Assembly: GCA_913056235.1 (NCBI GenBank)
Contig: CAJXMW010000004.1
Location: forward strand, 334,364-398,363
From: an uncultured Fodinibius sp.
Lineage (GTDB): Bacteria; Bacteroidota; Rhodothermia; Balneolales; Balneolaceae
DNA: 64,000 nucleotides
Direction: 5' to 3'
The notes beneath the pieces are model-generated. The model did not search any database, had not been told where the DNA came from, and saw nothing but the letters and a program-made list of their open reading frames with translations. Below are positions 1 to 64,000 of the stretch, piece after piece (positions within the stretch are counted from its first letter, which is position 1; every line of letters starts with the position of its first letter). The translations under genes were made by a program, and so were the position numbers.

Positions 1-2
1 GT

Positions 3-407
3 GAGGTGGTAGTGACCAAGGAAATTACGACGACCGGGGATCCTGCAGCAATACAGCTAAGCGTCGACCAAAAAACGCTGTCGGCCAATCACCGGGATGT
101 GGCCCACCTGAAGGTTGAAGTAGTGGATGAGAATGGCAATGTCGTTCCCCGTGCAGATAACGAGATCACCTTCGAAGTGGAAGGTGAGGGGAAGCTTATC
201 GGCATTGGTAATGGAAATCCTCGGGACCATACCTCGCATAAAGCCAACCACCGGAAGGCATTTAATGGATTGGCGCTGGCTATCATCCAGGCCACGGGTA
301 AGCCGGGCTCCATCACGATTACAGCTCGTGTTGATGGATCGAAGAACCAGAAGATTACGATTCAGACGCAAAAAAATGGTGACACCTTCAACTACTGGAC
401 CGAATGA
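3..407 (+). CDS. Glycoside hydrolase family 2 (beta-galactosidase-like), C-terminal Ig-like domain; 5' partial
   Basis: The frame is open from the window start. Motifs 'VEVVDENGNVVPRADNEITFEVEGEGKLIGIGNGNP' and 'RKAFNGLALAIIQ' are typical GH2 C-terminal sequence, and it precedes Leloir-pathway genes. Confidence 0.85.
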   Translation, partial: EVVVTKEITTTGDPAAIQLSVDQKTLSANHRDVAHLKVEVVDENGNVVPRADNEITFEVEGEGKLIGIGNGNPRDHTSHKANHRKAFNGLALAIIQATGKPGSITITARVDGSKNQKITIQTQKNGDTFNYWTE

Positions 408-445
408 CAGCTTCGCAAAGCAAGTATAAAACCTAGACTCACAAA

Positions 446-1435
446 ATGGCCATGAGTACAAATATCTTGGATATCGACGAACTCAAAAAGCATTCGTCAT
501 CTGTTGTTGAGTTGGAAAATGATGAGCTCAAACTCTCACTTATACCCGAAATGGGGGGCAAAATACTGACTTTGGAGCGAAAGGATACCGGCACTCAGTT
601 TTTGCATCAAGGGGATATTGATTTAACCAATTATCGGAGGCCTGAAAAAGGGGAAGCCTTTTTACCGCCATTTGCTGCAGGATTTGATGAGTGTTTCCCC
701 AATGTTTCGCCTTCCGATTACCGTTTTAAGGGAGAAAATCGAAAGTTGCCCGATCATGGTGAATTGTGGACACAGGCTTGGAATTATGATCACAAGAAGG
801 ATGAGATACTACTTTGGACACGCGGGCAGAAACTTAACTACCGTTTTGCCAAGCATATACAACTTTCAGGATCTTCGGTAGAAATCACCTATGAGCTGGA
901 GTGTTTGGAAGAAGTGCCCTTCGATTATATCTGGTCAGCTCATCCGCTGCTCGATGTCACAGAAGGAGATGAACTATTACTTCCGAATGAAATTACCGAC
1001 TTGCTCATAAATTGGTCATCTGATCCCGCAGCGGGAAGTTTCGGAGAAAAAGTAGAATGGCCAAACATACTTGGTAATGATTCGAATATTGATTTTAATT
1101 ACGTACAAAAGAAGTCAGCCGGTATGGCCATCAAACTCTTTTCAGATCGGCTTTCGCAAGGCAAAGCGGGGCTGTACAAAAAAGAGACGGATGAATCGCT
1201 GCTGTTTTCCTTTGATGTTGACCAAGTCCCTTTTTTGGGTATTTGGCTATGTTACGGCGGATGGCCGGAAAATAGTTCGTCAAAGGAATACACGGTGGCT
1301 TTGGAACCGTGCAGCGGTCGGCCTGATTCTCTTGAAGAGGCCTGTCACTGGGGCGATCAGCGGCAAATTTCGCCTTCTGCCATTAAATGTTGGCAACTTC
1401 AAATAGATATCGCTGACGGTAAGATTAATCTATAG
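446..1435 (+). CDS. Galactose mutarotase-like (aldose 1-epimerase fold) protein
   Basis: Motifs GGFDECFP-like 'AGFDECFP', 'PDHGELW', 'WSAHPLL' and 'VALEP' are present, in gal-operon context. Confidence 0.75.
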   Translation: MAMSTNILDIDELKKHSSSVVELENDELKLSLIPEMGGKILTLERKDTGTQFLHQGDIDLTNYRRPEKGEAFLPPFAAGFDECFPNVSPSDYRFKGENRKLPDHGELWTQAWNYDHKKDEILLWTRGQKLNYRFAKHIQLSGSSVEITYELECLEEVPFDYIWSAHPLLDVTEGDELLLPNEITDLLINWSSDPAAGSFGEKVEWPNILGNDSNIDFNYVQKKSAGMAIKLFSDRLSQGKAGLYKKETDESLLFSFDVDQVPFLGIWLCYGGWPENSSSKEYTVALEPCSGRPDSLEEACHWGDQRQISPSAIKCWQLQIDIADGKINL

Positions 1436-1449
1436 ACACAAAATAATTT

Positions 1450-3087
1450 ATGGGTTTTACAATAATCGACACTATTGTTTTCTGCCTGTATTGCGCCGTT
1501 ATCGTAGGTATCGGCTTATGGGTATCTCAGGATGAAGAAGGGCATCAAAAAAATGCTGAAGATTACTTTTTAGCCAGTAAATCGCTGCCTTGGTGGGCAA
1601 TCGGTGCTTCCCTGATTGCAGCAAATATCTCTGCCGAGCAGATTATTGGGATGTCTGGTTCCGGTTTTGCAGTGGGATTGGCCATCGCCTCCTATGAATG
1701 GATGGCAGCAATTACATTAATTATTGTTGGAAAATACTTTCTGCCGATATTTATTGAGAAAGAGATTTTTACAATTCCGGAATTTGTTGAAAAACGGTTT
1801 AATACTACGCTCAAAACGATCTTGGCGGTCTTCTGGATTGCCTTGTTCGTGTTTGTTAATCTCACCACGGTGCTGTACCTCGGCGCCTTGGCACTTGATA
1901 CCATCATGGGTACGGGCGACGGCAGTTTGTTGGTGTATGCTCTCATTGGCTTATCAGCTATTGCTGCTGCTTATTCACTCTATGGTGGACTTTCGGCCGT
2001 AGCCTGGACCGACGTTCTACAGGTGGGCTTGCTCGTACTGGGTGGACTGGTCGTGACCTTTGCCGGCCTCTATCACCTTACGCCGGATGGGGGAATCATC
2101 GACGGCATTACACATCTTTATGAAGTAGCCGGCGACAAGTTTCAGATGATACTTGATCGTTCGAATCCCGAGTTTAATAACTTGCCCGGTATAGCGGTTC
2201 TTATTGGCGGCATGTGGGTGGCCAACCTCTACTACTGGGGATTCAACCAGTACATTATTCAGCGGACGCTGGCAGCCAAATCACTGGAGGAATCACAAAA
2301 GGGAATCATTTTTGCAGGATTTTTGAAGTTACTTATCCCGCTTATTGTAGTGATTCCTGGTATCATCGTTTATGTACTGTTCAACCAGCCTGAAGGTACC
2401 ACCCAGATGTCGGGCATTGTAGATGTGTTTACTCAGCCCGATGGCAGTATTAAGTATGATAATGCCTATCCCTGGCTTATGAAAGTGTTTTTGTCTCCCG
2501 GTTTCCTGGGACTGGTGGTAGCTGCGCTCGCAGCGGCGATCGTTTCATCGGTGGCATCGATGCTCAACTCGGTGGCAACGATCTTTACCATGGATATCTA
2601 TATTCCCTATATCAACCCGGATGCTACGGATAAAGAAACTGTCAACATGGGCCGTATATCTGCCGGGGTAGCCTTGGTTACGGCAATTATTGTAGCACCT
2701 CAGCTTGATAACGTACCCCAGGTTTTTCAGTATATCCAAGAATACACGGGAATGGTGAGCCCGGGGATATTAGCAGTATTCCTGATGGGACTGTTCTGGA
2801 AGAAAACAACTGCTAAAGGAGCAATTTACGGGGTACTGGTCTCTATTGTAATAGCGGTCTTCTTGAAATCACCAGCCGTACAGCTACCTTTTTTGGATCA
2901 GATGTTTTATACCCTCATCGCTACAATGGCGATTATTGTGGGCGTAAGTCTCACTACCAATCCTCATGATGAGGATCCCAAAGCGATCCATACCACCGCT
3001 GATATGTTCCAAACCACTCCGGCCTTTAATATTGGTGCTTACGTGATTCTGGTCATTGTAGCGGTACTCTATGCTGTATTCTGGTAA
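1450..3087 (+). CDS. Sodium:solute symporter (SSS family, probable Na+/galactose or glucose symporter)
   Basis: 'EDYFLASKSLPWWAIGASLIAANISAEQIIGMSGSG' and 'YYWGFNQYIIQRTLAAKS' are vSGLT-type signatures; many TM segments. Confidence 0.9.
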   Translation: MGFTIIDTIVFCLYCAVIVGIGLWVSQDEEGHQKNAEDYFLASKSLPWWAIGASLIAANISAEQIIGMSGSGFAVGLAIASYEWMAAITLIIVGKYFLPIFIEKEIFTIPEFVEKRFNTTLKTILAVFWIALFVFVNLTTVLYLGALALDTIMGTGDGSLLVYALIGLSAIAAAYSLYGGLSAVAWTDVLQVGLLVLGGLVVTFAGLYHLTPDGGIIDGITHLYEVAGDKFQMILDRSNPEFNNLPGIAVLIGGMWVANLYYWGFNQYIIQRTLAAKSLEESQKGIIFAGFLKLLIPLIVVIPGIIVYVLFNQPEGTTQMSGIVDVFTQPDGSIKYDNAYPWLMKVFLSPGFLGLVVAALAAAIVSSVASMLNSVATIFTMDIYIPYINPDATDKETVNMGRISAGVALVTAIIVAPQLDNVPQVFQYIQEYTGMVSPGILAVFLMGLFWKKTTAKGAIYGVLVSIVIAVFLKSPAVQLPFLDQMFYTLIATMAIIVGVSLTTNPHDEDPKAIHTTADMFQTTPAFNIGAYVILVIVAVLYAVFW

Positions 3088-3112
3088 ACATGAATAATGA
3101 GAAGTATACAAA

Positions 3113-4294
3113 ATGAAAAAACTGAGTAACCAAATAACTAATGAGTTTGAGCAACGGTTTGGAGATGATTACCTGCTAATCAAGTCACCAGGCAGGGTGA
3201 ACCTTATCGGTGAGCATACGGATTATAACGAAGGTTTTGTGCTCCCGGCCGCTGTAAACAAAAACATTGTGCTTGCGATGAAAGAGAATGGCACGCAGCA
3301 AGCCCGTTTCTATGCCGTTGATAAGGAAGAGTCATTCGAGACCGATATTTCGGGTGATCTTGAGGAATCGGGTCTCGGTTGGCCGGATTATTTGCTCGGG
3401 GTTATTGATCAGCTTCGCAAGCACGGCTATGAGATCAATGGCTTCGATTGTGTTTTTGGCGGCGATATTCCCATTGGGGCTGGTATGTCGTCATCGGCGG
3501 CGCTCGAAGGGGGCGTTCTTTTTGGATTGGACCAGCTCAGAGATCTGAAAATCGGTCCGGTGGAGATGGCTAAAATTGCCCAGAAGGCCGAAAATGATTT
3601 TGTGGGCGTGCAGTGTGGTATCATGGATCAGTTTGTGAGTCTCAACGGTAAAAAAGGTCATGCCCTTAAGCTCGATTGTCGTTCGCTCGATTACGAGTTT
3701 TATCCCTTTGATCAGCAGGATGTTCATATTGTGCTTTGCGACACCGGGGTGCGGCGTGAGCTGGCGACATCAGAATATAATGTGCGTAGACAGCAGTGTG
3801 AGCAGGGCGTCGCAGCTCTCCAGGAGTTTGATCCTGACATTAATAGTCTGCGGGATGTTGATCTCGATTTCCTAATTTTGCATCAGCAGGATCTGGATCC
3901 CATCGTATTTAAGCGCTGCAAGTATGTGGTAGAAGAAAACAGACGTGTGCTACAGGCCTGCAACGATCTGGACAGGGACGATCTGGCTTCTTTTGGTCAA
4001 CGGATGTTTCAGTCTCATATTGGGCTACGCAACGAATACGAAGTGAGTTGCAAAGAGCTTAATACCTTGGTTGATATCGCCTGGGATATCAAGGGCGTTA
4101 TCGGCTCTCGCATGATGGGAGGAGGCTTTGGGGGGTGTACCATTAACTTGGTTAAGGATCAGCAATTGGAGACGTTTGTGGGACAGATCACTGACCAATA
4201 TGAGGAGGCCCTGGGAGAATCCGTGAAAATTTACAAGACCAAAGTGTCCGGTGGAACCCATCTGCTGAACTCGAAAGATTTAGCGAGTACGTAA
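3113..4294 (+). CDS. galK: Galactokinase
   Basis: Motifs 'PGRVNLIGEHTDYNEGFVLP', 'PIGAGMSSSAA', 'CGIMDQF' and 'RMMGGGFGGC'. Confidence 0.97.
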   Translation: MKKLSNQITNEFEQRFGDDYLLIKSPGRVNLIGEHTDYNEGFVLPAAVNKNIVLAMKENGTQQARFYAVDKEESFETDISGDLEESGLGWPDYLLGVIDQLRKHGYEINGFDCVFGGDIPIGAGMSSSAALEGGVLFGLDQLRDLKIGPVEMAKIAQKAENDFVGVQCGIMDQFVSLNGKKGHALKLDCRSLDYEFYPFDQQDVHIVLCDTGVRRELATSEYNVRRQQCEQGVAALQEFDPDINSLRDVDLDFLILHQQDLDPIVFKRCKYVVEENRRVLQACNDLDRDDLASFGQRMFQSHIGLRNEYEVSCKELNTLVDIAWDIKGVIGSRMMGGGFGGCTINLVKDQQLETFVGQITDQYEEALGESVKIYKTKVSGGTHLLNSKDLAST

Positions 4295-4312
4295 TTTTTT
4301 GTATTAACCTAA

Positions 4313-5371
4313 TTGACCAACATATTTATGGCACTCGATCTCGATAATCATCCACACCGTCGCTGGAATTCACTGACCGGAGAATGGGTGCAGGTTTCGC
4401 CCCACCGGGCCAAACGTCCCTGGCAGGGCAAGCAAGAGGAAACGCCCGGAGAAGAAAAGCCAAAATACGATCCGGAATGCTATTTGTGTCCCGGAAACAA
4501 TCGAGCCGGGGATGCAAAGAATCCGGAGTTTGAATCGACCTTCGTGTTTACCAACGATTTTAGTGCCTTAAAACCCGATACGCCTTCGGAGACGATCAAA
4601 GACGGCGACCTGTTGTATGCCAAGGGCGAAAAAGGTATCTGCCGGGTTATTTGCTTTTCACCGCGCCACGATTTGACGTTACCCGAGATGGAACTTTCCC
4701 AGATACGCGAAGTGGTAGATCTCTGGACAAAGGAGTATACTGAGCTGGGCGACCGTGACTACATCAACTATGTGCAGATATTTGAGAATAAAGGTGAGAT
4801 TATGGGATGCAGCAACCCGCATCCGCACGGACAAATATGGGCGCAGCAGACCATCCCAGACGAGCCATCGAAAGAGCTCAAGCGGCAGATCAATTATTAT
4901 GAGGAGCACGATAAAACTTTGCTAGGCGACTATTTGGATCTTGAGCTGGAACGCGATGAACGGGTGGTGGTAGAGAATGAGCACTTTGTGGTTGTCGTGC
5001 CGTATTGGGCCTTCTGGCCGTTTGAGACACTGCTTATCAGTCGTCGGCCGTTCAGTCGATTTACCGATATGAGTGATGCCGAAAAGGACGGATTGGCCGA
5101 TATTGTCAAACAGATTACCGTGAAGTACGACAATATCTTCGAGGTTTCATTTCCATATTCGGCCGGTTTTCATCCCGCCCCCACCGATGGCAAAGAGCAT
5201 CCTGAGTGGCACTTTCATATGCATTTTTATCCACCGTTGCTGCGATCGGCTACGGTCAAGAAGTTTCGGGTGGGATATGAGATGCTGGGTACGCCACAGC
5301 GTGATATTACTCCTGAGGCCAGCGCAGATTTAATTAAGTCGTTGTCAGATACGCATTACAAAAAACAATAG
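4313..5371 (+). CDS. galT: Galactose-1-phosphate uridylyltransferase (start may be ATG 4328)
   Basis: '[25 protein letters not shown]' and catalytic '[12 protein letters not shown]'. Confidence 0.97.
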
Positions 5372-5696
5372 CAGGGAGGTTTGCTAGGCGGATTTACCTG
5401 AAAGTTTCATCTCGACAAATATCATATTTCTATAGCTATCCTACAAAGAGGTTGAGAGTTCCTCGATGTAATACTAAACAGGATGGATATGAAGATATTA
5501 GAATGTGCTGAATTAGGGCAGAAATGAAACTATGTAATCAGGATTAACATCTAACATAACTGACGAAGCCATGTAGCTGGTCGCCGATCATGCAGAACGG
5601 TTCTTAAATTATAGTCAACTGATCAAGCCATGACAAAATAGGTCAAGTCGATTATGGGGAATAGGGATGGAAGTCATAGGAAGGAGGAGAGCTAAA

Positions 5697-5942
5697 TCAT
5701 CCTGTGACCAACGTTTCTTTTTCTTCTTTTGAGAATTGTTTGATCTCATGTTCACGCTTACACGCTTCGGAGCGGTCAGGGTGTTCTTCGATAAATACTA
5801 CTGACTGTGGTTCGTGGGCTTGTAAGTATCTAGCGCCATTACCTTGTTTATGTTGATGCCAACGGCGGATCAGATGATTTGTACTGCCTGTATAAAGACT
5901 TTGGTCCTTACAACGGATAATATATACAAACCATTGTTTCAT
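5697..5942 (-). CDS. Stand-alone GIY-YIG nuclease (UPF0213-like)
   Basis: 'WFVYIIRCKDQSLYTGSTNHLIRRWHQH' and 'RSEACKREHEIK'; start taken at ATG 5942. Confidence 0.85.
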   Translation of the reverse strand: MKQWFVYIIRCKDQSLYTGSTNHLIRRWHQHKQGNGARYLQAHEPQSVVFIEEHPDRSEACKREHEIKQFSKEEKETLVTG

Positions 5943-6009
5943 AAATGAGAGAGTGGCCGACGAATGATTAAATAAAGCTTGCAATTTACTTAATTACCAA
6001 TCAACACAA

Positions 6010-6040
6010 AAACCCTGCAAGTCAACGACTTACAGGGTTT
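6010..6040 (-). terminator. Inverted repeat, probable native tRNA-Val terminator displaced by the integrated element
   Basis: AAACCCTGCAAGTC-aac-GACTTACAGGGTTT (one mismatch) lies immediately beyond the duplicated tRNA 3' end. Confidence 0.65.
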
Positions 6041-6042
6041 TA

Positions 6043-6056
6043 AGTGGGTGCTACTG
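6043..6056. repeat. att core, left copy (AGTGGGTGCTACTG)
   Basis: Identical 14-mer at 14751-14764, which overlaps the 3' end of tRNA-Val. Confidence 0.85.
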
Positions 6057-6170
6057 AACTTAAATAGTACATCAGCATTCCCCACTATTCCTGTTAATAT
6101 CCCGTCTATTCTATTTAAACAAACTTTTTGAACTGAGCTTCACAAGACATAAGTAGCATAAAACAATAAA

Positions 6171-6212
6171 TGTTTGTACCTTTTAGGGTATTGGTACAAA
6201 CAAGTACAAACA
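6171..6212. promoter_or_regulatory. Putative integrase arm-type sites, left
   Basis: TGTTTGTACC (6171-6180), inverted GGTACAAACA (6193-6202) and AGTACAAACA (6203-6212); the same motif recurs near the right att. Confidence 0.55.
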
Positions 6213-6222
6213 ACATCTACTT

Positions 6223-7536
6223 ATGGGATTAACTATTGGACTTACTCAGTTGAAACGTAAAAAGCGTAAAGACGGTACAATTCCTGTTTACGTTCGATTC
6301 ACTGAAGATAGAAAATCACGTTACAAAAGTACAGGTATTGCGATAAAAAAGAAGTATTGGTTAGGCAAAAAAGATGCGTGGGTTTCATCTTCACATGATC
6401 GAAGTGAGCAATTGAATAGAAAGCTAAAAAATCAACTTACTGAAATATACAAAGTTGAGGAACAGCTTTATAAAAATGAACAGCTTAGCCTGGATCGTAT
6501 TATTAGTACCCTTTCAGATGATAAAGATCCGCGCTCCATTCTACACAAGGCTGAGGAGTATAAACAGCACCTGAAAGAAGATGATCGGTATTGGGAGCAG
6601 CGCCACTTTACAGTAGTGATTAACAACCTGGATTCATTCATTGATGATAGAGGGAAATCAGATCAGTTAGATCAACTTAATTCTGAATGGATTGAACATT
6701 GGCAGCAATGGTTACTTAAAGAAGTTGGTAACGGGAATAATACCGTTCGTAAAAAGCTGCAACGCTTAAAAGGAATGACTGACTGGCTATATGATAGTGG
6801 AGATATAAAAACCAATCCGTTCGAGCGCGTGGATCGTGTTGAATCAAAGAAAACTAATAATAAGGTCAAGCTATCCTTTGACCAGATAAAAGCTATTGAA
6901 AGTTTGAGTTTAGAACGTGGCTCGGATCTATGGCACACTCGGAATTATTTTATGTATTCATTTTATAATGCCGGTATCCGGTTTGGTGATCTTTGTTGCT
7001 TAAAATGGGAAAATCTCATTGATGGGCGGTTGGTTTATCAGATGAATAAGACTGAGCAACAAAAAAGCATCAACCAACTGCAACCGATGTACCGGCTATT
7101 AATTCACTATGTCAGCAACGTTGGTGAGTATGTATCCTTTTCTAAATGGCAGCCCAACCTACAGCGACCAGTTGACCCTGTAGATAGCTGTTTGAAATAT
7201 ATTGTTATTGCTTATTCAAAAGACCATAACAGTGATTACATCCTTCCCATATTGGAGCAGCATCATTCCGACCCCCAAGAGCTACGTAAGCGAATAAGTA
7301 GTAAAAATGTGATCGTAAACAGGCACTTAAAAACAATTGCCGGTAAGGCTTCGATTCAGGCTAATATCTCATTCCATGTTAGTAGACATTCCTTTGCACA
7401 CTATGCACTTAAAAAGGGAATGGATTTATATGCTATCAGTAAAGCATTAGGTCATTCAGATTTGAAGGTTACAGAGGAATATATAAAGACCTTTGATGAA
7501 GAGATGCTGGATCAATCAATGAATCAATTATTCTAA
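6223..7536 (+). CDS. int: Tyrosine recombinase/integrase (Arm-DNA-binding + SAM-like + catalytic domains)
   Basis: N-terminal 'RKDGTIPVYVRFTEDRKSRYKSTGI'. Catalytic R (GIRFGDL), HxxR (HVSRHSFA), LGHS and Y (TEEY) are all intact. Confidence 0.95.
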   Translation: MGLTIGLTQLKRKKRKDGTIPVYVRFTEDRKSRYKSTGIAIKKKYWLGKKDAWVSSSHDRSEQLNRKLKNQLTEIYKVEEQLYKNEQLSLDRIISTLSDDKDPRSILHKAEEYKQHLKEDDRYWEQRHFTVVINNLDSFIDDRGKSDQLDQLNSEWIEHWQQWLLKEVGNGNNTVRKKLQRLKGMTDWLYDSGDIKTNPFERVDRVESKKTNNKVKLSFDQIKAIESLSLERGSDLWHTRNYFMYSFYNAGIRFGDLCCLKWENLIDGRLVYQMNKTEQQKSINQLQPMYRLLIHYVSNVGEYVSFSKWQPNLQRPVDPVDSCLKYIVIAYSKDHNSDYILPILEQHHSDPQELRKRISSKNVIVNRHLKTIAGKASIQANISFHVSRHSFAHYALKKGMDLYAISKALGHSDLKVTEEYIKTFDEEMLDQSMNQLF

Positions 7537-7549
7537 AACAGATATAACA

Positions 7550-8065
7550 ATGAGTATTTTTTCAGATGCCTTAAAATCATATCAAGATAATCGGTTTCAA
7601 GCCAATCAGAAGAAAGCTGAACAGTTAGATAATCTTTTAGAACGAATTTTGTTTTGGAAGAAATGCCTGAAAGAGGCTAAGCAAAAACAAGGGTTTAATA
7701 AAAAGTATCGTAATCAAATTAAAGCAGAAATAGCGTATTTAGAAGAGAAGATGGAGCTATCGAAAAGAGAGACTCAGAAATCTAAAAATGATAGTGATAA
7801 TTCAACAAAAGAGAATGAATCAAAATCCTATCCTTTAATAGATGAGTTTGTTACTCTTTTTTGTGAAGATACTAAATATTCAAAAAATGCTGTTAGAACT
7901 TACTTGATTGAATGGCAGAAAAGAGAAAATATTTCAAGTCAAAGAGCAAAGAGCAAAAAAGCAGCTATAGAAAAGTGTCCGAAGTTAAAAAATCCAGCTG
8001 AAGGAACATTCATAAATTGGGAAGAAAAATGGACTGAATTTCGTAAGAGTCGCACAGGAAAATAA
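7550..8065 (+). CDS. Hypothetical protein of the element (possible regulator)
   Basis: 171-aa ORF directly after int; N-terminal coiled-coil character and a basic C-terminus. No family recognised. Confidence 0.6.
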   Translation: MSIFSDALKSYQDNRFQANQKKAEQLDNLLERILFWKKCLKEAKQKQGFNKKYRNQIKAEIAYLEEKMELSKRETQKSKNDSDNSTKENESKSYPLIDEFVTLFCEDTKYSKNAVRTYLIEWQKRENISSQRAKSKKAAIEKCPKLKNPAEGTFINWEEKWTEFRKSRTGK

Positions 8066-8069
8066 CTAA

Positions 8070-8167
8070 TCAACCTATTTTCAACGAATTTTCAACAAAC
8101 TTTCAACGCTCTTTTAATAGACCCTTGTAGCCTCCTACCTTAAACTGCTTACAGAGAAAATTTCAAC
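8070..8167 (+). promoter_or_regulatory. Phased (T)TTCAAC direct repeats upstream of the xis-like gene
   Basis: TCAAC at 8070, 8081, 8092 and 8103 (11-bp period), plus TTTCAAC at 8161. Confidence 0.55.
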
Positions 8168-8182
8168 TAAATCTGTAAGCAA

Positions 8183-8485
8183 ATGCCTACTACTTATTTC
8201 CCTTCAAAAACCGAGTTCGAAGAAACGATCGAGGAAAAATTTCAGCAAGTCGTTTCAGAAAAATTACCGTCCTTAGTACGCGCTGCAACGGAAAAAAAGT
8301 ACTTAACCATTTCCGAGGTTTGCGACCTTTTAGATTGTAGCCGGCGACATCTTCAATATCTTCGAGATTCAGGTCAAATTGGCTACGTTAAAAACGGCCG
8401 AAAAGTGTATTTCAGGCGTGAAGATCTGGAAGAGTTTTTCACCGAAAACTATGTACCGGCTAAAGATGAAGGGGTGAAAAAATGA
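8183..8485 (+). CDS. Excisionase-like helix-turn-helix protein (HTH_17 type)
   Basis: 'YLTISEVCDLLDCSRRHLQYLRDSGQIGYVKNGRKVYFRREDLEEF'. Confidence 0.85.
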   Translation: MPTTYFPSKTEFEETIEEKFQQVVSEKLPSLVRAATEKKYLTISEVCDLLDCSRRHLQYLRDSGQIGYVKNGRKVYFRREDLEEFFTENYVPAKDEGVKK

Positions 8486-8700
8486 AACAGCCCGATTTTA
8501 CCCGGGCTGCTGAATCTCTGTATTCGTTTGACAAGAACGACTGTATAGAGAATGTAAGCAAGCCCACCGACTTTAGCAATTTATCCGGCCGCCCGTCGCT
8601 TATTCCGGGAGTGGAATATCCACTTTCAGAAAAGGAAGAGCAGCTTTTAGATAAAGCATGGCAACATTTCTGCAATATGAAATTACGGGGGGTATTATGA
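8482..8700 (+). CDS. Small hypothetical protein
   Basis: 72-aa ORF with ATGA overlaps to both neighbours (8482-8485 and 8697-8700), consistent with translational coupling. Confidence 0.6.
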   Translation: MKQPDFTRAAESLYSFDKNDCIENVSKPTDFSNLSGRPSLIPGVEYPLSEKEEQLLDKAWQHFCNMKLRGVL

Positions 8701-9902
8701 AGCATCACATTCCAGAAGAAGAAGATTTTAGCAATATACCGTTAATTGGTGAAGAGCACCACCAAACAAATGGTACGGCCTCAAAGTCAAATAAAACTAA
8801 AAAGGATGATAGCAGCGATTCTGAGGCGTTCCAACCGGTTGAACCGTACCAACACCCCGTTGATGGATCAGAGGTTGCTCAGGATATCAAAGACACCCTA
8901 ACTAAGTACTTGGTATTGCCTGAAGATGCCGACACTGCAATCACATTGTGGGTATTGTTTTCATATACCTTTGATGACTTCGATGTTTGCCCTATTCTGG
9001 CTATCACTTCACCTGAAAAACGATGTGGAAAAACGTCGCTGCTGGCCTTGCTCACAGCACTATGTCAAAAGGTGCTGGCAGGTTCCAATATTACACCGGC
9101 CGCAACCTTTCGAGCGATTGAGAAGTGGCAACCGACATTATTAGTTGATGAAGCCGATACCTTTCTGAATCAAAAAGAGGAACTGCGAGGGATTCTAAAT
9201 TCAGGCCATACCCGGCCAACGGCTTTTGTAACCAGAGCTGTTTCACAAGGTAAAAAGTTTGATGTAAAAAGATTCAGTACATGGACACCAAAGGCCATTG
9301 CTCTTATTGGTAAACTTACCGATACCCTGGAGGATAGATCAATCCGGGTAAAGATGCGTCGCAAAAAGAAAAATGAGTTCCGGGAACGGATACGATATTC
9401 ACAATTGAATAGTGAGTTGGAAGAACTCAGAAAAAAGATTGCAAAATGGGCAACGGAATTTGAACCAACATATCAATTTGAAGTTCCTGAGAAGTTGGAT
9501 GATAGAGCTGCTGACAATTGGTTACCGTTGCTATCCATTGCCGATGATGTAGGATGGACTGAGCAAGCCATAGAAGCCGCTGAGAATCTATCCGGAACGC
9601 CTGACACTCAGACATATCAAACGATGCTTTTAGAGGATATTCAGAAAATATTTTCAGGTGAGTGGAGGCAAAAAGATCATCCAACGGATAAAGTATTTAC
9701 TACTGATTTACTTGAAAAACTAAATGGGAAACCAGACAAACCGTGGTGCGAATTTAGTAATGGGCAAAACATGACAGCACGGAAATTGAGTGTCATGTTG
9801 AAGCCATTTGAGATTAGCTCAGACAATGTATCAATCAACGGTACGAGATTAAAAGGATTCACAAAAAATGACTTTGAAGATGCTTTCGACCGCTATTTAT
9901 AG
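8697..9902 (+). CDS. DUF3631-domain replication protein (P-loop, helicase-like)
   Basis: 'AITLWVLFSY', 'ILAITSPEKRCGKTSLL', 'PTLLVDEAD', 'LRGILNSGH' and 'LDDRAADNWLPLLSIAD'; start at coupled ATG 8697. Confidence 0.8.
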   Translation: MKHHIPEEEDFSNIPLIGEEHHQTNGTASKSNKTKKDDSSDSEAFQPVEPYQHPVDGSEVAQDIKDTLTKYLVLPEDADTAITLWVLFSYTFDDFDVCPILAITSPEKRCGKTSLLALLTALCQKVLAGSNITPAATFRAIEKWQPTLLVDEADTFLNQKEELRGILNSGHTRPTAFVTRAVSQGKKFDVKRFSTWTPKAIALIGKLTDTLEDRSIRVKMRRKKKNEFRERIRYSQLNSELEELRKKIAKWATEFEPTYQFEVPEKLDDRAADNWLPLLSIADDVGWTEQAIEAAENLSGTPDTQTYQTMLLEDIQKIFSGEWRQKDHPTDKVFTTDLLEKLNGKPDKPWCEFSNGQNMTARKLSVMLKPFEISSDNVSINGTRLKGFTKNDFEDAFDRYL

Positions 9903-10090
9903 CACACCCCCTATGTTAAAGCGTACACCCGTACGAATCGACGCTTACAGGCTACAGATGCCGTTTTTAGGGCTTTTAACCCGTACGGTTATTCACTCAG
10001 GGTGTACGGATGAGAACGACCAAAAATGCCGTTTACAGGCTATAAAGCCTGAAATGTACGGGTGTACGGATCAGTTTAGGGGGGTAGGGA
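9903..10090. other. Putative replication origin of the element
   Basis: Inverted 12-mers GTACACCCGTAC (9923-9934) / GTACGGGTGTAC (10056-10067), direct GGGTGTACGGAT (10000-10011, 10060-10071) and ACCCGTACGG (9979-9988), located between the two replication genes. Confidence 0.55.
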
Positions 10091-10099
10091 GGTTTTGCC

Positions 10100-11293
10100 A
10101 TGTTTGATGATAATATTTCCATATTCCGAACCTTCGATTCAGACCCTAAGGCTATCACTTTGGGACGTTGGATTCGTTCTACATTGAACGGGAATAATAC
10201 GTTCGCTAAGCAGGTGCTGAAATATCGAAACACCGGAGACGATAGTCTTAAAAAATCCCTTCCATTAGCGACCGTTGGTGCGTTATGTGAGGATGGCCGA
10301 AAGTTGGAAAATGTGAAAGAGCGCACGGGATGGATAGCCCTTGATATTGATGCCAAAGACAATCCCGAGGTTGAAGATTCAGCAGAGTTGCGGGACAATA
10401 TATCAAAGATTGTTTACGTGGCTTTTGCGGGATTATCAGTTTCAGGCAACGGCGTTTGGGCTTTGGTGAAGGTTGAAGATCCACAGAAGCAAGAGCAATA
10501 TTTCAAACAACTGCAACATGACTTTAAGCACTTTGGTATTGTCCTGGATTCTACAAAAGGTAAAAATCCCAATGATGCACGGTTCTACTCTTATGATCCG
10601 GACGCTGTTATCAGTGAAGATTTTAAGATATATGATCGGTTGCCTAAGAATAAGACTAAGCGCACCGGGAAACCTACCAGGCGAATCAATGCTAACTACT
10701 CATTAAATGATACCCGTGATAAAGTTGAGACTCTTATATCCAAAATTCAGGATCAACGGATAGATATAACTGAAGGTTATGAAAATTGGCGGGATTTGGG
10801 ATTTGCTTTTGAGGATGAATTTGGAGAGCAAGGCCGCGACTATTTTCATGCGATAAGTGAAATGTATCCAGGCTATGATCCCAAAGAATGTGATAGACAG
10901 TTCATAAAATGCGTACGACACCGAGGGAGTGGAATCAGTATAGGCACGTTCTTTTATGAATGTAGAAAGCATGGCATAACACTTGGAAATGATTTGAACG
11001 GCTCTAATGGCGAATATGAAGCCGATAAAAATACCGATTCTGAAAATTCTGCTACTTATGGGATAAATCCCTATACAGGCGAAGTTTTTGACGAACGCGG
11101 TTATCCGGTTGCATGGGATGACATTACACTGGATGAAGATTCACAGGAATATCACGAAGCGACTAAACAAGCTATTAACGATGCTGCACCTGATGAATTA
11201 GAGCAGCTATGCAGACGAGATCCCACAGTTAAGAAATTGATTAATCTTTTTGATGGAGAAGTGAAAACAGCAAGCGATATAATCTTAAACTAA
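10100..11293 (+). CDS. Primase-like protein: BT4734/VirE N-terminal domain + PriCT-2 domain
   Basis: 'LKKSLPLATVG', 'WIALDID', 'SVSGNGVWALV', 'RFYSYDPDA' (BT4734-type); 'YENWRDLGFA...GRDYFHAISEMYPGYDPKECD' (PriCT-2). Confidence 0.85.
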   Translation: MFDDNISIFRTFDSDPKAITLGRWIRSTLNGNNTFAKQVLKYRNTGDDSLKKSLPLATVGALCEDGRKLENVKERTGWIALDIDAKDNPEVEDSAELRDNISKIVYVAFAGLSVSGNGVWALVKVEDPQKQEQYFKQLQHDFKHFGIVLDSTKGKNPNDARFYSYDPDAVISEDFKIYDRLPKNKTKRTGKPTRRINANYSLNDTRDKVETLISKIQDQRIDITEGYENWRDLGFAFEDEFGEQGRDYFHAISEMYPGYDPKECDRQFIKCVRHRGSGISIGTFFYECRKHGITLGNDLNGSNGEYEADKNTDSENSATYGINPYTGEVFDERGYPVAWDDITLDEDSQEYHEATKQAINDAAPDELEQLCRRDPTVKKLINLFDGEVKTASDIILN

Positions 11294-11304
11294 CTACCAA
11301 CACT

Positions 11305-11532
11305 ATGAGTAAACAAAACTATAAAGAAATTGCCCGGGAGATCCTGGACAACAGAGACTTTGAACCGATCCACATAAATATTGCTCCTAAGCACCGCGAA
11401 CGACTCGAAGCAGTAGCCAACGCAATGGACTTGACCGTTCCCGAATGCTGCACATTCATGCTTTATTCCTTCATTAATGATATGGAATTGGCTGCTAAAC
11501 AAGCTGAAATGCAAAATCTTAATCCGAATTAA
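11305..11532 (+). CDS. Small hypothetical protein (possible ribbon-helix-helix DNA binder)
   Basis: 75 aa; 'PIHINIAPKHRERLEAVANAMDLTVPE' has a beta-helix-helix pattern. Confidence 0.5.
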   Translation: MSKQNYKEIAREILDNRDFEPIHINIAPKHRERLEAVANAMDLTVPECCTFMLYSFINDMELAAKQAEMQNLNPN

Positions 11533-11550
11533 TGGCGGGTATCCCTACAT

Positions 11551-11650
11551 ACTACGGGGGTATGGGCGGCATAGCAAATCACCTCCTCGACCCTATAATG
11601 ATAATCGTCCATCCCCGTATTATTCTTTCTTTAAGAAAACCCGAAACAAA
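11551..11650 (+). other. cos-like packaging site
   Basis: GGGGGTATGGGCGGCATAGCAAATC...CCCC...TTTCTTT..AAAACCCGAAA immediately upstream of TerS resembles the cos region layout of HK97-like cos phages. This is pattern recall, not a verified site. Confidence 0.45.
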
Positions 11651-11661
11651 AAAAATAGCTT

Positions 11662-11943
11662 ATGGATCTTTCAGATGAAGCCCAGAAATGGCACGATAAA
11701 ATAAAAAAAGAATACGGCATTCGAGATGAACCTGGATTGCTTTTGCTACAAACGGCGTTTGAAGCGTTCGACGAAATGAGAAAGGCGCAAAAAGAGATGA
11801 ACGGAACCCCTGTTTATACCGACCGTTTCGACCAGCCGAAGCCGCACCCGGCCGCAAAAGAGGCAAGGGCAGCACGTTCCCAGATGTTGAAAGCCTTGAA
11901 AGCTCTTAATTTAGAAATTGATCCTCCTAAAATTGAAAACTGA
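11662..11943 (+). CDS. terS: Phage terminase small subunit, P27 family
   Basis: 'LLLLQTAFEAFDEMRKAQKE...VYTDRFDQPKPHPAAKEARAARSQMLKALKALNL' is the characteristic P27/Terminase_4 pattern. Confidence 0.8.
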   Translation: MDLSDEAQKWHDKIKKEYGIRDEPGLLLLQTAFEAFDEMRKAQKEMNGTPVYTDRFDQPKPHPAAKEARAARSQMLKALKALNLEIDPPKIEN

Positions 11944-11951
11944 TACTGATT

Positions 11952-12254
11952 ATGCGTAAACGAAAACGAAGATCAACCGACCCGAAGGATGAACTTATTG
12001 AGTATGGTAAAAAATGGTTCAATGCTGCATGGGATGGCAATATTGATAAAGCTCTGAAAGCCCGGAAAGATGCTGAAGATGTTTTCAGTGAGCACCCGGA
12101 GTACCTGGAAGAGCCGCCCTACTGCAAAAAGATGTTATACATACATTGGCAGTGGTTTGTCAACTATTTGAAACCAGCAGTAAGAAACCGACTCAATGAA
12201 TTACTACACGAGGGCAAAATGCCGAATGCGTTTGCAGATCCTGATGACTTTTAA
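11952..12254 (+). CDS. Hypothetical protein
   Basis: 100-aa ORF between TerS and the capsid gene with a basic N-terminus (MRKRKRR); no family recognised. Confidence 0.6.
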   Translation: MRKRKRRSTDPKDELIEYGKKWFNAAWDGNIDKALKARKDAEDVFSEHPEYLEEPPYCKKMLYIHWQWFVNYLKPAVRNRLNELLHEGKMPNAFADPDDF

Positions 12255-12277
12255 CGATAACCAACGGGGGAAATATT

Positions 12278-12502
12278 ATGCCGGAAGTAACGAAATTACA
12301 ACTAAGATTAGTAGATCCTGAAACCTTTTTAGATGAATTTTATAAAGCAAAACACGAAACCGGCCTATCGGATAGAAAGGTTTTCGATGTGCTTAATAAA
12401 ATATTCCGAAAGACGTACGGAATCGACAGGTATTCGAGTTATGACTCTTTCCGAGTGGCACGAAATAGACGTATAAATAAAAAATGTAACAATGTTTCAT
12501 AA
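12278..12502 (+). CDS. Hypothetical protein (possible late-gene regulator)
   Basis: 74 aa with RBS-like GGGGA upstream; C-terminal 'RYSSYDSFRVARNR'. Confidence 0.55.
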   Translation: MPEVTKLQLRLVDPETFLDEFYKAKHETGLSDRKVFDVLNKIFRKTYGIDRYSSYDSFRVARNRRINKKCNNVS

Positions 12503-12579
12503 ATGGCCTATGCGCTTCATAAAGGGCATTTTATGGGGTATCTTTAAGTAGTACAAATTTAAACGAAACGCCCGTTATT

Positions 12580-13833
12580 ATGGACAAAGAAAACATAAAC
12601 AGACTATTAAATATCGACCCCAGCAACTTCGATTTTTCGAATATGAAGCTGGCCATTGAAACCCGAGATGAGTTTTTGCAAGCCATTGATAAACTTTCGA
12701 ATAATGGAGGCAATCCGGATCAAATAAATTCATTAGTTGCGAAAGCTAACCTTTTCGATTCAAAGATTGAAGCCCGTAAGCAAGAGGAGCGAAACGGGAT
12801 GCGTGCTGCGGATAACGGTTCGAGCAAATCGTATAGTTTGAAAGGTGGCAAACCGCTGAATGAAGCGGGAAGTATCCGGCTTTACCAGCCTAACCAACGT
12901 ATTGCAAACGATTTTAACAAGCCGCAAGGAACTGGCCGGGACGTGGATTTAGGTTCTTATTTAAGAGCCGTTGTTGACAAGCCCCGCAATGCAGCCGAAC
13001 GGGAGGTAGTTCAAAATTCAGTAACTTCAGGAGATTATGAATTGCCGACTCACATTGCTGCAGAACTCGTGGACAAATTGAGAGCACAGAATCCATTACT
13101 AATGAATAATGGCGCTGGCTCTCGTGTTGTAACCTTAGAAGGCGGAGATACGAAGTTTATAACTATTGACTCGGATATGTCGGCCACCTTCCATGCTGAA
13201 ATGGTAGAAGAGACCCCAGATGACCCTGCATTCGGCTCTAAAACGTTGGCGCCCAGTACATTACTGGCTATGACGGAAATCTCAAACGAGACCCTCCAGG
13301 ATTCTGCAAACATTGAAGAAGCGTTGACAACTTCGTTTGTCGGTGCGATTAATGATGCCATGTTGGATGCAACATTTGCAGCCACAACATCAAATGGACC
13401 GGACGGATTGGGAACTTATGTTACGCAAACGGAAGAGTATTCCAACGGTGGCAACCCAGATTGGAGCCATTTTGTAAACGCAAATAAGACCCTTTTTGAC
13501 AACAATCTTTCAGAGGACGGACGTTCTCATATTTTAGCCCCGGATGTATGGTCAGATTTAACCCTTGCCAAGGACTCGAATGGTAGATACCAGGATGCAC
13601 CCAGTGGAATACGAGATATTCCCAATTTTACAACATCTGGCGTTCCTACCGGTGAAGCGTATGCCGGGGATTTTGAAAACGTAATTTATGGGATGCGTCT
13701 TGAAATTAACATTCGACGGTATCCTTCAGCAGCGGCAAAGAGTTACGGGACGTTATTCGTTGCAGCAATGAGATACGATTTAGCCGTATTCCGACCGAAC
13801 GCACTTGTTCGAATTGAAGAAGCTACGGCTTAA
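12580..13833 (+). CDS. Major capsid protein, HK97 fold, with N-terminal delta/scaffold-like segment
   Basis: 'GDYELPTHIAAELVDKLRAQNPLL', 'AMTEISNETLQDS', 'LAKDSNGRY', 'AYAGDFENV' and 'MRYDLAVFRPNALVRI' follow the HK97-family MCP pattern; the first ~100 aa are helical. Confidence 0.9.
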   Translation: MDKENINRLLNIDPSNFDFSNMKLAIETRDEFLQAIDKLSNNGGNPDQINSLVAKANLFDSKIEARKQEERNGMRAADNGSSKSYSLKGGKPLNEAGSIRLYQPNQRIANDFNKPQGTGRDVDLGSYLRAVVDKPRNAAEREVVQNSVTSGDYELPTHIAAELVDKLRAQNPLLMNNGAGSRVVTLEGGDTKFITIDSDMSATFHAEMVEETPDDPAFGSKTLAPSTLLAMTEISNETLQDSANIEEALTTSFVGAINDAMLDATFAATTSNGPDGLGTYVTQTEEYSNGGNPDWSHFVNANKTLFDNNLSEDGRSHILAPDVWSDLTLAKDSNGRYQDAPSGIRDIPNFTTSGVPTGEAYAGDFENVIYGMRLEINIRRYPSAAAKSYGTLFVAAMRYDLAVFRPNALVRIEEATA

Positions 13834-13910
13834 TAATTCCCCCGTGCGCACCTTTGACGTGGCGTTTGCGCTTGATTCATCATCTGCGTGTTTATCCATG
13901 GTGCGCTTGC

Positions 13911-13958
13911 ATGCCCCACCGGTTTACTTTCAAGTTTACGGTGGGGCATTTTATTTTT
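13911..13958 (+). terminator. Rho-independent terminator after the capsid gene
   Basis: Perfect 11-bp stem ATGCCCCACCG / CGGTGGGGCAT followed by TTTATTTTT. Confidence 0.75.
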
Positions 13959-13975
13959 AGCCTTGACTAACAATT

Positions 13976-14116
13976 ATGAAAACGCAAAGAGTAGAACGCA
14001 GGATCTTATTTCTGGAAGAGCGTATCCAACGAGCACGGAAAGCCGGGAAAGATACCAGCGAACTAAGGAAACAGCGGAAACAGGCTATTCAGTATTTGAA
14101 CCGCCTGAACGAGTAA
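13976..14116 (+). CDS. Small basic coiled-coil protein, 46 aa (not in ORF track)
   Basis: MKTQRVERRILFLEERIQRARKAGKDTSELRKQRKQAIQYLNRLNE, translated by hand; A/T-rich leader like the other element genes. Confidence 0.5.
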   Translation: MKTQRVERRILFLEERIQRARKAGKDTSELRKQRKQAIQYLNRLNE

Positions 14117-14240
14117 TAGTAAACCCCTTTAATTTTTTTTTAGGCTCTTAGAATCCAATTATGAAAGCCGTTTAAAGCTAACTGATAGGGATTTTTAGAA
14201 ATAGCCTTCACAGTAATATGTGAGGGTTTTATGATGCCAA

Positions 14241-14510
14241 TTACAGAAAAAATTGCAGATAAACTGATATTGCAACTAATATTACATTTAATAAAGTCAT
14301 GACCGCTATACACCAAGTCATAATTTTAATATTCTTGCTGACTTGATAACTTTTGGCTAAAATTTTCAAATTAATTGCCCGTTGTGGATCTTTTTCAGTG
14401 TTAACCGGAAATTTTCTCAATTCTTTAGATAAGGTCGGTAATGAAATTTTGTCTTGAAGAACTTTCTTAAACAGCTCCTTGAGTTTCTTATCATATCTGT
14501 CGTATGACAT
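14241..14510 (-). CDS. Small protein with C-terminal transmembrane helix (accessory cargo)
   Basis: 89 aa with hydrophobic tail 'IMTWCIAVMTLLNVILVAISVYLQFFL'; the only antisense gene in the element; AT-rich. Confidence 0.65.
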   Translation of the reverse strand: MSYDRYDKKLKELFKKVLQDKISLPTLSKELRKFPVNTEKDPQRAINLKILAKSYQVSKNIKIMTWCIAVMTLLNVILVAISVYLQFFL

Positions 14511-14685
14511 AACAATAGATTTTATTTAAAATAGAAACCTAATATTAGTAAGACTGACAAGAGAGACAATCCTTACAATTTGTTAGCACAATGTTAAAAG
14601 ACTCTTGTCTTAATTGGCAGGGGCTTTTTTATGGAATAGCACTTCTTTTCTAAATTAATATAAAAAAGGCAGTTATAACCTTATA

Positions 14686-14707
14686 TGTTTGTACCCTTAT
14701 TTGTACC
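14686..14707. promoter_or_regulatory. Putative integrase arm-type sites, right
   Basis: TGTTTGTACC (14686-14695) and TTTGTACC (14700-14707), matching the left-end motif. Confidence 0.55.
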
Positions 14708-14750
14708 ATAAAAGATAAGTGTATGGCACACAAGGATTTACAGTAATGAG

Positions 14751-14764
14751 AGTGGGTGCTACTG
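14751..14764. repeat. att core, right copy (AGTGGGTGCTACTG)
   Basis: Identical to 6043-6056; overlaps the tRNA acceptor and T stems. Confidence 0.85.
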
Positions 14765-14827
14765 GATTCGAACCAGTGACCTCTACCGTGTCGGGGTAGC
14801 GCTCTAAACCAACTGAGCTAAGCACCC
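14753..14827 (-). tRNA. tRNA-Val(GAC); CCA not encoded
   Basis: Minus-strand sequence GGGTGCT TA GCTC AGTTGGTTTA GAGC G CTACC CCGACAC GGTAG AGGTC ACTGG TTCGAAT CCAGT AGCACCC A folds as a full cloverleaf with anticodon GAC. Confidence 0.95.
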
Positions 14828-15023
14828 AAAAAGTCAATATGTGAACTTGGTCTATTGTCTTTCCCAAGAGCGCCTAATATACAGATATTTCACTCAGGAT
14901 AGCAAGGAATGATTCGTCCTGCGGATTATCATTTTTTCTTAAAAACTGAGTGCCTTTTTTCTTTCAGCTGTAAGGCAGGTTTTGTATTTTGAGGATTCTC
15001 AAAAACGGCAAGAAATTTCAACA

Positions 15024-15488
15024 ATGGCTCAACGCAGAGAAGCACGGGAAGCGGTCTTACAGGCACTGTATGCCAATGAGATTGGTGAAGGTAAATGGAC
15101 CAATATCGTTAAAGCAGTTATCAAGCCACGTCTGGCTGATGATAAGAATACGTTTAAATTCGCAGAACGACTGTTCCTTAAAGTAGTCAATAATCAGGAA
15201 ACAGTAGATGAGGTTATGCAGGCTCATCTCAATAATTGGCGCGTAGATCGGTTAATGACCATCGACCGGCAGTTGCTGCGGATGGCGATCACTGAGTTTC
15301 TGTTTTTTGATCAGATCCCTACCAAGGTTACCATTAACGAGGCCATTGAAATTTCCAAGAAATTTTCTACCAAAAAATCTGGTAACTTCATCAACGGAAT
15401 ACTTGATTCGGCACTGGAACAGCTCCAGAAAGATGGCCGAATTGAAAAGAAGGGGCGGGGACGCATTGAAACCTCTCTTAATTCATAG
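15024..15488 (+). CDS. nusB: Transcription antitermination factor NusB
   Basis: 'RREAREAVLQALY', 'NWRVDRLMTIDRQLLRMAITE', 'PTKVTINEAIEISKKF' and 'FINGILD'. Confidence 0.95.
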   Translation: MAQRREAREAVLQALYANEIGEGKWTNIVKAVIKPRLADDKNTFKFAERLFLKVVNNQETVDEVMQAHLNNWRVDRLMTIDRQLLRMAITEFLFFDQIPTKVTINEAIEISKKFSTKKSGNFINGILDSALEQLQKDGRIEKKGRGRIETSLNS

Positions 15489-15500
15489 GCTATTTCAGCA

Positions 15501-16169
15501 GTGAGTGAACAAAAATTTATAGCCATTGGCGACATTCACGGATGTCTGGAGTCGATGGAGGCGATACTTGAAAAGCTAAAGCCCTATTACGACCGCCAGT
15601 TTGTATTTGTAGGCGATTACATCGATCGAGGTCCCAGCTCTAAGCAAGTGGTCGACTATCTGCTTGATTTCCAAAAAAAGGTAGACTGCGTGTTTTTACG
15701 CGGCAACCACGAGCAGATGCTTTTGGATGCCTTTAATCGCAATAAGGTGAACCTTTGGATGATGAATGGCGGCCGTGAGACTTTAGAGTCATATGGTCTC
15801 TCGAAGGATGATCAAAGCTTGCCAAAAGAGCATGAAGAATTTTACAATAATACCCGGTTTTATTACAACACTGATGACTACTTCTTTGTGCATGCCGGTA
15901 TATCGCCAGGTAAAACCATCGCCCAAAGTCTTGACGATGAGGATGAAGTACATGAATTTTTGTGGGAGCGTTCTCATTTAAATGCTTTTGAGACCCCTTG
16001 GGAAAAGACGGTGGTCTTTGGTCATACGCCCCGCCCAAAACCTTTAAAACGTAATAAGATGCTTGGTATTGATACCGGCTGCGTTTATGACCGTATAGGA
16101 TATGGTAAGTTGACGGCTGTGAAGCTTCCTGAAGAGGAGTTTATTCAGCAACCTTGTCTCGATATGTGA
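15501..16169 (+). CDS. Metallophosphoesterase (Ser/Thr protein phosphatase family)
   Basis: Motifs 'GDIHG', 'GDYIDRG', 'RGNHE', 'VHAG', 'FGHTP' and 'IDTGC'. Confidence 0.9.
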   Translation: MSEQKFIAIGDIHGCLESMEAILEKLKPYYDRQFVFVGDYIDRGPSSKQVVDYLLDFQKKVDCVFLRGNHEQMLLDAFNRNKVNLWMMNGGRETLESYGLSKDDQSLPKEHEEFYNNTRFYYNTDDYFFVHAGISPGKTIAQSLDDEDEVHEFLWERSHLNAFETPWEKTVVFGHTPRPKPLKRNKMLGIDTGCVYDRIGYGKLTAVKLPEEEFIQQPCLDM

Positions 16170-16212
16170 TTCCAAGAATTATAGTTATAAAATTTTTAGA
16201 ACTGTTTAGTTT

Positions 16213-17307
16213 ATGAGTTTACGCTGTGGAATTGTTGGACTGCCTAATGTGGGCAAGTCCACACTTTTTAATGCCTTGAGTGATGCCGGCGCCGATGCCG
16301 CAAATTTCCCCTTTTGTACCATTGATCCCAATATTGGGGTCGTACCGGTGCCCGACGAGCGCTTGGAAACGCTGTACGACATCGTGGAGTCCGAAGAAAA
16401 GATTCCCACGAGTGTAGAATTCGTGGATATTGCCGGACTTGTTAAAGGCGCTTCTGAAGGAAAAGGGAAGGGCAATGCCTTTCTTTCGCATATTCGGGAG
16501 GTGGATCTGATTGTTCATGTAGTGCGTTGTTTCGACGATGAAAATGTAGTGCATGTTGAGGGCGATGTCGATCCTACACGGGATGTACACATCATTGAAG
16601 ATGAGCTGATATTGAAGGATTTGGAGTCGGTCGAAAAGAAAGTGGAAAACCTCAAGCGTGAAGCCAAGAGTGGCAAGAAAGAGGATATCAAGAATCTGGA
16701 AACCGCTCAGCGTCTGAAAGAGCATTTGGAAACAGGCAATGCTGCCCGGACTTTTGAGGCCGATGATTCAGAGCAGGAAATTTATCGCGAGCTGTTTCTG
16801 CTGTCAGATAAACCGGTGCTCTATGCTTGCAATGTATCCGAAGACGATTTGCAGAGTGGCAACGAGTGGGTGGAGGAAGTAAAAGAAATTGCAGCCCGTT
16901 TTGATGATGAAGTCGTAACATTTTGTGCCAAAATTGAAGAAGAGATCGCTGAACTCGATGAAGAGGAAAAGCAGGCCTTCTTGGAAGAACTGGGTGTAGA
17001 AAGCGGTGGGCTGGAACGGTTGATTCGAGCAGCTTATAAAGAACTTGGCCTAATTACTTACTTCACCGTAGGACCTAAGGAAACACGTGCCTGGACGGTT
17101 AGAAAAGGCGCTAAAGCACCCGAAGCGGCCGGGGTAATACACAGCGATTTTGAGCGTGGGTTTATCCGTGCTGAGACGGTCAGTTATGAGAAATACAAAG
17201 AGCTGGGATCCGAGAAGGCTGTCAAAAATGCTGGTGAGATGCGCCAGGAAGGAAAAGACTACGTCGTCCAGGACGGAGACGTAATGCTTTTCCGTTTTAA
17301 TGTCTGA
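16213..17307 (+). CDS. ychF: Ribosome-binding ATPase YchF
   Basis: 'GIVGLPNVGKSTLFNAL', 'ANFPFCTIDPN', 'DIAGLVKGAS' and 'YVVQDGDVMLFRFNV'. Confidence 0.97.
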   Translation: MSLRCGIVGLPNVGKSTLFNALSDAGADAANFPFCTIDPNIGVVPVPDERLETLYDIVESEEKIPTSVEFVDIAGLVKGASEGKGKGNAFLSHIREVDLIVHVVRCFDDENVVHVEGDVDPTRDVHIIEDELILKDLESVEKKVENLKREAKSGKKEDIKNLETAQRLKEHLETGNAARTFEADDSEQEIYRELFLLSDKPVLYACNVSEDDLQSGNEWVEEVKEIAARFDDEVVTFCAKIEEEIAELDEEEKQAFLEELGVESGGLERLIRAAYKELGLITYFTVGPKETRAWTVRKGAKAPEAAGVIHSDFERGFIRAETVSYEKYKELGSEKAVKNAGEMRQEGKDYVVQDGDVMLFRFNV

Positions 17308-17318
17308 CGCAATAACAC

Positions 17319-18497
17319 TTAATGGGTTTTACTTAATTTGTACACCATACGCGCAAAATTCGAAAAGCTATCCGTTTTAGGATTGTAGTTTTCGGTCATT
17401 TCGATCATACGAACAGCTACAATATCCTGTTTGGGAAATATCACTAAGTATTGACCTCCATCACCTGAAGCTTTATAGCCAATAGTAGGTCCTGTCATGG
17501 ATTTTTTGTAGGGTGATAATTCTTTAGCCATTATCGCTTTGCGAAAACGCATAAATTGTTTTTTACTACCGAATTCACTCATAAAAGCGTTCTGCAGAGA
17601 CCCCAAGTTGCTATAGGTGCCCTTAATATTTTCAACTTTGGCTACCATCTTTTTATTTATTCCCGCCTGTTTTAATTCATTAATCTGTTGGTCACCAATT
17701 ATATATTTTTGCCCTTTGGGGATTCGCCACCAAAGCAACCCGTAAGTTCTGGTTTCTGGTGGGCCTTGTGCCAAAAGTTTTTCAATCCATTCTTGGTCAA
17801 TTAATTGTTTGCCATCCCAGGACCCTTTTTGTAAAACGAGTTGTCCCAACTTTGCAAGATCCCGAGGATGAATTCCAAGACCTCCCATTCCATAATGATT
17901 GCCGGCTTCATCAGTTCCCCAGGAAAAATCGTTAATACCAAGAGGATTGAATAGCTCAGCTTTAAGGTATTTATCAATGGGTTTGCCGACTACTTTTTTG
18001 AGGATTCCCGGAAGAATGTTTAACGCTTTGTTGTTGTAGCTAAATTCTGTCCCGGGCTCGTCTTCTACTGAGGCACATAATCCGAGCTTTAACACATCTG
18101 GGGCAGGATTCACTTCGGCATTTGCATTGGCTACGTTTTGCAAACCGGAGGTATGGCTCATCAGGTGACGAATGGTTATTTTATCTTTTTGGCCCTGTCG
18201 CCATTCGGGATAGTAATGAGCAACGGGAGTATTTAATGAGTCGATTTTGCCATCAGAAAGTAACTTGGCAAAAGCCAATCCAACAACTGATTTCGTTACC
18301 GACATCGATTCTATCTTTTTGCTCTTGGAATCGGAGTAGTATTCTACCATTTTTTCTCCGTCTTCCAGAACAACCAGTGCATCGGAGTTGGCCTTTATAC
18401 CCAATGTTAAAAGCTGACTGTACTTACTACTTGAGGGTTGACCGAGCACTAATGTTGGAACGAGAATAAGTTTTAGTACAGTTAATAAATTCTTCAT
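17319..18497 (-). CDS. Secreted serine hydrolase, beta-lactamase class C-like fold (paralog 1)
   Basis: Signal peptide, SxxK (SMSVTKS), 'HTSGL', YxN (FSYNN) and 'PRDLAKLGQL'. Confidence 0.85.
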   Translation of the reverse strand: MKNLLTVLKLILVPTLVLGQPSSSKYSQLLTLGIKANSDALVVLEDGEKMVEYYSDSKSKKIESMSVTKSVVGLAFAKLLSDGKIDSLNTPVAHYYPEWRQGQKDKITIRHLMSHTSGLQNVANANAEVNPAPDVLKLGLCASVEDEPGTEFSYNNKALNILPGILKKVVGKPIDKYLKAELFNPLGINDFSWGTDEAGNHYGMGGLGIHPRDLAKLGQLVLQKGSWDGKQLIDQEWIEKLLAQGPPETRTYGLLWWRIPKGQKYIIGDQQINELKQAGINKKMVAKVENIKGTYSNLGSLQNAFMSEFGSKKQFMRFRKAIMAKELSPYKKSMTGPTIGYKASGDGGQYLVIFPKQDIVAVRMIEMTENYNPKTDSFSNFARMVYKLSKTH

Positions 18498-18540
18498 GAT
18501 CGTATCTAAAATCTTGATTATAAAGATTGAAGAATTTGGC

Positions 18541-18567
18541 TACGAAGCGGGATAGTGAATTGTTACG
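18541..18567 (-). promoter_or_regulatory. ECF-sigma-like promoter (GTAAC-N17-CGTA)
   Basis: Minus strand reads CGTAAC-aattcactatcccgctt-CGTAGCC, about 45 bp before the ATG; the motif is repeated upstream of paralog 2. Confidence 0.5.
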
Positions 18568-18664
18568 GTTACTGTCTTTGCTGTATTAATACCACTAGTT
18601 TTAATGCGCCGGCAGGAAAAGCTACAATCACCCAGAATTGACTCCCATAGGTTCGTTGAGGTTC

Positions 18665-19840
18665 TTAGCTGTCAGTGGCTAATTTGTACACCATGTTCCC
18701 GAAATTGTTGAAAAGAACTTCTTTTCGGCTTAGCCCTTTCGTTGGAGATACCATCCGGACAGCCACGATATTTTGCTTGGGATAAATGTAGAGATATTGG
18801 CCATAATCACCGTTAGCATTATAGCCAATGACTTCTCCATTTGTTGCTACTTTCCACGGGTTCATTTCCTTGCTCTTCATCGTCTTTCTTAATGCCATAA
18901 ACTCTTTTCTAGTGGAATGGTTCATCATCGCCTGCACAATTTCGCTTCTTTTATCGTAGGTGCCTTTCATATTTTCAAAAAACTTGATCCAACTTTGTTT
19001 GATATCAGCCTCTTTTAGACTTTGGATTTTGTCCTCATCGATGATGTATTTGCTTTCGACAACACGCCACCATAATAAGCCCTCATTTAGGTGGGCAGAA
19101 CTACCATTCAAGAGCTGTTCTATTCTTTCTTTTGGGATGAGCTGACGTCCCTGCCATGAACCGTGTTGAAGCATTAGTTCACCTATTTTAGCGAGGTCAT
19201 TGGCACTCATACGAAGCCCGGACATCCCAAATTGGTTGCCAGCCTCATCGGTTTTCCAACTGATGTTGATAATACCCATTTCATCGAAGAGCTTTTGCTG
19301 CAAGTATTCGTCTACTGGTTTTTCTGAAACACTTTTAATGATATCCGGCAGAATATTTACTGCTTTATTGTTGTACTTCATCTTGGTTCCTGGCGCATCC
19401 ACAACTGAAGCACATAATGCCAGCTGCACAATATTTGGACTTGGATGTATTTCAGCTGCGGCATTCCGAACATTCTGTAGCCCTGAGGTATGATTCATCA
19501 GATGACGGATGGTAATATCCTTTTTTTGACCTTGTCTCCACTCCGGATAAAATTGAGTGACGGGAGTATCTACAGAATCAATTTTGTCGGCAGCCAACAA
19601 GTTGGCAATGGCTAAACTCATAATCGATTTGGTTATAGACATTGTGTTGCGCTTTGTTGTAGGTGTGTCTACATGATATTCAACCACTTTTTTGCCATCC
19701 TCTATGACGACTAGGTCATCCGTATGTGATTTTTTTGCGGCGTCGAGCAGAGGTTTAAATTGTGCACCTGATTGTCCCCAAGCGGCGACAGGTAACAATA
19801 TGAGTGCAATAATTTTCAATGTGATAGATTTCATAAACAA
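18665..19840 (-). CDS. Secreted serine hydrolase, beta-lactamase class C-like fold (paralog 2)
   Basis: Signal peptide, SxxK (TMSITKS), 'HTSGLQNV' and 'YNNKA'; colinear with paralog 1. Confidence 0.85.
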   Translation of the reverse strand: MFMKSITLKIIALILLPVAAWGQSGAQFKPLLDAAKKSHTDDLVVIEDGKKVVEYHVDTPTTKRNTMSITKSIMSLAIANLLAADKIDSVDTPVTQFYPEWRQGQKKDITIRHLMNHTSGLQNVRNAAAEIHPSPNIVQLALCASVVDAPGTKMKYNNKAVNILPDIIKSVSEKPVDEYLQQKLFDEMGIINISWKTDEAGNQFGMSGLRMSANDLAKIGELMLQHGSWQGRQLIPKERIEQLLNGSSAHLNEGLLWWRVVESKYIIDEDKIQSLKEADIKQSWIKFFENMKGTYDKRSEIVQAMMNHSTRKEFMALRKTMKSKEMNPWKVATNGEVIGYNANGDYGQYLYIYPKQNIVAVRMVSPTKGLSRKEVLFNNFGNMVYKLATDS

Positions 19841-19872
19841 CTCCTTTTTTATTGTTGAATAGGAAATGGGGC

Positions 19873-19898
19873 TACGAAAGGGAAAAGAAGCTGTTACG
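19873..19898 (-). promoter_or_regulatory. ECF-sigma-like promoter (GTAAC-N16-CGTA)
   Basis: Minus strand reads CGTAAC-agcttcttttcccttt-CGTAGCC upstream of the RBS (GGAG) and ATG. Confidence 0.5.
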
Positions 19899-20020
19899 AG
19901 CAGAAGTCAGGAAGTGGTATTAGCCGAATACTATTGGTGTAAAGTGATATAAAATGTTGCAAGATGGGGCCATCACTATCAGATTAAAAAGCAAAAGTAA
20001 GCTAAATCTGAATATTATTA

Positions 20021-20608
20021 CTATTCGGATTCAGCTTTGTTATTCTCTGGTTCTTTAAATGAAAAGGAGACTGTATCGGCCGGTACATTTGAGGGGTTGA
20101 TCCGATCATGTACGACCCATGCATCAGGATACTTGCGCTTGATAAGTTTGGAGTACGTATTTGCTTGCTCCCGCTGCTGGAAGTCCCCGATTTGCACCTT
20201 GTAAAACGGTTGCCGAAAAAAAGTGTAGGCCTTGGCAGAATATCCCTTAATGGTAGAGTCGGCCCATGCGCGATATTGATTTGCTACAGAATCAGCAAGT
20301 TGAATATCGCGTGTGGAGATGATCTGCACACGGTATCCGTCATAGGGATCATTGTTGATAGCTTCGCTGCTGGAATCCTTCTTCATAAAAGCTTTGGGCA
20401 TGTCCTGCTTTTGAGAAGTATGCACATCACTTAACTTACTTCGGTTTTCGACCAGTATCTGCTGGAGTTCGGTCATATCTGCATTACTGATAGCTGTGCT
20501 GTCGCGATCGGCATCACGATTCCGGGACGCCTTCTTGGTCGTTGAACAACCAAAGCTAATAACCATAATTGCGACAAGTAAAGACGTCAGAATATTTCGT
20601 ATAGTCAT
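20021..20608 (-). CDS. SPOR-domain lipoprotein
   Basis: Lipobox 'ISFGC'; SPOR-like 'GYRVQIIS...FYKVQIGDF...IKRKYPDAWVV'. Confidence 0.8.
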   Translation of the reverse strand: MTIRNILTSLLVAIMVISFGCSTTKKASRNRDADRDSTAISNADMTELQQILVENRSKLSDVHTSQKQDMPKAFMKKDSSSEAINNDPYDGYRVQIISTRDIQLADSVANQYRAWADSTIKGYSAKAYTFFRQPFYKVQIGDFQQREQANTYSKLIKRKYPDAWVVHDRINPSNVPADTVSFSFKEPENNKAESE

Positions 20609-20612
20609 GAAT

Positions 20613-21482
20613 TTAGAATCCAACGGGGTGCCAAGTGGTTTTTGTTTCTTGAAAATCAGTGATAAAGTACGGTGACTGAGTGTCCTCAGCCTCCCAATCT
20701 TCTACCGGTTTTCGAATTACGCGTTTTAGGTTTAAAGCCCCATTTTCGTCAATTTGTTTCCGGTCTTCCTGCGAGATTCCAGTATCGGTGTAAAAGAATG
20801 CATTGACATCCATGTGAGTGGTCATATGCTCGAGTAGTTCGTCGCGGAAGCCAGTAAGAATATTGACTACTCCGCCGGGGACATCAGATGAGTTGAGTAC
20901 TTCTGCAAAGCTGACTGCACTTAGTGGATACTTCTCAGAGGCCAGAATGATGCAGCTGTTGCCGCCGACAATGACAGGAGCCATAACTGAGACCAGTCCT
21001 AACAGGGGAGATTCTTCGGGCGCCCAGATATTGACGACCCCCATGGGTTCGGGCATTGAAAAGTTGAAATGCGAGCTGGCCACCGGGTTTATACTCCCAA
21101 AGACCTGCTGGTATTTATCCGACCAGCCGGCATAGTAAATCAGCCGGTCAACAGCGGCTTCCACCTCAGCTTTGGCCTCTTTTGATTTGTAGCCGATAGT
21201 TTCGAGTTCATCCACAAACTGAGCTTTGCGGGTTTCCAGCATTTCAGCGATGCGATACAGGATCTGCCCACGATTGTATGCCGATCGGCTACTCCAGTCC
21301 TCCACGGCATCGCGCGCAGCTACCACAGCGTCCCGTACGTCCTTGCGCGAGCACTGGCAGGCATTGGCCAAGATGTTATCATCGCCGTCATAGACCTTAT
21401 AATAGCGACCTGATTCCGTCCGCGGAAAATTCCCGCCTACATAGGTTTTGTATGTTTTTAAAACTTCAACTCTGTCAGACAT
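20613..21482 (-). CDS. Truncated aldehyde dehydrogenase-family protein (nucleotide-binding part only)
   Basis: The ALDH N-terminal motifs 'RGQILYRIAEMLE', 'YYAGWSDK', 'EPMGVV' and 'PGGVVNILTG' are present; the ELGGK and catalytic Cys region is absent. Confidence 0.85.
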   Translation of the reverse strand: MSDRVEVLKTYKTYVGGNFPRTESGRYYKVYDGDDNILANACQCSRKDVRDAVVAARDAVEDWSSRSAYNRGQILYRIAEMLETRKAQFVDELETIGYKSKEAKAEVEAAVDRLIYYAGWSDKYQQVFGSINPVASSHFNFSMPEPMGVVNIWAPEESPLLGLVSVMAPVIVGGNSCIILASEKYPLSAVSFAEVLNSSDVPGGVVNILTGFRDELLEHMTTHMDVNAFFYTDTGISQEDRKQIDENGALNLKRVIRKPVEDWEAEDTQSPYFITDFQETKTTWHPVGF

Positions 21483-21550
21483 AAGTACTTAATTTTATAC
21501 CAAAATGTATGCAGAACAGATGATACCAATACGGTCTGCACTCTGATTAT

Positions 21551-23071
21551 CTATTTCAATTTCACATAGGGATACAATCCCTGAAGGCCACCTTCGCGGC
21601 CTTCACCACTTTCCTTGTATCCGCCAAATGGTGATGTAGGATCAAACTGGTTGTAGGTATTTGCCCAGACCACACCATTGCGAATCTTGCCGCTCACGTT
21701 AAAGATCTTGGATCCCTTGTCGGTCCACACGCCGCCCGCCAATCCATAGGGCGTGTTGTTGGCTTTGTCGATACCTTCTTGGGCCGTCCGGAACGTCTGG
21801 ATCGTCAGTACTGGACCAAAGATCTCTTCCTGCACAATGCGGTTCGATTGGCCCACATTCGTAAACAGGGTAGGGCGGCAGAAATATCCTTTCTCGGGCA
21901 GTTCACAGGAAGCTTGGTACATATCAGCTCCCTCACTGACGCCCAGCTCAAGGTACTCGTTAATTTTGTTGTATTGCTGTTCGGAGTTAATAGCGCCGAT
22001 GTCAGTGTTTTTATCCAGTGGATCACCGACAATCAGCGTTTCCATGCGATCACGCAGTTTCTGGACTACCTTGTCGGCAATGCCTTCTTGGACAAACAGC
22101 CGTGATCCTGCACAGCAGACGTGTCCCTGGTTAAAGAAAATAGCATTGATGATTCCTTCGACCGCTTGATCAACCGGCGCATCTTCAAAAATAATATTGG
22201 GACCTTTGCCACCAAGCTCGAGCGTATATCTTTTATCCGTGCCCGCCAGTGACTTTTTGATGATCTTGCCCACTTCCGTTGAACCGGTAAAAGCAATTTT
22301 ATCCACACCATCGTGATTCACAATGGCAGAGCCCGTTTGTCCAGCTCCGGTGACAATGTTAACGACGCCCTCCGGCAATCCAGCATCGCGACAAAGTTCA
22401 GCAAACTTAAGGGCTGTAAGCGAAGTCGTTTCTGCCGGTTTCAGTACAACGGTATTACCTGTCGCCAGTGCTGGAGCAATTTTCCATGCCAGCATCAGCA
22501 GTGGAAAATTCCAGGGAATAATTTGTCCGGCAACCCCCAGCGGTTCGGCCTTTTTGCCGGGAAAGGCATAATCAAGCTTATCTGCCCAACCGGCATAGTA
22601 GAAAAAGTGAGCGGCAGCCAATGGTACGTCTACATCGCGAGATTCGCGTATAGGTTTGCCGCCGTCCATCGATTCAAGGATCGCAAACTCACGAGCCCGT
22701 TCCTGGATAAGTCGGGCAAGCCGGAAGATGTATTTTCCGCGCTCTTTAGCTTCAAGGGTAGACCAAGACTTTGTGAAAGCTTTGCGAGCGGCCTTAACGG
22801 CTTTGTCAACATCTTGCTGGGTGGCTTCGGCAAAAGAGGTCAGTGGTTCTTCGGTCGTAGGATTTACCGAATCGAAATAGCGATCTTTTTCCGGCGCCAC
22901 AAATTCTCCGCCAATAAACAGATCATACTGATCTTTAATTTCGATGCTGTCGGTACTCTGTGGGGCGTCATTATATTCCCAGAAACCATCAAAGTTGAGC
23001 TTCGAACTGGGAGATGATGGTTTAAATGGTTTTTCTTCGACAGGTTCAGCAGTTTGTTGATCGTCAGCCAT
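21551..23071 (-). CDS. Aldehyde dehydrogenase (intact)
   Basis: 'IIPWNFP', 'FTGSTEVG', 'LELGGK', catalytic 'GHVCCAG' and 'EEIFGP'. Confidence 0.95.
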   Translation of the reverse strand: MADDQQTAEPVEEKPFKPSSPSSKLNFDGFWEYNDAPQSTDSIEIKDQYDLFIGGEFVAPEKDRYFDSVNPTTEEPLTSFAEATQQDVDKAVKAARKAFTKSWSTLEAKERGKYIFRLARLIQERAREFAILESMDGGKPIRESRDVDVPLAAAHFFYYAGWADKLDYAFPGKKAEPLGVAGQIIPWNFPLLMLAWKIAPALATGNTVVLKPAETTSLTALKFAELCRDAGLPEGVVNIVTGAGQTGSAIVNHDGVDKIAFTGSTEVGKIIKKSLAGTDKRYTLELGGKGPNIIFEDAPVDQAVEGIINAIFFNQGHVCCAGSRLFVQEGIADKVVQKLRDRMETLIVGDPLDKNTDIGAINSEQQYNKINEYLELGVSEGADMYQASCELPEKGYFCRPTLFTNVGQSNRIVQEEIFGPVLTIQTFRTAQEGIDKANNTPYGLAGGVWTDKGSKIFNVSGKIRNGVVWANTYNQFDPTSPFGGYKESGEGREGGLQGLYPYVKLK

Positions 23072-23160
23072 GATTTAGTATAAATAAAAGTTAGAAAGTC
23101 ATTTCGAGTGTCAGCCAGAACTTTGGTATCACAACCTCTTGCTAACCTTCGAGCTCAAAA

Positions 23161-24054
23161 TCAATCATTGGAAAAATAGTCAGCGCTTTGATAGACGCCT
23201 GTTTTCTGCTTTACAATTTGCATAAGCAGATCGTTAGCTAGCGAGCTCGCACCAAAACGGAAGTAGTCGGGCGTAAGCCAGTCGGTTCCAAGTGTTTCTC
23301 TAACCAGTACCAAGTACTGTATTGCCTGCTTCGCTTTTCGGATGCCGCCGGCGGGTTTCATCCCCACCATGCGACCAGTTTCATAAAAATAGTCACGGAT
23401 AGCCTCCAGCATCACCAAGGTCACAGGCTGGGTCGCGGCCGGTTTTACTTTTCCGGTGGATGTTTTAATAAAATCGGCGCCGGCCTCCATGGCCAAATCA
23501 CTGGCCTTGCGGACGTTTTCATACGTCTGCAGTTCACCCGTCTCGAGGATTACTTTTAAGTGGGCCTCACCACAGGCCTCTTTGACTGAAGCAATTTCGT
23601 CATAAACATATTCGTAGTTTCCTTTCAGGAACTCCCCGCGGGAGATCACCATATCCACCTCATCGGCTCCGTCCTCAACTACGCGTCGGGTTTCCTCCAG
23701 CTTAGACTCAAGCGTGCTCATGCCGCTGGGGAAAGAGGTGGCCACACTGGCAATATTGATATTTGTACCCCGCAGTGCCTTTCGTGCGACGTTCACCATA
23801 TTGGGATACACGCAAACAGCCGCGACTTGAGGCAGCTCGGGAAGGCCTGCATAGGGCTCTTTGGCCTTTTGACAAAGTTGCCGAACTTTTCCGGGGGTAT
23901 CCATGCCGGCCAAGGTAGTGAGGTCAACCATGCTAAGCGCCAGTTTGAGCGCCTGCACCTTAGATTCTTTTTTAATGCTTCGTTTGTTGAGGCGGGCTAC
24001 ACGCTCCTCTATGCCCACCTGGTCAATTGGTACGGTTTGTGTAAAATCGGCCAA
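23161..24054 (-). CDS. deoC: Deoxyribose-phosphate aldolase
   Basis: 'DLTTL', 'AAVCVYP', 'GADEVDMVI', 'LKVILETGEL', 'FIKTSTGK', 'KPAGGIR' and 'RFGASSL'. Confidence 0.95.
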   Translation of the reverse strand: MADFTQTVPIDQVGIEERVARLNKRSIKKESKVQALKLALSMVDLTTLAGMDTPGKVRQLCQKAKEPYAGLPELPQVAAVCVYPNMVNVARKALRGTNINIASVATSFPSGMSTLESKLEETRRVVEDGADEVDMVISRGEFLKGNYEYVYDEIASVKEACGEAHLKVILETGELQTYENVRKASDLAMEAGADFIKTSTGKVKPAATQPVTLVMLEAIRDYFYETGRMVGMKPAGGIRKAKQAIQYLVLVRETLGTDWLTPDYFRFGASSLANDLLMQIVKQKTGVYQSADYFSND

Positions 24055-24142
24055 TGGTAAAACTATTTAGGTTTCCGGGGAAATTATTGCTCTGTTACAG
24101 TTAACAAATATAGGTGAATATCCGCTATAAGTTAAGGGCTAT

Positions 24143-24161
24143 TGTAGGATTTTTCCTTATA
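24143..24161. promoter_or_regulatory. 7-5-7 palindrome copy (TGTAGGA TTTTT CCTTATA)
   Basis: Upstream of the HEAT-repeat gene; matches the recurrent motif. Confidence 0.55.
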
Positions 24162-24219
24162 CCATGTTATTACAGGAATAACTATCCTGATAATCTAACA
24201 ATATCTAAAAAGGGAGGAT

Positions 24220-24981
24220 ATGTTGAGTAAAATAGGGAGCTATGAAATTGAATTAATTAATCTGTCTCCACGACAGTGGAATGCTTTTCTGAAGGAACAT
24301 TCGAACCTGCCTGGCCCTCGGGCAAATATCGAACTTGCGCAAGCTTTTGCTCATATCGGCACGTTGATGGATTTCAAAAAGTTGATACGTCTTGATGTCG
24401 ATGAAGCGCCCGAAAACACCCCGGAAGAGTTTCTGACTTTCTGTGGAGTGCTCGGTTATGGGCAGTATCTGGCAAAATATCACGACAGCGGATTATTGAA
24501 ACAGCTGAGAGAGCGAGCGAATGATTCGCGGTGGCGTATCCGCGAGGCCGTAGCTATGGCTTTGCAGAGTGTAGGTAAGAAAAATATGCCTCGGTTGGTA
24601 CAATATGCCAAAACCTGGGCAGAAGGGACCTACCTAGAGCAACGCGCAGCTGTTGCTGCTTTATGCGAGCCGGACTTGTTGAAGACTCGGTCAGATTGTT
24701 TCGCGGTGTTTGACTTACTGGATTGGGTAACTGCCACTATCGTGCAAAATGATGAGCATCAAGATGATGAGGGATACCAGATTCTGAAGAAAGCACTTAG
24801 TTACTGCTGGAGTGTTGCCGTTGCGATACTACCCGAGAAGGGGAAACCGATGATGGAGCGCTGGATGAAAGAGAAACATCCAATCGTAAGAAAAATTATG
24901 CGCCAAAACTTAAAAAAGAAGCGGCTTGAAAAGATTGAGCCTGAGTGGACAGCCGGTTGGCTTCATCAAATTTCGGACTAA
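24220..24981 (+). CDS. HEAT/ARM-repeat-like protein of unknown function
   Basis: Helical repeats 'NLPGPRANIELA', 'NDSRWRIREAVAMALQ' and 'YLEQRAAVAALCEPDLL'; strong RBS (AGGGAGG). Confidence 0.7.
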   Translation: MLSKIGSYEIELINLSPRQWNAFLKEHSNLPGPRANIELAQAFAHIGTLMDFKKLIRLDVDEAPENTPEEFLTFCGVLGYGQYLAKYHDSGLLKQLRERANDSRWRIREAVAMALQSVGKKNMPRLVQYAKTWAEGTYLEQRAAVAALCEPDLLKTRSDCFAVFDLLDWVTATIVQNDEHQDDEGYQILKKALSYCWSVAVAILPEKGKPMMERWMKEKHPIVRKIMRQNLKKKRLEKIEPEWTAGWLHQISD

Positions 24982-25278
24982 GGATTATTGCTCATGGTTT
25001 TCCCCACAGTGCTTAGTTTTTAAAAACTACAAATGGGCGTTGGTTCTATTTTTAAAGTCGTCTATAATAATATTCCAGATAAAAGAGGAAGGTCGTAGTC
25101 AGATTCAGCGATCTTCTATCTTTTGGTGGATCTTAGAATCAGAACATAGACTAGATACTTGAGCCTATGTAACGGTTAGTATTAACATATGTTACTTCAG
25201 AGTTTTTAAGGGAGATGCTTTGGAGTAATGCGCCGTGGGGGGAAGGGACACTAGGCTCGTTCCCTTTTTTTGATAGAA

Positions 25279-25404
25279 TTATTCGCCAACTGTTTTTCGA
25301 AAATGTTGTTTGAACCAGCTGATGGCGATCTTCGCTGCTTCATTACTCTTACCCGGTTCTTTGAAGAGGTGCTGATCAAAATGGGTTTTCCGATTGACAG
25401 GCAT
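25279..25404 (-). pseudogene. Remnant resembling the C-terminus of a dienelactone-hydrolase-like alpha/beta hydrolase
   Basis: Hand translation MPVNRKTHFDQHLFKEPGKSNEAAKIAISWFKQHFRKTVGE resembles the family ending HLFEEPG...A..WF..HL. Confidence 0.4.
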
Positions 25405-25541
25405 GGCGACAAATTAGCTCAGATTTGTAGTAAGAAGGATTGAAATTACCTAGGGCTTAATAGGCAGGCTTTGAGAGGCAGATTCCGATGGGGATGAGGT
25501 GATTTCCTTATCTCCCGATTTAAGTTGTAAGCTAGTTTGCA

Positions 25542-25560
25542 TGTAAGGTTTTTCCCTACA
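25542..25560. promoter_or_regulatory. 7-5-7 palindrome copy (TGTAAGG TTTTT CCCTACA)
   Basis: About 150 bp upstream of the sensor kinase, followed by an extra TGTAGGG half-site at 25564. Confidence 0.65.
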
Positions 25561-25708
25561 TGTTGTAGGGCCTTTCTATGATTGTAGAGAACACACAGTT
25601 GTTCTATAATAGCTAAACTACTATAGGGACATAACCTCTTGTAAGATAAACATTAGAATTTTGAATGATATATGGAAAGAAGTGTATCTTCGTGTGAATT
25701 AGAGTAAT

Positions 25709-27127
25709 ATGGCTGAAAAAGGAGCAGAAGTGGCTAAAAAAATCGCCCAACATAGTACCGATACAAAGCAAATTCTTGAACACATTACCCAGTGTGTTAT
25801 TAAGACTAATCTTGATGGCATCGTTACCTACTGGAATAAAGCAAGTGAGCAGATATTTGGCTATACAAAAGAGGAGATGCTTAATGAATCGTTAATCAAA
25901 ATTTATCCAAGCGTTGCAGAAAAACAGTTTCAGGATGACTTAGAACAATTACGAAGAGGTAACGAAGTACAGGGAAAGTGGAAAAGTCTTACGAAAGACG
26001 GATCTATTGTTTGGGTTGATGTTCATGCACGTCCCTTAAATAATGCGGCAGGCAAGCCCGAAGCTATAATTGCTTCTGCCCATGATATACAGGATTTAGT
26101 TGAAATTGAAAAAGAATTGGAAGAAAGAAAAGCACAAGCCCAGGCTATCTTGGAGACTACCGTTGATGGTATTATCACTATTGACGATGATGGTCATATT
26201 CTGAGTTTTAACCAGTCAGCGTCAAGAATTTTTGGTTACAAAGAGGAGGAAGTTCTTGGAGAGAATGTAAAAATGCTTATGCCCCAACCCCATCGCAGTA
26301 AACACGATAGTTTTATGAAACGTTATGGCGAAACGGATGAAGAACGGGTTATCGGTTATCGGCGGGAATTGACTGGAAAGCGCCAGGATGGCACCTTGTT
26401 TCCAATGGAGCTGTCGGTGAGTGAGGTACAATGGAATGGGAAGCGTATTTATACAGGAGTTGTCAACGATATTAGCGAGCGACGACGACTCGAGCAAGAG
26501 ATTCTTCATATTTCTGAGGAAGAACGCCGCAGCTTGGGCCAGGATTTGCACGACGGACTCGGTCAGATGCTTACCGGCATCAGTTTGATTAGTCAAAACT
26601 TAGCCCGAAAGCTCAAATCCAATGGTATCCCCGGGGCTGATGAGGTACAAGAGATTTCGAACCTGATAAAAGAGGCAGACGAATATGCCAAGGCTCTAGC
26701 TCATGGATTGGTGCATGTTGATTTTGAAGAAGAGGGGCTACAGGCGGCCTTGCGGCAGCTCAGTGAGCAGGCTAAAAAGTTTTTCAATGTAGATTGTACA
26801 TTGAATTTTCAGGATGATTATGATATTAACAATAATATTCAGGCGATGCACTTGTATCGTATCACCCAAGAATCTATAAGTAATGCAGTGAAGCATGGGG
26901 AGGCCGAAAATATCGAAATCAACGTGAAGAGAGAAGGTGACAGAATTCAACTTTCGATTATTGATGACGGCATAGGCTTTGAAAAAGCAAGACAAAACAA
27001 TAAGAAAAAGGGTATGGGTATTCATATAATGAAATACCGCGCAAACATACTATCAGGTCACCTAGAAACAAAAGAGACCGATAATAGGAGCTATGTAGTT
27101 TGCAGCATCCCCCAAAATAATTCATAA
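25709..27127 (+). CDS. Sensor histidine kinase: two PAS domains (second FixL-like heme-PAS) + HisKA_3/HATPase
   Basis: PAS2 'LMPQPHRSKHDSFMKRYGETDEERVIGYRRELTGKRQDG..FPMELSVSE' mirrors FixL; H-box 'QDLHDGLGQML'; 'ESISNAVKHG', 'DDGIGF' and 'GMGIHIMKYRA'. Confidence 0.9.
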   Translation: MAEKGAEVAKKIAQHSTDTKQILEHITQCVIKTNLDGIVTYWNKASEQIFGYTKEEMLNESLIKIYPSVAEKQFQDDLEQLRRGNEVQGKWKSLTKDGSIVWVDVHARPLNNAAGKPEAIIASAHDIQDLVEIEKELEERKAQAQAILETTVDGIITIDDDGHILSFNQSASRIFGYKEEEVLGENVKMLMPQPHRSKHDSFMKRYGETDEERVIGYRRELTGKRQDGTLFPMELSVSEVQWNGKRIYTGVVNDISERRRLEQEILHISEEERRSLGQDLHDGLGQMLTGISLISQNLARKLKSNGIPGADEVQEISNLIKEADEYAKALAHGLVHVDFEEEGLQAALRQLSEQAKKFFNVDCTLNFQDDYDINNNIQAMHLYRITQESISNAVKHGEAENIEINVKREGDRIQLSIIDDGIGFEKARQNNKKKGMGIHIMKYRANILSGHLETKETDNRSYVVCSIPQNNS

Positions 27128-27147
27128 AAGAAAGATGGTGGCTTACT

Positions 27148-27819
27148 ATGGGAAATAGTTTTAAAAAACGGATTGTAATTGTAGATGATCATCCGCTGAT
27201 GCGCAAAGGGTTGGCGCAAACTCTGGAAACTGACCCTGTTTTTGAAGTCGTTGAACAACTGGACAGGGGGGAAGAGCTGATCCAGAGAATTGATGAGCTA
27301 AATCCGGATCTGATTATCGTGGATGTTTCGCTGCCCGGTATGAGTGGACTGGAACTGGTGAAGCATGTAATATCTCAAAAAGAAAATCAGAAAATGCTGG
27401 TGGTGTCACGTCACGACGAGTCGTTGTATGCCGAGCGTGTAATCCGGGCCGGCGCCAAGGGATACGTAATGAAGCTGGAGGCTGGTGAAGTTCTGCTTAA
27501 AGCGGTACGCAAGGTGCTAAACGGCGGTATCTATGTCAGCGAAGAAGTAAGTGAGCGACTGTTGATGGGCATGGCCAAAGGCCAGAAAGAGGTAATGGAA
27601 TCGCCCATCGAAAAGCTCAGCGACCGCGAGCTTGAAGTGTTTGAACTGACAGGCAAAGGCAATAGTACCCGTGAAATTGCTGAGAAGTTGCATCTGTCGG
27701 TGAAGACCGTAGAATCATATCGTGCACGCATCAAAACAAAACTTAACCTGGAGAATGCAACGGAACTGATGGTACACGCTGTAAAATGGGTTGAAACTGA
27801 GCATACGGGTAGTCTGTAA
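27148..27819 (+). CDS. NarL/LuxR-family response regulator
   Basis: 'VDDHPLMRKGL', intact phospho-Asp in 'IIVDVSLPG', and HTH 'LSDRELEVF...IAEKLHLSVKTVESYRARIKTKL'. Confidence 0.95.
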   Translation: MGNSFKKRIVIVDDHPLMRKGLAQTLETDPVFEVVEQLDRGEELIQRIDELNPDLIIVDVSLPGMSGLELVKHVISQKENQKMLVVSRHDESLYAERVIRAGAKGYVMKLEAGEVLLKAVRKVLNGGIYVSEEVSERLLMGMAKGQKEVMESPIEKLSDRELEVFELTGKGNSTREIAEKLHLSVKTVESYRARIKTKLNLENATELMVHAVKWVETEHTGSL

Positions 27820-27830
27820 CGATTAAGAGT

Positions 27831-27849
27831 TGTAGGGATTTTTCCTAAC
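27831..27849. promoter_or_regulatory. 7-5-7 palindrome copy (TGTAGGG ATTTT TCCTAAC)
   Basis: 12 bp after the regulator stop codon, upstream of the atpG remnant. Confidence 0.5.
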
Positions 27850-28175
27850 GATAATTGCCACTTTAGCTTACAGCCTTCACGAGGAACTTACTGCAGCTCT
27901 CTAGCCCTCTCTGTTTTATGTTCAGGGAAGAAAGGGATATACCCTCATTTCACTGAAAGTTATCAAAAATGAAACTCATTTTTACGATGGCTGGAGAGGT
28001 ATAGAGTAAAGATGTTAGTGAAGTAGGAGGAAAGAATGCCACGCTGGGAGAGATGCTTAAACACTTGATTCCACTTTGAATAAAGGTTTCCTATGGATTT
28101 TATATAACTTCAACTGAATATTATAAATCTATGTCAATCATTAAGTTATAAACTTCAATTGAAAAAAATAACCTC

Positions 28176-28601
28176 TTGGAGTTGAACACTGGATACCAAC
28201 CAACTGTAGAGCAGTTATTACCTATTGACATGCACTGGCTACAGCAGTTGACCCGGCAAGAATGGGAGGTGCGCTCCTTGCCAACTTATTCTATGGAGGC
28301 AACGGAGTTGGTTTCAGCTTTGACGAAGGAATTGATGTTTGTATCCATCTACAAGGCGTTAGCCAGTTCACTGTCAGCGGAGAACAACAGCAGATTAACT
28401 GCTATGCAGCTGGCTGAAAAGAAAATAACGGAGATGATTGAAGACCTTACCAAAGCCTATCGGAGCCAGCGTCAAAATAATATAACCGAAGAAATCCTGG
28501 ATATTATGGCCAGTTTTGAGGTGCTGCAAACACAAGAGAAGCAACAAGTGCAATCAGCGGCAGGCCCCCGTCTACATAAACCAACCGGAAGTTCTGTGTA
28601 G
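28176..28601 (+). pseudogene. atpG: C-terminal fragment of an alternate (N-ATPase-type) F1 gamma subunit
   Basis: 'ELMFVSIYKALASSLSAENNSRLTAMQLAEKKITEMIEDL...RSQRQNNITEEILDIMASFEVL' is the gamma C-terminal signature; the N-terminal half and all other atp genes are absent. Confidence 0.8.
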
Positions 28602-28615
28602 TGGATTTACCGACA
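28597..28615. promoter_or_regulatory. 7-5-7 palindrome copy (TGTAGTG GATTT ACCGACA)
   Basis: About 90 bp upstream of DUF5335-cgs, with extra half-sites GTAGGA and TGTAGGC nearby. Confidence 0.45.
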
Positions 28616-28707
28616 ATAGAGTAGGACAAGACCTGTAGGCAATCTATCCCAGTTTTTACTGATATTGCAAAGGTTAATAACATTATTTTAATCATAGAGG
28701 GTTCGTT

Positions 28708-29034
28708 ATGACTTCCAAAAAAATAACCAAACGACAATGGCAGAAGTATTTCGACACCTTTTCATTGACGTTTCTCAAAGATAAACAGCCCGAGTATATT
28801 GAAATACAAGTTATGTCGGAACAGTTAGGTGTTCAGCCCCAAACAAAGTGGACGCTACTTAAGGGAATCTCTTATGATCCCAAGAGTGACATGCTGGAAA
28901 TACAGGTTGACAAAATGGAGCATATGATCGCCCATCCCAAAGAAATATATGTAAATGAAGAAGATAATGGTTGGCTTACGGGAATGATGATCATACAAAA
29001 AGGTGGAGAACGAAATATTATCGACATTCGATAG
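28708..29034 (+). CDS. DUF5335-family protein
   Basis: 'WQKYFDTFS', 'LGVQ', 'LLKGISYDPKSDMLEI' and 'HMIAHPKEIYV'. Confidence 0.75.
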   Translation: MTSKKITKRQWQKYFDTFSLTFLKDKQPEYIEIQVMSEQLGVQPQTKWTLLKGISYDPKSDMLEIQVDKMEHMIAHPKEIYVNEEDNGWLTGMMIIQKGGERNIIDIR

Positions 29035-29118
29035 AATAAAAAACATAGTCAGCATGTCGCTATTTGTGAGTATAACCACAACATAGATATAGGCTGTCTG
29101 TACTAAAGTAAGGCGGGT

Positions 29119-32100
29119 ATGCCCACAGACACACAAGTTCACTACAATAAACAATACCTGGAAGAGGAGATACGCCAGCTTGCCACCATCCAACAGGCTA
29201 CGCTTGATAGTAAGCCTTTACAGCCTATCAGTCCTATTATTGCGGATGCCAAAGATACATTAGTTGAAGCCTATCGTGTGTTGGCCCGTGCGGCCAAACA
29301 AAACAGAGAGCTGAGTTCGGCCGGGGAATGGTTGATTGACAACTTTTACATCATCCAGGAGCAGATGGTACAGCTTAACGCGGACCTGCCCGAATCGTAC
29401 TATCGAAAGCTTCCGCGGCTGGTTCAGGGAGAGTATCGTGGATATCCCCGTACCTTTGAGATTGTTCAGATGCTGGCGACAATCAGCGACAATACGATCG
29501 ACCAGGATAATACGACTATAGCTGTCCGGGCTTACCAAGAGATTGACACGCTTAGTTTAGCTGAGATGTGGTCAGTGCCACTAATGAATCGTCTGGCTCT
29601 GATTGTGAGGCTGGCAGAACGAGCCAAAAAGCTGCTCAGAGACCGCCGAATGCAAGATGAAATTGAAAAGATCTTACACGAAAAGATTGACGAAGAGGCA
29701 GATGAACCCGGTTATTTGCTGCGTAAGCTTTCTGAAATTGTTGGCCAACAAAACGATACTCAACGGTTTCTGGTGATATTAGCCCAACAGCTTCAAAAAA
29801 GGGGGATGCTCACTGAAAACGAGCGCCGCTGGTTCGATTATAAGTTCTCTCGTTGGGAGACAAACCTTGAAGAACAGCTTCGAGGCCGTACGCAACAAAC
29901 TTCTCGGCTCCACCTCAGCATTCAGAATGCGATCTCATCGCTGCGCGTGGTTTCAGAGACCGACTGGGCTGATTTTGTAGAAAGTTGTTCGGTGGTAGAA
30001 CGTATCCTGCGCCTGGACCCGGCGGACATGTATCACCAGATGGATTTTAGCACGCGCGACACTTATCGCAAAAAGGTTGAGAAGCTAAGTGCACATTCGA
30101 ATTTTAGCGAGCAGAAAGTAGCCGAGCAGGCGCTGCTTATGGCCGAAAGTGCTGCTCAGAATGGTGCCACCAGTAAAGGCAAAAAAGTGCATATTGGGTA
30201 CTATCTGGTCGGGGATGGATATGAAGGGCTTATCGACAAACTTAAATATAACAGGCCGTTCGACGAGTGGGTGCTGAAGAAAGGCGAAGAACAGCCAGCT
30301 ATCTACTTTTCCATTATCGGATTGCACCTGGTGATATTACTCGGAATTGTGGGACTCTTCACCAATTTTTTAATGCAAGAATGGTGGATGATTACACTGA
30401 CCCTGCTGATTACAGTTCTTCCGGCGCTTGATTTATCGATCGTGTCAACCAATCGGCTACTCTCCTTTTTTGTGTCGCCCCGGATACTACCTAAACTCGA
30501 ATTTAAGGACGAAATTCCGCATAAATATCGAACTGTAGTGATTGTTCCGACGATGCTTTCTTCCCCCCGTGATGTTGCTGATCAGTTCGAGGCACTTGAA
30601 ATCAGGGCCCTGGCCAATACGAACCCGTCGCTGCAGTTCGCTTTGTTGGCAGACTTCCATGATGCCCCGCATGAAAGTATGCAAGACGACAGCGCTATCC
30701 TGGAAGAAGCCCAACAGCAAGTTAACCGATTAAACTTGCAGTACAAGAGTAAGTATGGAGATAAATTCCTGTTCTTCCATCGAAAACGTCGCTGGAACGA
30801 AGAGGAAGACACGTGGATGGGGTGGGAGCGCAAACGGGGTAAGTTGGAAGAGTTTAATCACCTGCTAAAAAATCCCGATGCCGATACCACATATAGCATC
30901 GTAAATGATAATTTCTTGCAGACGCTTACGAAGTTTCCCCTGCAGTTTGTAATTACTCTTGATGCAGACACCAAACTGCCGCCGGGTAGTGCCCGCATGC
31001 TGATAGGTACGGCCGCCCATCCGTTAAACAGGGCAGAGGTCGATAAGGAGGGTAATATTGTTGAAAGAGGTTACGGTATTTTTCAACCCCGTATTTCTAT
31101 AGCACCGAAATCGGCGAATCGGACGTGGTTTGCGCGCATTTTTTCGGGTAATGTGGGGTTGGATCCCTATACCACGGCCGTTTCCGATATTTATCAGGAT
31201 TTGTTTGGAGAGGGCATTTTTACAGGCAAGGGATTGTATGACCTTGCTGTTTTTGAACAGGTTCTGGGTGATAAGTTTCCCGAAAATGCTATTCTCTCAC
31301 ACGATTTGCTCGAAAGTACCTATCTACGGGCGGCCTTGGTCACTGATATTGAGCTCTTTGATGCCTATCCCCGCAATTACCTGAGCTTTGCCAAACGCAA
31401 TCACCGTTGGATACGTGGGGATTGGCAAATTTTGTACTGGCTGTTTACGAAAGTACCTGCAAGAGGCCAAAGTAGTGAGTCAAATCCCATCAGTGGTATT
31501 TCAAAGTGGAAAATATTTGACAATATGCGTCGCTCGCTCAACCCGGTAGCGCTGATTATATTCTTGCTTGCCGGCTGGGTACTGCTTCCGGGATCAGCAT
31601 TCGTATGGACGGCAGCAGTATTCGGGATTCTGGCCTTTCCCATTTATTCAAGTTTTTCAACTGATATTTTTAGGCGTCCCGAACGCGTTAATTGGAAACT
31701 GTATATCGAGAAAATAAGGGCTGATCTGAAGACCAATACACTGCAGGCCGTAACAAGTTTCTTGTTTTTGCCTCACCAGGCTGCAATTTCGCTTGATGCA
31801 ATAATTCGGACATTGTATCGGATGTTTATATCGCAAAAAAAAATGTTGGAGTGGACCACGGCGAACCAAGCTGAACGCCTGCATTCAAACGGCACATTTC
31901 TGAGCTATTGGCTTAACATGTGGTTTAATATCTTTTGGGGTATTGTAAGCCTTATATTGGTCAGTATTTATCATTCAACAATATTGATCATTGCGATCCC
32001 GGTTTGCTTGGGTTGGATATTAGCTCCCGGAATAGCCTTTTATCTGACCCGTACGCCGGAGGTATTTGAGCATCGGGAGTTGCCAGAAGGGGATGTCAGG

Positions 32101-35100
32101 GAACTTCGGGGATATGCGCGGCGAACCTGGCACTTTTTTGAACAGTATATGAATGCCGAGCACTCTTGGCTACCCCCCGATAATGTACAGGAAGATCCGT
32201 ATGTAGGACCCGTGGGGCGAACATCTCCCACCAATATTGGTCTTGCTCTTGTGTCGATATATGTAGCATATGAGATGGGATACATTACCTTTTCTAAGAC
32301 CATGGAACGCTTGCAAAATATGTTGGACTCTCTGCAGGTGCTTGATCGCTATCGTGGTCATTTTTACAACTGGTACAGTACAAAGCTGGGTGAAGTGCTC
32401 AGTCCCAGTTATGTCTCTACCGTGGATTCAGGCAATCTGGCGGGTTCACTGCTGGTGATACAACAGGCATTGGAGAAAATTGGTGAGCGGCGGTGGCCGA
32501 ATCCTAGATTCTGGGATGGCCTCGAGGATACACTCATGGTTATTGATGAACTGTTGGATGAGCTGCAGGATACCGACGATTTTAAGGGGATCCATGAGTC
32601 GCTTGTGCAGGAAATGGATCAACTCAAGGCCAAGTTCCCATCCAGTACGCCTTCAAATATTGTAGATTGGCGGGACACCCTGAAGAGCCTTGCCGATAAT
32701 GCCCGAAAGTTATCAGAGGTTAACCTGTCTATACTACAAGAGGAATTTGAAGAGCTGCGGTTCAGCGAATGGAAAGACTGGCTGACTCGGCCTTATATGA
32801 TGATTTCCGATCAGCTGAGCGAGATAGAGGAGTACTCCGGCAGCAAAACACCGCATTCGTCTGTTGCCTCTGGCAATCCTCCATCAGACAATGTGAAACA
32901 TAATAAAGCGTTTGCCGGCAAGGTGAGAGTTGCGCGCGAGCTGGGAACCATTTGTCGTGATTTCGTTCAGGACATGGATTTCAGTTTGCTGTATAATGCT
33001 GATCGAGAGTTGTTTAGCATCGGCTTTAACGTAGATCGGTCGGCGCAGGATTCAAGCTATTACGATCTGTTGGCCAGTGAGGCACGGCTGGCTTCTTTTA
33101 TTGCGATTGCCAAAGGTGAAGTGCCGCCCGAGCACTGGTTCCGGCTGAGCCGGCGGCTGACGAGTATCGAGCAGAACGAGATTCTGCTTTCGTGGGGTGG
33201 CACCATGTTTGAATATCTTATGCCGCTGCTTTTTATGTCTCGGTTTGACCAGACATTATTGAGCAATACCTACGAGAATGTGGTCACCTGGCAGCGGGAT
33301 TACGGTTCACTTCGCAACCGTCCCTGGGGATTCTCAGAAAGTGGATACGCCATTCTCAATCTTGAGCTCCATTACCAGTACCGGGCCTTTGGCGTACCGG
33401 GGCTTGGCCTGCGCCGTGGTCTGGCAGAAGATTATGTAGTTGCGCCTTACGCGGGCATGTTGGCTTTGATGGTGCAGCCCTCGGAGGCGATGAAAAACCT
33501 GCGCAAGTTAAAATCTGAAGGTGCTTACGGTGCAAATGGTTTTTATGAGGCCATCGATTATACCTCTGGCCGTACGAATAATAATGGAGATCAAGAGCGA
33601 TCAGTCATCAAGATGTATATGGCGCATCACCAGGGGATGAGTCTGCTCTCGATGGTAAATATTTTGCAGGATAATCTGGTTCAGCATCTATTTCACGATC
33701 ACCCGCTGGTACGCTCCTGCGAGCTGTTGCTTCAAGAGCGAATTCCGCGTGGTATCCCCATCAAAGAACCTCGGCCGATTGATGTTGAGCTGGAGCCGGC
33801 TGAAGAGGAGAAAGTGCATGAATCGGTTGATCATGTTGGCATTGATGATCTTAACGATACACCGCCGCGAACACATATTCTGTCCAACGGCCGATATTCC
33901 ACCCTTATTACACATGCGGGAACAGGCTACTCGGTGTTTGATGAGACCATGCTTACCCGATGGCGGTCGGATGTGGTGCAAGATCAGTATGGGTTATTCT
34001 TTTATGTGCGTGATCTTGAAAGCGGGAAATACTGGTCGGTGGGGCACCAGCCGGTCAGGCGCAAAGCAGATCGCTATGACAGCTGGTTCCACGCAGGGAA
34101 GGTGCAAACTGCCCGCGTGGATGACTGGATCGAATCGTTTATGGAAGTCTGTGTTTCGCCGGAGGATGATATCGAATTGCGCAAAATTGCGTTGACTAAC
34201 TACTCTGATCGAGAGCGAAAGATTGAGTTAACTAGTTATGCTGAAGTGGTGCTTAATACCCAGCAGGCTGATATGTCGCATCCGGCATTCTCCAGCTTGT
34301 TTGTGCAGACAGAATATGTGCAACAGCATCACTCGGTATTGGCACGTCGGCGTCCCCGCGAAAGCGAAGATGAGGCGATGTGGTTGGTGCATACTATTGC
34401 CAGTGAAGACATGGAAGGGGAAGGCAACATGCTGCAGGTCGAAACAGATCGGTCAAATTTTATTGGTCGCAACCGGTCGTTGCAAAATCCCAGAGTTATG
34501 GATCGCAGCGTTAAGCTCAGCGGCACAGTGGGGAACGTAAAAGACCCGATTTTAAGCTTGAGGTGTGTTGTGACGCTGGCTCCCGGTGAAAAGAAGAATA
34601 TAACCTTTGGCCTTGGCCGGGTTAATACACGCGAAGAAGCTGTTAAGATGGGAGATCGGTACGATAATCCCTATTCCACCGATCGCGTGTTTGAGCTTGC
34701 CTCGATATATGGAAGTGTGGAGATGGAGCAAATTAATATTTCAAGCGATCAGGCCAATTATTTTCAGCAGCTGGCCGGCCATCTTATTTTTAATTCACCT
34801 GATCTAAGAGCTAGTGAGGATATTCTCAAACGAAATAGGCGACAGCAACCGGGGCTTTGGGCCCATAGCATTTCGGGCGATGTGCCCATCCTGGTGTATC
34901 ATATCGAGGATACCAAGTTCATTCGCCAGGTGGAGTTGCTACTTAAGGCACATACGTTCTGGCACCATAAGGGATTAAAGATTGATCTTGTTTTTATGAA
35001 CGACCATCCCCCGTCGTATGCGGATGAGTTGCAGGAAGCCATACATCAGAAGATACAGTTTTCATCAGAGCGACAGAAATTTCGGGAACGAGGAGGGATA

Positions 35101-37752
35101 TTTGTGATTCGTTCGGACGAATTAAGTCCGGATGAGCGCACTTTGATTGATTCTGTGGCTAGTGTGGTGCTGAAAGGCAAGCTGCCGAGTTTGAACTCAC
35201 TCAATGGGATATCCAATGTTCGACAAGACGAGAATTTATATCATCCGGTGGATCAGAACCAGTTCGATTATGCTTGTGCTCCCGATAGCGATGATCTGAA
35301 ACTCTTTAATGGCTATGGCGGTTTTACGGCCAAGGGCCAAGAATATGTTATTCGGCTTTGCATGGATCCAGAGACCCAGACTATGAACTATCCGCCGTCT
35401 CCTTGGATTAATGTGATTGCCAATCCTGATTTTGGGTTTATCACCTCTGAGAAGGGATCGGGATACACCTGGAGCCAGAACAGTCGTGAAAATAAGCTCA
35501 CGCCATGGTCGAATGACGCAGTCTTGGATCCCACAGGAGAAGCAATATATATCCGGGATGAAAAAGAGCATATCTTCTGGTCTCCGCTGCCGGAACCGGT
35601 AGCAGGAAGTGGGTTTTACGAGATTCGTCACGGCTTTGGGTATTCGACCTATTGCAGCAAAACCTTGAACGTGGAGCAGGACGTGCGAAAATGGGTATCC
35701 AAAGATGAGTCTATAAAATTTGTAAAGCTCCGATTGTCGAATACTGATCTGATGAGCAAGAAATTGTCGATCTTTCGATATGTGGATTGGGTGTTGGGGG
35801 TATTTCGGGAGGAGTCAACTCGCTATGTACATACAAGCTTCGATTCCGGTTTGCAGGCGGTTTTCGCCCGTAATCATTATAACAATGAGTTCGCCGGACG
35901 TCTGGCATTTTCTGCCCTGTACACGCCCCATCAGTTTGAGTTTGACAGCTTTACCGCGAATCGACAGGATTTTATTGGGCGAAATCGCTCGCTTCATGAT
36001 CCCAAAACTATTGCCCAGGATCAGCAGCTAAGTCAAGAATTTGGGATTGGCTTTGAATCATGTGCAGCATCCCAAATTACATTTAATTTGGATTCTGGAA
36101 AATCAATCGACCTGTACTTTTTACTGGGAGAGGCAGAAGATGAAGGAGAGGCTTGCAAGCTGATCGAAAAATATCGGAGCGCGGAAGCCATTGATCATTC
36201 ATTCGACATAGTAAAACAGTTTTGGAAGCAAAAATTTTCTCGTATTCAGGTAAAAACGCCCTTGCCAGAATTCAATTACCTGGCCAATGGCTGGTTGCAG
36301 TATCAAAATATTGCCTGCCGCATATGGGGCCGTACTGGTTTCTATCAGGCTGGTGGTGCTTTTGGATTCCGCGACCAGTTACAGGATTCAATGGCGGCGT
36401 GCTACCTGGATCCGGAGTTGACCAGGAAACAAATATTACTGCATGCACGTCACCAATTTATGGAGGGTGATGTGTTGCACTGGTGGCATCCCCCCACCGA
36501 TCGGGGCATTCGTTCCCGCATTACCGATGATCTGTTATGGCTGCCTTATGTAACGGATAATTATATCCGTCATACTGGAGATTCCTCAATTTTAAAAGAG
36601 GAATTACCGTTTGTTACAGCGCGTCAGCTGAAAGAGCATGAACATGAAGCCTATCTACAACCTGAAACTACAGAGCAGGTGGCAAGCTTGTATGAACATT
36701 GTTGCCGGGCCATCGACCGCTCACTCACGGTTGGGGATCACGGGTTACCGCTTATCGGTGCCGGCGACTGGAATGATGGGATGAACAAGGTGGGCATTGA
36801 AGGCAAAGGAGAGAGCATCTGGCTGGGATTTTTCCTGTATGATATCTTAGAATCGTTTATTCCAATTTGTAAACGGCGTAAAGATGAGGAGCGAGCCCAA
36901 AAGTATAGCACCTACCAACAGGAACTAAAACAAAAACTCAACAGCAAAGGCTGGGATGGCGAATGGTATCTTCGAGCCTATTACGATGACGGAACGCCGC
37001 TGGGATCAAGTGAAAACGACGAATGTTGCATTGACGCTATTGCTCAGTCGTGGTCGGTCATTTCCGGTGCTGGTACGCCCCAAAAGATACGCAAAGCATT
37101 GCAGTCCGCGGATGAGCATTTAGTCTCAGAGCCGGAGGGCATCATCCGTCTGTTGACTCCCGCTTTTGATAAGACGGAGAAGAATCCTGGATATATCAAA
37201 GGGTACATCCCCGGCGTGCGTGAAAATGGTGGCCAATATACCCACGCTGCCTTGTGGCTGGTAAAAGCATTTGCCGAAAGTGGTAACCGCGAACGTGCGG
37301 CAAAATTGTTGCAGATGCTGACGCCCGTGAATCACACTCTACTAGAGCAGGATGTGCAGCGCTATAATGTGGAGCCCTATGCGGTTGCAGCAGATATTTA
37401 TGGTGAAGCACCACTTACCGGTATGGGGGGCTGGACGTGGTATACTGGTTCGGCCGGATGGATGTACCGGGTGATGGTAGAATCGGTCCTGGGATTCCAG
37501 ATCTTAAAGGGAAACACCTTGCGGATTTCTCCATTTATTTCCCCCAACTGGAAGCGATACAGCATAACCATTCGACGTATGGATGGGGAAACAGAATACA
37601 ATATTATGGTGGTAAACTCTCAAAAGCGGTCTAAAGGAACTCTTTCGGCACAGCTCGACGGTAACAAAATTACTGTTAAAAAGAATGCCGTTGAGGTTAA
37701 AATGACCAATGACGGTAACTTACATGAACTCCGGGTAGAAGTTGGAGATTGA
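29119..37752 (+). CDS. ndvB: Cyclic beta-1,2-glucan synthase-like protein (GT84 + glucoamylase-like + GH94 phosphorylase domains; NdvB/ChvB/Cgs family)
   Basis: 2877 aa with 'GWERKRGKL', 'VITLDADT', 'LSHDLLE', 'RWIRGDWQ', 'RTSPTNIG', 'SWGGTMFEYLMP', 'YQAGGAFGFRDQLQD', 'GDWNDGM', 'ENGGQYTH' and 'GWTWYTGSAGW'. Confidence 0.92.
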   Translation: MPTDTQVHYNKQYLEEEIRQLATIQQATLDSKPLQPISPIIADAKDTLVEAYRVLARAAKQNRELSSAGEWLIDNFYIIQEQMVQLNADLPESYYRKLPRLVQGEYRGYPRTFEIVQMLATISDNTIDQDNTTIAVRAYQEIDTLSLAEMWSVPLMNRLALIVRLAERAKKLLRDRRMQDEIEKILHEKIDEEADEPGYLLRKLSEIVGQQNDTQRFLVILAQQLQKRGMLTENERRWFDYKFSRWETNLEEQLRGRTQQTSRLHLSIQNAISSLRVVSETDWADFVESCSVVERILRLDPADMYHQMDFSTRDTYRKKVEKLSAHSNFSEQKVAEQALLMAESAAQNGATSKGKKVHIGYYLVGDGYEGLIDKLKYNRPFDEWVLKKGEEQPAIYFSIIGLHLVILLGIVGLFTNFLMQEWWMITLTLLITVLPALDLSIVSTNRLLSFFVSPRILPKLEFKDEIPHKYRTVVIVPTMLSSPRDVADQFEALEIRALANTNPSLQFALLADFHDAPHESMQDDSAILEEAQQQVNRLNLQYKSKYGDKFLFFHRKRRWNEEEDTWMGWERKRGKLEEFNHLLKNPDADTTYSIVNDNFLQTLTKFPLQFVITLDADTKLPPGSARMLIGTAAHPLNRAEVDKEGNIVERGYGIFQPRISIAPKSANRTWFARIFSGNVGLDPYTTAVSDIYQDLFGEGIFTGKGLYDLAVFEQVLGDKFPENAILSHDLLESTYLRAALVTDIELFDAYPRNYLSFAKRNHRWIRGDWQILYWLFTKVPARGQSSESNPISGISKWKIFDNMRRSLNPVALIIFLLAGWVLLPGSAFVWTAAVFGILAFPIYSSFSTDIFRRPERVNWKLYIEKIRADLKTNTLQAVTSFLFLPHQAAISLDAIIRTLYRMFISQKKMLEWTTANQAERLHSNGTFLSYWLNMWFNIFWGIVSLILVSIYHSTILIIAIPVCLGWILAPGIAFYLTRTPEVFEHRELPEGDVRELRGYARRTWHFFEQYMNAEHSWLPPDNVQEDPYVGPVGRTSPTNIGLALVSIYVAYEMGYITFSKTMERLQNMLDSLQVLDRYRGHFYNWYSTKLGEVLSPSYVSTVDSGNLAGSLLVIQQALEKIGERRWPNPRFWDGLEDTLMVIDELLDELQDTDDFKGIHESLVQEMDQLKAKFPSSTPSNIVDWRDTLKSLADNARKLSEVNLSILQEEFEELRFSEWKDWLTRPYMMISDQLSEIEEYSGSKTPHSSVASGNPPSDNVKHNKAFAGKVRVARELGTICRDFVQDMDFSLLYNADRELFSIGFNVDRSAQDSSYYDLLASEARLASFIAIAKGEVPPEHWFRLSRRLTSIEQNEILLSWGGTMFEYLMPLLFMSRFDQTLLSNTYENVVTWQRDYGSLRNRPWGFSESGYAILNLELHYQYRAFGVPGLGLRRGLAEDYVVAPYAGMLALMVQPSEAMKNLRKLKSEGAYGANGFYEAIDYTSGRTNNNGDQERSVIKMYMAHHQGMSLLSMVNILQDNLVQHLFHDHPLVRSCELLLQERIPRGIPIKEPRPIDVELEPAEEEKVHESVDHVGIDDLNDTPPRTHILSNGRYSTLITHAGTGYSVFDETMLTRWRSDVVQDQYGLFFYVRDLESGKYWSVGHQPVRRKADRYDSWFHAGKVQTARVDDWIESFMEVCVSPEDDIELRKIALTNYSDRERKIELTSYAEVVLNTQQADMSHPAFSSLFVQTEYVQQHHSVLARRRPRESEDEAMWLVHTIASEDMEGEGNMLQVETDRSNFIGRNRSLQNPRVMDRSVKLSGTVGNVKDPILSLRCVVTLAPGEKKNITFGLGRVNTREEAVKMGDRYDNPYSTDRVFELASIYGSVEMEQINISSDQANYFQQLAGHLIFNSPDLRASEDILKRNRRQQPGLWAHSISGDVPILVYHIEDTKFIRQVELLLKAHTFWHHKGLKIDLVFMNDHPPSYADELQEAIHQKIQFSSERQKFRERGGIFVIRSDELSPDERTLIDSVASVVLKGKLPSLNSLNGISNVRQDENLYHPVDQNQFDYACAPDSDDLKLFNGYGGFTAKGQEYVIRLCMDPETQTMNYPPSPWINVIANPDFGFITSEKGSGYTWSQNSRENKLTPWSNDAVLDPTGEAIYIRDEKEHIFWSPLPEPVAGSGFYEIRHGFGYSTYCSKTLNVEQDVRKWVSKDESIKFVKLRLSNTDLMSKKLSIFRYVDWVLGVFREESTRYVHTSFDSGLQAVFARNHYNNEFAGRLAFSALYTPHQFEFDSFTANRQDFIGRNRSLHDPKTIAQDQQLSQEFGIGFESCAASQITFNLDSGKSIDLYFLLGEAEDEGEACKLIEKYRSAEAIDHSFDIVKQFWKQKFSRIQVKTPLPEFNYLANGWLQYQNIACRIWGRTGFYQAGGAFGFRDQLQDSMAACYLDPELTRKQILLHARHQFMEGDVLHWWHPPTDRGIRSRITDDLLWLPYVTDNYIRHTGDSSILKEELPFVTARQLKEHEHEAYLQPETTEQVASLYEHCCRAIDRSLTVGDHGLPLIGAGDWNDGMNKVGIEGKGESIWLGFFLYDILESFIPICKRRKDEERAQKYSTYQQELKQKLNSKGWDGEWYLRAYYDDGTPLGSSENDECCIDAIAQSWSVISGAGTPQKIRKALQSADEHLVSEPEGIIRLLTPAFDKTEKNPGYIKGYIPGVRENGGQYTHAALWLVKAFAESGNRERAAKLLQMLTPVNHTLLEQDVQRYNVEPYAVAADIYGEAPLTGMGGWTWYTGSAGWMYRVMVESVLGFQILKGNTLRISPFISPNWKRYSITIRRMDGETEYNIMVVNSQKRSKGTLSAQLDGNKITVKKNAVEVKMTNDGNLHELRVEVGD

Positions 37753-37780
37753 TTTTTTGCTGAAAAAAGACGGGAACTTT

Positions 37781-37799
37781 TGTAGGAGTAATACTTACA
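37781..37799. promoter_or_regulatory. 7-5-7 palindrome copy (TGTAGGA GTAAT ACTTACA)
   Basis: Intergenic, about 105 bp upstream of the CheB-like gene; extra TGTAGGG half-site at 37827. Confidence 0.6.
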
Positions 37800-37903
37800 A
37801 TTAGAAGGTATATGATCGTACAATATTGTAGGGTTGTAGTATCTATAATTGAACATCAGCTGAAAAATAAATACCCCAGAAAAGGTGAGTTAAGCGGGTT
37901 TAA

Positions 37904-39049
37904 TTGGAGGGTCTTATGGATTCAATCAAAGTGCTTATCCTAGATGAAAATGTACTTGTTAGACGTGCTGTATCAAATATTCTAAATAAATATGATGTAT
38001 TCGATGTATTTTGGATGGCCGATCGGTCGCAGGATGTTACAGAAGTGATAAATCAGAATTATCCGGATGTAGCGTTGCTGAACATCGATAATATGGAGTC
38101 CTCCGGTTTTACTATCCTGAATACGCTGCGTATGAATTTTCCAAATTTGCCGGTCATTGTCATTTCTCCACGTGATAATGAAGGAGCCGAAGCCGCAATT
38201 AATGCCCTGCGAATGGGAGCGATTGATTTTATCAGCAAACCGGCACACAAGAACCTGATACTATTTGCAGAACGACACCTTGAAAAGCGACTTGGTCCCA
38301 TTATCAAGGCAGCGAAGAAAATTCGTGAACGGCATCATTTGAACGAGGAGATCCTGCAAACGCTGGTTCATCCCCAAAAAACGTTTGAACAAATTGGTAG
38401 TGATCCCAAAGCAGATACCCCTGCGGAACTGGTCGTGATAGGTGGATGCACGGGGGGCACACAAACACTGTTTTCGCTGATTTCAGAATTGCCGGATGAT
38501 TTGGAAGTGCCTGTGGTTGTTGTGCAACACCTGCCGCGCATATATACGGCATACTTGGCCCAAAAATTAGATTCCGTGGCTCATGTTAACGTGCGTGAAG
38601 TACAGGATGGAGATCCGCTAGAGGGAGGTAATGTATGGATAGCACCTGGTGGTTATCAGTGTGAAGTAGGGTTGTCAGGTTATCAAAAAGTGTTGAAAAC
38701 ACATCGGGGCATGCGCGAAAATAATATGCGGCCTTCTATCGACATCCTTTTCCGGTCTGCAGCTAAAGTATATGGCAAGAAGACGCTCGGGATATTATTG
38801 AGTGGCTGTGGCTATGATGGGCTGTCGGGCGCAGAAGATATTCGAAATATGGGTGGACAACTTATTACACAGGATCCACGAACTGCCATAGCTGCCGAGC
38901 TTCCGCTTGCCGCTATCCGTAATGGGTTGACCAGAGAGTATTATTCACCGGAAGACTTAGCTAAACAAATTGTATATCGAGTTGCTCGTGTTAATGAGAC
39001 TTCTGTTGAGGGGGAAACCGATAGGGTTGGCAGTTCACTTTTATTTTAG
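37904..39049 (+). CDS. cheB: CheB-like REC + methylesterase protein with atypical active sites
   Basis: REC 'KVLILDE...ALLNIDNM...GAIDFISKP'; esterase 'VVIGGCTGG', 'VVQHLP', 'RPSIDILFRS', 'LLSGCGYDG' and 'QDPRTA'. Confidence 0.85.
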   Translation: MEGLMDSIKVLILDENVLVRRAVSNILNKYDVFDVFWMADRSQDVTEVINQNYPDVALLNIDNMESSGFTILNTLRMNFPNLPVIVISPRDNEGAEAAINALRMGAIDFISKPAHKNLILFAERHLEKRLGPIIKAAKKIRERHHLNEEILQTLVHPQKTFEQIGSDPKADTPAELVVIGGCTGGTQTLFSLISELPDDLEVPVVVVQHLPRIYTAYLAQKLDSVAHVNVREVQDGDPLEGGNVWIAPGGYQCEVGLSGYQKVLKTHRGMRENNMRPSIDILFRSAAKVYGKKTLGILLSGCGYDGLSGAEDIRNMGGQLITQDPRTAIAAELPLAAIRNGLTREYYSPEDLAKQIVYRVARVNETSVEGETDRVGSSLLF

Positions 39050-39105
39050 TGAAAAAAATAAATAGAAGCTATATACCAGCGCAAATAGCTGGAGTGTAAA
39101 TACAG

Positions 39106-41769
39106 ATGGACAGATCAGGTGATGGTAAAGTAAACATACAATCTCCATGGTCGCTGGAAAAAGAGACGGTACTTGAGAAGCTGAACAGTGATGCGCAGCA
39201 AGGCTTGTCAGAATCGGAAGTAACCCGGCGTCTGCAAGATTATGGTCCTAATGTGCTGAGGAGACATGAAGAAAGGAGTCTACTGAGTATTTTGTGGGAT
39301 CAGTTCAAAAGTATCATTATTGCACTTCTTGTAGCCGCGGCTCTATTTGCGTTTTGGCTGGGCGAAATTATCGACGGTTCGGCCATTGTCGTTGTAATTC
39401 TGTTGAATACCTTGATTGGTTTTGTTACCGAGTTACGGGCCGTACGATCCATGGAGGCCCTCTTCAAATTGGGTGAAGTTAAAACGCGGGTACTCCGTGG
39501 TGGTAACGTACAAGAGATCGATGCCCAGAAGCTGGTTCCCGGTGATATTGTGCTTGTTGAGGGTGGGGATATTATTACTGCTGATATGCGAATTGTTGAT
39601 AGCTCAAAACTCCAGGCCGATGAATCGGCATTAACTGGAGAAAGCCTCCCTGTTACGAAGAAAAATAAGGCCGTTGCGGCTGATACGGTACTTGCAGAAC
39701 GCAGTAGTATGCTGTACAAAGGTACAGCGGTTACGCGCGGGGCCGGTGAAGCTGTCGTGGTTGCGACCGGCTTGCAAACAGAACTTGGGCATATTTCATC
39801 GCTTGTAGAAGAGGCCGAAGATGAGCAGACGCCGCTGCAGGAACGTCTTGATACACTCGGCTATCGGCTGATTGGAGTGACGCTTGTTATTGCAGTTTTT
39901 GTAATCGGATCGGGTATAGTAGCTGGTAAAAAAATGTACCTGATGATAGAGACTGGTATAGCTTTGGCCGTAGCAGCTATTCCGGAGGGCCTACCCATTG
40001 TGGCAACCATTGCACTGGCCAAAGGCGTCCGCATTATGGGTAAGAAAAATGCCCTCATCAACAGACTTTCGTCGGTTGAGACATTAGGCTCAACCGGAGT
40101 GATCTGTACGGACAAAACCGGCACTCTGACAGAGAACAAAATGACGGTAACACAGATATATCTGCCAGATAGAGAGCCGGTGAAGCCTGAAAAGGATCTT
40201 GATTCCGGGGATGAGCAGCACGACAGCAAATTGGATGCTGATATTAGACTCGCACTTGAAACTGGTACTCTTTGTAATAATGCTACGCTTAACACCAAAG
40301 AGGATGATGGGACCGGCGATCCGATGGAGATCGCTTTGTTACAAGTGGCACGTAAAGGGGGAGTGGATATCGCAGAACTAAGCCATCGCTATCCCGAAGA
40401 AAGGGAAGAGGCTTTTGATCCTGAAGTTAAAATGATGGCTACCTGGAATCAGCAGGAAAAGGGTTTTAAGGTGAGCGTAAAAGGAGCTCCAGGTGCCGTC
40501 TTGGAAGCCTGCAGTACCGTTATGATGGATGGCAATACTATGGCTTTGGACGAAGAACAAAGACAACATTGGCAGAAGGTTAATGAAGATCTAGCCGCCC
40601 AGGGATTACGTATTATCGGTCTTGCCGTAAAAGAAGTGGAAGAGGTTGACGGAAATCCATACCAGGATTTATCGTGGGTTGGATTAGTAGCTCTCGCTGA
40701 TCCCCCGCGGACCGACATCAAGCCCGTTATAGAGCAGTGCTATCAGGCAGGGATACGAGTTGTGATGGTAACGGGTGATCAGGTAGCGACGGCTAAATAT
40801 ATAGCAGAATCAATTGGGTTACAGAATGCCGATCTGGTCATCCACGGGAATGAGCTGGTAACCGATACTGATAAATCAAATTCAGAGTTGTTGAAGGCCG
40901 CAGTTTTTGCTCGCATAAGCCCACAGCAAAAACTTGATCTTATTGGTCTGTTTCAGGGTCAGGGACAGATTGTGGCTATGACTGGCGACGGCGTTAATGA
41001 TGCCCCCGCTCTCAAAAAAGCCGATATTGGTATAGCTATGGGACAGCGTGGGACACAGGTGGCTCGCGAAGCAGCTGATATGGTGCTCACAGATGATGCT
41101 TTTTCATCCATTGTGACTGCCATTGAACAGGGAAGGGTCATCTTTGGGAACATCCGACGGTTTATCTATTACCTAATGTCGTGTAATGTTAGTGAAGTGA
41201 TGGTAGTTGGATTGGCGTCGTTGTTAGGTACACCGTTACCCATCCTGCCGCTGCAAATCCTTTTCTTAAATCTGGTGACCGATGTATTTCCAGCTCTAGC
41301 CCTTGGCGTGGGCGAAGGCGAAGAAGGAATTATGCAGCATCCGCCGCGCGATCCGGATAATCCTATCCTTGGCAAAAAGCAATGGTTAGGTATTGCTTTC
41401 TATGGTTTCATAATCACACTTTCTGTGTTGGGAGCCCTGTTTATTGCCTTGCATTATCTGGAATTGCCTGCTCGTGAGGCGGTAACAATTTCTTTTGTAA
41501 CACTGGCAATGGCCCAGCTGTGGCATGTGTTCAATATGATTGGCCCAAATGCAAACCTTTTTGATAACACCATCACCCGGAATCCATACATTTGGGGAGC
41601 GTTGGTACTTTGTTTAGGATTATTGGGAGTAGCACTTTATGTACCTGCAATAGCAAGTGTACTAGAGGTAAGTGCCCCACATTTATATGGATGGATCACC
41701 GTGCTGGGAATGAGCTTGATCCCGTTTGTAGTAGGGCGGTTAAGAAAGGTTCGGTCATTGGGTGAATAA
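39106..41769 (+). CDS. Cation-translocating P-type ATPase (type II, Ca2+/CtpF-like)
   Basis: 'ALTGES', 'VAAIPEGLP', 'CTDKTGT', 'MVTGD', 'GDGVNDAPAL' and 'LNLVTDVFPALALG'. Confidence 0.95.
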   Translation: MDRSGDGKVNIQSPWSLEKETVLEKLNSDAQQGLSESEVTRRLQDYGPNVLRRHEERSLLSILWDQFKSIIIALLVAAALFAFWLGEIIDGSAIVVVILLNTLIGFVTELRAVRSMEALFKLGEVKTRVLRGGNVQEIDAQKLVPGDIVLVEGGDIITADMRIVDSSKLQADESALTGESLPVTKKNKAVAADTVLAERSSMLYKGTAVTRGAGEAVVVATGLQTELGHISSLVEEAEDEQTPLQERLDTLGYRLIGVTLVIAVFVIGSGIVAGKKMYLMIETGIALAVAAIPEGLPIVATIALAKGVRIMGKKNALINRLSSVETLGSTGVICTDKTGTLTENKMTVTQIYLPDREPVKPEKDLDSGDEQHDSKLDADIRLALETGTLCNNATLNTKEDDGTGDPMEIALLQVARKGGVDIAELSHRYPEEREEAFDPEVKMMATWNQQEKGFKVSVKGAPGAVLEACSTVMMDGNTMALDEEQRQHWQKVNEDLAAQGLRIIGLAVKEVEEVDGNPYQDLSWVGLVALADPPRTDIKPVIEQCYQAGIRVVMVTGDQVATAKYIAESIGLQNADLVIHGNELVTDTDKSNSELLKAAVFARISPQQKLDLIGLFQGQGQIVAMTGDGVNDAPALKKADIGIAMGQRGTQVAREAADMVLTDDAFSSIVTAIEQGRVIFGNIRRFIYYLMSCNVSEVMVVGLASLLGTPLPILPLQILFLNLVTDVFPALALGVGEGEEGIMQHPPRDPDNPILGKKQWLGIAFYGFIITLSVLGALFIALHYLELPAREAVTISFVTLAMAQLWHVFNMIGPNANLFDNTITRNPYIWGALVLCLGLLGVALYVPAIASVLEVSAPHLYGWITVLGMSLIPFVVGRLRKVRSLGE

Positions 41770-41774
41770 CATAA

Positions 41775-42090
41775 TTACTTAATGATGCCCGCCTTTCGCA
41801 CTCCTTGGTAATCAATAATATGGCTTTCATTCCACTGTTGGTCGCCATCTTTTAAGATAAGCTGATAATAACTGCAAACTGACTTTTCAAATTCTAGACT
41901 TAGAATGATGTAGAGGTTCTTTTCTTCTTTGGCGAATCCCATTTTATTATTCCAGTGATCAAGGAAGATAAAGTCTTGATTTTCAGCAATATCATGGCAA
42001 AGATCCGGGTGTTGGCCAATCATTTTTTCGAGAAATTCCGTAACTAGCCGGATTTCACGCTGATTAAATTGCTTTTTTTGAAAATAGCAT
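41775..42090 (-). pseudogene. Small hypothetical protein, apparently frameshifted in an A7 run
   Basis: ATG CTA TTT TCA AAA AAA GCA ATT TAA; removing one A gives MLFSKKQFNQREIRLVTEFLEK fused in frame to the 82-aa ORF 41775-42023. Confidence 0.4.
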
Positions 42091-42224
42091 GGTAGTGGGC
42101 TCTCTCGTTTAGTATGTTAATTACTAAACTATACGAAAAAAATAATTAAAACCCTATGCCATTATATATCTAAGTTAAAGTTACCTTTCTCAAGTAATAC
42201 ATGGAGTTTCGCTGATTAGTGGAT

Positions 42225-42326
42225 AATCCATTTAATCTCTCAATGGTCATTCAATACCAGATGCCCAAACACAGCGATATGAAATTGGTGGTATACGAAG
42301 TATTAGAACTGGAAACGCTTAAGTGA
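42225..42326 (+). pseudogene. Remnant of a T9SS/Por secretion C-terminal domain
   Basis: Hand translation NPFNLSMVIQYQMPKHSDMKLVVYEVL resembles the NPFNPxTxIxYxLPxxxxVxLxVYDxLG motif; no upstream gene body. Confidence 0.55.
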
Positions 42327-42342
42327 CTTCAACCTTTAGAGC

Positions 42343-42747
42343 ATGTGGCTGTGCATGAAGTATGAAATTCCTGAGATGCTGAAAGGTAGAGAAGGTGCCA
42401 TCGTGAATGTATCATCTATAGCGGGACTCTTGGGCTCAACGGGTATTCCGGCATATGTATCCAGCAACCACTGAATCAATAGCTTAACAAAAACCGCGGC
42501 CTTGGATTATGCTGATAAAAAACTTCGTATTAATTCCGTATGTCCGGGTGCAATTCAAACGCCCATGATTGATAGGTTTGTGGGAGGAGCGACAAAAGAA
42601 CGCAATGAGTTGGTTGCCCAATATCCGATGGGCAGATTTGGTCGGTCGCAAGAAGTAGCGGAAGCCATTGTCTGGTTTTATTCCAACAAAGCATCATTTA
42701 TCACTGGTCAAACATTGGCCGTTGACGGTGAATTTATAGTACATTAA
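42343..42747 (+). pseudogene. SDR-family oxidoreductase, C-terminal half with internal stop
   Basis: WLCMKYEIPEML..GAIVNVSSIAGL..GIPAYVSSNH*INSLTKTAALDYA..RINSVCPGAIQTPM; in-frame TGA at 42472-42474; the N-terminal Rossmann part is missing. Confidence 0.8.
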
Positions 42748-42865
42748 CGGTGAAAAGGCTCGGTATTTTAGTCATTATCCGGGTTGGAATTGCTTCCATT
42801 ATATTTCATGTTTAGGGCATGCTATCGCGAACTAAAAAGCAAATAGTATAGACTCGATTATTATC

Positions 42866-45100
42866 ATGAGCAATATTTTAATCACCGATCTTGAACACCA
42901 GGGACCCGGCGATATTCTGGGAGCAATCAGTGGGGAAACTGATGTTGATCCCGGGTTAATTGGTAATATTGACATTGAAAATTCCAGAGCCCTTGTAGAA
43001 GTAGGTAATGGCCAGGCACAGGAACTTGCTTCGCAGCTGGATGGTCGAAAGGTTGGTAATTCCCGCGTTTCGGTGAGCAGGGTGACCGTCGAAGACCAAG
43101 CAAACATCAAAGATATATTGAACTATATTGATCAATTTCGCCGGCTTGTAGAGCTAGAGCGCAAACAGGAGATGCGCGAGCACGAACAGAGTATCCTGAA
43201 TTTATCTGCTGAGCAGCGAGAAGCCCAAGGGAAAGCCATTCTGCATCTGAAAGGCCGAGATGAAGGTATGGCGCTGGAAGGAAAGCTGGTAAAGTTTTTG
43301 CGGCAGCACTCCGGCGAACCTCTGCCGGATACTGAAATTGCTGTTGGCGATCTGGTCATGCTCTCACGAAAAGATCCACTGCTTGATGATAATCCAACGG
43401 GGACCGTGGTTGAAAAGACCAATTACTCGATGACCGTTGCTTTTGATCAGCCCCGAAGCTTCTTGTTTGGCAAGGGATTGCGTATGGACCTGTATGTTAA
43501 TGATATCACCTATCAGCGCATGAAAGAAGCATTGGTCCAGCTACAGGATGCCGATGGTCGATTGGCGGAGCTGAGAAATATCTTTGTGGGTCTCCAATCC
43601 CCGGAAGAGTCTGCCCAAGCCGAGATTGAGCAGTGGTTTAATGAGCAGCTCAATGAATCGCAGAAAGAGGCAGTTGCCTATAGTGTAGGTGCCGAAGATG
43701 TCCATCTTATCCACGGACCGCCGGGCACCGGTAAAACAACAACAGCAATAGAAGTGATTGAACAGGCGGTGGCCGAGGGCCAAAAAGTGTTGGCCACAGC
43801 TGCATCGAACACGGCCGTTGATAACATACTGGATTTTCTGCTGGATCGTGGGGTGGAGGCCGTCAGAGTAGGTCACCCGGCCCGCGTTACACCTCAGTTG
43901 AAAGAACATACGCTCGACAGCCTGATCCGGGAACACGAGAAGCATCAGGAATCGGAAAAGCTGCGTAACAAGGCTTTTGATTTAAAGGATCAGCAGGATG
44001 AGCATACTCATCCGTCGGGCAAGTATCGACGGGGCATGAGTAACAAGAAAATCAAACAGCTAGCTGAGCAGGGCAGTAGCTCCAGAGGTGTTTCTGAGGA
44101 GAAAATAAGATCAATGGCCCGTTGGATTCAGCTGCAGGAAGAAATCGATGAGCTTTTCGAAGAGGCCGATGAGTTGCGCGAAGAGGCTGTGGATGAAGTG
44201 CTGAGTGACAAGCAGGTGATTTGCACAACCAACAGTACTGCTGGCAGCGATCTCTTAGAGAATCGATCGTTTGATCTTGTTGTGATTGACGAAGCAACAC
44301 AAGCCACCGAGCCGAGTTGTCTAATTCCGATCTCCCATGGCAACAAAGTGGTTATGGCCGGCGATCATCGCCAGCTGCCACCAACGGTCAAAAATATGGA
44401 GGCTATAGAAGAAGGGCTGAAAGAGACTCTCTTTGAACGTCTGGCAGAAAATCATCCCGGGAACAAGAGTATGCTTCGCATGCAATACCGCATGCACCAG
44501 GATATTATGAGATTCTCCAGCGAGCAGTTTTACGATGGCCAGCTTGAGGCTGACGAAAGTGTTCGAGAACATCTGCTTTCTGATTTCGATCTTGATGAGA
44601 ATTCGTTTGATAATAATGTTGCCCGGATTTTAAATACCACAGAGCCGGTTACTTTTGTGGATACTTCGGATATCGATGCCCGGGAGCGTAGTCGGCAGGG
44701 TTCTACATCAAAGGAAAATCCTGAGGAAGCGCTGCTGGTAGCCAAGCTGGCTGATAACCTGCTGCGAGCAGGAATGAATCCTGAGGATATAGCCGTCATA
44801 AGTCCGTATCACGATCAGGTTGATCTGGTGGATCGCAAGATTGGTGTCGAAGATCTGGAAGTCAAAACGGTAGATGGGTTCCAGGGACGGGAAAAAGAGG
44901 CAGTAATCATATCTCTGACCCGCAGTAATGCTAAAAATGCAATTGGCTTCCTGGAAGATGTGCGTCGGCTAAATGTTTCATTGACCCGCGCCAAACGTAA
45001 GCTGATTGTGGTAGGGGATCGTTCGACGATAACCAGTCATAAAACTTATCAGCGGTTCGTGGATTATGTGGAAGAACAGGGAACAGTAGTTGAACTGTAA
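42866..45100 (+). CDS. SF1 helicase, IGHMBP2/Upf1-like, with N-terminal DbpA-type RNA-binding domain
   Basis: N-terminal '[24 protein letters not shown]...ALVEV'; '[11 protein letters not shown]', 'VIDEATQ', '[10 protein letters not shown]', 'QYRMH', '[11 protein letters not shown]' and '[11 protein letters not shown]'. Confidence 0.9.
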
Positions 45101-45131
45101 ATTTTGAGCTGATTTAGAAAATACTAAAAGA

Positions 45132-45163
45132 AACCCTGAAAGGGTTCAAAACCTTTCAGGGTT
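45132..45163. repeat. REP-like palindrome AACCCTGAAAGGGTTCAAAACCTTTCAGGGTT
   Basis: Near-identical copy at 51937-51969; both lie between convergent genes. Confidence 0.7.
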
Positions 45164-45551
45164 AAATTATATAAAATAAGCCCGTGATTTCCTTTCGCCC
45201 CGAATTACCGGGATTCAAGTTCTGGAGGTATAATCTCAGTCCCGTTAGGGACACCCTCAACCACTGGCTTTGATGTCAGCACTTTTCATGTGCCAACAAA
45301 TGCAATAACTAAAAGACTCTCTCTCTCAAAAAAAGACCGTTGCACACTTCCGAATGTACCTTGTAGGGCATGGATCCGAGAAGAAGCCGACGGTCATTGA
45401 TTCTAGGCTTGTTATCCCGTGCACCGTAGCGCCCGTGAAACTGTGCAATTTCAAAATGTCAATTTCTCTCTCTCAGTATACTCCCTCTTGATTCTGTAAT
45501 TAATATAACAGCTGTCGATAGATTCGTATGTAGGCTGTCGCTGTAATTGAC

Positions 45552-45570
45552 TGTGGAAGTTTAACCTACA
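45552..45570. promoter_or_regulatory. 7-5-7 palindrome copy (TGTGGAA GTTTA ACCTACA)
   Basis: Intergenic; additional TGTAGGC half-site at 45529. Confidence 0.45.
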
Positions 45571-45698
45571 ATTCGTAAGAGTTATACCTTCTCAGTTTGT
45601 GGCGATTTCTCCTGTTTATATTCCATCACCTTCAATAGGGCAGGCAACAGGAGAACCTGTTCGAGCTTTTTAAAAAGTGTTTCCATGGGCCGTTTCCG

Positions 45699-46820
45699 TT
45701 AGATGGAGTTGACCCTCAGCTGCCAGAAGTAACTAAACAGTGTACCAAGGCCGAAGAATATCAGTAACAGGTTGAGAAATGGACCTGCATAGGGCAGGGC
45801 TGTGAGTATGGCAATTAATATCATACCGAGGGCCAGTCCCCAGAAATAATCAGTATAGACTTCTGTGGCTTTGAAATAACGGATGCTTTTGGTTCCCAGT
45901 GTCAGAGCTACCAGCAAGAAGCTTACAAACAGGGCCAGGCCGTAGAGCATCATCACAATGAACGAAAGCGGAATAGTGAGGATGAGGACTATCAGAATGA
46001 TGATAGCGATGGGGATAGCCAGGAATAACAGTAATCCCAGACCGGTGTTCCGTAGGTAACGTTCGGTCGAAAAGCGGTACAGGTCGGTCATCGTTTCGCG
46101 GAATACCAGAATCAGAATAATGCCAATAATAAGCATCGACACATAGAACCAAATGCTGAAGAGTAGTGCCGTTCCCCAGGCTTCATCGGGATCCTCGACA
46201 ATGATATTCAAATCTGCCGGCGCATTTTTGATGTCTTCTCTGGTAATCTCATGTGGAGTTGAAATGGTTGTACTTGAGGCCGGCTTATAAGCTTCACCGA
46301 ATGCAATATCATTGCCGTAGAGTTCTACAAAGTTGTTTGCCGTTCCATTGACCATAATATCGTTGCCGGCGATCCGCAGCCAACCGTCCACGGTTCCCCC
46401 TTCGAAGATGATCTCATTGCCGGCCAGCGCTACATTGCCCCTGATGTGTGCATTCGCCGCTATCCGAACCTCATTGCCCGCTGCAAAGAGGTCGCCTGCC
46501 ACTTCACCATCGATGACGATTGTTTCTCCGGCAGCTATCAGCATATCGCCAACCGAGCCCCGGAGCGTTACCGACTGTGCTACAACGATAGCATCATCGC
46601 TTACCAAGCCGTGAATGGTCAGGTTGCGCGAAGCTGCAAAAATATCATCACCGAGATATCCAAATACATCCACGAACTGCCCGGCTGCTATTACATTCGT
46701 TGAAATCGTATCACTTTCATTAATTCGCACGGTGGTTCCAAATCGGTAGTCCGATCCCTGTGCTACCAAAAGTACCGGTAATGCCAACGCCATCATTCCC
46801 GTCAAGATGAATTGTCTCAT
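45699..46820 (-). CDS. Polymer-forming cytoskeletal (bactofilin-like beta-helix) membrane protein
   Basis: Signal peptide; repeats '(I/V)xGxVxDD(A/L)xxAG', 'IDGEVAGDLFAAG' and 'AHIRGNV'; C-terminal multi-TM region ending 'FGLGTL'. Confidence 0.75.
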   Translation of the reverse strand: MRQFILTGMMALALPVLLVAQGSDYRFGTTVRINESDTISTNVIAAGQFVDVFGYLGDDIFAASRNLTIHGLVSDDAIVVAQSVTLRGSVGDMLIAAGETIVIDGEVAGDLFAAGNEVRIAANAHIRGNVALAGNEIIFEGGTVDGWLRIAGNDIMVNGTANNFVELYGNDIAFGEAYKPASSTTISTPHEITREDIKNAPADLNIIVEDPDEAWGTALLFSIWFYVSMLIIGIILILVFRETMTDLYRFSTERYLRNTGLGLLLFLAIPIAIIILIVLILTIPLSFIVMMLYGLALFVSFLLVALTLGTKSIRYFKATEVYTDYFWGLALGMILIAILTALPYAGPFLNLLLIFFGLGTLFSYFWQLRVNSI

Positions 46821-46933
46821 AATGAACTCCCTTAGTTGTTTGGCCAAAGTTATTTATAGGCAGAATAATTATTTAACGAATGGCATTTTGCAGGATGATA
46901 CCGCCGATACTGTACCGGATAGAAGGTAATTTC

Positions 46934-46952
46934 TGTAGGTATTTTGCCTACA
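46934..46952. promoter_or_regulatory. 7-5-7 palindrome copy (TGTAGGT ATTTT GCCTACA; extends to TTCTGTAGG...CCTACAGAA)
   Basis: About 110 bp upstream of the bactofilin-like gene; the most perfect copy. Confidence 0.65.
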
Positions 46953-47187
46953 GAATGAATGAGGGCAGTGTGCTAATCAACTGATATAGAATGATTTAAT
47001 GAACTGGAGTTGCTTTTATTCGTATTATTGAGATTAATTGAGTTGGGATGTAGTTCTATTTCAATCAAAACTAAACAGGGAGCACATTATAGATTTATCA
47101 AATATTAATTTTTTGGCGGTTATCGCTCACAGTGATGGGGCTCATACTCGGGGCTTGGCACTAATCCAATAAAAATTTGGTTATTTA

Positions 47188-47220
47188 AGATCCCCGGAGT
47201 TTTGGAATCTCTGGGGATCT
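47188..47220. repeat. Hairpin (REP-like or terminator)
   Basis: AGATCCCCGGAG-ttttggaat-CTCTGGGGATCT, a 12-bp stem with one G.U pair. Confidence 0.5.
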
Positions 47221-47295
47221 CTAGTTTTAGTTGATATTTAATACGCTTTTGAATTTTTTCAGATTCACTCAAAACCAACTCAATCTTTGATCGTT

Positions 47296-48141
47296 ATGAA
47301 ATATATCGGAGCCCATGTCAGTGCTGCCGGCGGAGTCGAAAATGCCCCCAAACGTGCCCACGAAATCGGAGCCAAAGCATTTGCGCTGTTTACCAAGAAT
47401 CAGCGCCAATGGGAATGGCCGCCGCTTTCGGATGAAAATATTGCCGGTTTTAAAAAGAACTGCGAAGAGCTTGGCTATTCGATGGATTACGTGATGCCAC
47501 ACGACAGCTACTTGATTAACCTCGGCCATCCGGAGCAGGATCAGCTAGAAAAATCGCGTAACGCCTTCCTGGACGAGATGCAGCGCTGTGAGCAGCTGGG
47601 GATCAAGTTGCTCAATTTTCATCCTGGCAGTCACCTTGATGACATTACTGTGGAAGAGTGCCTGAAGCGCAATGCCGAATCACTGAACTGGGCGTTGGAT
47701 AAAACCGAAGGGGTGACGGCTGTTATAGAAAATACGGCCGGGCAGGGGACCAACACCGGATATACCTTTGAGCATCTGGCCGCTATTATCGATTGGGTAG
47801 AAGACAAAAGCCGCGTGGGGATTTGCATTGATACCTGTCATGCTTTTGCGGCCGGCTACGACTTGTCCACAGAAGAAGGCTACAAGCTGATGATGGGAGA
47901 ATTTGAGCAGACCGTAGGCTTTGAATACTTGAAGGGCATGCACCTGAACGACTCTAAAAAAGAGCTGGGCAGCCGCGTGGATCGCCACGATAACATTGGA
48001 GAGGGTCATATTGGGATGAAGGGTTTTGAACTGCTCATGCAGGATGAGCGCTTTGATGACATCCCGATGATTCTGGAGACGCCCAATACCGAACGCTGGC
48101 CGGAAGAGATTGAACTGCTATATAGCTTGGCTTCGAAATAA
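47296..48141 (+). CDS. nfo: Endonuclease IV
   Basis: '[10 protein letters not shown]', 'FTKNQRQW', '[10 protein letters not shown]', 'FHPGSH', 'ENTAGQG', 'CIDTCH', 'HLNDSK', 'DRHDNIG' and 'ILETP'. Confidence 0.97.
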
Positions 48142-48225
48142 ATTCTCGTTTGAGCACTAGACTGGCAGTCGGGTGTTTTTTGGACACATACAACTGCAGG
48201 ATGTAAGTTTAGCCTCCGCGGGAAA

Positions 48226-49170
48226 TCAGCTAGCTTTCACTTCTTGGTAGTCGTGTGTTACCACTTCTTTGATGCCTTCTGCATAGGGTGTGGGATACAT
48301 CTCAAACTGCGACTCAAATTTGGAGCTGTCAAAGACGTAATCCCGGTCATATTGATACATCATTTCGACCATCTCTTTCATCACCGGCGAAAACCAGCCA
48401 ATAATCCAGACTAGGAATTTGGGTGCTGAGCGGTATCGTGCCTCAACACCAAGCTCATCGGCTACCATCTGAATCCACTCTTTACCCGTTGGCGGATTCG
48501 AGGCCGTGGGCAAGTGCCAAACCTGGTTGTAGGCCACGGGATTATTCCCCAGCAGGGCCGTGGCTTTGCCAGCATCAGGCGTATAGGTAAAGGAGTGCTT
48601 GTATTTGGCGGATCCCAGCCAATTGGCCTTTTTGCCATCGGCCAGGGGATTAAATACCATTTCTGTGAGTACGCTGGAGTCTTCGATTGCTGGTCCATAA
48701 AAATCAGCCGAACGGGCAATGAGGGCTTGAAAATTGCCTCGCTTCACCCGATCCATAAGCATCGTAGCCAGCTCGGCTCGGATTTTGCCTTTGTTACTAC
48801 TCGGGTTGATTGGCGTCTCTTCGGTCATGTGTCCCACGTGATTGGGATCGTACATGTACACATTATCAAAAAAGACCAGCTTTGTCCCATGTCTTTCGCA
48901 GGCATCCATCACGTTCTGCATGATGGCGGGCCAGGTTTCCTGCCAAACCTCCAGGTCATAGGGCAAGCCCACCGTCAAATAGGCAATTTCAGATCCCTCT
49001 AAAGCCCGCAAGGTGTCGTTGCCATCGGTCAGATCTGCCGCAAAGACCTCGTTATCGGGATTCACTTTCTCGGGATTCCGGCTCACTAGCCGGATGTCGT
49101 CGGTATAAGTCAGCAGTGCCTTAGCCAGTTCCCTGCCGATTGCGCCCCCAGATCCCAGTATTGTTTGCAT
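48226..49170 (-). CDS. NAD-dependent epimerase/dehydratase family protein
   Basis: 'ILGSGGAIG', 'FFDNVYMY', 'RSADFYGP' and 'YTPDAGKA'. Confidence 0.85.
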   Translation of the reverse strand: MQTILGSGGAIGRELAKALLTYTDDIRLVSRNPEKVNPDNEVFAADLTDGNDTLRALEGSEIAYLTVGLPYDLEVWQETWPAIMQNVMDACERHGTKLVFFDNVYMYDPNHVGHMTEETPINPSSNKGKIRAELATMLMDRVKRGNFQALIARSADFYGPAIEDSSVLTEMVFNPLADGKKANWLGSAKYKHSFTYTPDAGKATALLGNNPVAYNQVWHLPTASNPPTGKEWIQMVADELGVEARYRSAPKFLVWIIGWFSPVMKEMVEMMYQYDRDYVFDSSKFESQFEMYPTPYAEGIKEVVTHDYQEVKAS

Positions 49171-49275
49171 AATGCTCCCTTTTGAAGTTGACTGAATAAA
49201 TAAAGATACGAATAAAGTAGATTTCGGAGTAATCCTATAAAGATAAAAAGGGGACAGGATGACAAAGCTTGAATT

Positions 49276-50010
49276 TTATTGCACCTTGCCCAAGCGCAGA
49301 AATATTGGGAAAGTAACCTCAAATGGCTGATCGGCAGGTAGTTCTTGTTTCAGCCGTTCCATCGTTTTATCCACGGGATTATACTGTTGGTCGGTTTTCA
49401 TCTTTTGCACAGCCGACCATGAGTTGAAGTAGCCCTCGAGCTGATCCATATTCCATACAAGCGAATTGCTAAAGTCTGGAGATTCAATTTCGTCAAAAGG
49501 GAAGGGAAGCGTCTGGTATCTTGCATCCAAATATTTACGGTTTTTGCTGAAATAGGTGCCAAAGGTTTCTTCATACAGCGCATCGATAATGGGATTGGTC
49601 TGCTCATCAATGCGCAGCATTCCGTAACCGATTACGGCCATCAGAGTCTCGGGTTTAGCCACACGTCGGACTTCCTTGTAAAATTTATCAAAGTCGAACC
49701 AGTGCATGGCTTGTCCCACCTTAATCAAATCGAAATAGTTGGCTGGCAGCCCCGATTCTTCGGCACCGGCAATGCTATAGGAGATATTCGCCTTCTGTGG
49801 GGCGTGACTGAGCTGTTCTTTGCTGATGTCAGTGGCAATTACTTCATCAAAATAATGGGCCAGCACTTTGGCTATTTGACCTGATCCGGTGGCGCAATCC
49901 CAAGCGCAATGACGGGCAGAGAGATGCTTCAGGATAAAATCATAGAGCTCTTGGGGATATTCAGGGCGGTAGCGGGCATAGAGTTCTGACTGCTCAGAAA
50001 AACGACTCAT
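49276..50010 (-). CDS. Class I SAM-dependent methyltransferase
   Basis: 'YARYRPEYP', 'AWDCATGSGQ' and 'GQAMHWFD'. Confidence 0.9.
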   Translation of the reverse strand: MSRFSEQSELYARYRPEYPQELYDFILKHLSARHCAWDCATGSGQIAKVLAHYFDEVIATDISKEQLSHAPQKANISYSIAGAEESGLPANYFDLIKVGQAMHWFDFDKFYKEVRRVAKPETLMAVIGYGMLRIDEQTNPIIDALYEETFGTYFSKNRKYLDARYQTLPFPFDEIESPDFSNSLVWNMDQLEGYFNSWSAVQKMKTDQQYNPVDKTMERLKQELPADQPFEVTFPIFLRLGKVQ

Positions 50011-50018
50011 TTTGTAAG

Positions 50019-50396
50019 CTATTCAGCTTTGAATTCGGGATTATAGATAATGCCTAAGATGTTGCCCCACGGATCTTTTACCGATGCGACCATGATTTCT
50101 CCGCCCACATTTTCGGGCTGATTATTCGGTTTGGCGCCAAGATCTACTAAACGGTTAAATGATTTATGAATATCCTTGACGCCCCAATAGACAACCTCGT
50201 TGTTTCCTCGGTTAAAATCTTCTGACTCGATAGGCTGAAGTCCCAGCTCATAACCGCTAACGTTAAATCCCACATAAAAAGGCTCATCAAAATAGGGATT
50301 TTGGTCGAGTGCCTTGGCATACCATTTTGTAGCCTTCTCAATATTCTCAACGTTGTAAATGACAGTACGCAGACCTAAAAATTTATTTGATGACAT
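50019..50396 (-). CDS. VOC/glyoxalase family protein
   Basis: 'LRTVIYNVENIEKATKWY', 'GYELGL' and 'DPWGNILGI'. Confidence 0.85.
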   Translation of the reverse strand: MSSNKFLGLRTVIYNVENIEKATKWYAKALDQNPYFDEPFYVGFNVSGYELGLQPIESEDFNRGNNEVVYWGVKDIHKSFNRLVDLGAKPNNQPENVGGEIMVASVKDPWGNILGIIYNPEFKAE

Positions 50397-50539
50397 AGTC
50401 TTGAATTAATTGTGGTTTTAAATAAAATAACTCGAAATCCCGGAAGGAGTAAAGCATTTTTAGGTTAGTCGTGAAATGGCATAGACGGTAATATTTGTTG
50501 AAGTCTTGAACTCAAAGATGAAATTAATATTGGCATTCT

Positions 50540-51340
50540 ATGGATTTAGGTCTTGATGATAAAACGGCATTGGTTACGGGTGGAAGCAAGGGAATTGGAT
50601 ACGGTATTGCTGAAGCGCTGGCACAGGAAGGCGCAAAGCTCGTGATTTGTGCTCGTCACAAAGAGGAGCTTAAAAAAGCTGCTGAAAAGTTGCGTGCTTA
50701 CGGTTCCGAAGTACTTGCAGTACCGGCAGATCTTACCAAGTCACCAGATATTCATAAACTTGTGAGTGAAGCTACTGATGCATATGATACGCTCGACATT
50801 CTGGTGAATAATGCTGGTACGATTGGCAACAATGGCACTTTTGAAGAGACGCCAATGGAGGAGTGGCGCTCGGTCTTTGAGCTTAACGTATTTGCCGTGG
50901 TAGAGTTGACGCAAAAGGTTATCCCACTGATGCAAAAGCAGGAGGGGGGACGTATTATCAATGTCTCATCTGAGAATGGCACACAACCCTATCCCGATAT
51001 GATACATTACAGTGCCAGCAAAGGGGCCTTGGATAATTTTAGTAAGGCCCTTTCCAAGCAGTATGCCTCGGATGGCATTCTGGTGAATACGATCAGTCCT
51101 GCCTTTATCGAGACGCCACTGGTAGATAATATGATGCAACAAATGGCTGATGAACAAAATGTAAGTAAACGTGAGATGATCAATGATTTTCTGAATAATA
51201 ATCGGCCGCATATCGAGCTCAAGCGATCCGGTACTATTGAGGAAGTGGGAGCCGTAGCGGCATTCCTGGCTTCAGAGAAGGCATCGTTTATTAATGGTTC
51301 GAATTACCGCATTGACGGTGGATCGGTTGCCGCGGAGTAG
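50540..51340 (+). CDS. SDR-family oxidoreductase
   Basis: 'ALVTGGSKGIG', 'LVNNAG', YxxxK 'YSASKGAL' and 'IDGG'. Confidence 0.92.
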   Translation: MDLGLDDKTALVTGGSKGIGYGIAEALAQEGAKLVICARHKEELKKAAEKLRAYGSEVLAVPADLTKSPDIHKLVSEATDAYDTLDILVNNAGTIGNNGTFEETPMEEWRSVFELNVFAVVELTQKVIPLMQKQEGGRIINVSSENGTQPYPDMIHYSASKGALDNFSKALSKQYASDGILVNTISPAFIETPLVDNMMQQMADEQNVSKREMINDFLNNNRPHIELKRSGTIEEVGAVAAFLASEKASFINGSNYRIDGGSVAAE

Positions 51341-51362
51341 TAGTGACAAACGATAGTAAACT

Positions 51363-51875
51363 ATGGATATGATTAACTGCAATACATACTTTTTTGAGGA
51401 TGACGGCTCCATCCCGAATAATCCCAACTTGCCTTTGCTGGTTTATGCTGATGCTCTGGAAGGAGAGCAACTGCAACCCAATAAGTGCGAATCACTGCTC
51501 AACAGTCATGGCTGGAGCAACGCTTGGGTGAATGGCATTTTCTCCTATCACCATTACCACAGTACCACCCACGAAGTGCTGGCGGTGATTGCCGGATCGG
51601 CTCAAGTAAAGATGGGCGGCGAAGGGGGAGAGGAGCTTGCGATATCAGCCGGAGATGTGATGGTGATTCCCGCCGGGGTGGGACATTGCCGAAAGAGCAG
51701 CTCTACTGACTTTCGCGTGGTTGGTGCTTATCCCAGAGGTACGAGCTATGATTTATGTACGGATAAGCCGAACGAACGTCCACAAGTGCTTGAGAATATC
51801 AGGAATGTGGCCTTGCCAGAACGGGATCCCGTGACTGGTGAACAAAAGCCATTGCACGACTACTGGAAAGGCTGA
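51363..51875 (+). CDS. Cupin-domain protein (YjlB-like)
   Basis: 'IPNNPNLPLLVY', 'YHHYHSTTHEVL', 'VIPAGVGH', 'VVGAYP' and 'DPVTG'. Confidence 0.85.
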   Translation: MDMINCNTYFFEDDGSIPNNPNLPLLVYADALEGEQLQPNKCESLLNSHGWSNAWVNGIFSYHHYHSTTHEVLAVIAGSAQVKMGGEGGEELAISAGDVMVIPAGVGHCRKSSSTDFRVVGAYPRGTSYDLCTDKPNERPQVLENIRNVALPERDPVTGEQKPLHDYWKG

Positions 51876-51936
51876 TCCTCTCTTGCCCTCTCCCTCTACG
51901 CAGAGAGAGACTTTGCAAATAAATACATTAAAGCAA

Positions 51937-51969
51937 AACTCTGAAAGGGTTCAGAACCCTTTCAGAGTT
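51937..51969. repeat. REP-like palindrome AACTCTGAAAGGGTTCAGAACCCTTTCAGAGTT
   Basis: Paralog of 45132-45163 with a compensatory C-G to T-A change in the outer stem. Confidence 0.7.
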
Positions 51970-51982
51970 CAAAATATAATTA

Positions 51983-52888
51983 TTATCTATACATCTTTTC
52001 GCCGGCGGTAATATTCAGATCAAGCCGGTTTTGTTCCGGCGGCAGGGGACAGGTGGCAAAATCGGTAAATACGCAGGGTGGATTATATGCTTTGTTAAAA
52101 TCGATATAGGTACCGCCGTTTTTATCCGGTGTGGGAGCATAAAAATAGCGTCCGCCGCTATAGGTGCTATTCCCGTTAGTGTTATCTCCGAAGATAATAA
52201 AGAATTCTTCATCCTTTTGGGGATGTCCGAGCGGTGCCAGGCTATACTGTTGTCCATCTATGCTAAACTGAAGTGTCCCATAGAGCGAATCCTGGTAAGT
52301 ATCACCCATAATGTCAGGTATGGTAATAGTTTTTGGCTCTTCAAACGGATCAAAAGTTGCTTTTACCCGCCAATTCTTTGAGACCGGGAATCGGTCAATA
52401 CCATCAAAGTTGGCAAAGTTTGGGTGCTTGGTGTCTTTGAGGCGGATGTAGTAATTACCTCTGCGCTCTATAATGTACCAGAGCAGAGATCCATGGCGGA
52501 GCTTGCGGGATTCATTCTGATCGGAGTGCGAAATCTCTAATTGCGAAACCGCAGAACCATCTTGGGTAACATTAACGCCGGCTGCGAAATCAAATGAAAA
52601 CTGGTTGCCTTCCTTGCTTACCGTTCCCATTTGAGCCGGTGCTTTGGGCGGAAATACGATATCATTGGTCGAATCGGATCCAAACGTATGCGTACCATCA
52701 TCAATTTGATACAATCCGGCCAGGCTTAGCCAACTATCTTCTTGCTTAAGCGATTGAATACGCTTTTGATGCCATTGATCAACGTTGGCAACATAATCTT
52801 TTGTGGATTTTTGACTTTGGCCGGAGCAACCTGCAAGTAGAATCCCAATGGCTAAAATAGTCAGCAAGGGGAAAAGTTTTTTGATCAT
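51983..52888 (-). CDS. DUF1684-domain lipoprotein
   Basis: Lipobox 'LLAGC'; 'WLSLAGL', 'FIIFGDNTNGNSTYSGGRY', 'DFNKAYNPPCVFTDFATCPLPP' and 'ITAGEK'. Confidence 0.85.
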   Translation of the reverse strand: MIKKLFPLLTILAIGILLAGCSGQSQKSTKDYVANVDQWHQKRIQSLKQEDSWLSLAGLYQIDDGTHTFGSDSTNDIVFPPKAPAQMGTVSKEGNQFSFDFAAGVNVTQDGSAVSQLEISHSDQNESRKLRHGSLLWYIIERRGNYYIRLKDTKHPNFANFDGIDRFPVSKNWRVKATFDPFEEPKTITIPDIMGDTYQDSLYGTLQFSIDGQQYSLAPLGHPQKDEEFFIIFGDNTNGNSTYSGGRYFYAPTPDKNGGTYIDFNKAYNPPCVFTDFATCPLPPEQNRLDLNITAGEKMYR

Positions 52889-53090
52889 AGTATTTCTGTT
52901 GATGTTGTAAAATTCGTCAGGCACAATCTACGCTTCCCTCTCAAAGAAATAAAGCCGGGTATTTCTGACATATTTTAATGAGCTTTCCTTTAAAACCTAG
53001 GGATGAAAAAGGCAAAACTAATCAAGTTAGCAACTGAAGCTGGTACTGATTCAAAAATTGCAGGTACTTGCTGAAATTCAAGGGTAATCC

Positions 53091-53702
53091 TCAATCCAAT
53101 CCCAGTTCAATATCCACTTCTTCGTACTTCTTATAAAAAAGCGGGAGGATGAGTGCGGCCACATAACAAAGGATTCCGATCCCCATAAATGCGATGCCAA
53201 AGGTTATATCGTGTTCCAGAGCATTCATACGTACCAGCAAATTATACCAATCGTGTGCCTCTTTGCCCAATCCCCCGATAAGTGGTAATTGCCGGGCGCT
53301 TCCGTCGGCAGCATATCCGGCGACATCCAGCCAGCTGTATCCTACCAGGCAGAGCGAAAATTGCATGCCGATATATTTGCGGTTGACCCAGCAAAAGGCA
53401 AGAATCATCAGCGGCAGTAGAATTTGAAAAAGCGACCCCCCGAGAATGGTGATGAACCGGCTGCCAAAAATCCCCAAAAAAGTGTGACCTGCTTCGTGGA
53501 CAATCAGCAAAAAGTTATCGATAAAAAAGTGAACAATCCCCAAAGGGAATGGGTAGTCGTAGTTCACGGCAAAGAAAATATTATATCGAAGTGCCCAGTA
53601 ATAGTGGTGAACCGAATAGATGGCAAACGGGAGTATTACCAAGGATACCCACCATTCTTTGACAATCTTTTTGGCAAGTGATTGTAGTCGCGATGCTTCC
53701 AT
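53091..53702 (-). CDS. Membrane protein with HExGH motif (M50-like)
   Basis: 'LIVHEAGH..F..FG......LGGSLFQ' and 'HDWYNLL'; several TM segments. Confidence 0.7.
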   Translation of the reverse strand: MEASRLQSLAKKIVKEWWVSLVILPFAIYSVHHYYWALRYNIFFAVNYDYPFPLGIVHFFIDNFLLIVHEAGHTFLGIFGSRFITILGGSLFQILLPLMILAFCWVNRKYIGMQFSLCLVGYSWLDVAGYAADGSARQLPLIGGLGKEAHDWYNLLVRMNALEHDITFGIAFMGIGILCYVAALILPLFYKKYEEVDIELGLD

Positions 53703-53831
53703 TATTGATCCCCGGTTAAAATGGATTTAATCGAAAATACAGGAAATTGCGGATTTGTAAAGTAGATAGAACACGAGTTAGATGGAAAGATCGGGTGACC
53801 TCCCGCTAACTGCAGTATCCACACTTCTTTT

Positions 53832-54857
53832 TTAACCTTTTGGCAACTCCAGAAATTTAGTTTTCCCTTTGGCGAAGTATTCACTGATGATATTTACCGG
53901 CAATAACGTTTTGGGATCGTCATCGGTAGTTCTCCGGTCTTGTAATTGGCTGCGTTTTTGTTGCGTCTCATTAAAGCCCTTCCAGAAATCGAGGTGGGCT
54001 CGGCCAATAGCCTTAAACTCTTCCCATTCGCCCTTAAACAGGGATCGGAAGGAAGCAATAATGTCCAACAGGTATCGCCCGCTAAACCGCCAGGGCAGGC
54101 TGTCGGTGCTGCAGTTTTTCCAGAGCATGCGCAGGTTGTTTCGGTAGTTATAGTAAATTTTTCTGGGGGATCCCATGGCCATGGAGCCGCCGCCAAGGTG
54201 ATAAACGGTGCTCTGGGGACAGAACCGAACCCTGTATCCTGTATTCCAGAGTTGCCAGCAGAGGTCAATTTCTTCCATGTGGAATGCAAAGTCCTCGTCG
54301 AACCCGCCCATTTGATTAAAGAGTTCTTTGCGAACTGCTAACGCAGCACCACTGGCCCAAAAAATGTCGGTCTCATTGTTGTACTGACCATTATCTTTCT
54401 CCACAGTATCAAAAATGCGTCCTCGACAAAAGGGATAGCCAAATCGGTCTAGGTAGCCGCCGGCAGCCCCGGCATATTCAAAGTATTCCGGTTGCTCATC
54501 GGATAGCATTTTGGGCTGTACTGCACCAATAGATTCATCCTTTTGGAAACAGCGGCCCAGTCCATGCAGCCAGTCGGGTTCAACGCGAACATCATTATTC
54601 AAAAAAAGCAGAATATCGCCATTGGCATAGGGCACTGCGCGATTATTGCCGCCGCAATAACCATAGTTTTTATCCAGCTCGGCAATTTTAATTTCTGGAT
54701 AATGCTCGCGCACCCATACTTTGGATCCATCGCTGGAGGCGTTGTCAGCCAAAATAATTTCATACTTGGGATAATCGGTGGTAGTTACGCTGGGTAAATA
54801 ATTCTTCAGGTGCTTCAGGGCATTCCAGGATACGATGATGATGCTAAAAAAGGGCAT
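53832..54857 (-). CDS. Glycosyltransferase family 2
   Basis: 'IIIVSWN', 'DNASSDGS', 'LFLNNDV', 'WASGAAL' and 'HMEEIDLCW'. Confidence 0.92.
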   Translation of the reverse strand: MPFFSIIIVSWNALKHLKNYLPSVTTTDYPKYEIILADNASSDGSKVWVREHYPEIKIAELDKNYGYCGGNNRAVPYANGDILLFLNNDVRVEPDWLHGLGRCFQKDESIGAVQPKMLSDEQPEYFEYAGAAGGYLDRFGYPFCRGRIFDTVEKDNGQYNNETDIFWASGAALAVRKELFNQMGGFDEDFAFHMEEIDLCWQLWNTGYRVRFCPQSTVYHLGGGSMAMGSPRKIYYNYRNNLRMLWKNCSTDSLPWRFSGRYLLDIIASFRSLFKGEWEEFKAIGRAHLDFWKGFNETQQKRSQLQDRRTTDDDPKTLLPVNIISEYFAKGKTKFLELPKG

Positions 54858-54968
54858 ATCGAATTTTTATTTCGCAATAAATTGTTTTGATTGGGATCTT
54901 TTAATACTGATTTACTTAGCCAAAAAACATCCCTATCATTTGAAGCGGAAAATGAGAAAGAATCGTCT

Positions 54969-55475
54969 ATGATCAAAGTAGGATTAATTTCGGATACACA
55001 TTCATACCTCGATCCCCAGGTGCTGGAGTATTTCGAGGACCGGGATGAGATTTGGCACGCCGGTGATTTTGGCACTATTGAAATCGCGGATCAGCTGAAG
55101 GAAATTGCGCCGCTTATCGGTGTCTATGGAAATATCGACGGCCAGGACATCCGCAGCGAATATCCCTTACACCAGCGGTTTGAGCGCCAGGGCATTAATT
55201 TTTGGATGACGCACATCGGGGGCACGCTGGGGCGCTATTGCATTCCTATTCGGGATGAGATGGAGAGTAATCCGCCGGATGTGTTTATGTGCGGCCACTC
55301 GCATATTCTAAAGATCGGGCGCGACCAGGAAAAAGATAAGATGCTGTTTATCAATCCCGGGGCAGCTGGTAAACATGGCTTTCAAGTTTATCGCACCTGT
55401 GTTCGTTTTAGTATTGATGATGGTAAGATCCAGGATATGGAAGTTATTAATCTTGGTGAGCGGGGAGAGGGCTAG
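54969..55475 (+). CDS. YfcE-like metallophosphoesterase
   Basis: 'GLISDTH', 'WHAGDFG', 'VYGNID', 'CGHSH' and 'INPGAAG'. Confidence 0.9.
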   Translation: MIKVGLISDTHSYLDPQVLEYFEDRDEIWHAGDFGTIEIADQLKEIAPLIGVYGNIDGQDIRSEYPLHQRFERQGINFWMTHIGGTLGRYCIPIRDEMESNPPDVFMCGHSHILKIGRDQEKDKMLFINPGAAGKHGFQVYRTCVRFSIDDGKIQDMEVINLGERGEG

Positions 55476-55572
55476 TTAGTTTTGAGTCATGAGACTTGAG
55501 TAGTGAGAGATTTCACCCCAAGTTTCTAGCTACAAGCTTCCAGCATCTTGCAATCTGTATCCAGTAACCAGT

Positions 55573-57048
55573 CTATTCCTCAAAACGCTGGATCAATTCC
55601 GTGGCATGAAAAGCCGAGAGCGTTACAAGAGGAATGCCGCCACCCGGATGTGTACTTCCGCCCACCAGGTAGAGTCCCTTGATCGACCGCGATTTGTTGC
55701 GGGGACGAAGGAAAGCCGACAATTTACTGTTGGATGACGTACCATAAATGCTGCCTTTGTTACTGCGATACTGTTGGTAGAAATCTCGTGGTGTGATGCT
55801 CTGGGAATAGACAATATGCTTTTCTAAATCGGTTAAGCCCCGTTTTTCCAAAGCGCGTATTACCTTTTGTTTGTACTGATCTTCCCGTTTTTGCCAGTTG
55901 TATTGGTCACTCAGATAAGGAGCGTTGACCAATACAAATAGATTTGATCCGCCATCGGGAGCATGCCGGGGATTAGAGTGCGAGGTGTTGGCAATGTAGA
56001 TGGTGGGATCTTCGGGCATCATCTTTTCGTCAAAAATTTGCTCAAATTCTCGCTGGTAATCCTCCGAAAAGAAAATATTGTGATGGGTCAGCTCATCATA
56101 ACTTTTGTCAATCCCAAGTAGCAGTACAAAGCCGGAACAGGAGGGTTCAAGGCTGGAAATCTTTTTCTGCTTTAGTGTAGAAACCTCTGAATCGGTCACA
56201 AAATTGAGATACGTTTCGGCTGCATCGGCATTGGAGACTACCAAATCCGAAGGGTAGTGGTTGCCGTCAACATCCGTGACGCCGGAGACTTTGCCGTCAG
56301 CAATACCAATTCGTTTGATTTCAGTATTGTATTGGAAAGTGACCCCAAGCTTTGAACTCAATTTTGTCAGTGCTTCGATCAGCTCAAAAATGCCCCCATT
56401 GATATAGTGGCCGCCCATGGCTAATTCTACATGGGGAATTACGTTAAGAGTCGCTGGCGCCTGGAAAGGAGAAGATCCGTTATAGGTCGTGAATCGTTTT
56501 AAAAACTGTCGCAATTCTGTGGACTCAAACATGCCGTCGATGCGTTCGGCAACGGTTTTAAAAGCATCGATCTTAAAGAAGTCGGTAAGATTAAGTGAGC
56601 TCAAATCCGAAAGCCCAAACAGAGGATTAAATAAGAAAGCGTCTTTCGTACGTTCGTAAAGTTGTTCCGAGTATTCCTGAAATTTCTTGTACGCCTGAAC
56701 GTCGTTGGGAGCAAACTCCTGAATTTGCGCTATGTTTACGCCGTTGTCTTTATAACAGTCGAATTGGGTGCCGTTTTGATAAAAATATCGACAAATGGGA
56801 TTGACCGGTTGAATATCGAGGTAATCGTTGATATTTGCATCGCAGACCTCGAACAGTCGATCGAGTACAAAAGGCATTGTCAGCAGTGAGGGACCAGTAT
56901 CAAAGCGAAAACCCTCGGCTGTGACTTCTCCAATTTTACCACCGGGTCGTTCATTTTTTTCCAGAACGGTAACATTGTGACCTCGATTAGCTAGTAGGCA
57001 AGAAGCCGCAAGTCCCCCTAAACCCGCACCAATAATATTTATGTTCAT
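55573..57048 (-). CDS. Phytoene desaturase-family carotenoid desaturase (CrtI/CrtD-like)
   Basis: 'IIGAGLGGL', 'GFRFDTGPSLLTMP', 'YNGSSPFQAPAT', 'HHNIFFS' and 'GGSTHPGGGIPLV'. Confidence 0.9.
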   Translation of the reverse strand: MNINIIGAGLGGLAASCLLANRGHNVTVLEKNERPGGKIGEVTAEGFRFDTGPSLLTMPFVLDRLFEVCDANINDYLDIQPVNPICRYFYQNGTQFDCYKDNGVNIAQIQEFAPNDVQAYKKFQEYSEQLYERTKDAFLFNPLFGLSDLSSLNLTDFFKIDAFKTVAERIDGMFESTELRQFLKRFTTYNGSSPFQAPATLNVIPHVELAMGGHYINGGIFELIEALTKLSSKLGVTFQYNTEIKRIGIADGKVSGVTDVDGNHYPSDLVVSNADAAETYLNFVTDSEVSTLKQKKISSLEPSCSGFVLLLGIDKSYDELTHHNIFFSEDYQREFEQIFDEKMMPEDPTIYIANTSHSNPRHAPDGGSNLFVLVNAPYLSDQYNWQKREDQYKQKVIRALEKRGLTDLEKHIVYSQSITPRDFYQQYRSNKGSIYGTSSNSKLSAFLRPRNKSRSIKGLYLVGGSTHPGGGIPLVTLSAFHATELIQRFEE

Positions 57049-57154
57049 AACTTTGATAATAACGAATTTGATAAACTTTTAAAGCTATTGCGGGCAGTCT
57101 TTATATGGGATGGATTTAGAGTCAAATGCCTGTTAGATTTAGACTCCTACTTAA

Positions 57155-58312
57155 ATGAAAAGAGCTCCTATGAAATTATTTCGTTGTTTACTCACAGTAT
57201 TAACGGCAATTATTACGTTAATGGGATGTCAGACCACCGAATCTGCGGAGGAGTATTACCTTTTTGTGGGGACTTACACCCAGGAATCCAGTGAGGGTAT
57301 TTATCTCTATAAATTTGATGCCGGAGATGGCAGTTTGGATTCTCTTGGGACAACCACCGGTGTCAAAAACCCGTCGTACCTGGCATTTTCGCCGGATCAT
57401 AAAAACGTTTATGCGGTAAATGAGATGGCCGATTCGGCACGGGCAACAGTAAGTGCGTTCTCATTCGATAAGAAAAACAATAGTCTCACATTTCTGAACA
57501 AGCAGTCTTCGGGCGGCGGAGCGCCCTGCTATATTTCGGTGGATAAGACTGGTCAATACGCCTTTGTAGGTAATTACGTGGGCGGCTCATTGTCGGTGTT
57601 GCCCATCAACAGTGATGGATCGCTGGCCCCGTCACAGCAGACGATTCAGCATCAAGGCAGCAGTGTTAACAAGAAACGCCAGCAACAGCCGCACGTTCAT
57701 TGTACGTTGCCTACGCCCGATAACGACGCTCTGGTAGTTACTGATCTAGGAACTGACTATGTGAAGCGATATTCCTTTGACGCAAATAGCGGTCGTTTAA
57801 ATCCCGACCCTGTTTCCACATATAAGGCCAAGGCGGGGGCTGGTCCGCGACATATAACGTTTGGTCCCAGCGCCGATTATGCCTATCTGATCGAAGAGAT
57901 GAGCGGTTCTGTTGTGGCTTTTAAAAACCAAGCGGACACCCTTAAGCCGATTCAAAGAACTTCCGCACTTCCCAAAGACTACGGAGACGCTATTTCGGGA
58001 GCTGATATCCATGTTTCATCCGACGGCAAGTATTTATACGCCTCGATGCGTGAGGATCTCAACCAGATTGTCATCTTTGAAATTGATCAAGAGAATGGAA
58101 AGCTGTCGCTTGCGGGACGCCAACCCACAGGTGGCGAGCACCCGCGGAACTTTATGGTCGATCCCACCGGGGGATATTTACTTGCTGCGAATCGTGATAC
58201 GGATAATGTGGTGGTTTTTGAACGTGATCAGTCGACGGGTAAATTAACCGCTACAGGCACGGAGTTAAACATTTCCATGCCGGTTTGCCTGAAGATGATG
58301 CCGATGGAGTAA
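57155..58312 (+). CDS. pgl: 6-phosphogluconolactonase-like beta-propeller lactonase (lipoprotein)
   Basis: 'LFVGTYT', 'NPSYLA', 'GGAPCY', 'GNYVGGS', 'PHVH', 'DLGTD', 'GPRHI' and 'PRNF'. Confidence 0.85.
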   Translation: MKRAPMKLFRCLLTVLTAIITLMGCQTTESAEEYYLFVGTYTQESSEGIYLYKFDAGDGSLDSLGTTTGVKNPSYLAFSPDHKNVYAVNEMADSARATVSAFSFDKKNNSLTFLNKQSSGGGAPCYISVDKTGQYAFVGNYVGGSLSVLPINSDGSLAPSQQTIQHQGSSVNKKRQQQPHVHCTLPTPDNDALVVTDLGTDYVKRYSFDANSGRLNPDPVSTYKAKAGAGPRHITFGPSADYAYLIEEMSGSVVAFKNQADTLKPIQRTSALPKDYGDAISGADIHVSSDGKYLYASMREDLNQIVIFEIDQENGKLSLAGRQPTGGEHPRNFMVDPTGGYLLAANRDTDNVVVFERDQSTGKLTATGTELNISMPVCLKMMPME

Positions 58313-58365
58313 AGGTAGGGTGGGAGCGTCCCAAGCAGAGCTTAGGACGCAGATGATTAGAATGC

Positions 58366-59775
58366 CTATTTCCGCAGTCGTAGCTTGGCAACCGTTTCGA
58401 TGTGATAGGTTTGCGGAAACATATCCACGGGCTGAATTTCAAGGATATCGTACACCTCGTTAAGTTCTTTGAGATCACGTGCCATGGTAGAGCTGTTACA
58501 GCTTATGTAGACCAGTTTTGGAACTTTTAGCTCTTTAAGCCGCTCTACCACTTCTGGGTGCATGCCTGAGCGCGGTGGATCGGTGATCAGGCAATCGGGA
58601 AATCCATGATCATCGGTAATCTCCTCGGTAAACACATCCTTCATATCGCCCTCGACGAAGGCTACATTCCCGACCTCGTTTTCCTCAGCATTCTTGCGGG
58701 CATTCTTAATAGATACATCTTCTAACTCAATACCTACAACGCGTTTAGCTTCATTACTTAGAAAGAGGCTAAGAGTTCCTACGCCACAGTACAGATCATA
58801 AACAACATCATCTTGCTGAATACCAGCATACTCTTTAGCTACTTCATACAGTCGTTCAGCCTGACGCGTGTTCGTCTGGAAAAAGGCATTGGCATCTATA
58901 TTGAAATGGTAGGGACCAATCTTGTCTGTGATATAGCCCGGACCGTAGATAATCTTTTTATATCGCCCTTCGGCGGTTGGCCGCCGGGTGTCATTCACAT
59001 TGTTGATAATTGTGGTGATCTGAGGAAACTCATCCAAGAGGGCATCTGCCATATTTTTGATAATCTCCTGATCGTCCTGATAAGTCACAATATTGACCAT
59101 CAGATCATCGGTATGATAGGCTTTACGAATCACCAGGTTGCGCATAAAGCCCTCGTGGTCAATGCGATTGAAGGGCGGGATGTCGCGTTCTTTACACCAA
59201 CTACGTACAAAATCCAGGATTTGGTAGGATACGGGATCCTGCAGGTGGCATTCGCTGATATTCAGAATCTTGTCGAAACGGCCGGGAGCATGTAATCCAG
59301 CGGCAAAACAGCGATCGCTTACAAATTCATCGCGCTCGATCTCTTCACGGCTCAGCCAGCGTTTGTGACCCATGGAGTATTCCATCTTGTTTCGATAATA
59401 AAAGGTATCCTCGCAGCCCAGCGTCTCATTTACTTCCAGGTGCGTCAAATCACCAATACGGTGCATGTGATCTTGCACCTGCTCCTGCTTGAACTCCAAC
59501 TGGTGCTTGTAGGAGACATGCTGCCAGTTGCAGCCGCCACAATGCTGTGCGTGCTGGCATTTGGGTTCAATTCGCTCAGGGCCCTCCTCTATCACTTCTA
59601 ACAGCTTGCCTTCGAGGTAGCTCTTTTTCTTTTTGATGATGCGGGTCTTGACCTTATCGCCCGGTGCCGTATTGGGTACAAACACGACCTGACCGTCTAA
59701 TTTGCCAATACCTTTGCCTTCATATGCTGCTGAATCAATGTCGAGCTCAATTTCAGCTCCTTTCTTTACTGCCAT
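58366..59775 (-). CDS. rlmD: 23S rRNA (uracil-1939-C5)-methyltransferase
   Basis: TRAM domain; 'CGGCNWQH', 'YYRNKMEY', 'AFFQTN', 'DLYCGVGT', 'DPPRSG', 'YISCN' and 'DMFPQTYHIE'. Confidence 0.95.
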   Translation of the reverse strand: MAVKKGAEIELDIDSAAYEGKGIGKLDGQVVFVPNTAPGDKVKTRIIKKKKSYLEGKLLEVIEEGPERIEPKCQHAQHCGGCNWQHVSYKHQLEFKQEQVQDHMHRIGDLTHLEVNETLGCEDTFYYRNKMEYSMGHKRWLSREEIERDEFVSDRCFAAGLHAPGRFDKILNISECHLQDPVSYQILDFVRSWCKERDIPPFNRIDHEGFMRNLVIRKAYHTDDLMVNIVTYQDDQEIIKNMADALLDEFPQITTIINNVNDTRRPTAEGRYKKIIYGPGYITDKIGPYHFNIDANAFFQTNTRQAERLYEVAKEYAGIQQDDVVYDLYCGVGTLSLFLSNEAKRVVGIELEDVSIKNARKNAEENEVGNVAFVEGDMKDVFTEEITDDHGFPDCLITDPPRSGMHPEVVERLKELKVPKLVYISCNSSTMARDLKELNEVYDILEIQPVDMFPQTYHIETVAKLRLRK

Positions 59776-59787
59776 ATTGTGATCTTT

Positions 59788-60333
59788 TTATGCGTCTTCT
59801 TCTCGTGGTGATAGGTAGGTTTCGAATTGCAGAGAAAATGCCCGCTCGGCCGAGCTCACTTTTTTGAGCTCTTTAGTGACGATCTCGAGTTGTTTCATCG
59901 CAATCATTGCCAGTGTTTCCATAAACTTAACGGCGATAGTAGGATGACGTTTCTTAAGCGTTTCAAAATCTGGCTTAAAGAAGCCCATCAGTGTACAGTC
60001 TGTCATACATTTGGCACTGGATATGCGCCGCAGTTCATAGCCGATGGAGAGGGCTCCAAAACTTTCGGGAGCTTCAATCATATAGCTCTGGGTATCGCTT
60101 TCAGAACCAGGTTCCGGCTCTACGATAAGTTCCACCTTGCCTTTTTCAACAAAATACATGCCCGTGCCGGGATCACCCTGATAGTATATATGCTCATTTT
60201 CTTTGTACTGTCTGCGGTGGCAATATTGTAGAAACTCCGACCGCTCGAGCGTGGTCAGATTCTGTAGGAACCGGGAATTGAAAATAAGATCCGCTTTGTT
60301 TTTGGCTTTTTCTATCCTATTGGAACCAAACAT
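59788..60333 (-). CDS. Cyclic nucleotide-binding domain protein
   Basis: 'IYYQGDPGTGMYFVEKGKV', 'ESFGALS' and 'RRISSAKC'; no HTH evident. Confidence 0.8.
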   Translation of the reverse strand: MFGSNRIEKAKNKADLIFNSRFLQNLTTLERSEFLQYCHRRQYKENEHIYYQGDPGTGMYFVEKGKVELIVEPEPGSESDTQSYMIEAPESFGALSIGYELRRISSAKCMTDCTLMGFFKPDFETLKKRHPTIAVKFMETLAMIAMKQLEIVTKELKKVSSAERAFSLQFETYLSPREEDA

Positions 60334-60406
60334 GAGTGGTGGTTTAATTACAAGTAGCGATATGCAGCTTCGCAATTTAACATTATTATATCAACTTTTC
60401 GTATTG

Positions 60407-62872
60407 CTAAAATGAGTGGCCGATACCAAAGGTAAAATAAGGCGTGTTATCTTTAAACCAACCATCTTGCAAGTCGTGAATGCGCAAGGCAAAGTCGAAA
60501 CGGGCTACCACATATTCCCAGTCCAGGCGTAGCCCAATACCCGAGCTTACTGCAATCTGTTTGTAGAATTCATCGAACTGGAATTTACCCAATTCGAGTT
60601 GTTTTTTCCGCTGGCTTTGCGTTTGAGAGCCTGAGCCAGAGGAGGGGAATTCGGTCCGTGGCCCGTACCAGATGTTACCCGCATCAGTAAACCAAGCGCC
60701 AATCCAGTTGGCTGACAGGAAATCTTTGATCAGGCTCTGGCGGACCTCGGTCTGCGCCAGAAGCTTGATTTCGCCGCCGTTAATGGTCACATCATCCAGC
60801 GGAATGGCTCCGGGTCCCAGGCTGTAGATATCCCATCCACGAATGTCGTTGGCTCCACCGGCGTAAAAGCGTTGGTTTAATGGGATGGATTTACTATTGC
60901 CATAAGGAAATGCCAGTCCCATGAATCCACGATAAGCAAATACGGCATTGTTGGAGATAGGAATATAGCGTCGATAATCGGCCGTACCTTTCACAAAACG
61001 GCTGTAAGCCAAACTGTTTTGACTGGTGGGAAAAACCGGCGGCAAGTTTCCTTCCAAGGTATCAGGAGTTACAATAAATCGATCGCTCAGGTAAGGGATA
61101 TTTCCACCAGAGGCAATAGAATATTCGCTGTAGTAGCCATAATTCCGTTTTATCAGGTCGGTCCGTTGACTACGGAAAGTGTAGCGTAGAATGGATGATA
61201 TCTGGGGTCGAAAGTCCTCCAGGATTCGCTGATATTCAAAGGAATTTTCGCCAAATTCTTCGCGAAGCGCGTTGCGGAACTGGGTAGTGGGATTGGTATC
61301 CAGGAGATCGAGTTCAATAAGATCCAGGTAACTGGAAAAACGCTTATTGTGCTGCACTTCGTAGCGGACGTTGAACCGAATGTCGGAGTTAATGTCAAAC
61401 AGCAGCTGATCAGAACGGGTGAAGGACAAGGAGTATCGCGTGCGGCTATTGGAGAAAAAGAGATTCTGGTCCAGTCCTCCAAAGGGAAAGATGAGCCGGG
61501 GCAGGGAGTATTCAATACGTGTTTCGAAACTCTGAAAAAACTGTCCATCGTAGGATCCTGCTGCGGAGTCGGGGGCAATTTCTTCAAATTTATCGGAGGT
61601 GACGTATTCGAAACTTCCATTAAGACTGATCTGTAGGTTTTCGGCCTTTCCAAACAGGTTATTATTGGTATAGGTGATACCTGCTCCAGATCCAAAGCCG
61701 TATCGTTCCATCCCGAAAAGGTTCAGGTTGACTGAATGTTTGGGTAATGTCTGCAACGAAAACATGGCCGGAATATCTTCCTTGGAATAGTCTGGCAGAG
61801 ACCCATCCTCACTGAGCCCAAACTGCCGCACGGTGAGCATTCCCAGGTTTTGAAATTCGTTGATTGTGCGGATATAAAGCGAGTTGTTAAAGGTTTGCCC
61901 CGGTTCAAAGAGGATTTGGTCGGTCAGCAGACTGAACTTTGTTTGGGCAGAGCGTTTTTTTTGCAGGAAAATAGACTTACCATTTACAGTAAAAGGTGGC
62001 CCGCTTAAAGTATCCCGCTGGTTGTATTGCAAGCTGTCGTCTTCTGGACCGCTTAAGCTGATAAACAGGTCTCCGAAGGTATATTTCTTACCTGTATCGA
62101 TGGTGAATAGGGCATCAAGCTGATATTTGTTAGTGGAATCTCGTTTCATTAGCACACTGATAGAATCGCGTTGTACAGCCGCATATCCATTGTTTTTGAG
62201 GAAGGTCAGTAGGCGGTTGCGTTCTTGATTGAGCTTATTCTCGGAGTATCGCTGATCCATCACATAGGTAGTGTCATTGATCCGCTTCCGTGTTAACGGG
62301 CTGTTATTTAAAAAACGGGGCACCTTGGTTGAATCCTGAAACTGTGGCAATCCAGCGTACTTTACCGTCTTGATTGAAAATGAGGGACCTTCATCAATCA
62401 AAAAAGAGACTTCTGCACGATTTTTTTTAAACTCGACGATATTGGTATCGACGGTTGCCTCCAGAAAACCCACCGTTTTGTAGTACTGTTTGATTCGTTC
62501 TATATCATTGGCTACGGTTGACCGGTTGAGCAGTGCAGGGGGTTCTCCAAATTTTTTGGTGAGCTGCCATATAAAGTACCAGGGAGTAAAGCGAGGAATA
62601 CCCAAAAATTCGCGATTCGTTTGGGTACGAATGAGCGTTTCAAGTGTGTTGTCTTTCACATTATCGTTGCCAACAAAGCGAATAATGCGAACTACTTTAT
62701 CCGTAGTATCTGTTTCAGCGCTATTTTGAGACATAGCTTGGTCTGGACAGGCGAAAAATAGTCCACTCCAGAGTGTTAACGCTGAAAAAAATAAGCCTAT
62801 CTTTATTTTCAAGAGGCAAGAGAACGGTTTACATGGTTCAAAAAAAACGGTTGCATGATCATTGCCATGCAA
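60407..62872 (-). CDS. BamA/TamA (Omp85) family outer membrane protein (start uncertain)
   Basis: POTRA-like 'IRFVGN'; barrel signatures 'NLFGKAE', 'RFYAGGANDIRGW', 'FTDAGNIW', 'GIGLR' and 'FGIGHSF'. Confidence 0.9.
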   Translation of the reverse strand: MHGNDHATVFFEPCKPFSCLLKIKIGLFFSALTLWSGLFFACPDQAMSQNSAETDTTDKVVRIIRFVGNDNVKDNTLETLIRTQTNREFLGIPRFTPWYFIWQLTKKFGEPPALLNRSTVANDIERIKQYYKTVGFLEATVDTNIVEFKKNRAEVSFLIDEGPSFSIKTVKYAGLPQFQDSTKVPRFLNNSPLTRKRINDTTYVMDQRYSENKLNQERNRLLTFLKNNGYAAVQRDSISVLMKRDSTNKYQLDALFTIDTGKKYTFGDLFISLSGPEDDSLQYNQRDTLSGPPFTVNGKSIFLQKKRSAQTKFSLLTDQILFEPGQTFNNSLYIRTINEFQNLGMLTVRQFGLSEDGSLPDYSKEDIPAMFSLQTLPKHSVNLNLFGMERYGFGSGAGITYTNNNLFGKAENLQISLNGSFEYVTSDKFEEIAPDSAAGSYDGQFFQSFETRIEYSLPRLIFPFGGLDQNLFFSNSRTRYSLSFTRSDQLLFDINSDIRFNVRYEVQHNKRFSSYLDLIELDLLDTNPTTQFRNALREEFGENSFEYQRILEDFRPQISSILRYTFRSQRTDLIKRNYGYYSEYSIASGGNIPYLSDRFIVTPDTLEGNLPPVFPTSQNSLAYSRFVKGTADYRRYIPISNNAVFAYRGFMGLAFPYGNSKSIPLNQRFYAGGANDIRGWDIYSLGPGAIPLDDVTINGGEIKLLAQTEVRQSLIKDFLSANWIGAWFTDAGNIWYGPRTEFPSSGSGSQTQSQRKKQLELGKFQFDEFYKQIAVSSGIGLRLDWEYVVARFDFALRIHDLQDGWFKDNTPYFTFGIGHSF

Positions 62873-62903
62873 CCGCTTGGAAAATTCTTATTGCGTTAGG
62901 AGA

Positions 62904-63158
62904 TTAAACGTCATCGTAATTAAAGCCTTCATCTTCCTCGTTGTGAAAGAAATCTTCTTTGCTGATGTAATCCGGCCAGATATCCTCAATGCCTTCATAA
63001 ACTACGTCTTCTCCTTCCTGGATTTCTTCAAGCTCATACAGGTTATCGAGCACCTGCTGGGGCACGCCAGTACGTTCTGCCCACTCAATTAGTTCTTCTC
63101 GGGTTGCAGGAAAAGGCGCATCATCCAATGCAGCCGCTAGTTCAACAGTCCAAATCAT
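62904..63158 (-). CDS. DUF2795-domain protein
   Basis: 'MIWTVELAAALDDAPFPATREELIEWAERTG...IEDIWPDY'. Confidence 0.8.
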   Translation of the reverse strand: MIWTVELAAALDDAPFPATREELIEWAERTGVPQQVLDNLYELEEIQEGEDVVYEGIEDIWPDYISKEDFFHNEEDEGFNYDDV

Positions 63159-63354
63159 AAAAAAGTACTTCAGGTTTTGGTTTTGAGTTCTACTAAAATT
63201 CTTAGCACGTTAATAAAAGGTTTAACACATTAAATTCAAGTCATTTTTTAAGGAAAATGCAATTATTTTTTCTATTGAATGACTCAAAGGTCTAAAAAAA
63301 AATCCTTATCTTTCGAATTCTATAATGCAAACTCAAAATAACCCGTAATATTAT

Positions 63355-63582
63355 ATGTTTAGTCCTGGCATCCCAGAAATTCTTATTATAGTCTTAGTTA
63401 TTCTTTTGTTTTTCGGGGCCAAACGTATTCCCGAACTAGCCAGAGGAATAGGCCAAGGTATTAAAGAATTCCGAAAAGCCTCTGATGAGATCAAAAAAGA
63501 AATTGAAGAGGGCGAAAAAGAAGGATTTGAAGGTCAAAGCGATAAAGAAACCGCCGAAAAGAAGAACAGCAAGACTAATTAA
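63355..63582 (+). CDS. tatA: Twin-arginine translocase TatA/TatE subunit
   Basis: 'GIPEILIIVLVILLFFGAKRIPELARGIGQGIKEFRKA'. Confidence 0.95.
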   Translation: MFSPGIPEILIIVLVILLFFGAKRIPELARGIGQGIKEFRKASDEIKKEIEEGEKEGFEGQSDKETAEKKNSKTN

Positions 63583-63600
63583 CAAAGCATATCTATCCCA

Positions 63601-64000
63601 TTGAGTTTTTCTAACTTTAGCCAGATTCAACAGGCTTTGGAATCTGGTGATATCACGCTACCTGAAATTGTACAGAACTACATCCAAAATATTGAAGAGC
63701 GCAACGATGAGATTAATGCCGTCGTCAGCTTAGATACTGAAGATGCCTTAGAACGTGCTCAACAGATCCAGCAACGTATTGATGATGGTTCAGCCGGCAA
63801 GCTGGCCGGTATGGTCATTGGCGTCAAAGATCTTATCTGCGAAAAGGACAAGCAGACCACCTGTGCATCCCATATTCTTGAAAATTTTGAAAGCGTCTAT
63901 GATGCAACGGTTGTTGAACGTCTTCGAGATGAAGATGCGATCCTTATGGGACGCTTGAACATGGATGAGTTTGCCATGGGCTCTTCTACAGAAAATACCA
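63601..64000 (+). CDS. gatA: Glutamyl/aspartyl-tRNA amidotransferase subunit A; 3' partial (not in ORF track)
   Basis: Hand translation from TTG 63601 gives '...KLAGMVIGVKDLIC...TTCASHILENF...DATVVERLRDEDAILMGRLNMDEFAMGSSTEN'. Confidence 0.92.
   Translation, partial: MSFSNFSQIQQALESGDITLPEIVQNYIQNIEERNDEINAVVSLDTEDALERAQQIQQRIDDGSAGKLAGMVIGVKDLICEKDKQTTCASHILENFESVYDATVVERLRDEDAILMGRLNMDEFAMGSSTENT

Follow-up and report, generated by a model that had tools for sequence, protein, structure and literature searches.

CheB is taken as a marker of chemosensory pathways. The 64,000-nucleotide stretch of Balneolaceae DNA analysed here (the window) encodes a CheB-like protein that a preliminary description, made from the sequence, regarded as an orphan carrying cysteine in place of the catalytic serine and asparagine in place of the phospho-acceptor aspartate. 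This raises the question of whether such a protein is still an enzyme, and of what it may serve if it does not serve chemoreceptors.

Domain organization and fold of the CheB-like protein

The longest open reading frame extends on the plus strand from a TTG at 37904 to 39049 and is translated into 381 residues. Since GGAGG at 37906–37910 precedes the ATG at 37916, this ATG is the likely start codon, placing the gene at 37916–39049 (+) with a product of 377 residues. The N-terminal receiver domain (REC), which is probably a pseudo-receiver, is encoded by 37943–38272 (+) and matches Pfam Response_reg (PF00072, 5.8e-16) over residues 10–119 in the 381-residue translation. The catalytic CheB_methylest domain (38444–38983, +; PF01339, 1.7e-49) follows at the C-terminal side, and its match covers residues 177–356 of the same translation and the full profile (1–174/174). 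Foldseek comparison of an AlphaFold model of the protein (pLDDT 87.4, pTM 0.86) with the full-length CheB structures 6ymz and 1a2o gives TM scores of 0.80–0.81, and the catalytic domain of the model superposes on 3sft with an rmsd of 1.2 Å, so that both the two-domain order and the fold are those of CheB. The score against the NCBIfam model NF001965 is below the curated cut-off for CheB (260.9 bits vs 293), as is that against NF009206 (208.9 vs 342).

Replacement of the phospho-acceptor in the receiver domain

HMMER alignment with Salmonella CheB (1a2o) places ALLNIDN over LTLDVEM, so that Asn56 (AAC, 38081–38083, +) occupies the position of the phospho-acceptor Asp56, as originally read; the acidic pair is Asp-Glu where CheB has Asp-Asp. 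Read errors are excluded by P0002, an independent, 99%-identical protein cluster on 4 contigs that carries the same Asn and the same Cys at the nucleophile position.

A locus search of genome contigs with the single CheB-like protein gave 65 pattern matches with 0 confirmed, and relatives were therefore gathered by genome search instead. Among the 46 genomic copies linked to cgs, the gene for a cyclic glucan synthase (Cgs), the acceptor residue is Gly in 24, Asp in 10, Ser in 7, Ala in 2, Glu in 2 and Asn in 1, and so Asn is one of several replacements across the clade and the acceptor Asp is absent in 36/46. The second acidic residue, Glu in the window gene, is Asp in just 1/46, and the conserved receiver Lys is retained in 40/46. 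Within the clade, the linker helix shows no variation (H121, K124, R125 and neighbours). Judged by its acceptor and acidic residues, the receiver most likely cannot be phosphorylated, in agreement with the phosphorylation independence proposed in the preliminary description; because 10/46 copies have Asp at the acceptor position, the loss of phosphorylation is not clade-wide. A literature search did not find CheB, methylesterase and pseudo-receiver treated together.

Cysteine at the nucleophile position

The alignment to 1a2o also places GGCTGG over GASTGG, so that Cys178 (TGC, 38447–38449, +) stands for the nucleophile Ser164. QHLP over QHMP and GCGYDG over GMGNDG identify the retained triad residues as His205 (38528–38530, +; CheB His190; His in 46/46) and Asp301 (38816–38818, +; CheB Asp286; Asp in 45/45 rows covering the column). 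The serine of the CheB triad has thus been replaced by cysteine with His and Asp kept, exactly as first described.

The genomes yielded 78 distinct CheB-like genes, 53 forming a divergent clade and 25 being canonical CheBs. The nucleophile in the divergent clade is Cys in 50, Ser in 2 and Gly in 1, and the columns invariant in the clade alignment include the nucleophile, His and Asp motifs. The 50 distinct Cys-type genes use both Cys codons (TGT in 30, TGC in 20). Both Ser codons of the clade are AGT, a single step from TGT, whereas a TCN codon encodes the Ser in 25/25 canonical CheBs, and this fits a Cys/Ser exchange that preserves the nucleophile. As judged from the alignment and codon turnover, which place a Cys under selection at the nucleophile elbow, the Cys-for-Ser change is not drift and not private to this strain. 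The cysteine is not universal among orthologs. The cgs-linked genes have Cys in 42/46 and Gly in 2/46 (G047 and G315), these two being otherwise intact and syntenic. Among the metagenomic cluster matches listed, Cys is found in 67/120, and the 49 divergent-type clusters among the best 150 representatives at 50% identity have Cys in 37, Ser in 4, Gly in 5 and Asp in 3.

Residue 298, which is Met in 25/25 canonical CheBs, varies freely in the 46 cgs-linked genes (Cys 12, Gly 9, Ser 6, Tyr 4 and others), and residue 249 is likewise variable (Cys in 14/46), suggesting that the pocket has been remodelled or is under relaxed constraint. A disulfide between Cys178 and either Cys298 or Cys249, the two other cysteines close to the site, was considered and is not general, since these cysteines are present in 12/46 and 14/46, respectively; the redox sensitivity once suggested for this protein accordingly gains no specific support. 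Passages of a study of catalytic triads count CheB among three exceptions in which the Ser triad is N-delta-configured and state that Cys triads are known in both configurations (PMC9825947). Among the literature matches listed for CheB with a cysteine nucleophile, there were only this study and unrelated protease work.

Genetic linkage to the cyclic glucan synthase gene

The gene directly upstream, cgs (29119–37752, +), encodes a protein of 2877 residues that matches Agrobacterium tumefaciens Cgs (8rf9) with E = 0 and 1919.7 bits, residues 48–2844 being aligned. It contains the Pfam domains GH94 and Glycoamylase and matches the cyclization domain structure 8wy1 at 2.1e-121, and so its similarity to solved Cgs includes both the cyclase and GH94 parts. 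In 46 genomes, cgs is the gene directly upstream of the CheB-like gene, both being on one strand. Of 151 genomes of the family, 50 bear cgs and 47 of these possess a member of the clade; the cgs-type CheB-like gene is found in 0/101 genomes lacking cgs, 4 of which have only a separate, nuo-adjacent paralog. The gene order is kept across the family and two further families of the class. The CheB-like gene is therefore co-inherited with cgs and is usually located directly downstream of it. In other families of the class, it is downstream of cgs in 0/11 informative loci, and its absence from all 11 suggests an accessory role rather than a part in the synthase core. In some relatives the neighbouring genes are broken, as in G136, where cgs is split, and in G089, where it is in fragments.

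A gene for a 108-residue DUF5335 protein (28708–29034, +; PF17269, 7.5e-27) precedes cgs, and homologs lie upstream of cgs in 11/20 loci of relatives. The next gene downstream encodes an 887-residue type IIA (Ca2+-type) P-type ATPase (39106–41769, +; best match TIGR01522, below cut-off), and such an ATPase is among the next two downstream genes in 13/20 loci. Cgs and the ATPase had both been named as pull-down candidates; cgs emerges as the defining partner of the CheB-like gene, and the ATPase is the less constant neighbour. A PAS histidine kinase (25709–27127, +) and a LuxR-family response regulator (27148–27819, +) are also encoded in the window, and at five loci (L050, L057, L058, L060 and L061) such a kinase/LuxR-type pair adjoins either the CheB-like gene or the Usp gene beside it.

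The 163-base spacer between cgs and the CheB-like gene contains the palindrome TGTAGG-N7-CTTACA followed by CGTACA (37781–37822, +), an element that may serve the CheB-like gene as operator or promoter. The palindrome itself, TGTAGGAGTAATACTTACA, is present at 37781–37799, as had been noted, and the element is recognisable by eye in 7/9 cgs–cheB spacers of relatives. Its strict form occurs once in the genome, and the class TGTARG-N7-CYTACA is found at 6 sites where 1.1 would be expected, 3 of them being in the window. Another palindrome, TGTAAGGTTTTTCCCTACA, lies at 25542 near the PAS kinase/LuxR-type regulator pair, and a further one at 46934. A simpler perfect palindrome at 37819, TACAATATTGTA, was rejected since it shows no enrichment: allowing ≤2 mismatches, it has 6 matches where 3.1 would be expected, and 10/100 shuffles reach this number. 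No recurring perfect 6+6 inverted repeat was found within the window, the repeat search at the settings used saw no inverted repeat, and a scan of 37600–39200 was at chance for promoter-like (5 vs 3.7) and terminator-like (1 vs 1.1) signals.

Passages of the Cgs structure paper report that in A. tumefaciens Tyr694 carries the O-linked glucan primer and leave the regulation of Cgs open; a CheB-like partner is not mentioned in those passages (PMC10901819). Because a Tyr-linked primer does not provide an ester cleavable by CheB, the idea that the CheB-like protein cleaves a glutamyl-ester between Cgs and its primer is rejected. Literature searches found no link between CheB and cyclic glucan synthase, nor between Balneolaceae and glucan synthase.

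Separation from the chemotaxis system

The genome has a chemotaxis system of its own elsewhere. All of its MCPsignal, CheW and CheR matches are on contig C1, the window being on C4, and the large open reading frames of the window have no MCPsignal, CheW or CheR match, which bears out the earlier statement that chemotaxis genes are lacking here. The genome carries 3 MCP genes, and a canonical CheB with the Asp-Asp pair, the acceptor Asp and the Ser nucleophile is encoded within a complete che operon on C1, which also contains a CheD gene. The term orphan holds insofar as the gene lies outside the che operon; since a canonical CheB is also present, it denotes a second, non-che paralog. In the tree, a long branch (length 1.5, support 100) divides the divergent clade from the CheBs of che operons. 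The MCPsignal domain is found in 0/5 same-genus carriers, the genomes of which are 97–100% complete, and CheR in 2/5, solely inside proteins of about 1100 residues. The presence of the CheB-like gene follows cgs, not the che genes. The absence of an MCP signalling domain from these carriers supports the repurposing of the protein outside chemotaxis, as the preliminary description had supposed.

Predicted complex with Cgs

Complex prediction was carried out on alignments built for this analysis with Cgs residues 1–395, DUF5335 and, as the scored partner, the CheB-like protein. The calibration mark was reached by 116/157 solved complexes and 2/215 mismatched pairs, and passes at ≤0.60 comprised 18/157 solved complexes and both of the passing mismatches. 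The complex score is 0.43 and that of the best of 3 controls 0.00; by this calibration, a pass at ≤0.60 is wrong in most cases if the pairing was not already likely. The runs share at least 60% of contacts, with a partner pLDDT of at least 78. The model thus lends weak support to docking of the CheB-like protein to the N-terminal domain of Cgs. When this domain was swapped out and DUF5335 kept, the score was 0.00, so that nothing points to DUF5335, which is rejected as a partner.

Plausible role of the CheB-like protein

The CheB-like protein is best explained as a Cys-His-Asp hydrolase that works without phosphorylation and regulates Cgs in an accessory capacity, a reading to which we give an even chance. 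Its catalytic part, a putative active Cys hydrolase, stands slightly better than even. Such a thiol hydrolase would most plausibly be a protein glutamine deamidase, or a glutamyl-ester hydrolase like CheB, with the Cys thiolate working through the N-delta-type triad geometry that sets CheB apart. The degenerate receiver would take no phosphate and might still gate or dock the catalytic domain. In that case control may be exerted by partner binding or by transcription, the latter through the palindrome upstream, to which the neighbouring LuxR-type regulator possibly binds. The protein may act on Cgs itself, perhaps on its helical, cytoplasmic N-terminal domain, or on some protein that works together with Cgs, and the role would be that of an accessory regulator of osmoprotective glucan synthesis outside the synthase core. 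A more specific version, in which a CheB-type enzyme taken off chemoreceptors covalently edits the N-terminal domain of Cgs by deamidation or de-esterification and so sets its activity during osmotic or ionic stress, is rather unlikely.

The main rival is a non-catalytic regulator, since Gly is at the nucleophile position in 2/46 cgs-linked genes and Gly or Asp in some metagenomic relatives (5 and 3 of the 49 representative clusters). The old substrate groove and the receiver-linker surface of such a pseudoenzyme or adaptor would bind and regulate Cgs or another cluster partner, with His and Asp kept for binding and Cys for structural or redox reasons. The otherwise intact, syntenic Gly copies, the free variation of position 298, the degenerate receiver, the invariant linker helix and the weak predicted docking to Cgs would all suit such a protein. 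However, Cys persists in 50/53 clade genes over 33–81% identity and is encoded by either codon, and the triad motifs rank with the best-conserved columns. Apart from Cys, Ser alone is frequent in the genomes and lies a single step away, the pattern that a needed nucleophile would give. The data therefore incline to an active enzyme, and the pseudoenzyme reading is somewhat unlikely. A second ordinary chemotaxis CheB, encoded outside the che operon and still demethylating or deamidating chemoreceptors, would account for the fold and domain order and would find 3 MCP genes and a che operon in this genome, but the retention of the gene in 5 same-genus genomes devoid of MCPsignal, its distribution with cgs rather than che genes, the missing acceptor Asp, the NF001965 score and the long branch in the tree largely refute this reading, which we regard as very improbable. 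Broken neighbours in some relatives might suggest a dying paralog with neutral substitutions, or a sequencing artefact; an intact reading frame in 53/53 clade genes, synteny across three families, synonymous turnover at the Cys codon and the independent cluster with the same residues refute this and leave it practically no probability.

Comparison with known systems

Cyclic glucan is important in osmoadaptation and also, in other phyla, in interaction with hosts, and the gene context points to a so far unnoticed accessory role of the CheB-like protein in osmoprotective glucan synthesis. Genome annotation gives every CheB member the name chemotaxis protein CheB, as it does the named relatives, a label that is wrong for this clade, in which the CheB fold has taken on a different task in bacteria possibly devoid of chemoreceptors. 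The clade can also serve as a natural experiment on the choice of nucleophile in the N-delta-configured CheB triad. If Cgs were indeed edited in the way described, it would gain a first dedicated protein regulator, and the CheB family a first enzyme acting on something other than a receptor.

The CheB-like protein shares the two-domain architecture and fold of CheB (Salmonella 1a2o and Pectobacterium 6ymz, TM 0.80–0.81; Thermotoga 3sft), together with the triad His and Asp, the GxxTGG nucleophile elbow and the QH(M/L)P and GxGxDG motifs. It differs from CheB in its Cys nucleophile, in lacking the phospho-acceptor Asp and the second Mg-binding Asp, in falling below the NCBIfam cut-off, in not being encoded with CheA, CheW, CheR or MCP genes, and in occurring in genomes without MCPs and being co-inherited with cgs. 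Its upstream partner is, by contrast, a full-length homolog of known Cgs (E = 0 to 8rf9). CheD is the cysteine-hydrolase receptor deamidase of chemotaxis and acts on chemoreceptors; if the best explanation is right, the CheB-like protein would resemble CheD as a thiol-based protein deamidase, although fold and family are unrelated (PF01339 vs PF03975 for CheD). Pseudo-receiver, or atypical receiver, domains lack the acceptor Asp. As in these domains, the receiver fold is retained here with the acceptor replaced and the conserved Lys kept in 40/46, but the receiver is fused to a CheB-type catalytic domain.

Domain Structure and Active-Site Residues

The ORF at 37904–39049 on the forward strand is a real gene, and a GGAGG sequence at 37906–37910 just before the ATG at 37916 makes a 377-aa product most likely. 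The CheB-like protein consists of a receiver domain (Pfam, 5.8e-16) and a complete CheB_methylest domain (Pfam, 1.7e-49, profile 1–174 of 174), and both NCBIfam CheB models match its full length but under their cut-offs (260.9 bits vs. 293 and 208.9 bits vs. 342). In the HMMER alignment with Salmonella CheB (1a2o), Cys178 (TGC, 38447–38449) aligns with the nucleophile Ser164, Asn56 (AAC, 38081–38083) with the acceptor Asp56, and Asp10–Glu11 with Asp10–Asp11. His205 and Asp301 align with His190 and Asp286, respectively, so the preliminary description was right about both substitutions and about the retained triad His and Asp. A read error is excluded as the source of Cys178 and Asn56, since a 99%-identical protein cluster, found on four contigs, shares both residues. 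The AlphaFold model, with a 33-row alignment as input, is confident (pLDDT 87.4, pTM 0.86) and superimposes on full-length CheB (6ymz, 1a2o) with TM of 0.80–0.81 and on the Thermotoga CheB catalytic domain with an rmsd of 1.2 Å; the predicted structure thus preserves the domain packing of CheB.

A complete che operon, coding for CheY-like, CheX, CheA, CheR, CheD, CheC/X, canonical CheB, CheY, CheW and two MCPs, is located on contig C1 of the same genome. The window is part of contig C4, and all MCPsignal, CheW and CheR matches of the genome are confined to C1, in agreement with the reported absence of cheA, cheW, cheR and MCP genes from the window. Therefore, the gene at 37904–39049 is the second CheB paralog of the genome.

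A Divergent Clade of Cys-Type CheB-Like Genes

Among 78 distinct CheB-like genes read from genomes of the Balneolaceae, 25 are canonical, lie within che operons and have Asp-Asp, the acceptor Asp and a Ser encoded by TCN. The other 53 form a divergent clade, in which the nucleophile is Cys in 50, Ser in two and Gly in one. A branch with a length of 1.5 and a support of 100 separates the two groups in a maximum-likelihood tree (79 rows, quick search, LG+G4) that is unrooted and does not give the order of events. The Cys codon is TGT in 30 genes and TGC in 20, a mixture that reads as synonymous turnover with the amino acid conserved, and both Ser codons of the clade are AGT, one step from TGT but not from TCN. 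The conservation test proposed earlier thus places the Cys in a whole clade and not in this strain alone.

The best 120 metagenomic clusters from a search of 5.8 billion proteins have Cys in the nucleophile column in 67 cases, with Ser (39), Asn (10), Gly (10), Asp (4), Ala (1) or Lys (1) as the acceptor and two truncated; 49 clusters have the canonical Asp/Ser combination of acceptor and nucleophile, and the last four have Gly/Gly, Ser/Ser, Gly/Ser and Asn/Ser. All of the named members of the Cys type come from Balneolaceae, Balneolales, Fodinibius, Aliifodinibius or Halalkalibaculum, and every one is annotated as CheB. Of the 150 best representatives (50% identity) in a whole-library profile search, 101 are canonical Asp/Ser proteins, and the nucleophile of the remaining 49 is Cys (37), Gly (5), Ser (4) or Asp (3). 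The triad His and Asp are near-invariant in this search, the exceptions being one Pro and one truncation.

Linkage to the Cyclic-Glucan Synthase Gene

The defining partner of the CheB-like gene, not recognised as such in the preliminary description, is cgs (29119–37752, forward strand), a giant cyclic-glucan synthase gene whose product matches A. tumefaciens Cgs (8rf9) over residues 48–2844 (E = 0, 1919.7 bits). Examination of homolog neighbourhoods, as had been suggested, puts cgs immediately upstream, in the same orientation, in 19 of 20 relatives whose loci were fetched with 20-kb context. Shorter loci and further fetches bring this to 46 genomes, including three loci with one intervening ORF (L078, L101, L103). 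In two genomes (G112, G134) cgs lies 12 kb and 78 kb off on the same contig, and in three others contig ends make adjacency not assessable. cgs is present in 50 of 151 family genomes, and 47 of these also have a divergent-clade gene; the gene is absent downstream of cgs in G015 and G108, and in the third exception, G139, cgs is at a contig end. Among the 101 cgs-lacking genomes, none of those with the best hit read has a cgs-type CheB-like gene, a count that leaves out six genomes with weak hits only (E 1e-42 or worse). Four cgs-lacking genomes have solely a second Cys-type lineage of ~360 aa with the motif AGCLGG, which is one fully supported sub-clade in the tree and lies divergent to nuoA-B-C-D-H-I in six family genomes (L063, L066, L067, L069, L071, L085). 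As side observations, cgs is split into two ORFs at L035 (G136), and at L046 (G089) it is in eight pieces with the ATPase gene also fragmented and the CheB-like gene intact; given a completeness of 81% and a contamination of 7% for G089, assembly errors may lie behind the breaks there.

In five same-genus genomes (97–100% complete), the cgs-linked gene is the sole CheB-like gene. None of the five has an MCP signalling domain, in support of the earlier proposal of repurposing outside chemotaxis; three have no CheR domain, and in the other two it occurs only within ~1100-aa proteins.

In a sample of 301 genomes of the class Rhodothermia, the cgs-linked gene occurs in two genomes of a second family of the order, with the Cys nucleophile and the acceptor Asp kept, and in a single genome from another family, where the nucleophile is Gly and the acceptor Glu. 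Twelve cgs loci were fetched from other families of the class, and no CheB-like gene is found downstream of cgs in the 11 having at least 1.1 kb there. Outside the class, a 401-genome sample of the phylum gives no match at E 1e-55 or better. Therefore, the CheB-like protein is accessory, and Cgs operates without it in many lineages.

Several other genes recur at these loci: one for DUF5335, located upstream of cgs, and genes for a tandem Usp protein, a P-type ATPase of type IIA, a HAD-type phosphatase of 590 aa with DUF87 fused to it, and a PAS kinase together with a LuxR-type regulator. As a set, they suggest a cluster for osmotic or ionic stress. The 590-aa protein (L100:11862–13631; equivalents at L033, L037 and L101) combines a HAD phosphatase (Hydrolase_3/S6PP) with DUF87 and DUF5752 and recurs beside a 284-aa tandem Usp protein; judging by the phosphatase part, it may act in compatible-solute metabolism. 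A 141-aa ORF (28176–28601, forward strand), situated between the LuxR-type regulator and DUF5335, covers only the last third of the F1 ATP synthase gamma subunit (PF00231, 179–284 of 285) and looks like a gene remnant. Another fragment, an 81-aa ORF (42502–42747, forward strand), corresponds to the C-terminal end of a short-chain dehydrogenase (PF13561, 160–233 of 236).

Upstream Palindrome

The 163-base spacer upstream of the CheB-like gene contains TGTAGGAGTAATACTTACA (37781–37799) followed by CGTACA (37817–37822), an arrangement recognisable by eye in seven of nine relatives' spacers; its strict form occurs once in the genome. The palindrome regulon proposed earlier has some substance, in that the genome has six copies of the looser form TGTARG-N7-CYTACA, where its composition predicts 1.1. 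The window contains three of them, which precede the PAS kinase gene (25542–25560), precede the CheB-like gene (37781–37799) and lie between divergent genes (46934–46952), and three are elsewhere (C1:736656, C2:545036, C7:15522), one of the latter flanked by a tandem-Usp gene and a 151-aa gene. As a guess, the palindrome-binding protein may be the adjacent LuxR-type regulator. The gene at 45699–46847 on the reverse strand, with a palindrome 87 bases upstream, is syntenic in several relatives and codes for a 382-aa predicted membrane protein that weakly resembles a bactofilin (9.3e-4, below cut-off).

Putative Target and Mechanism

Cgs is the strongest lead as the target of the CheB-like protein. 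A three-chain complex of Cgs residues 1–395, DUF5335 and, as the partner being scored, the CheB-like protein, predicted from input alignments built in this analysis, lends weak support with a score of 0.43 vs. 0.00 for the best control. Of 157 solved complexes and 215 mismatches, 116 and 2, respectively, attain the mark, and at 0.60 or under only 18 of the 157 do so, along with both passing mismatches. Contact agreement between runs is at least 60%, the partner pLDDT is at least 78, and replacement of the Cgs N-terminal domain drops the score to 0.00. The Tyr linkage of the primer (PMC10901819) excludes a glutamyl-ester bond between Cgs and its glucan. The literature search found no paper on a Cys-type CheB or a CheB–Cgs link.

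In the 46 cgs-adjacent genes, the acceptor is Gly (24), Asp (10), Ser (7), Ala (2), Glu (2) or Asn (1), the first acidic residue is Asp (39), Glu (6) or His (1), the second is Asp in only one, and the conserved Lys is kept in 40. With Asn at the acceptor position, phosphorylation would not be possible at residue 56 of the protein in the window, and the loss of phospho-control noted earlier was judged correctly. The clade conserves the receiver together with an invariant linker helix, which suggests, along with the domain packing of the model, that the receiver may still gate or dock the catalytic domain.

The nucleophile of the 46 genes is Cys in 42, Ser in two and Gly in two, the triad His is present in 46/46 and the triad Asp in 45/45. 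Selection on the Cys, the Cys/Ser exchange and the invariant His, Asp and elbow motifs point to a putatively active thiol hydrolase. A role in binding only is the less likely but main alternative and would fit the replacement of the nucleophile by Gly or Asp in a minority and the remodelled pocket positions; the preliminary description offered both an enzyme and a pseudoenzyme. Position 298 is Met in all 25 canonical CheBs, whereas it is variable in the cgs-adjacent genes, as is position 249. In favour of an active enzyme, a published survey of triad configurations (PMC9825947) places CheB among three N-delta-configured Ser triads and lists Cys triads in both configurations, so that a thiol nucleophile would be chemically unremarkable on the CheB scaffold.
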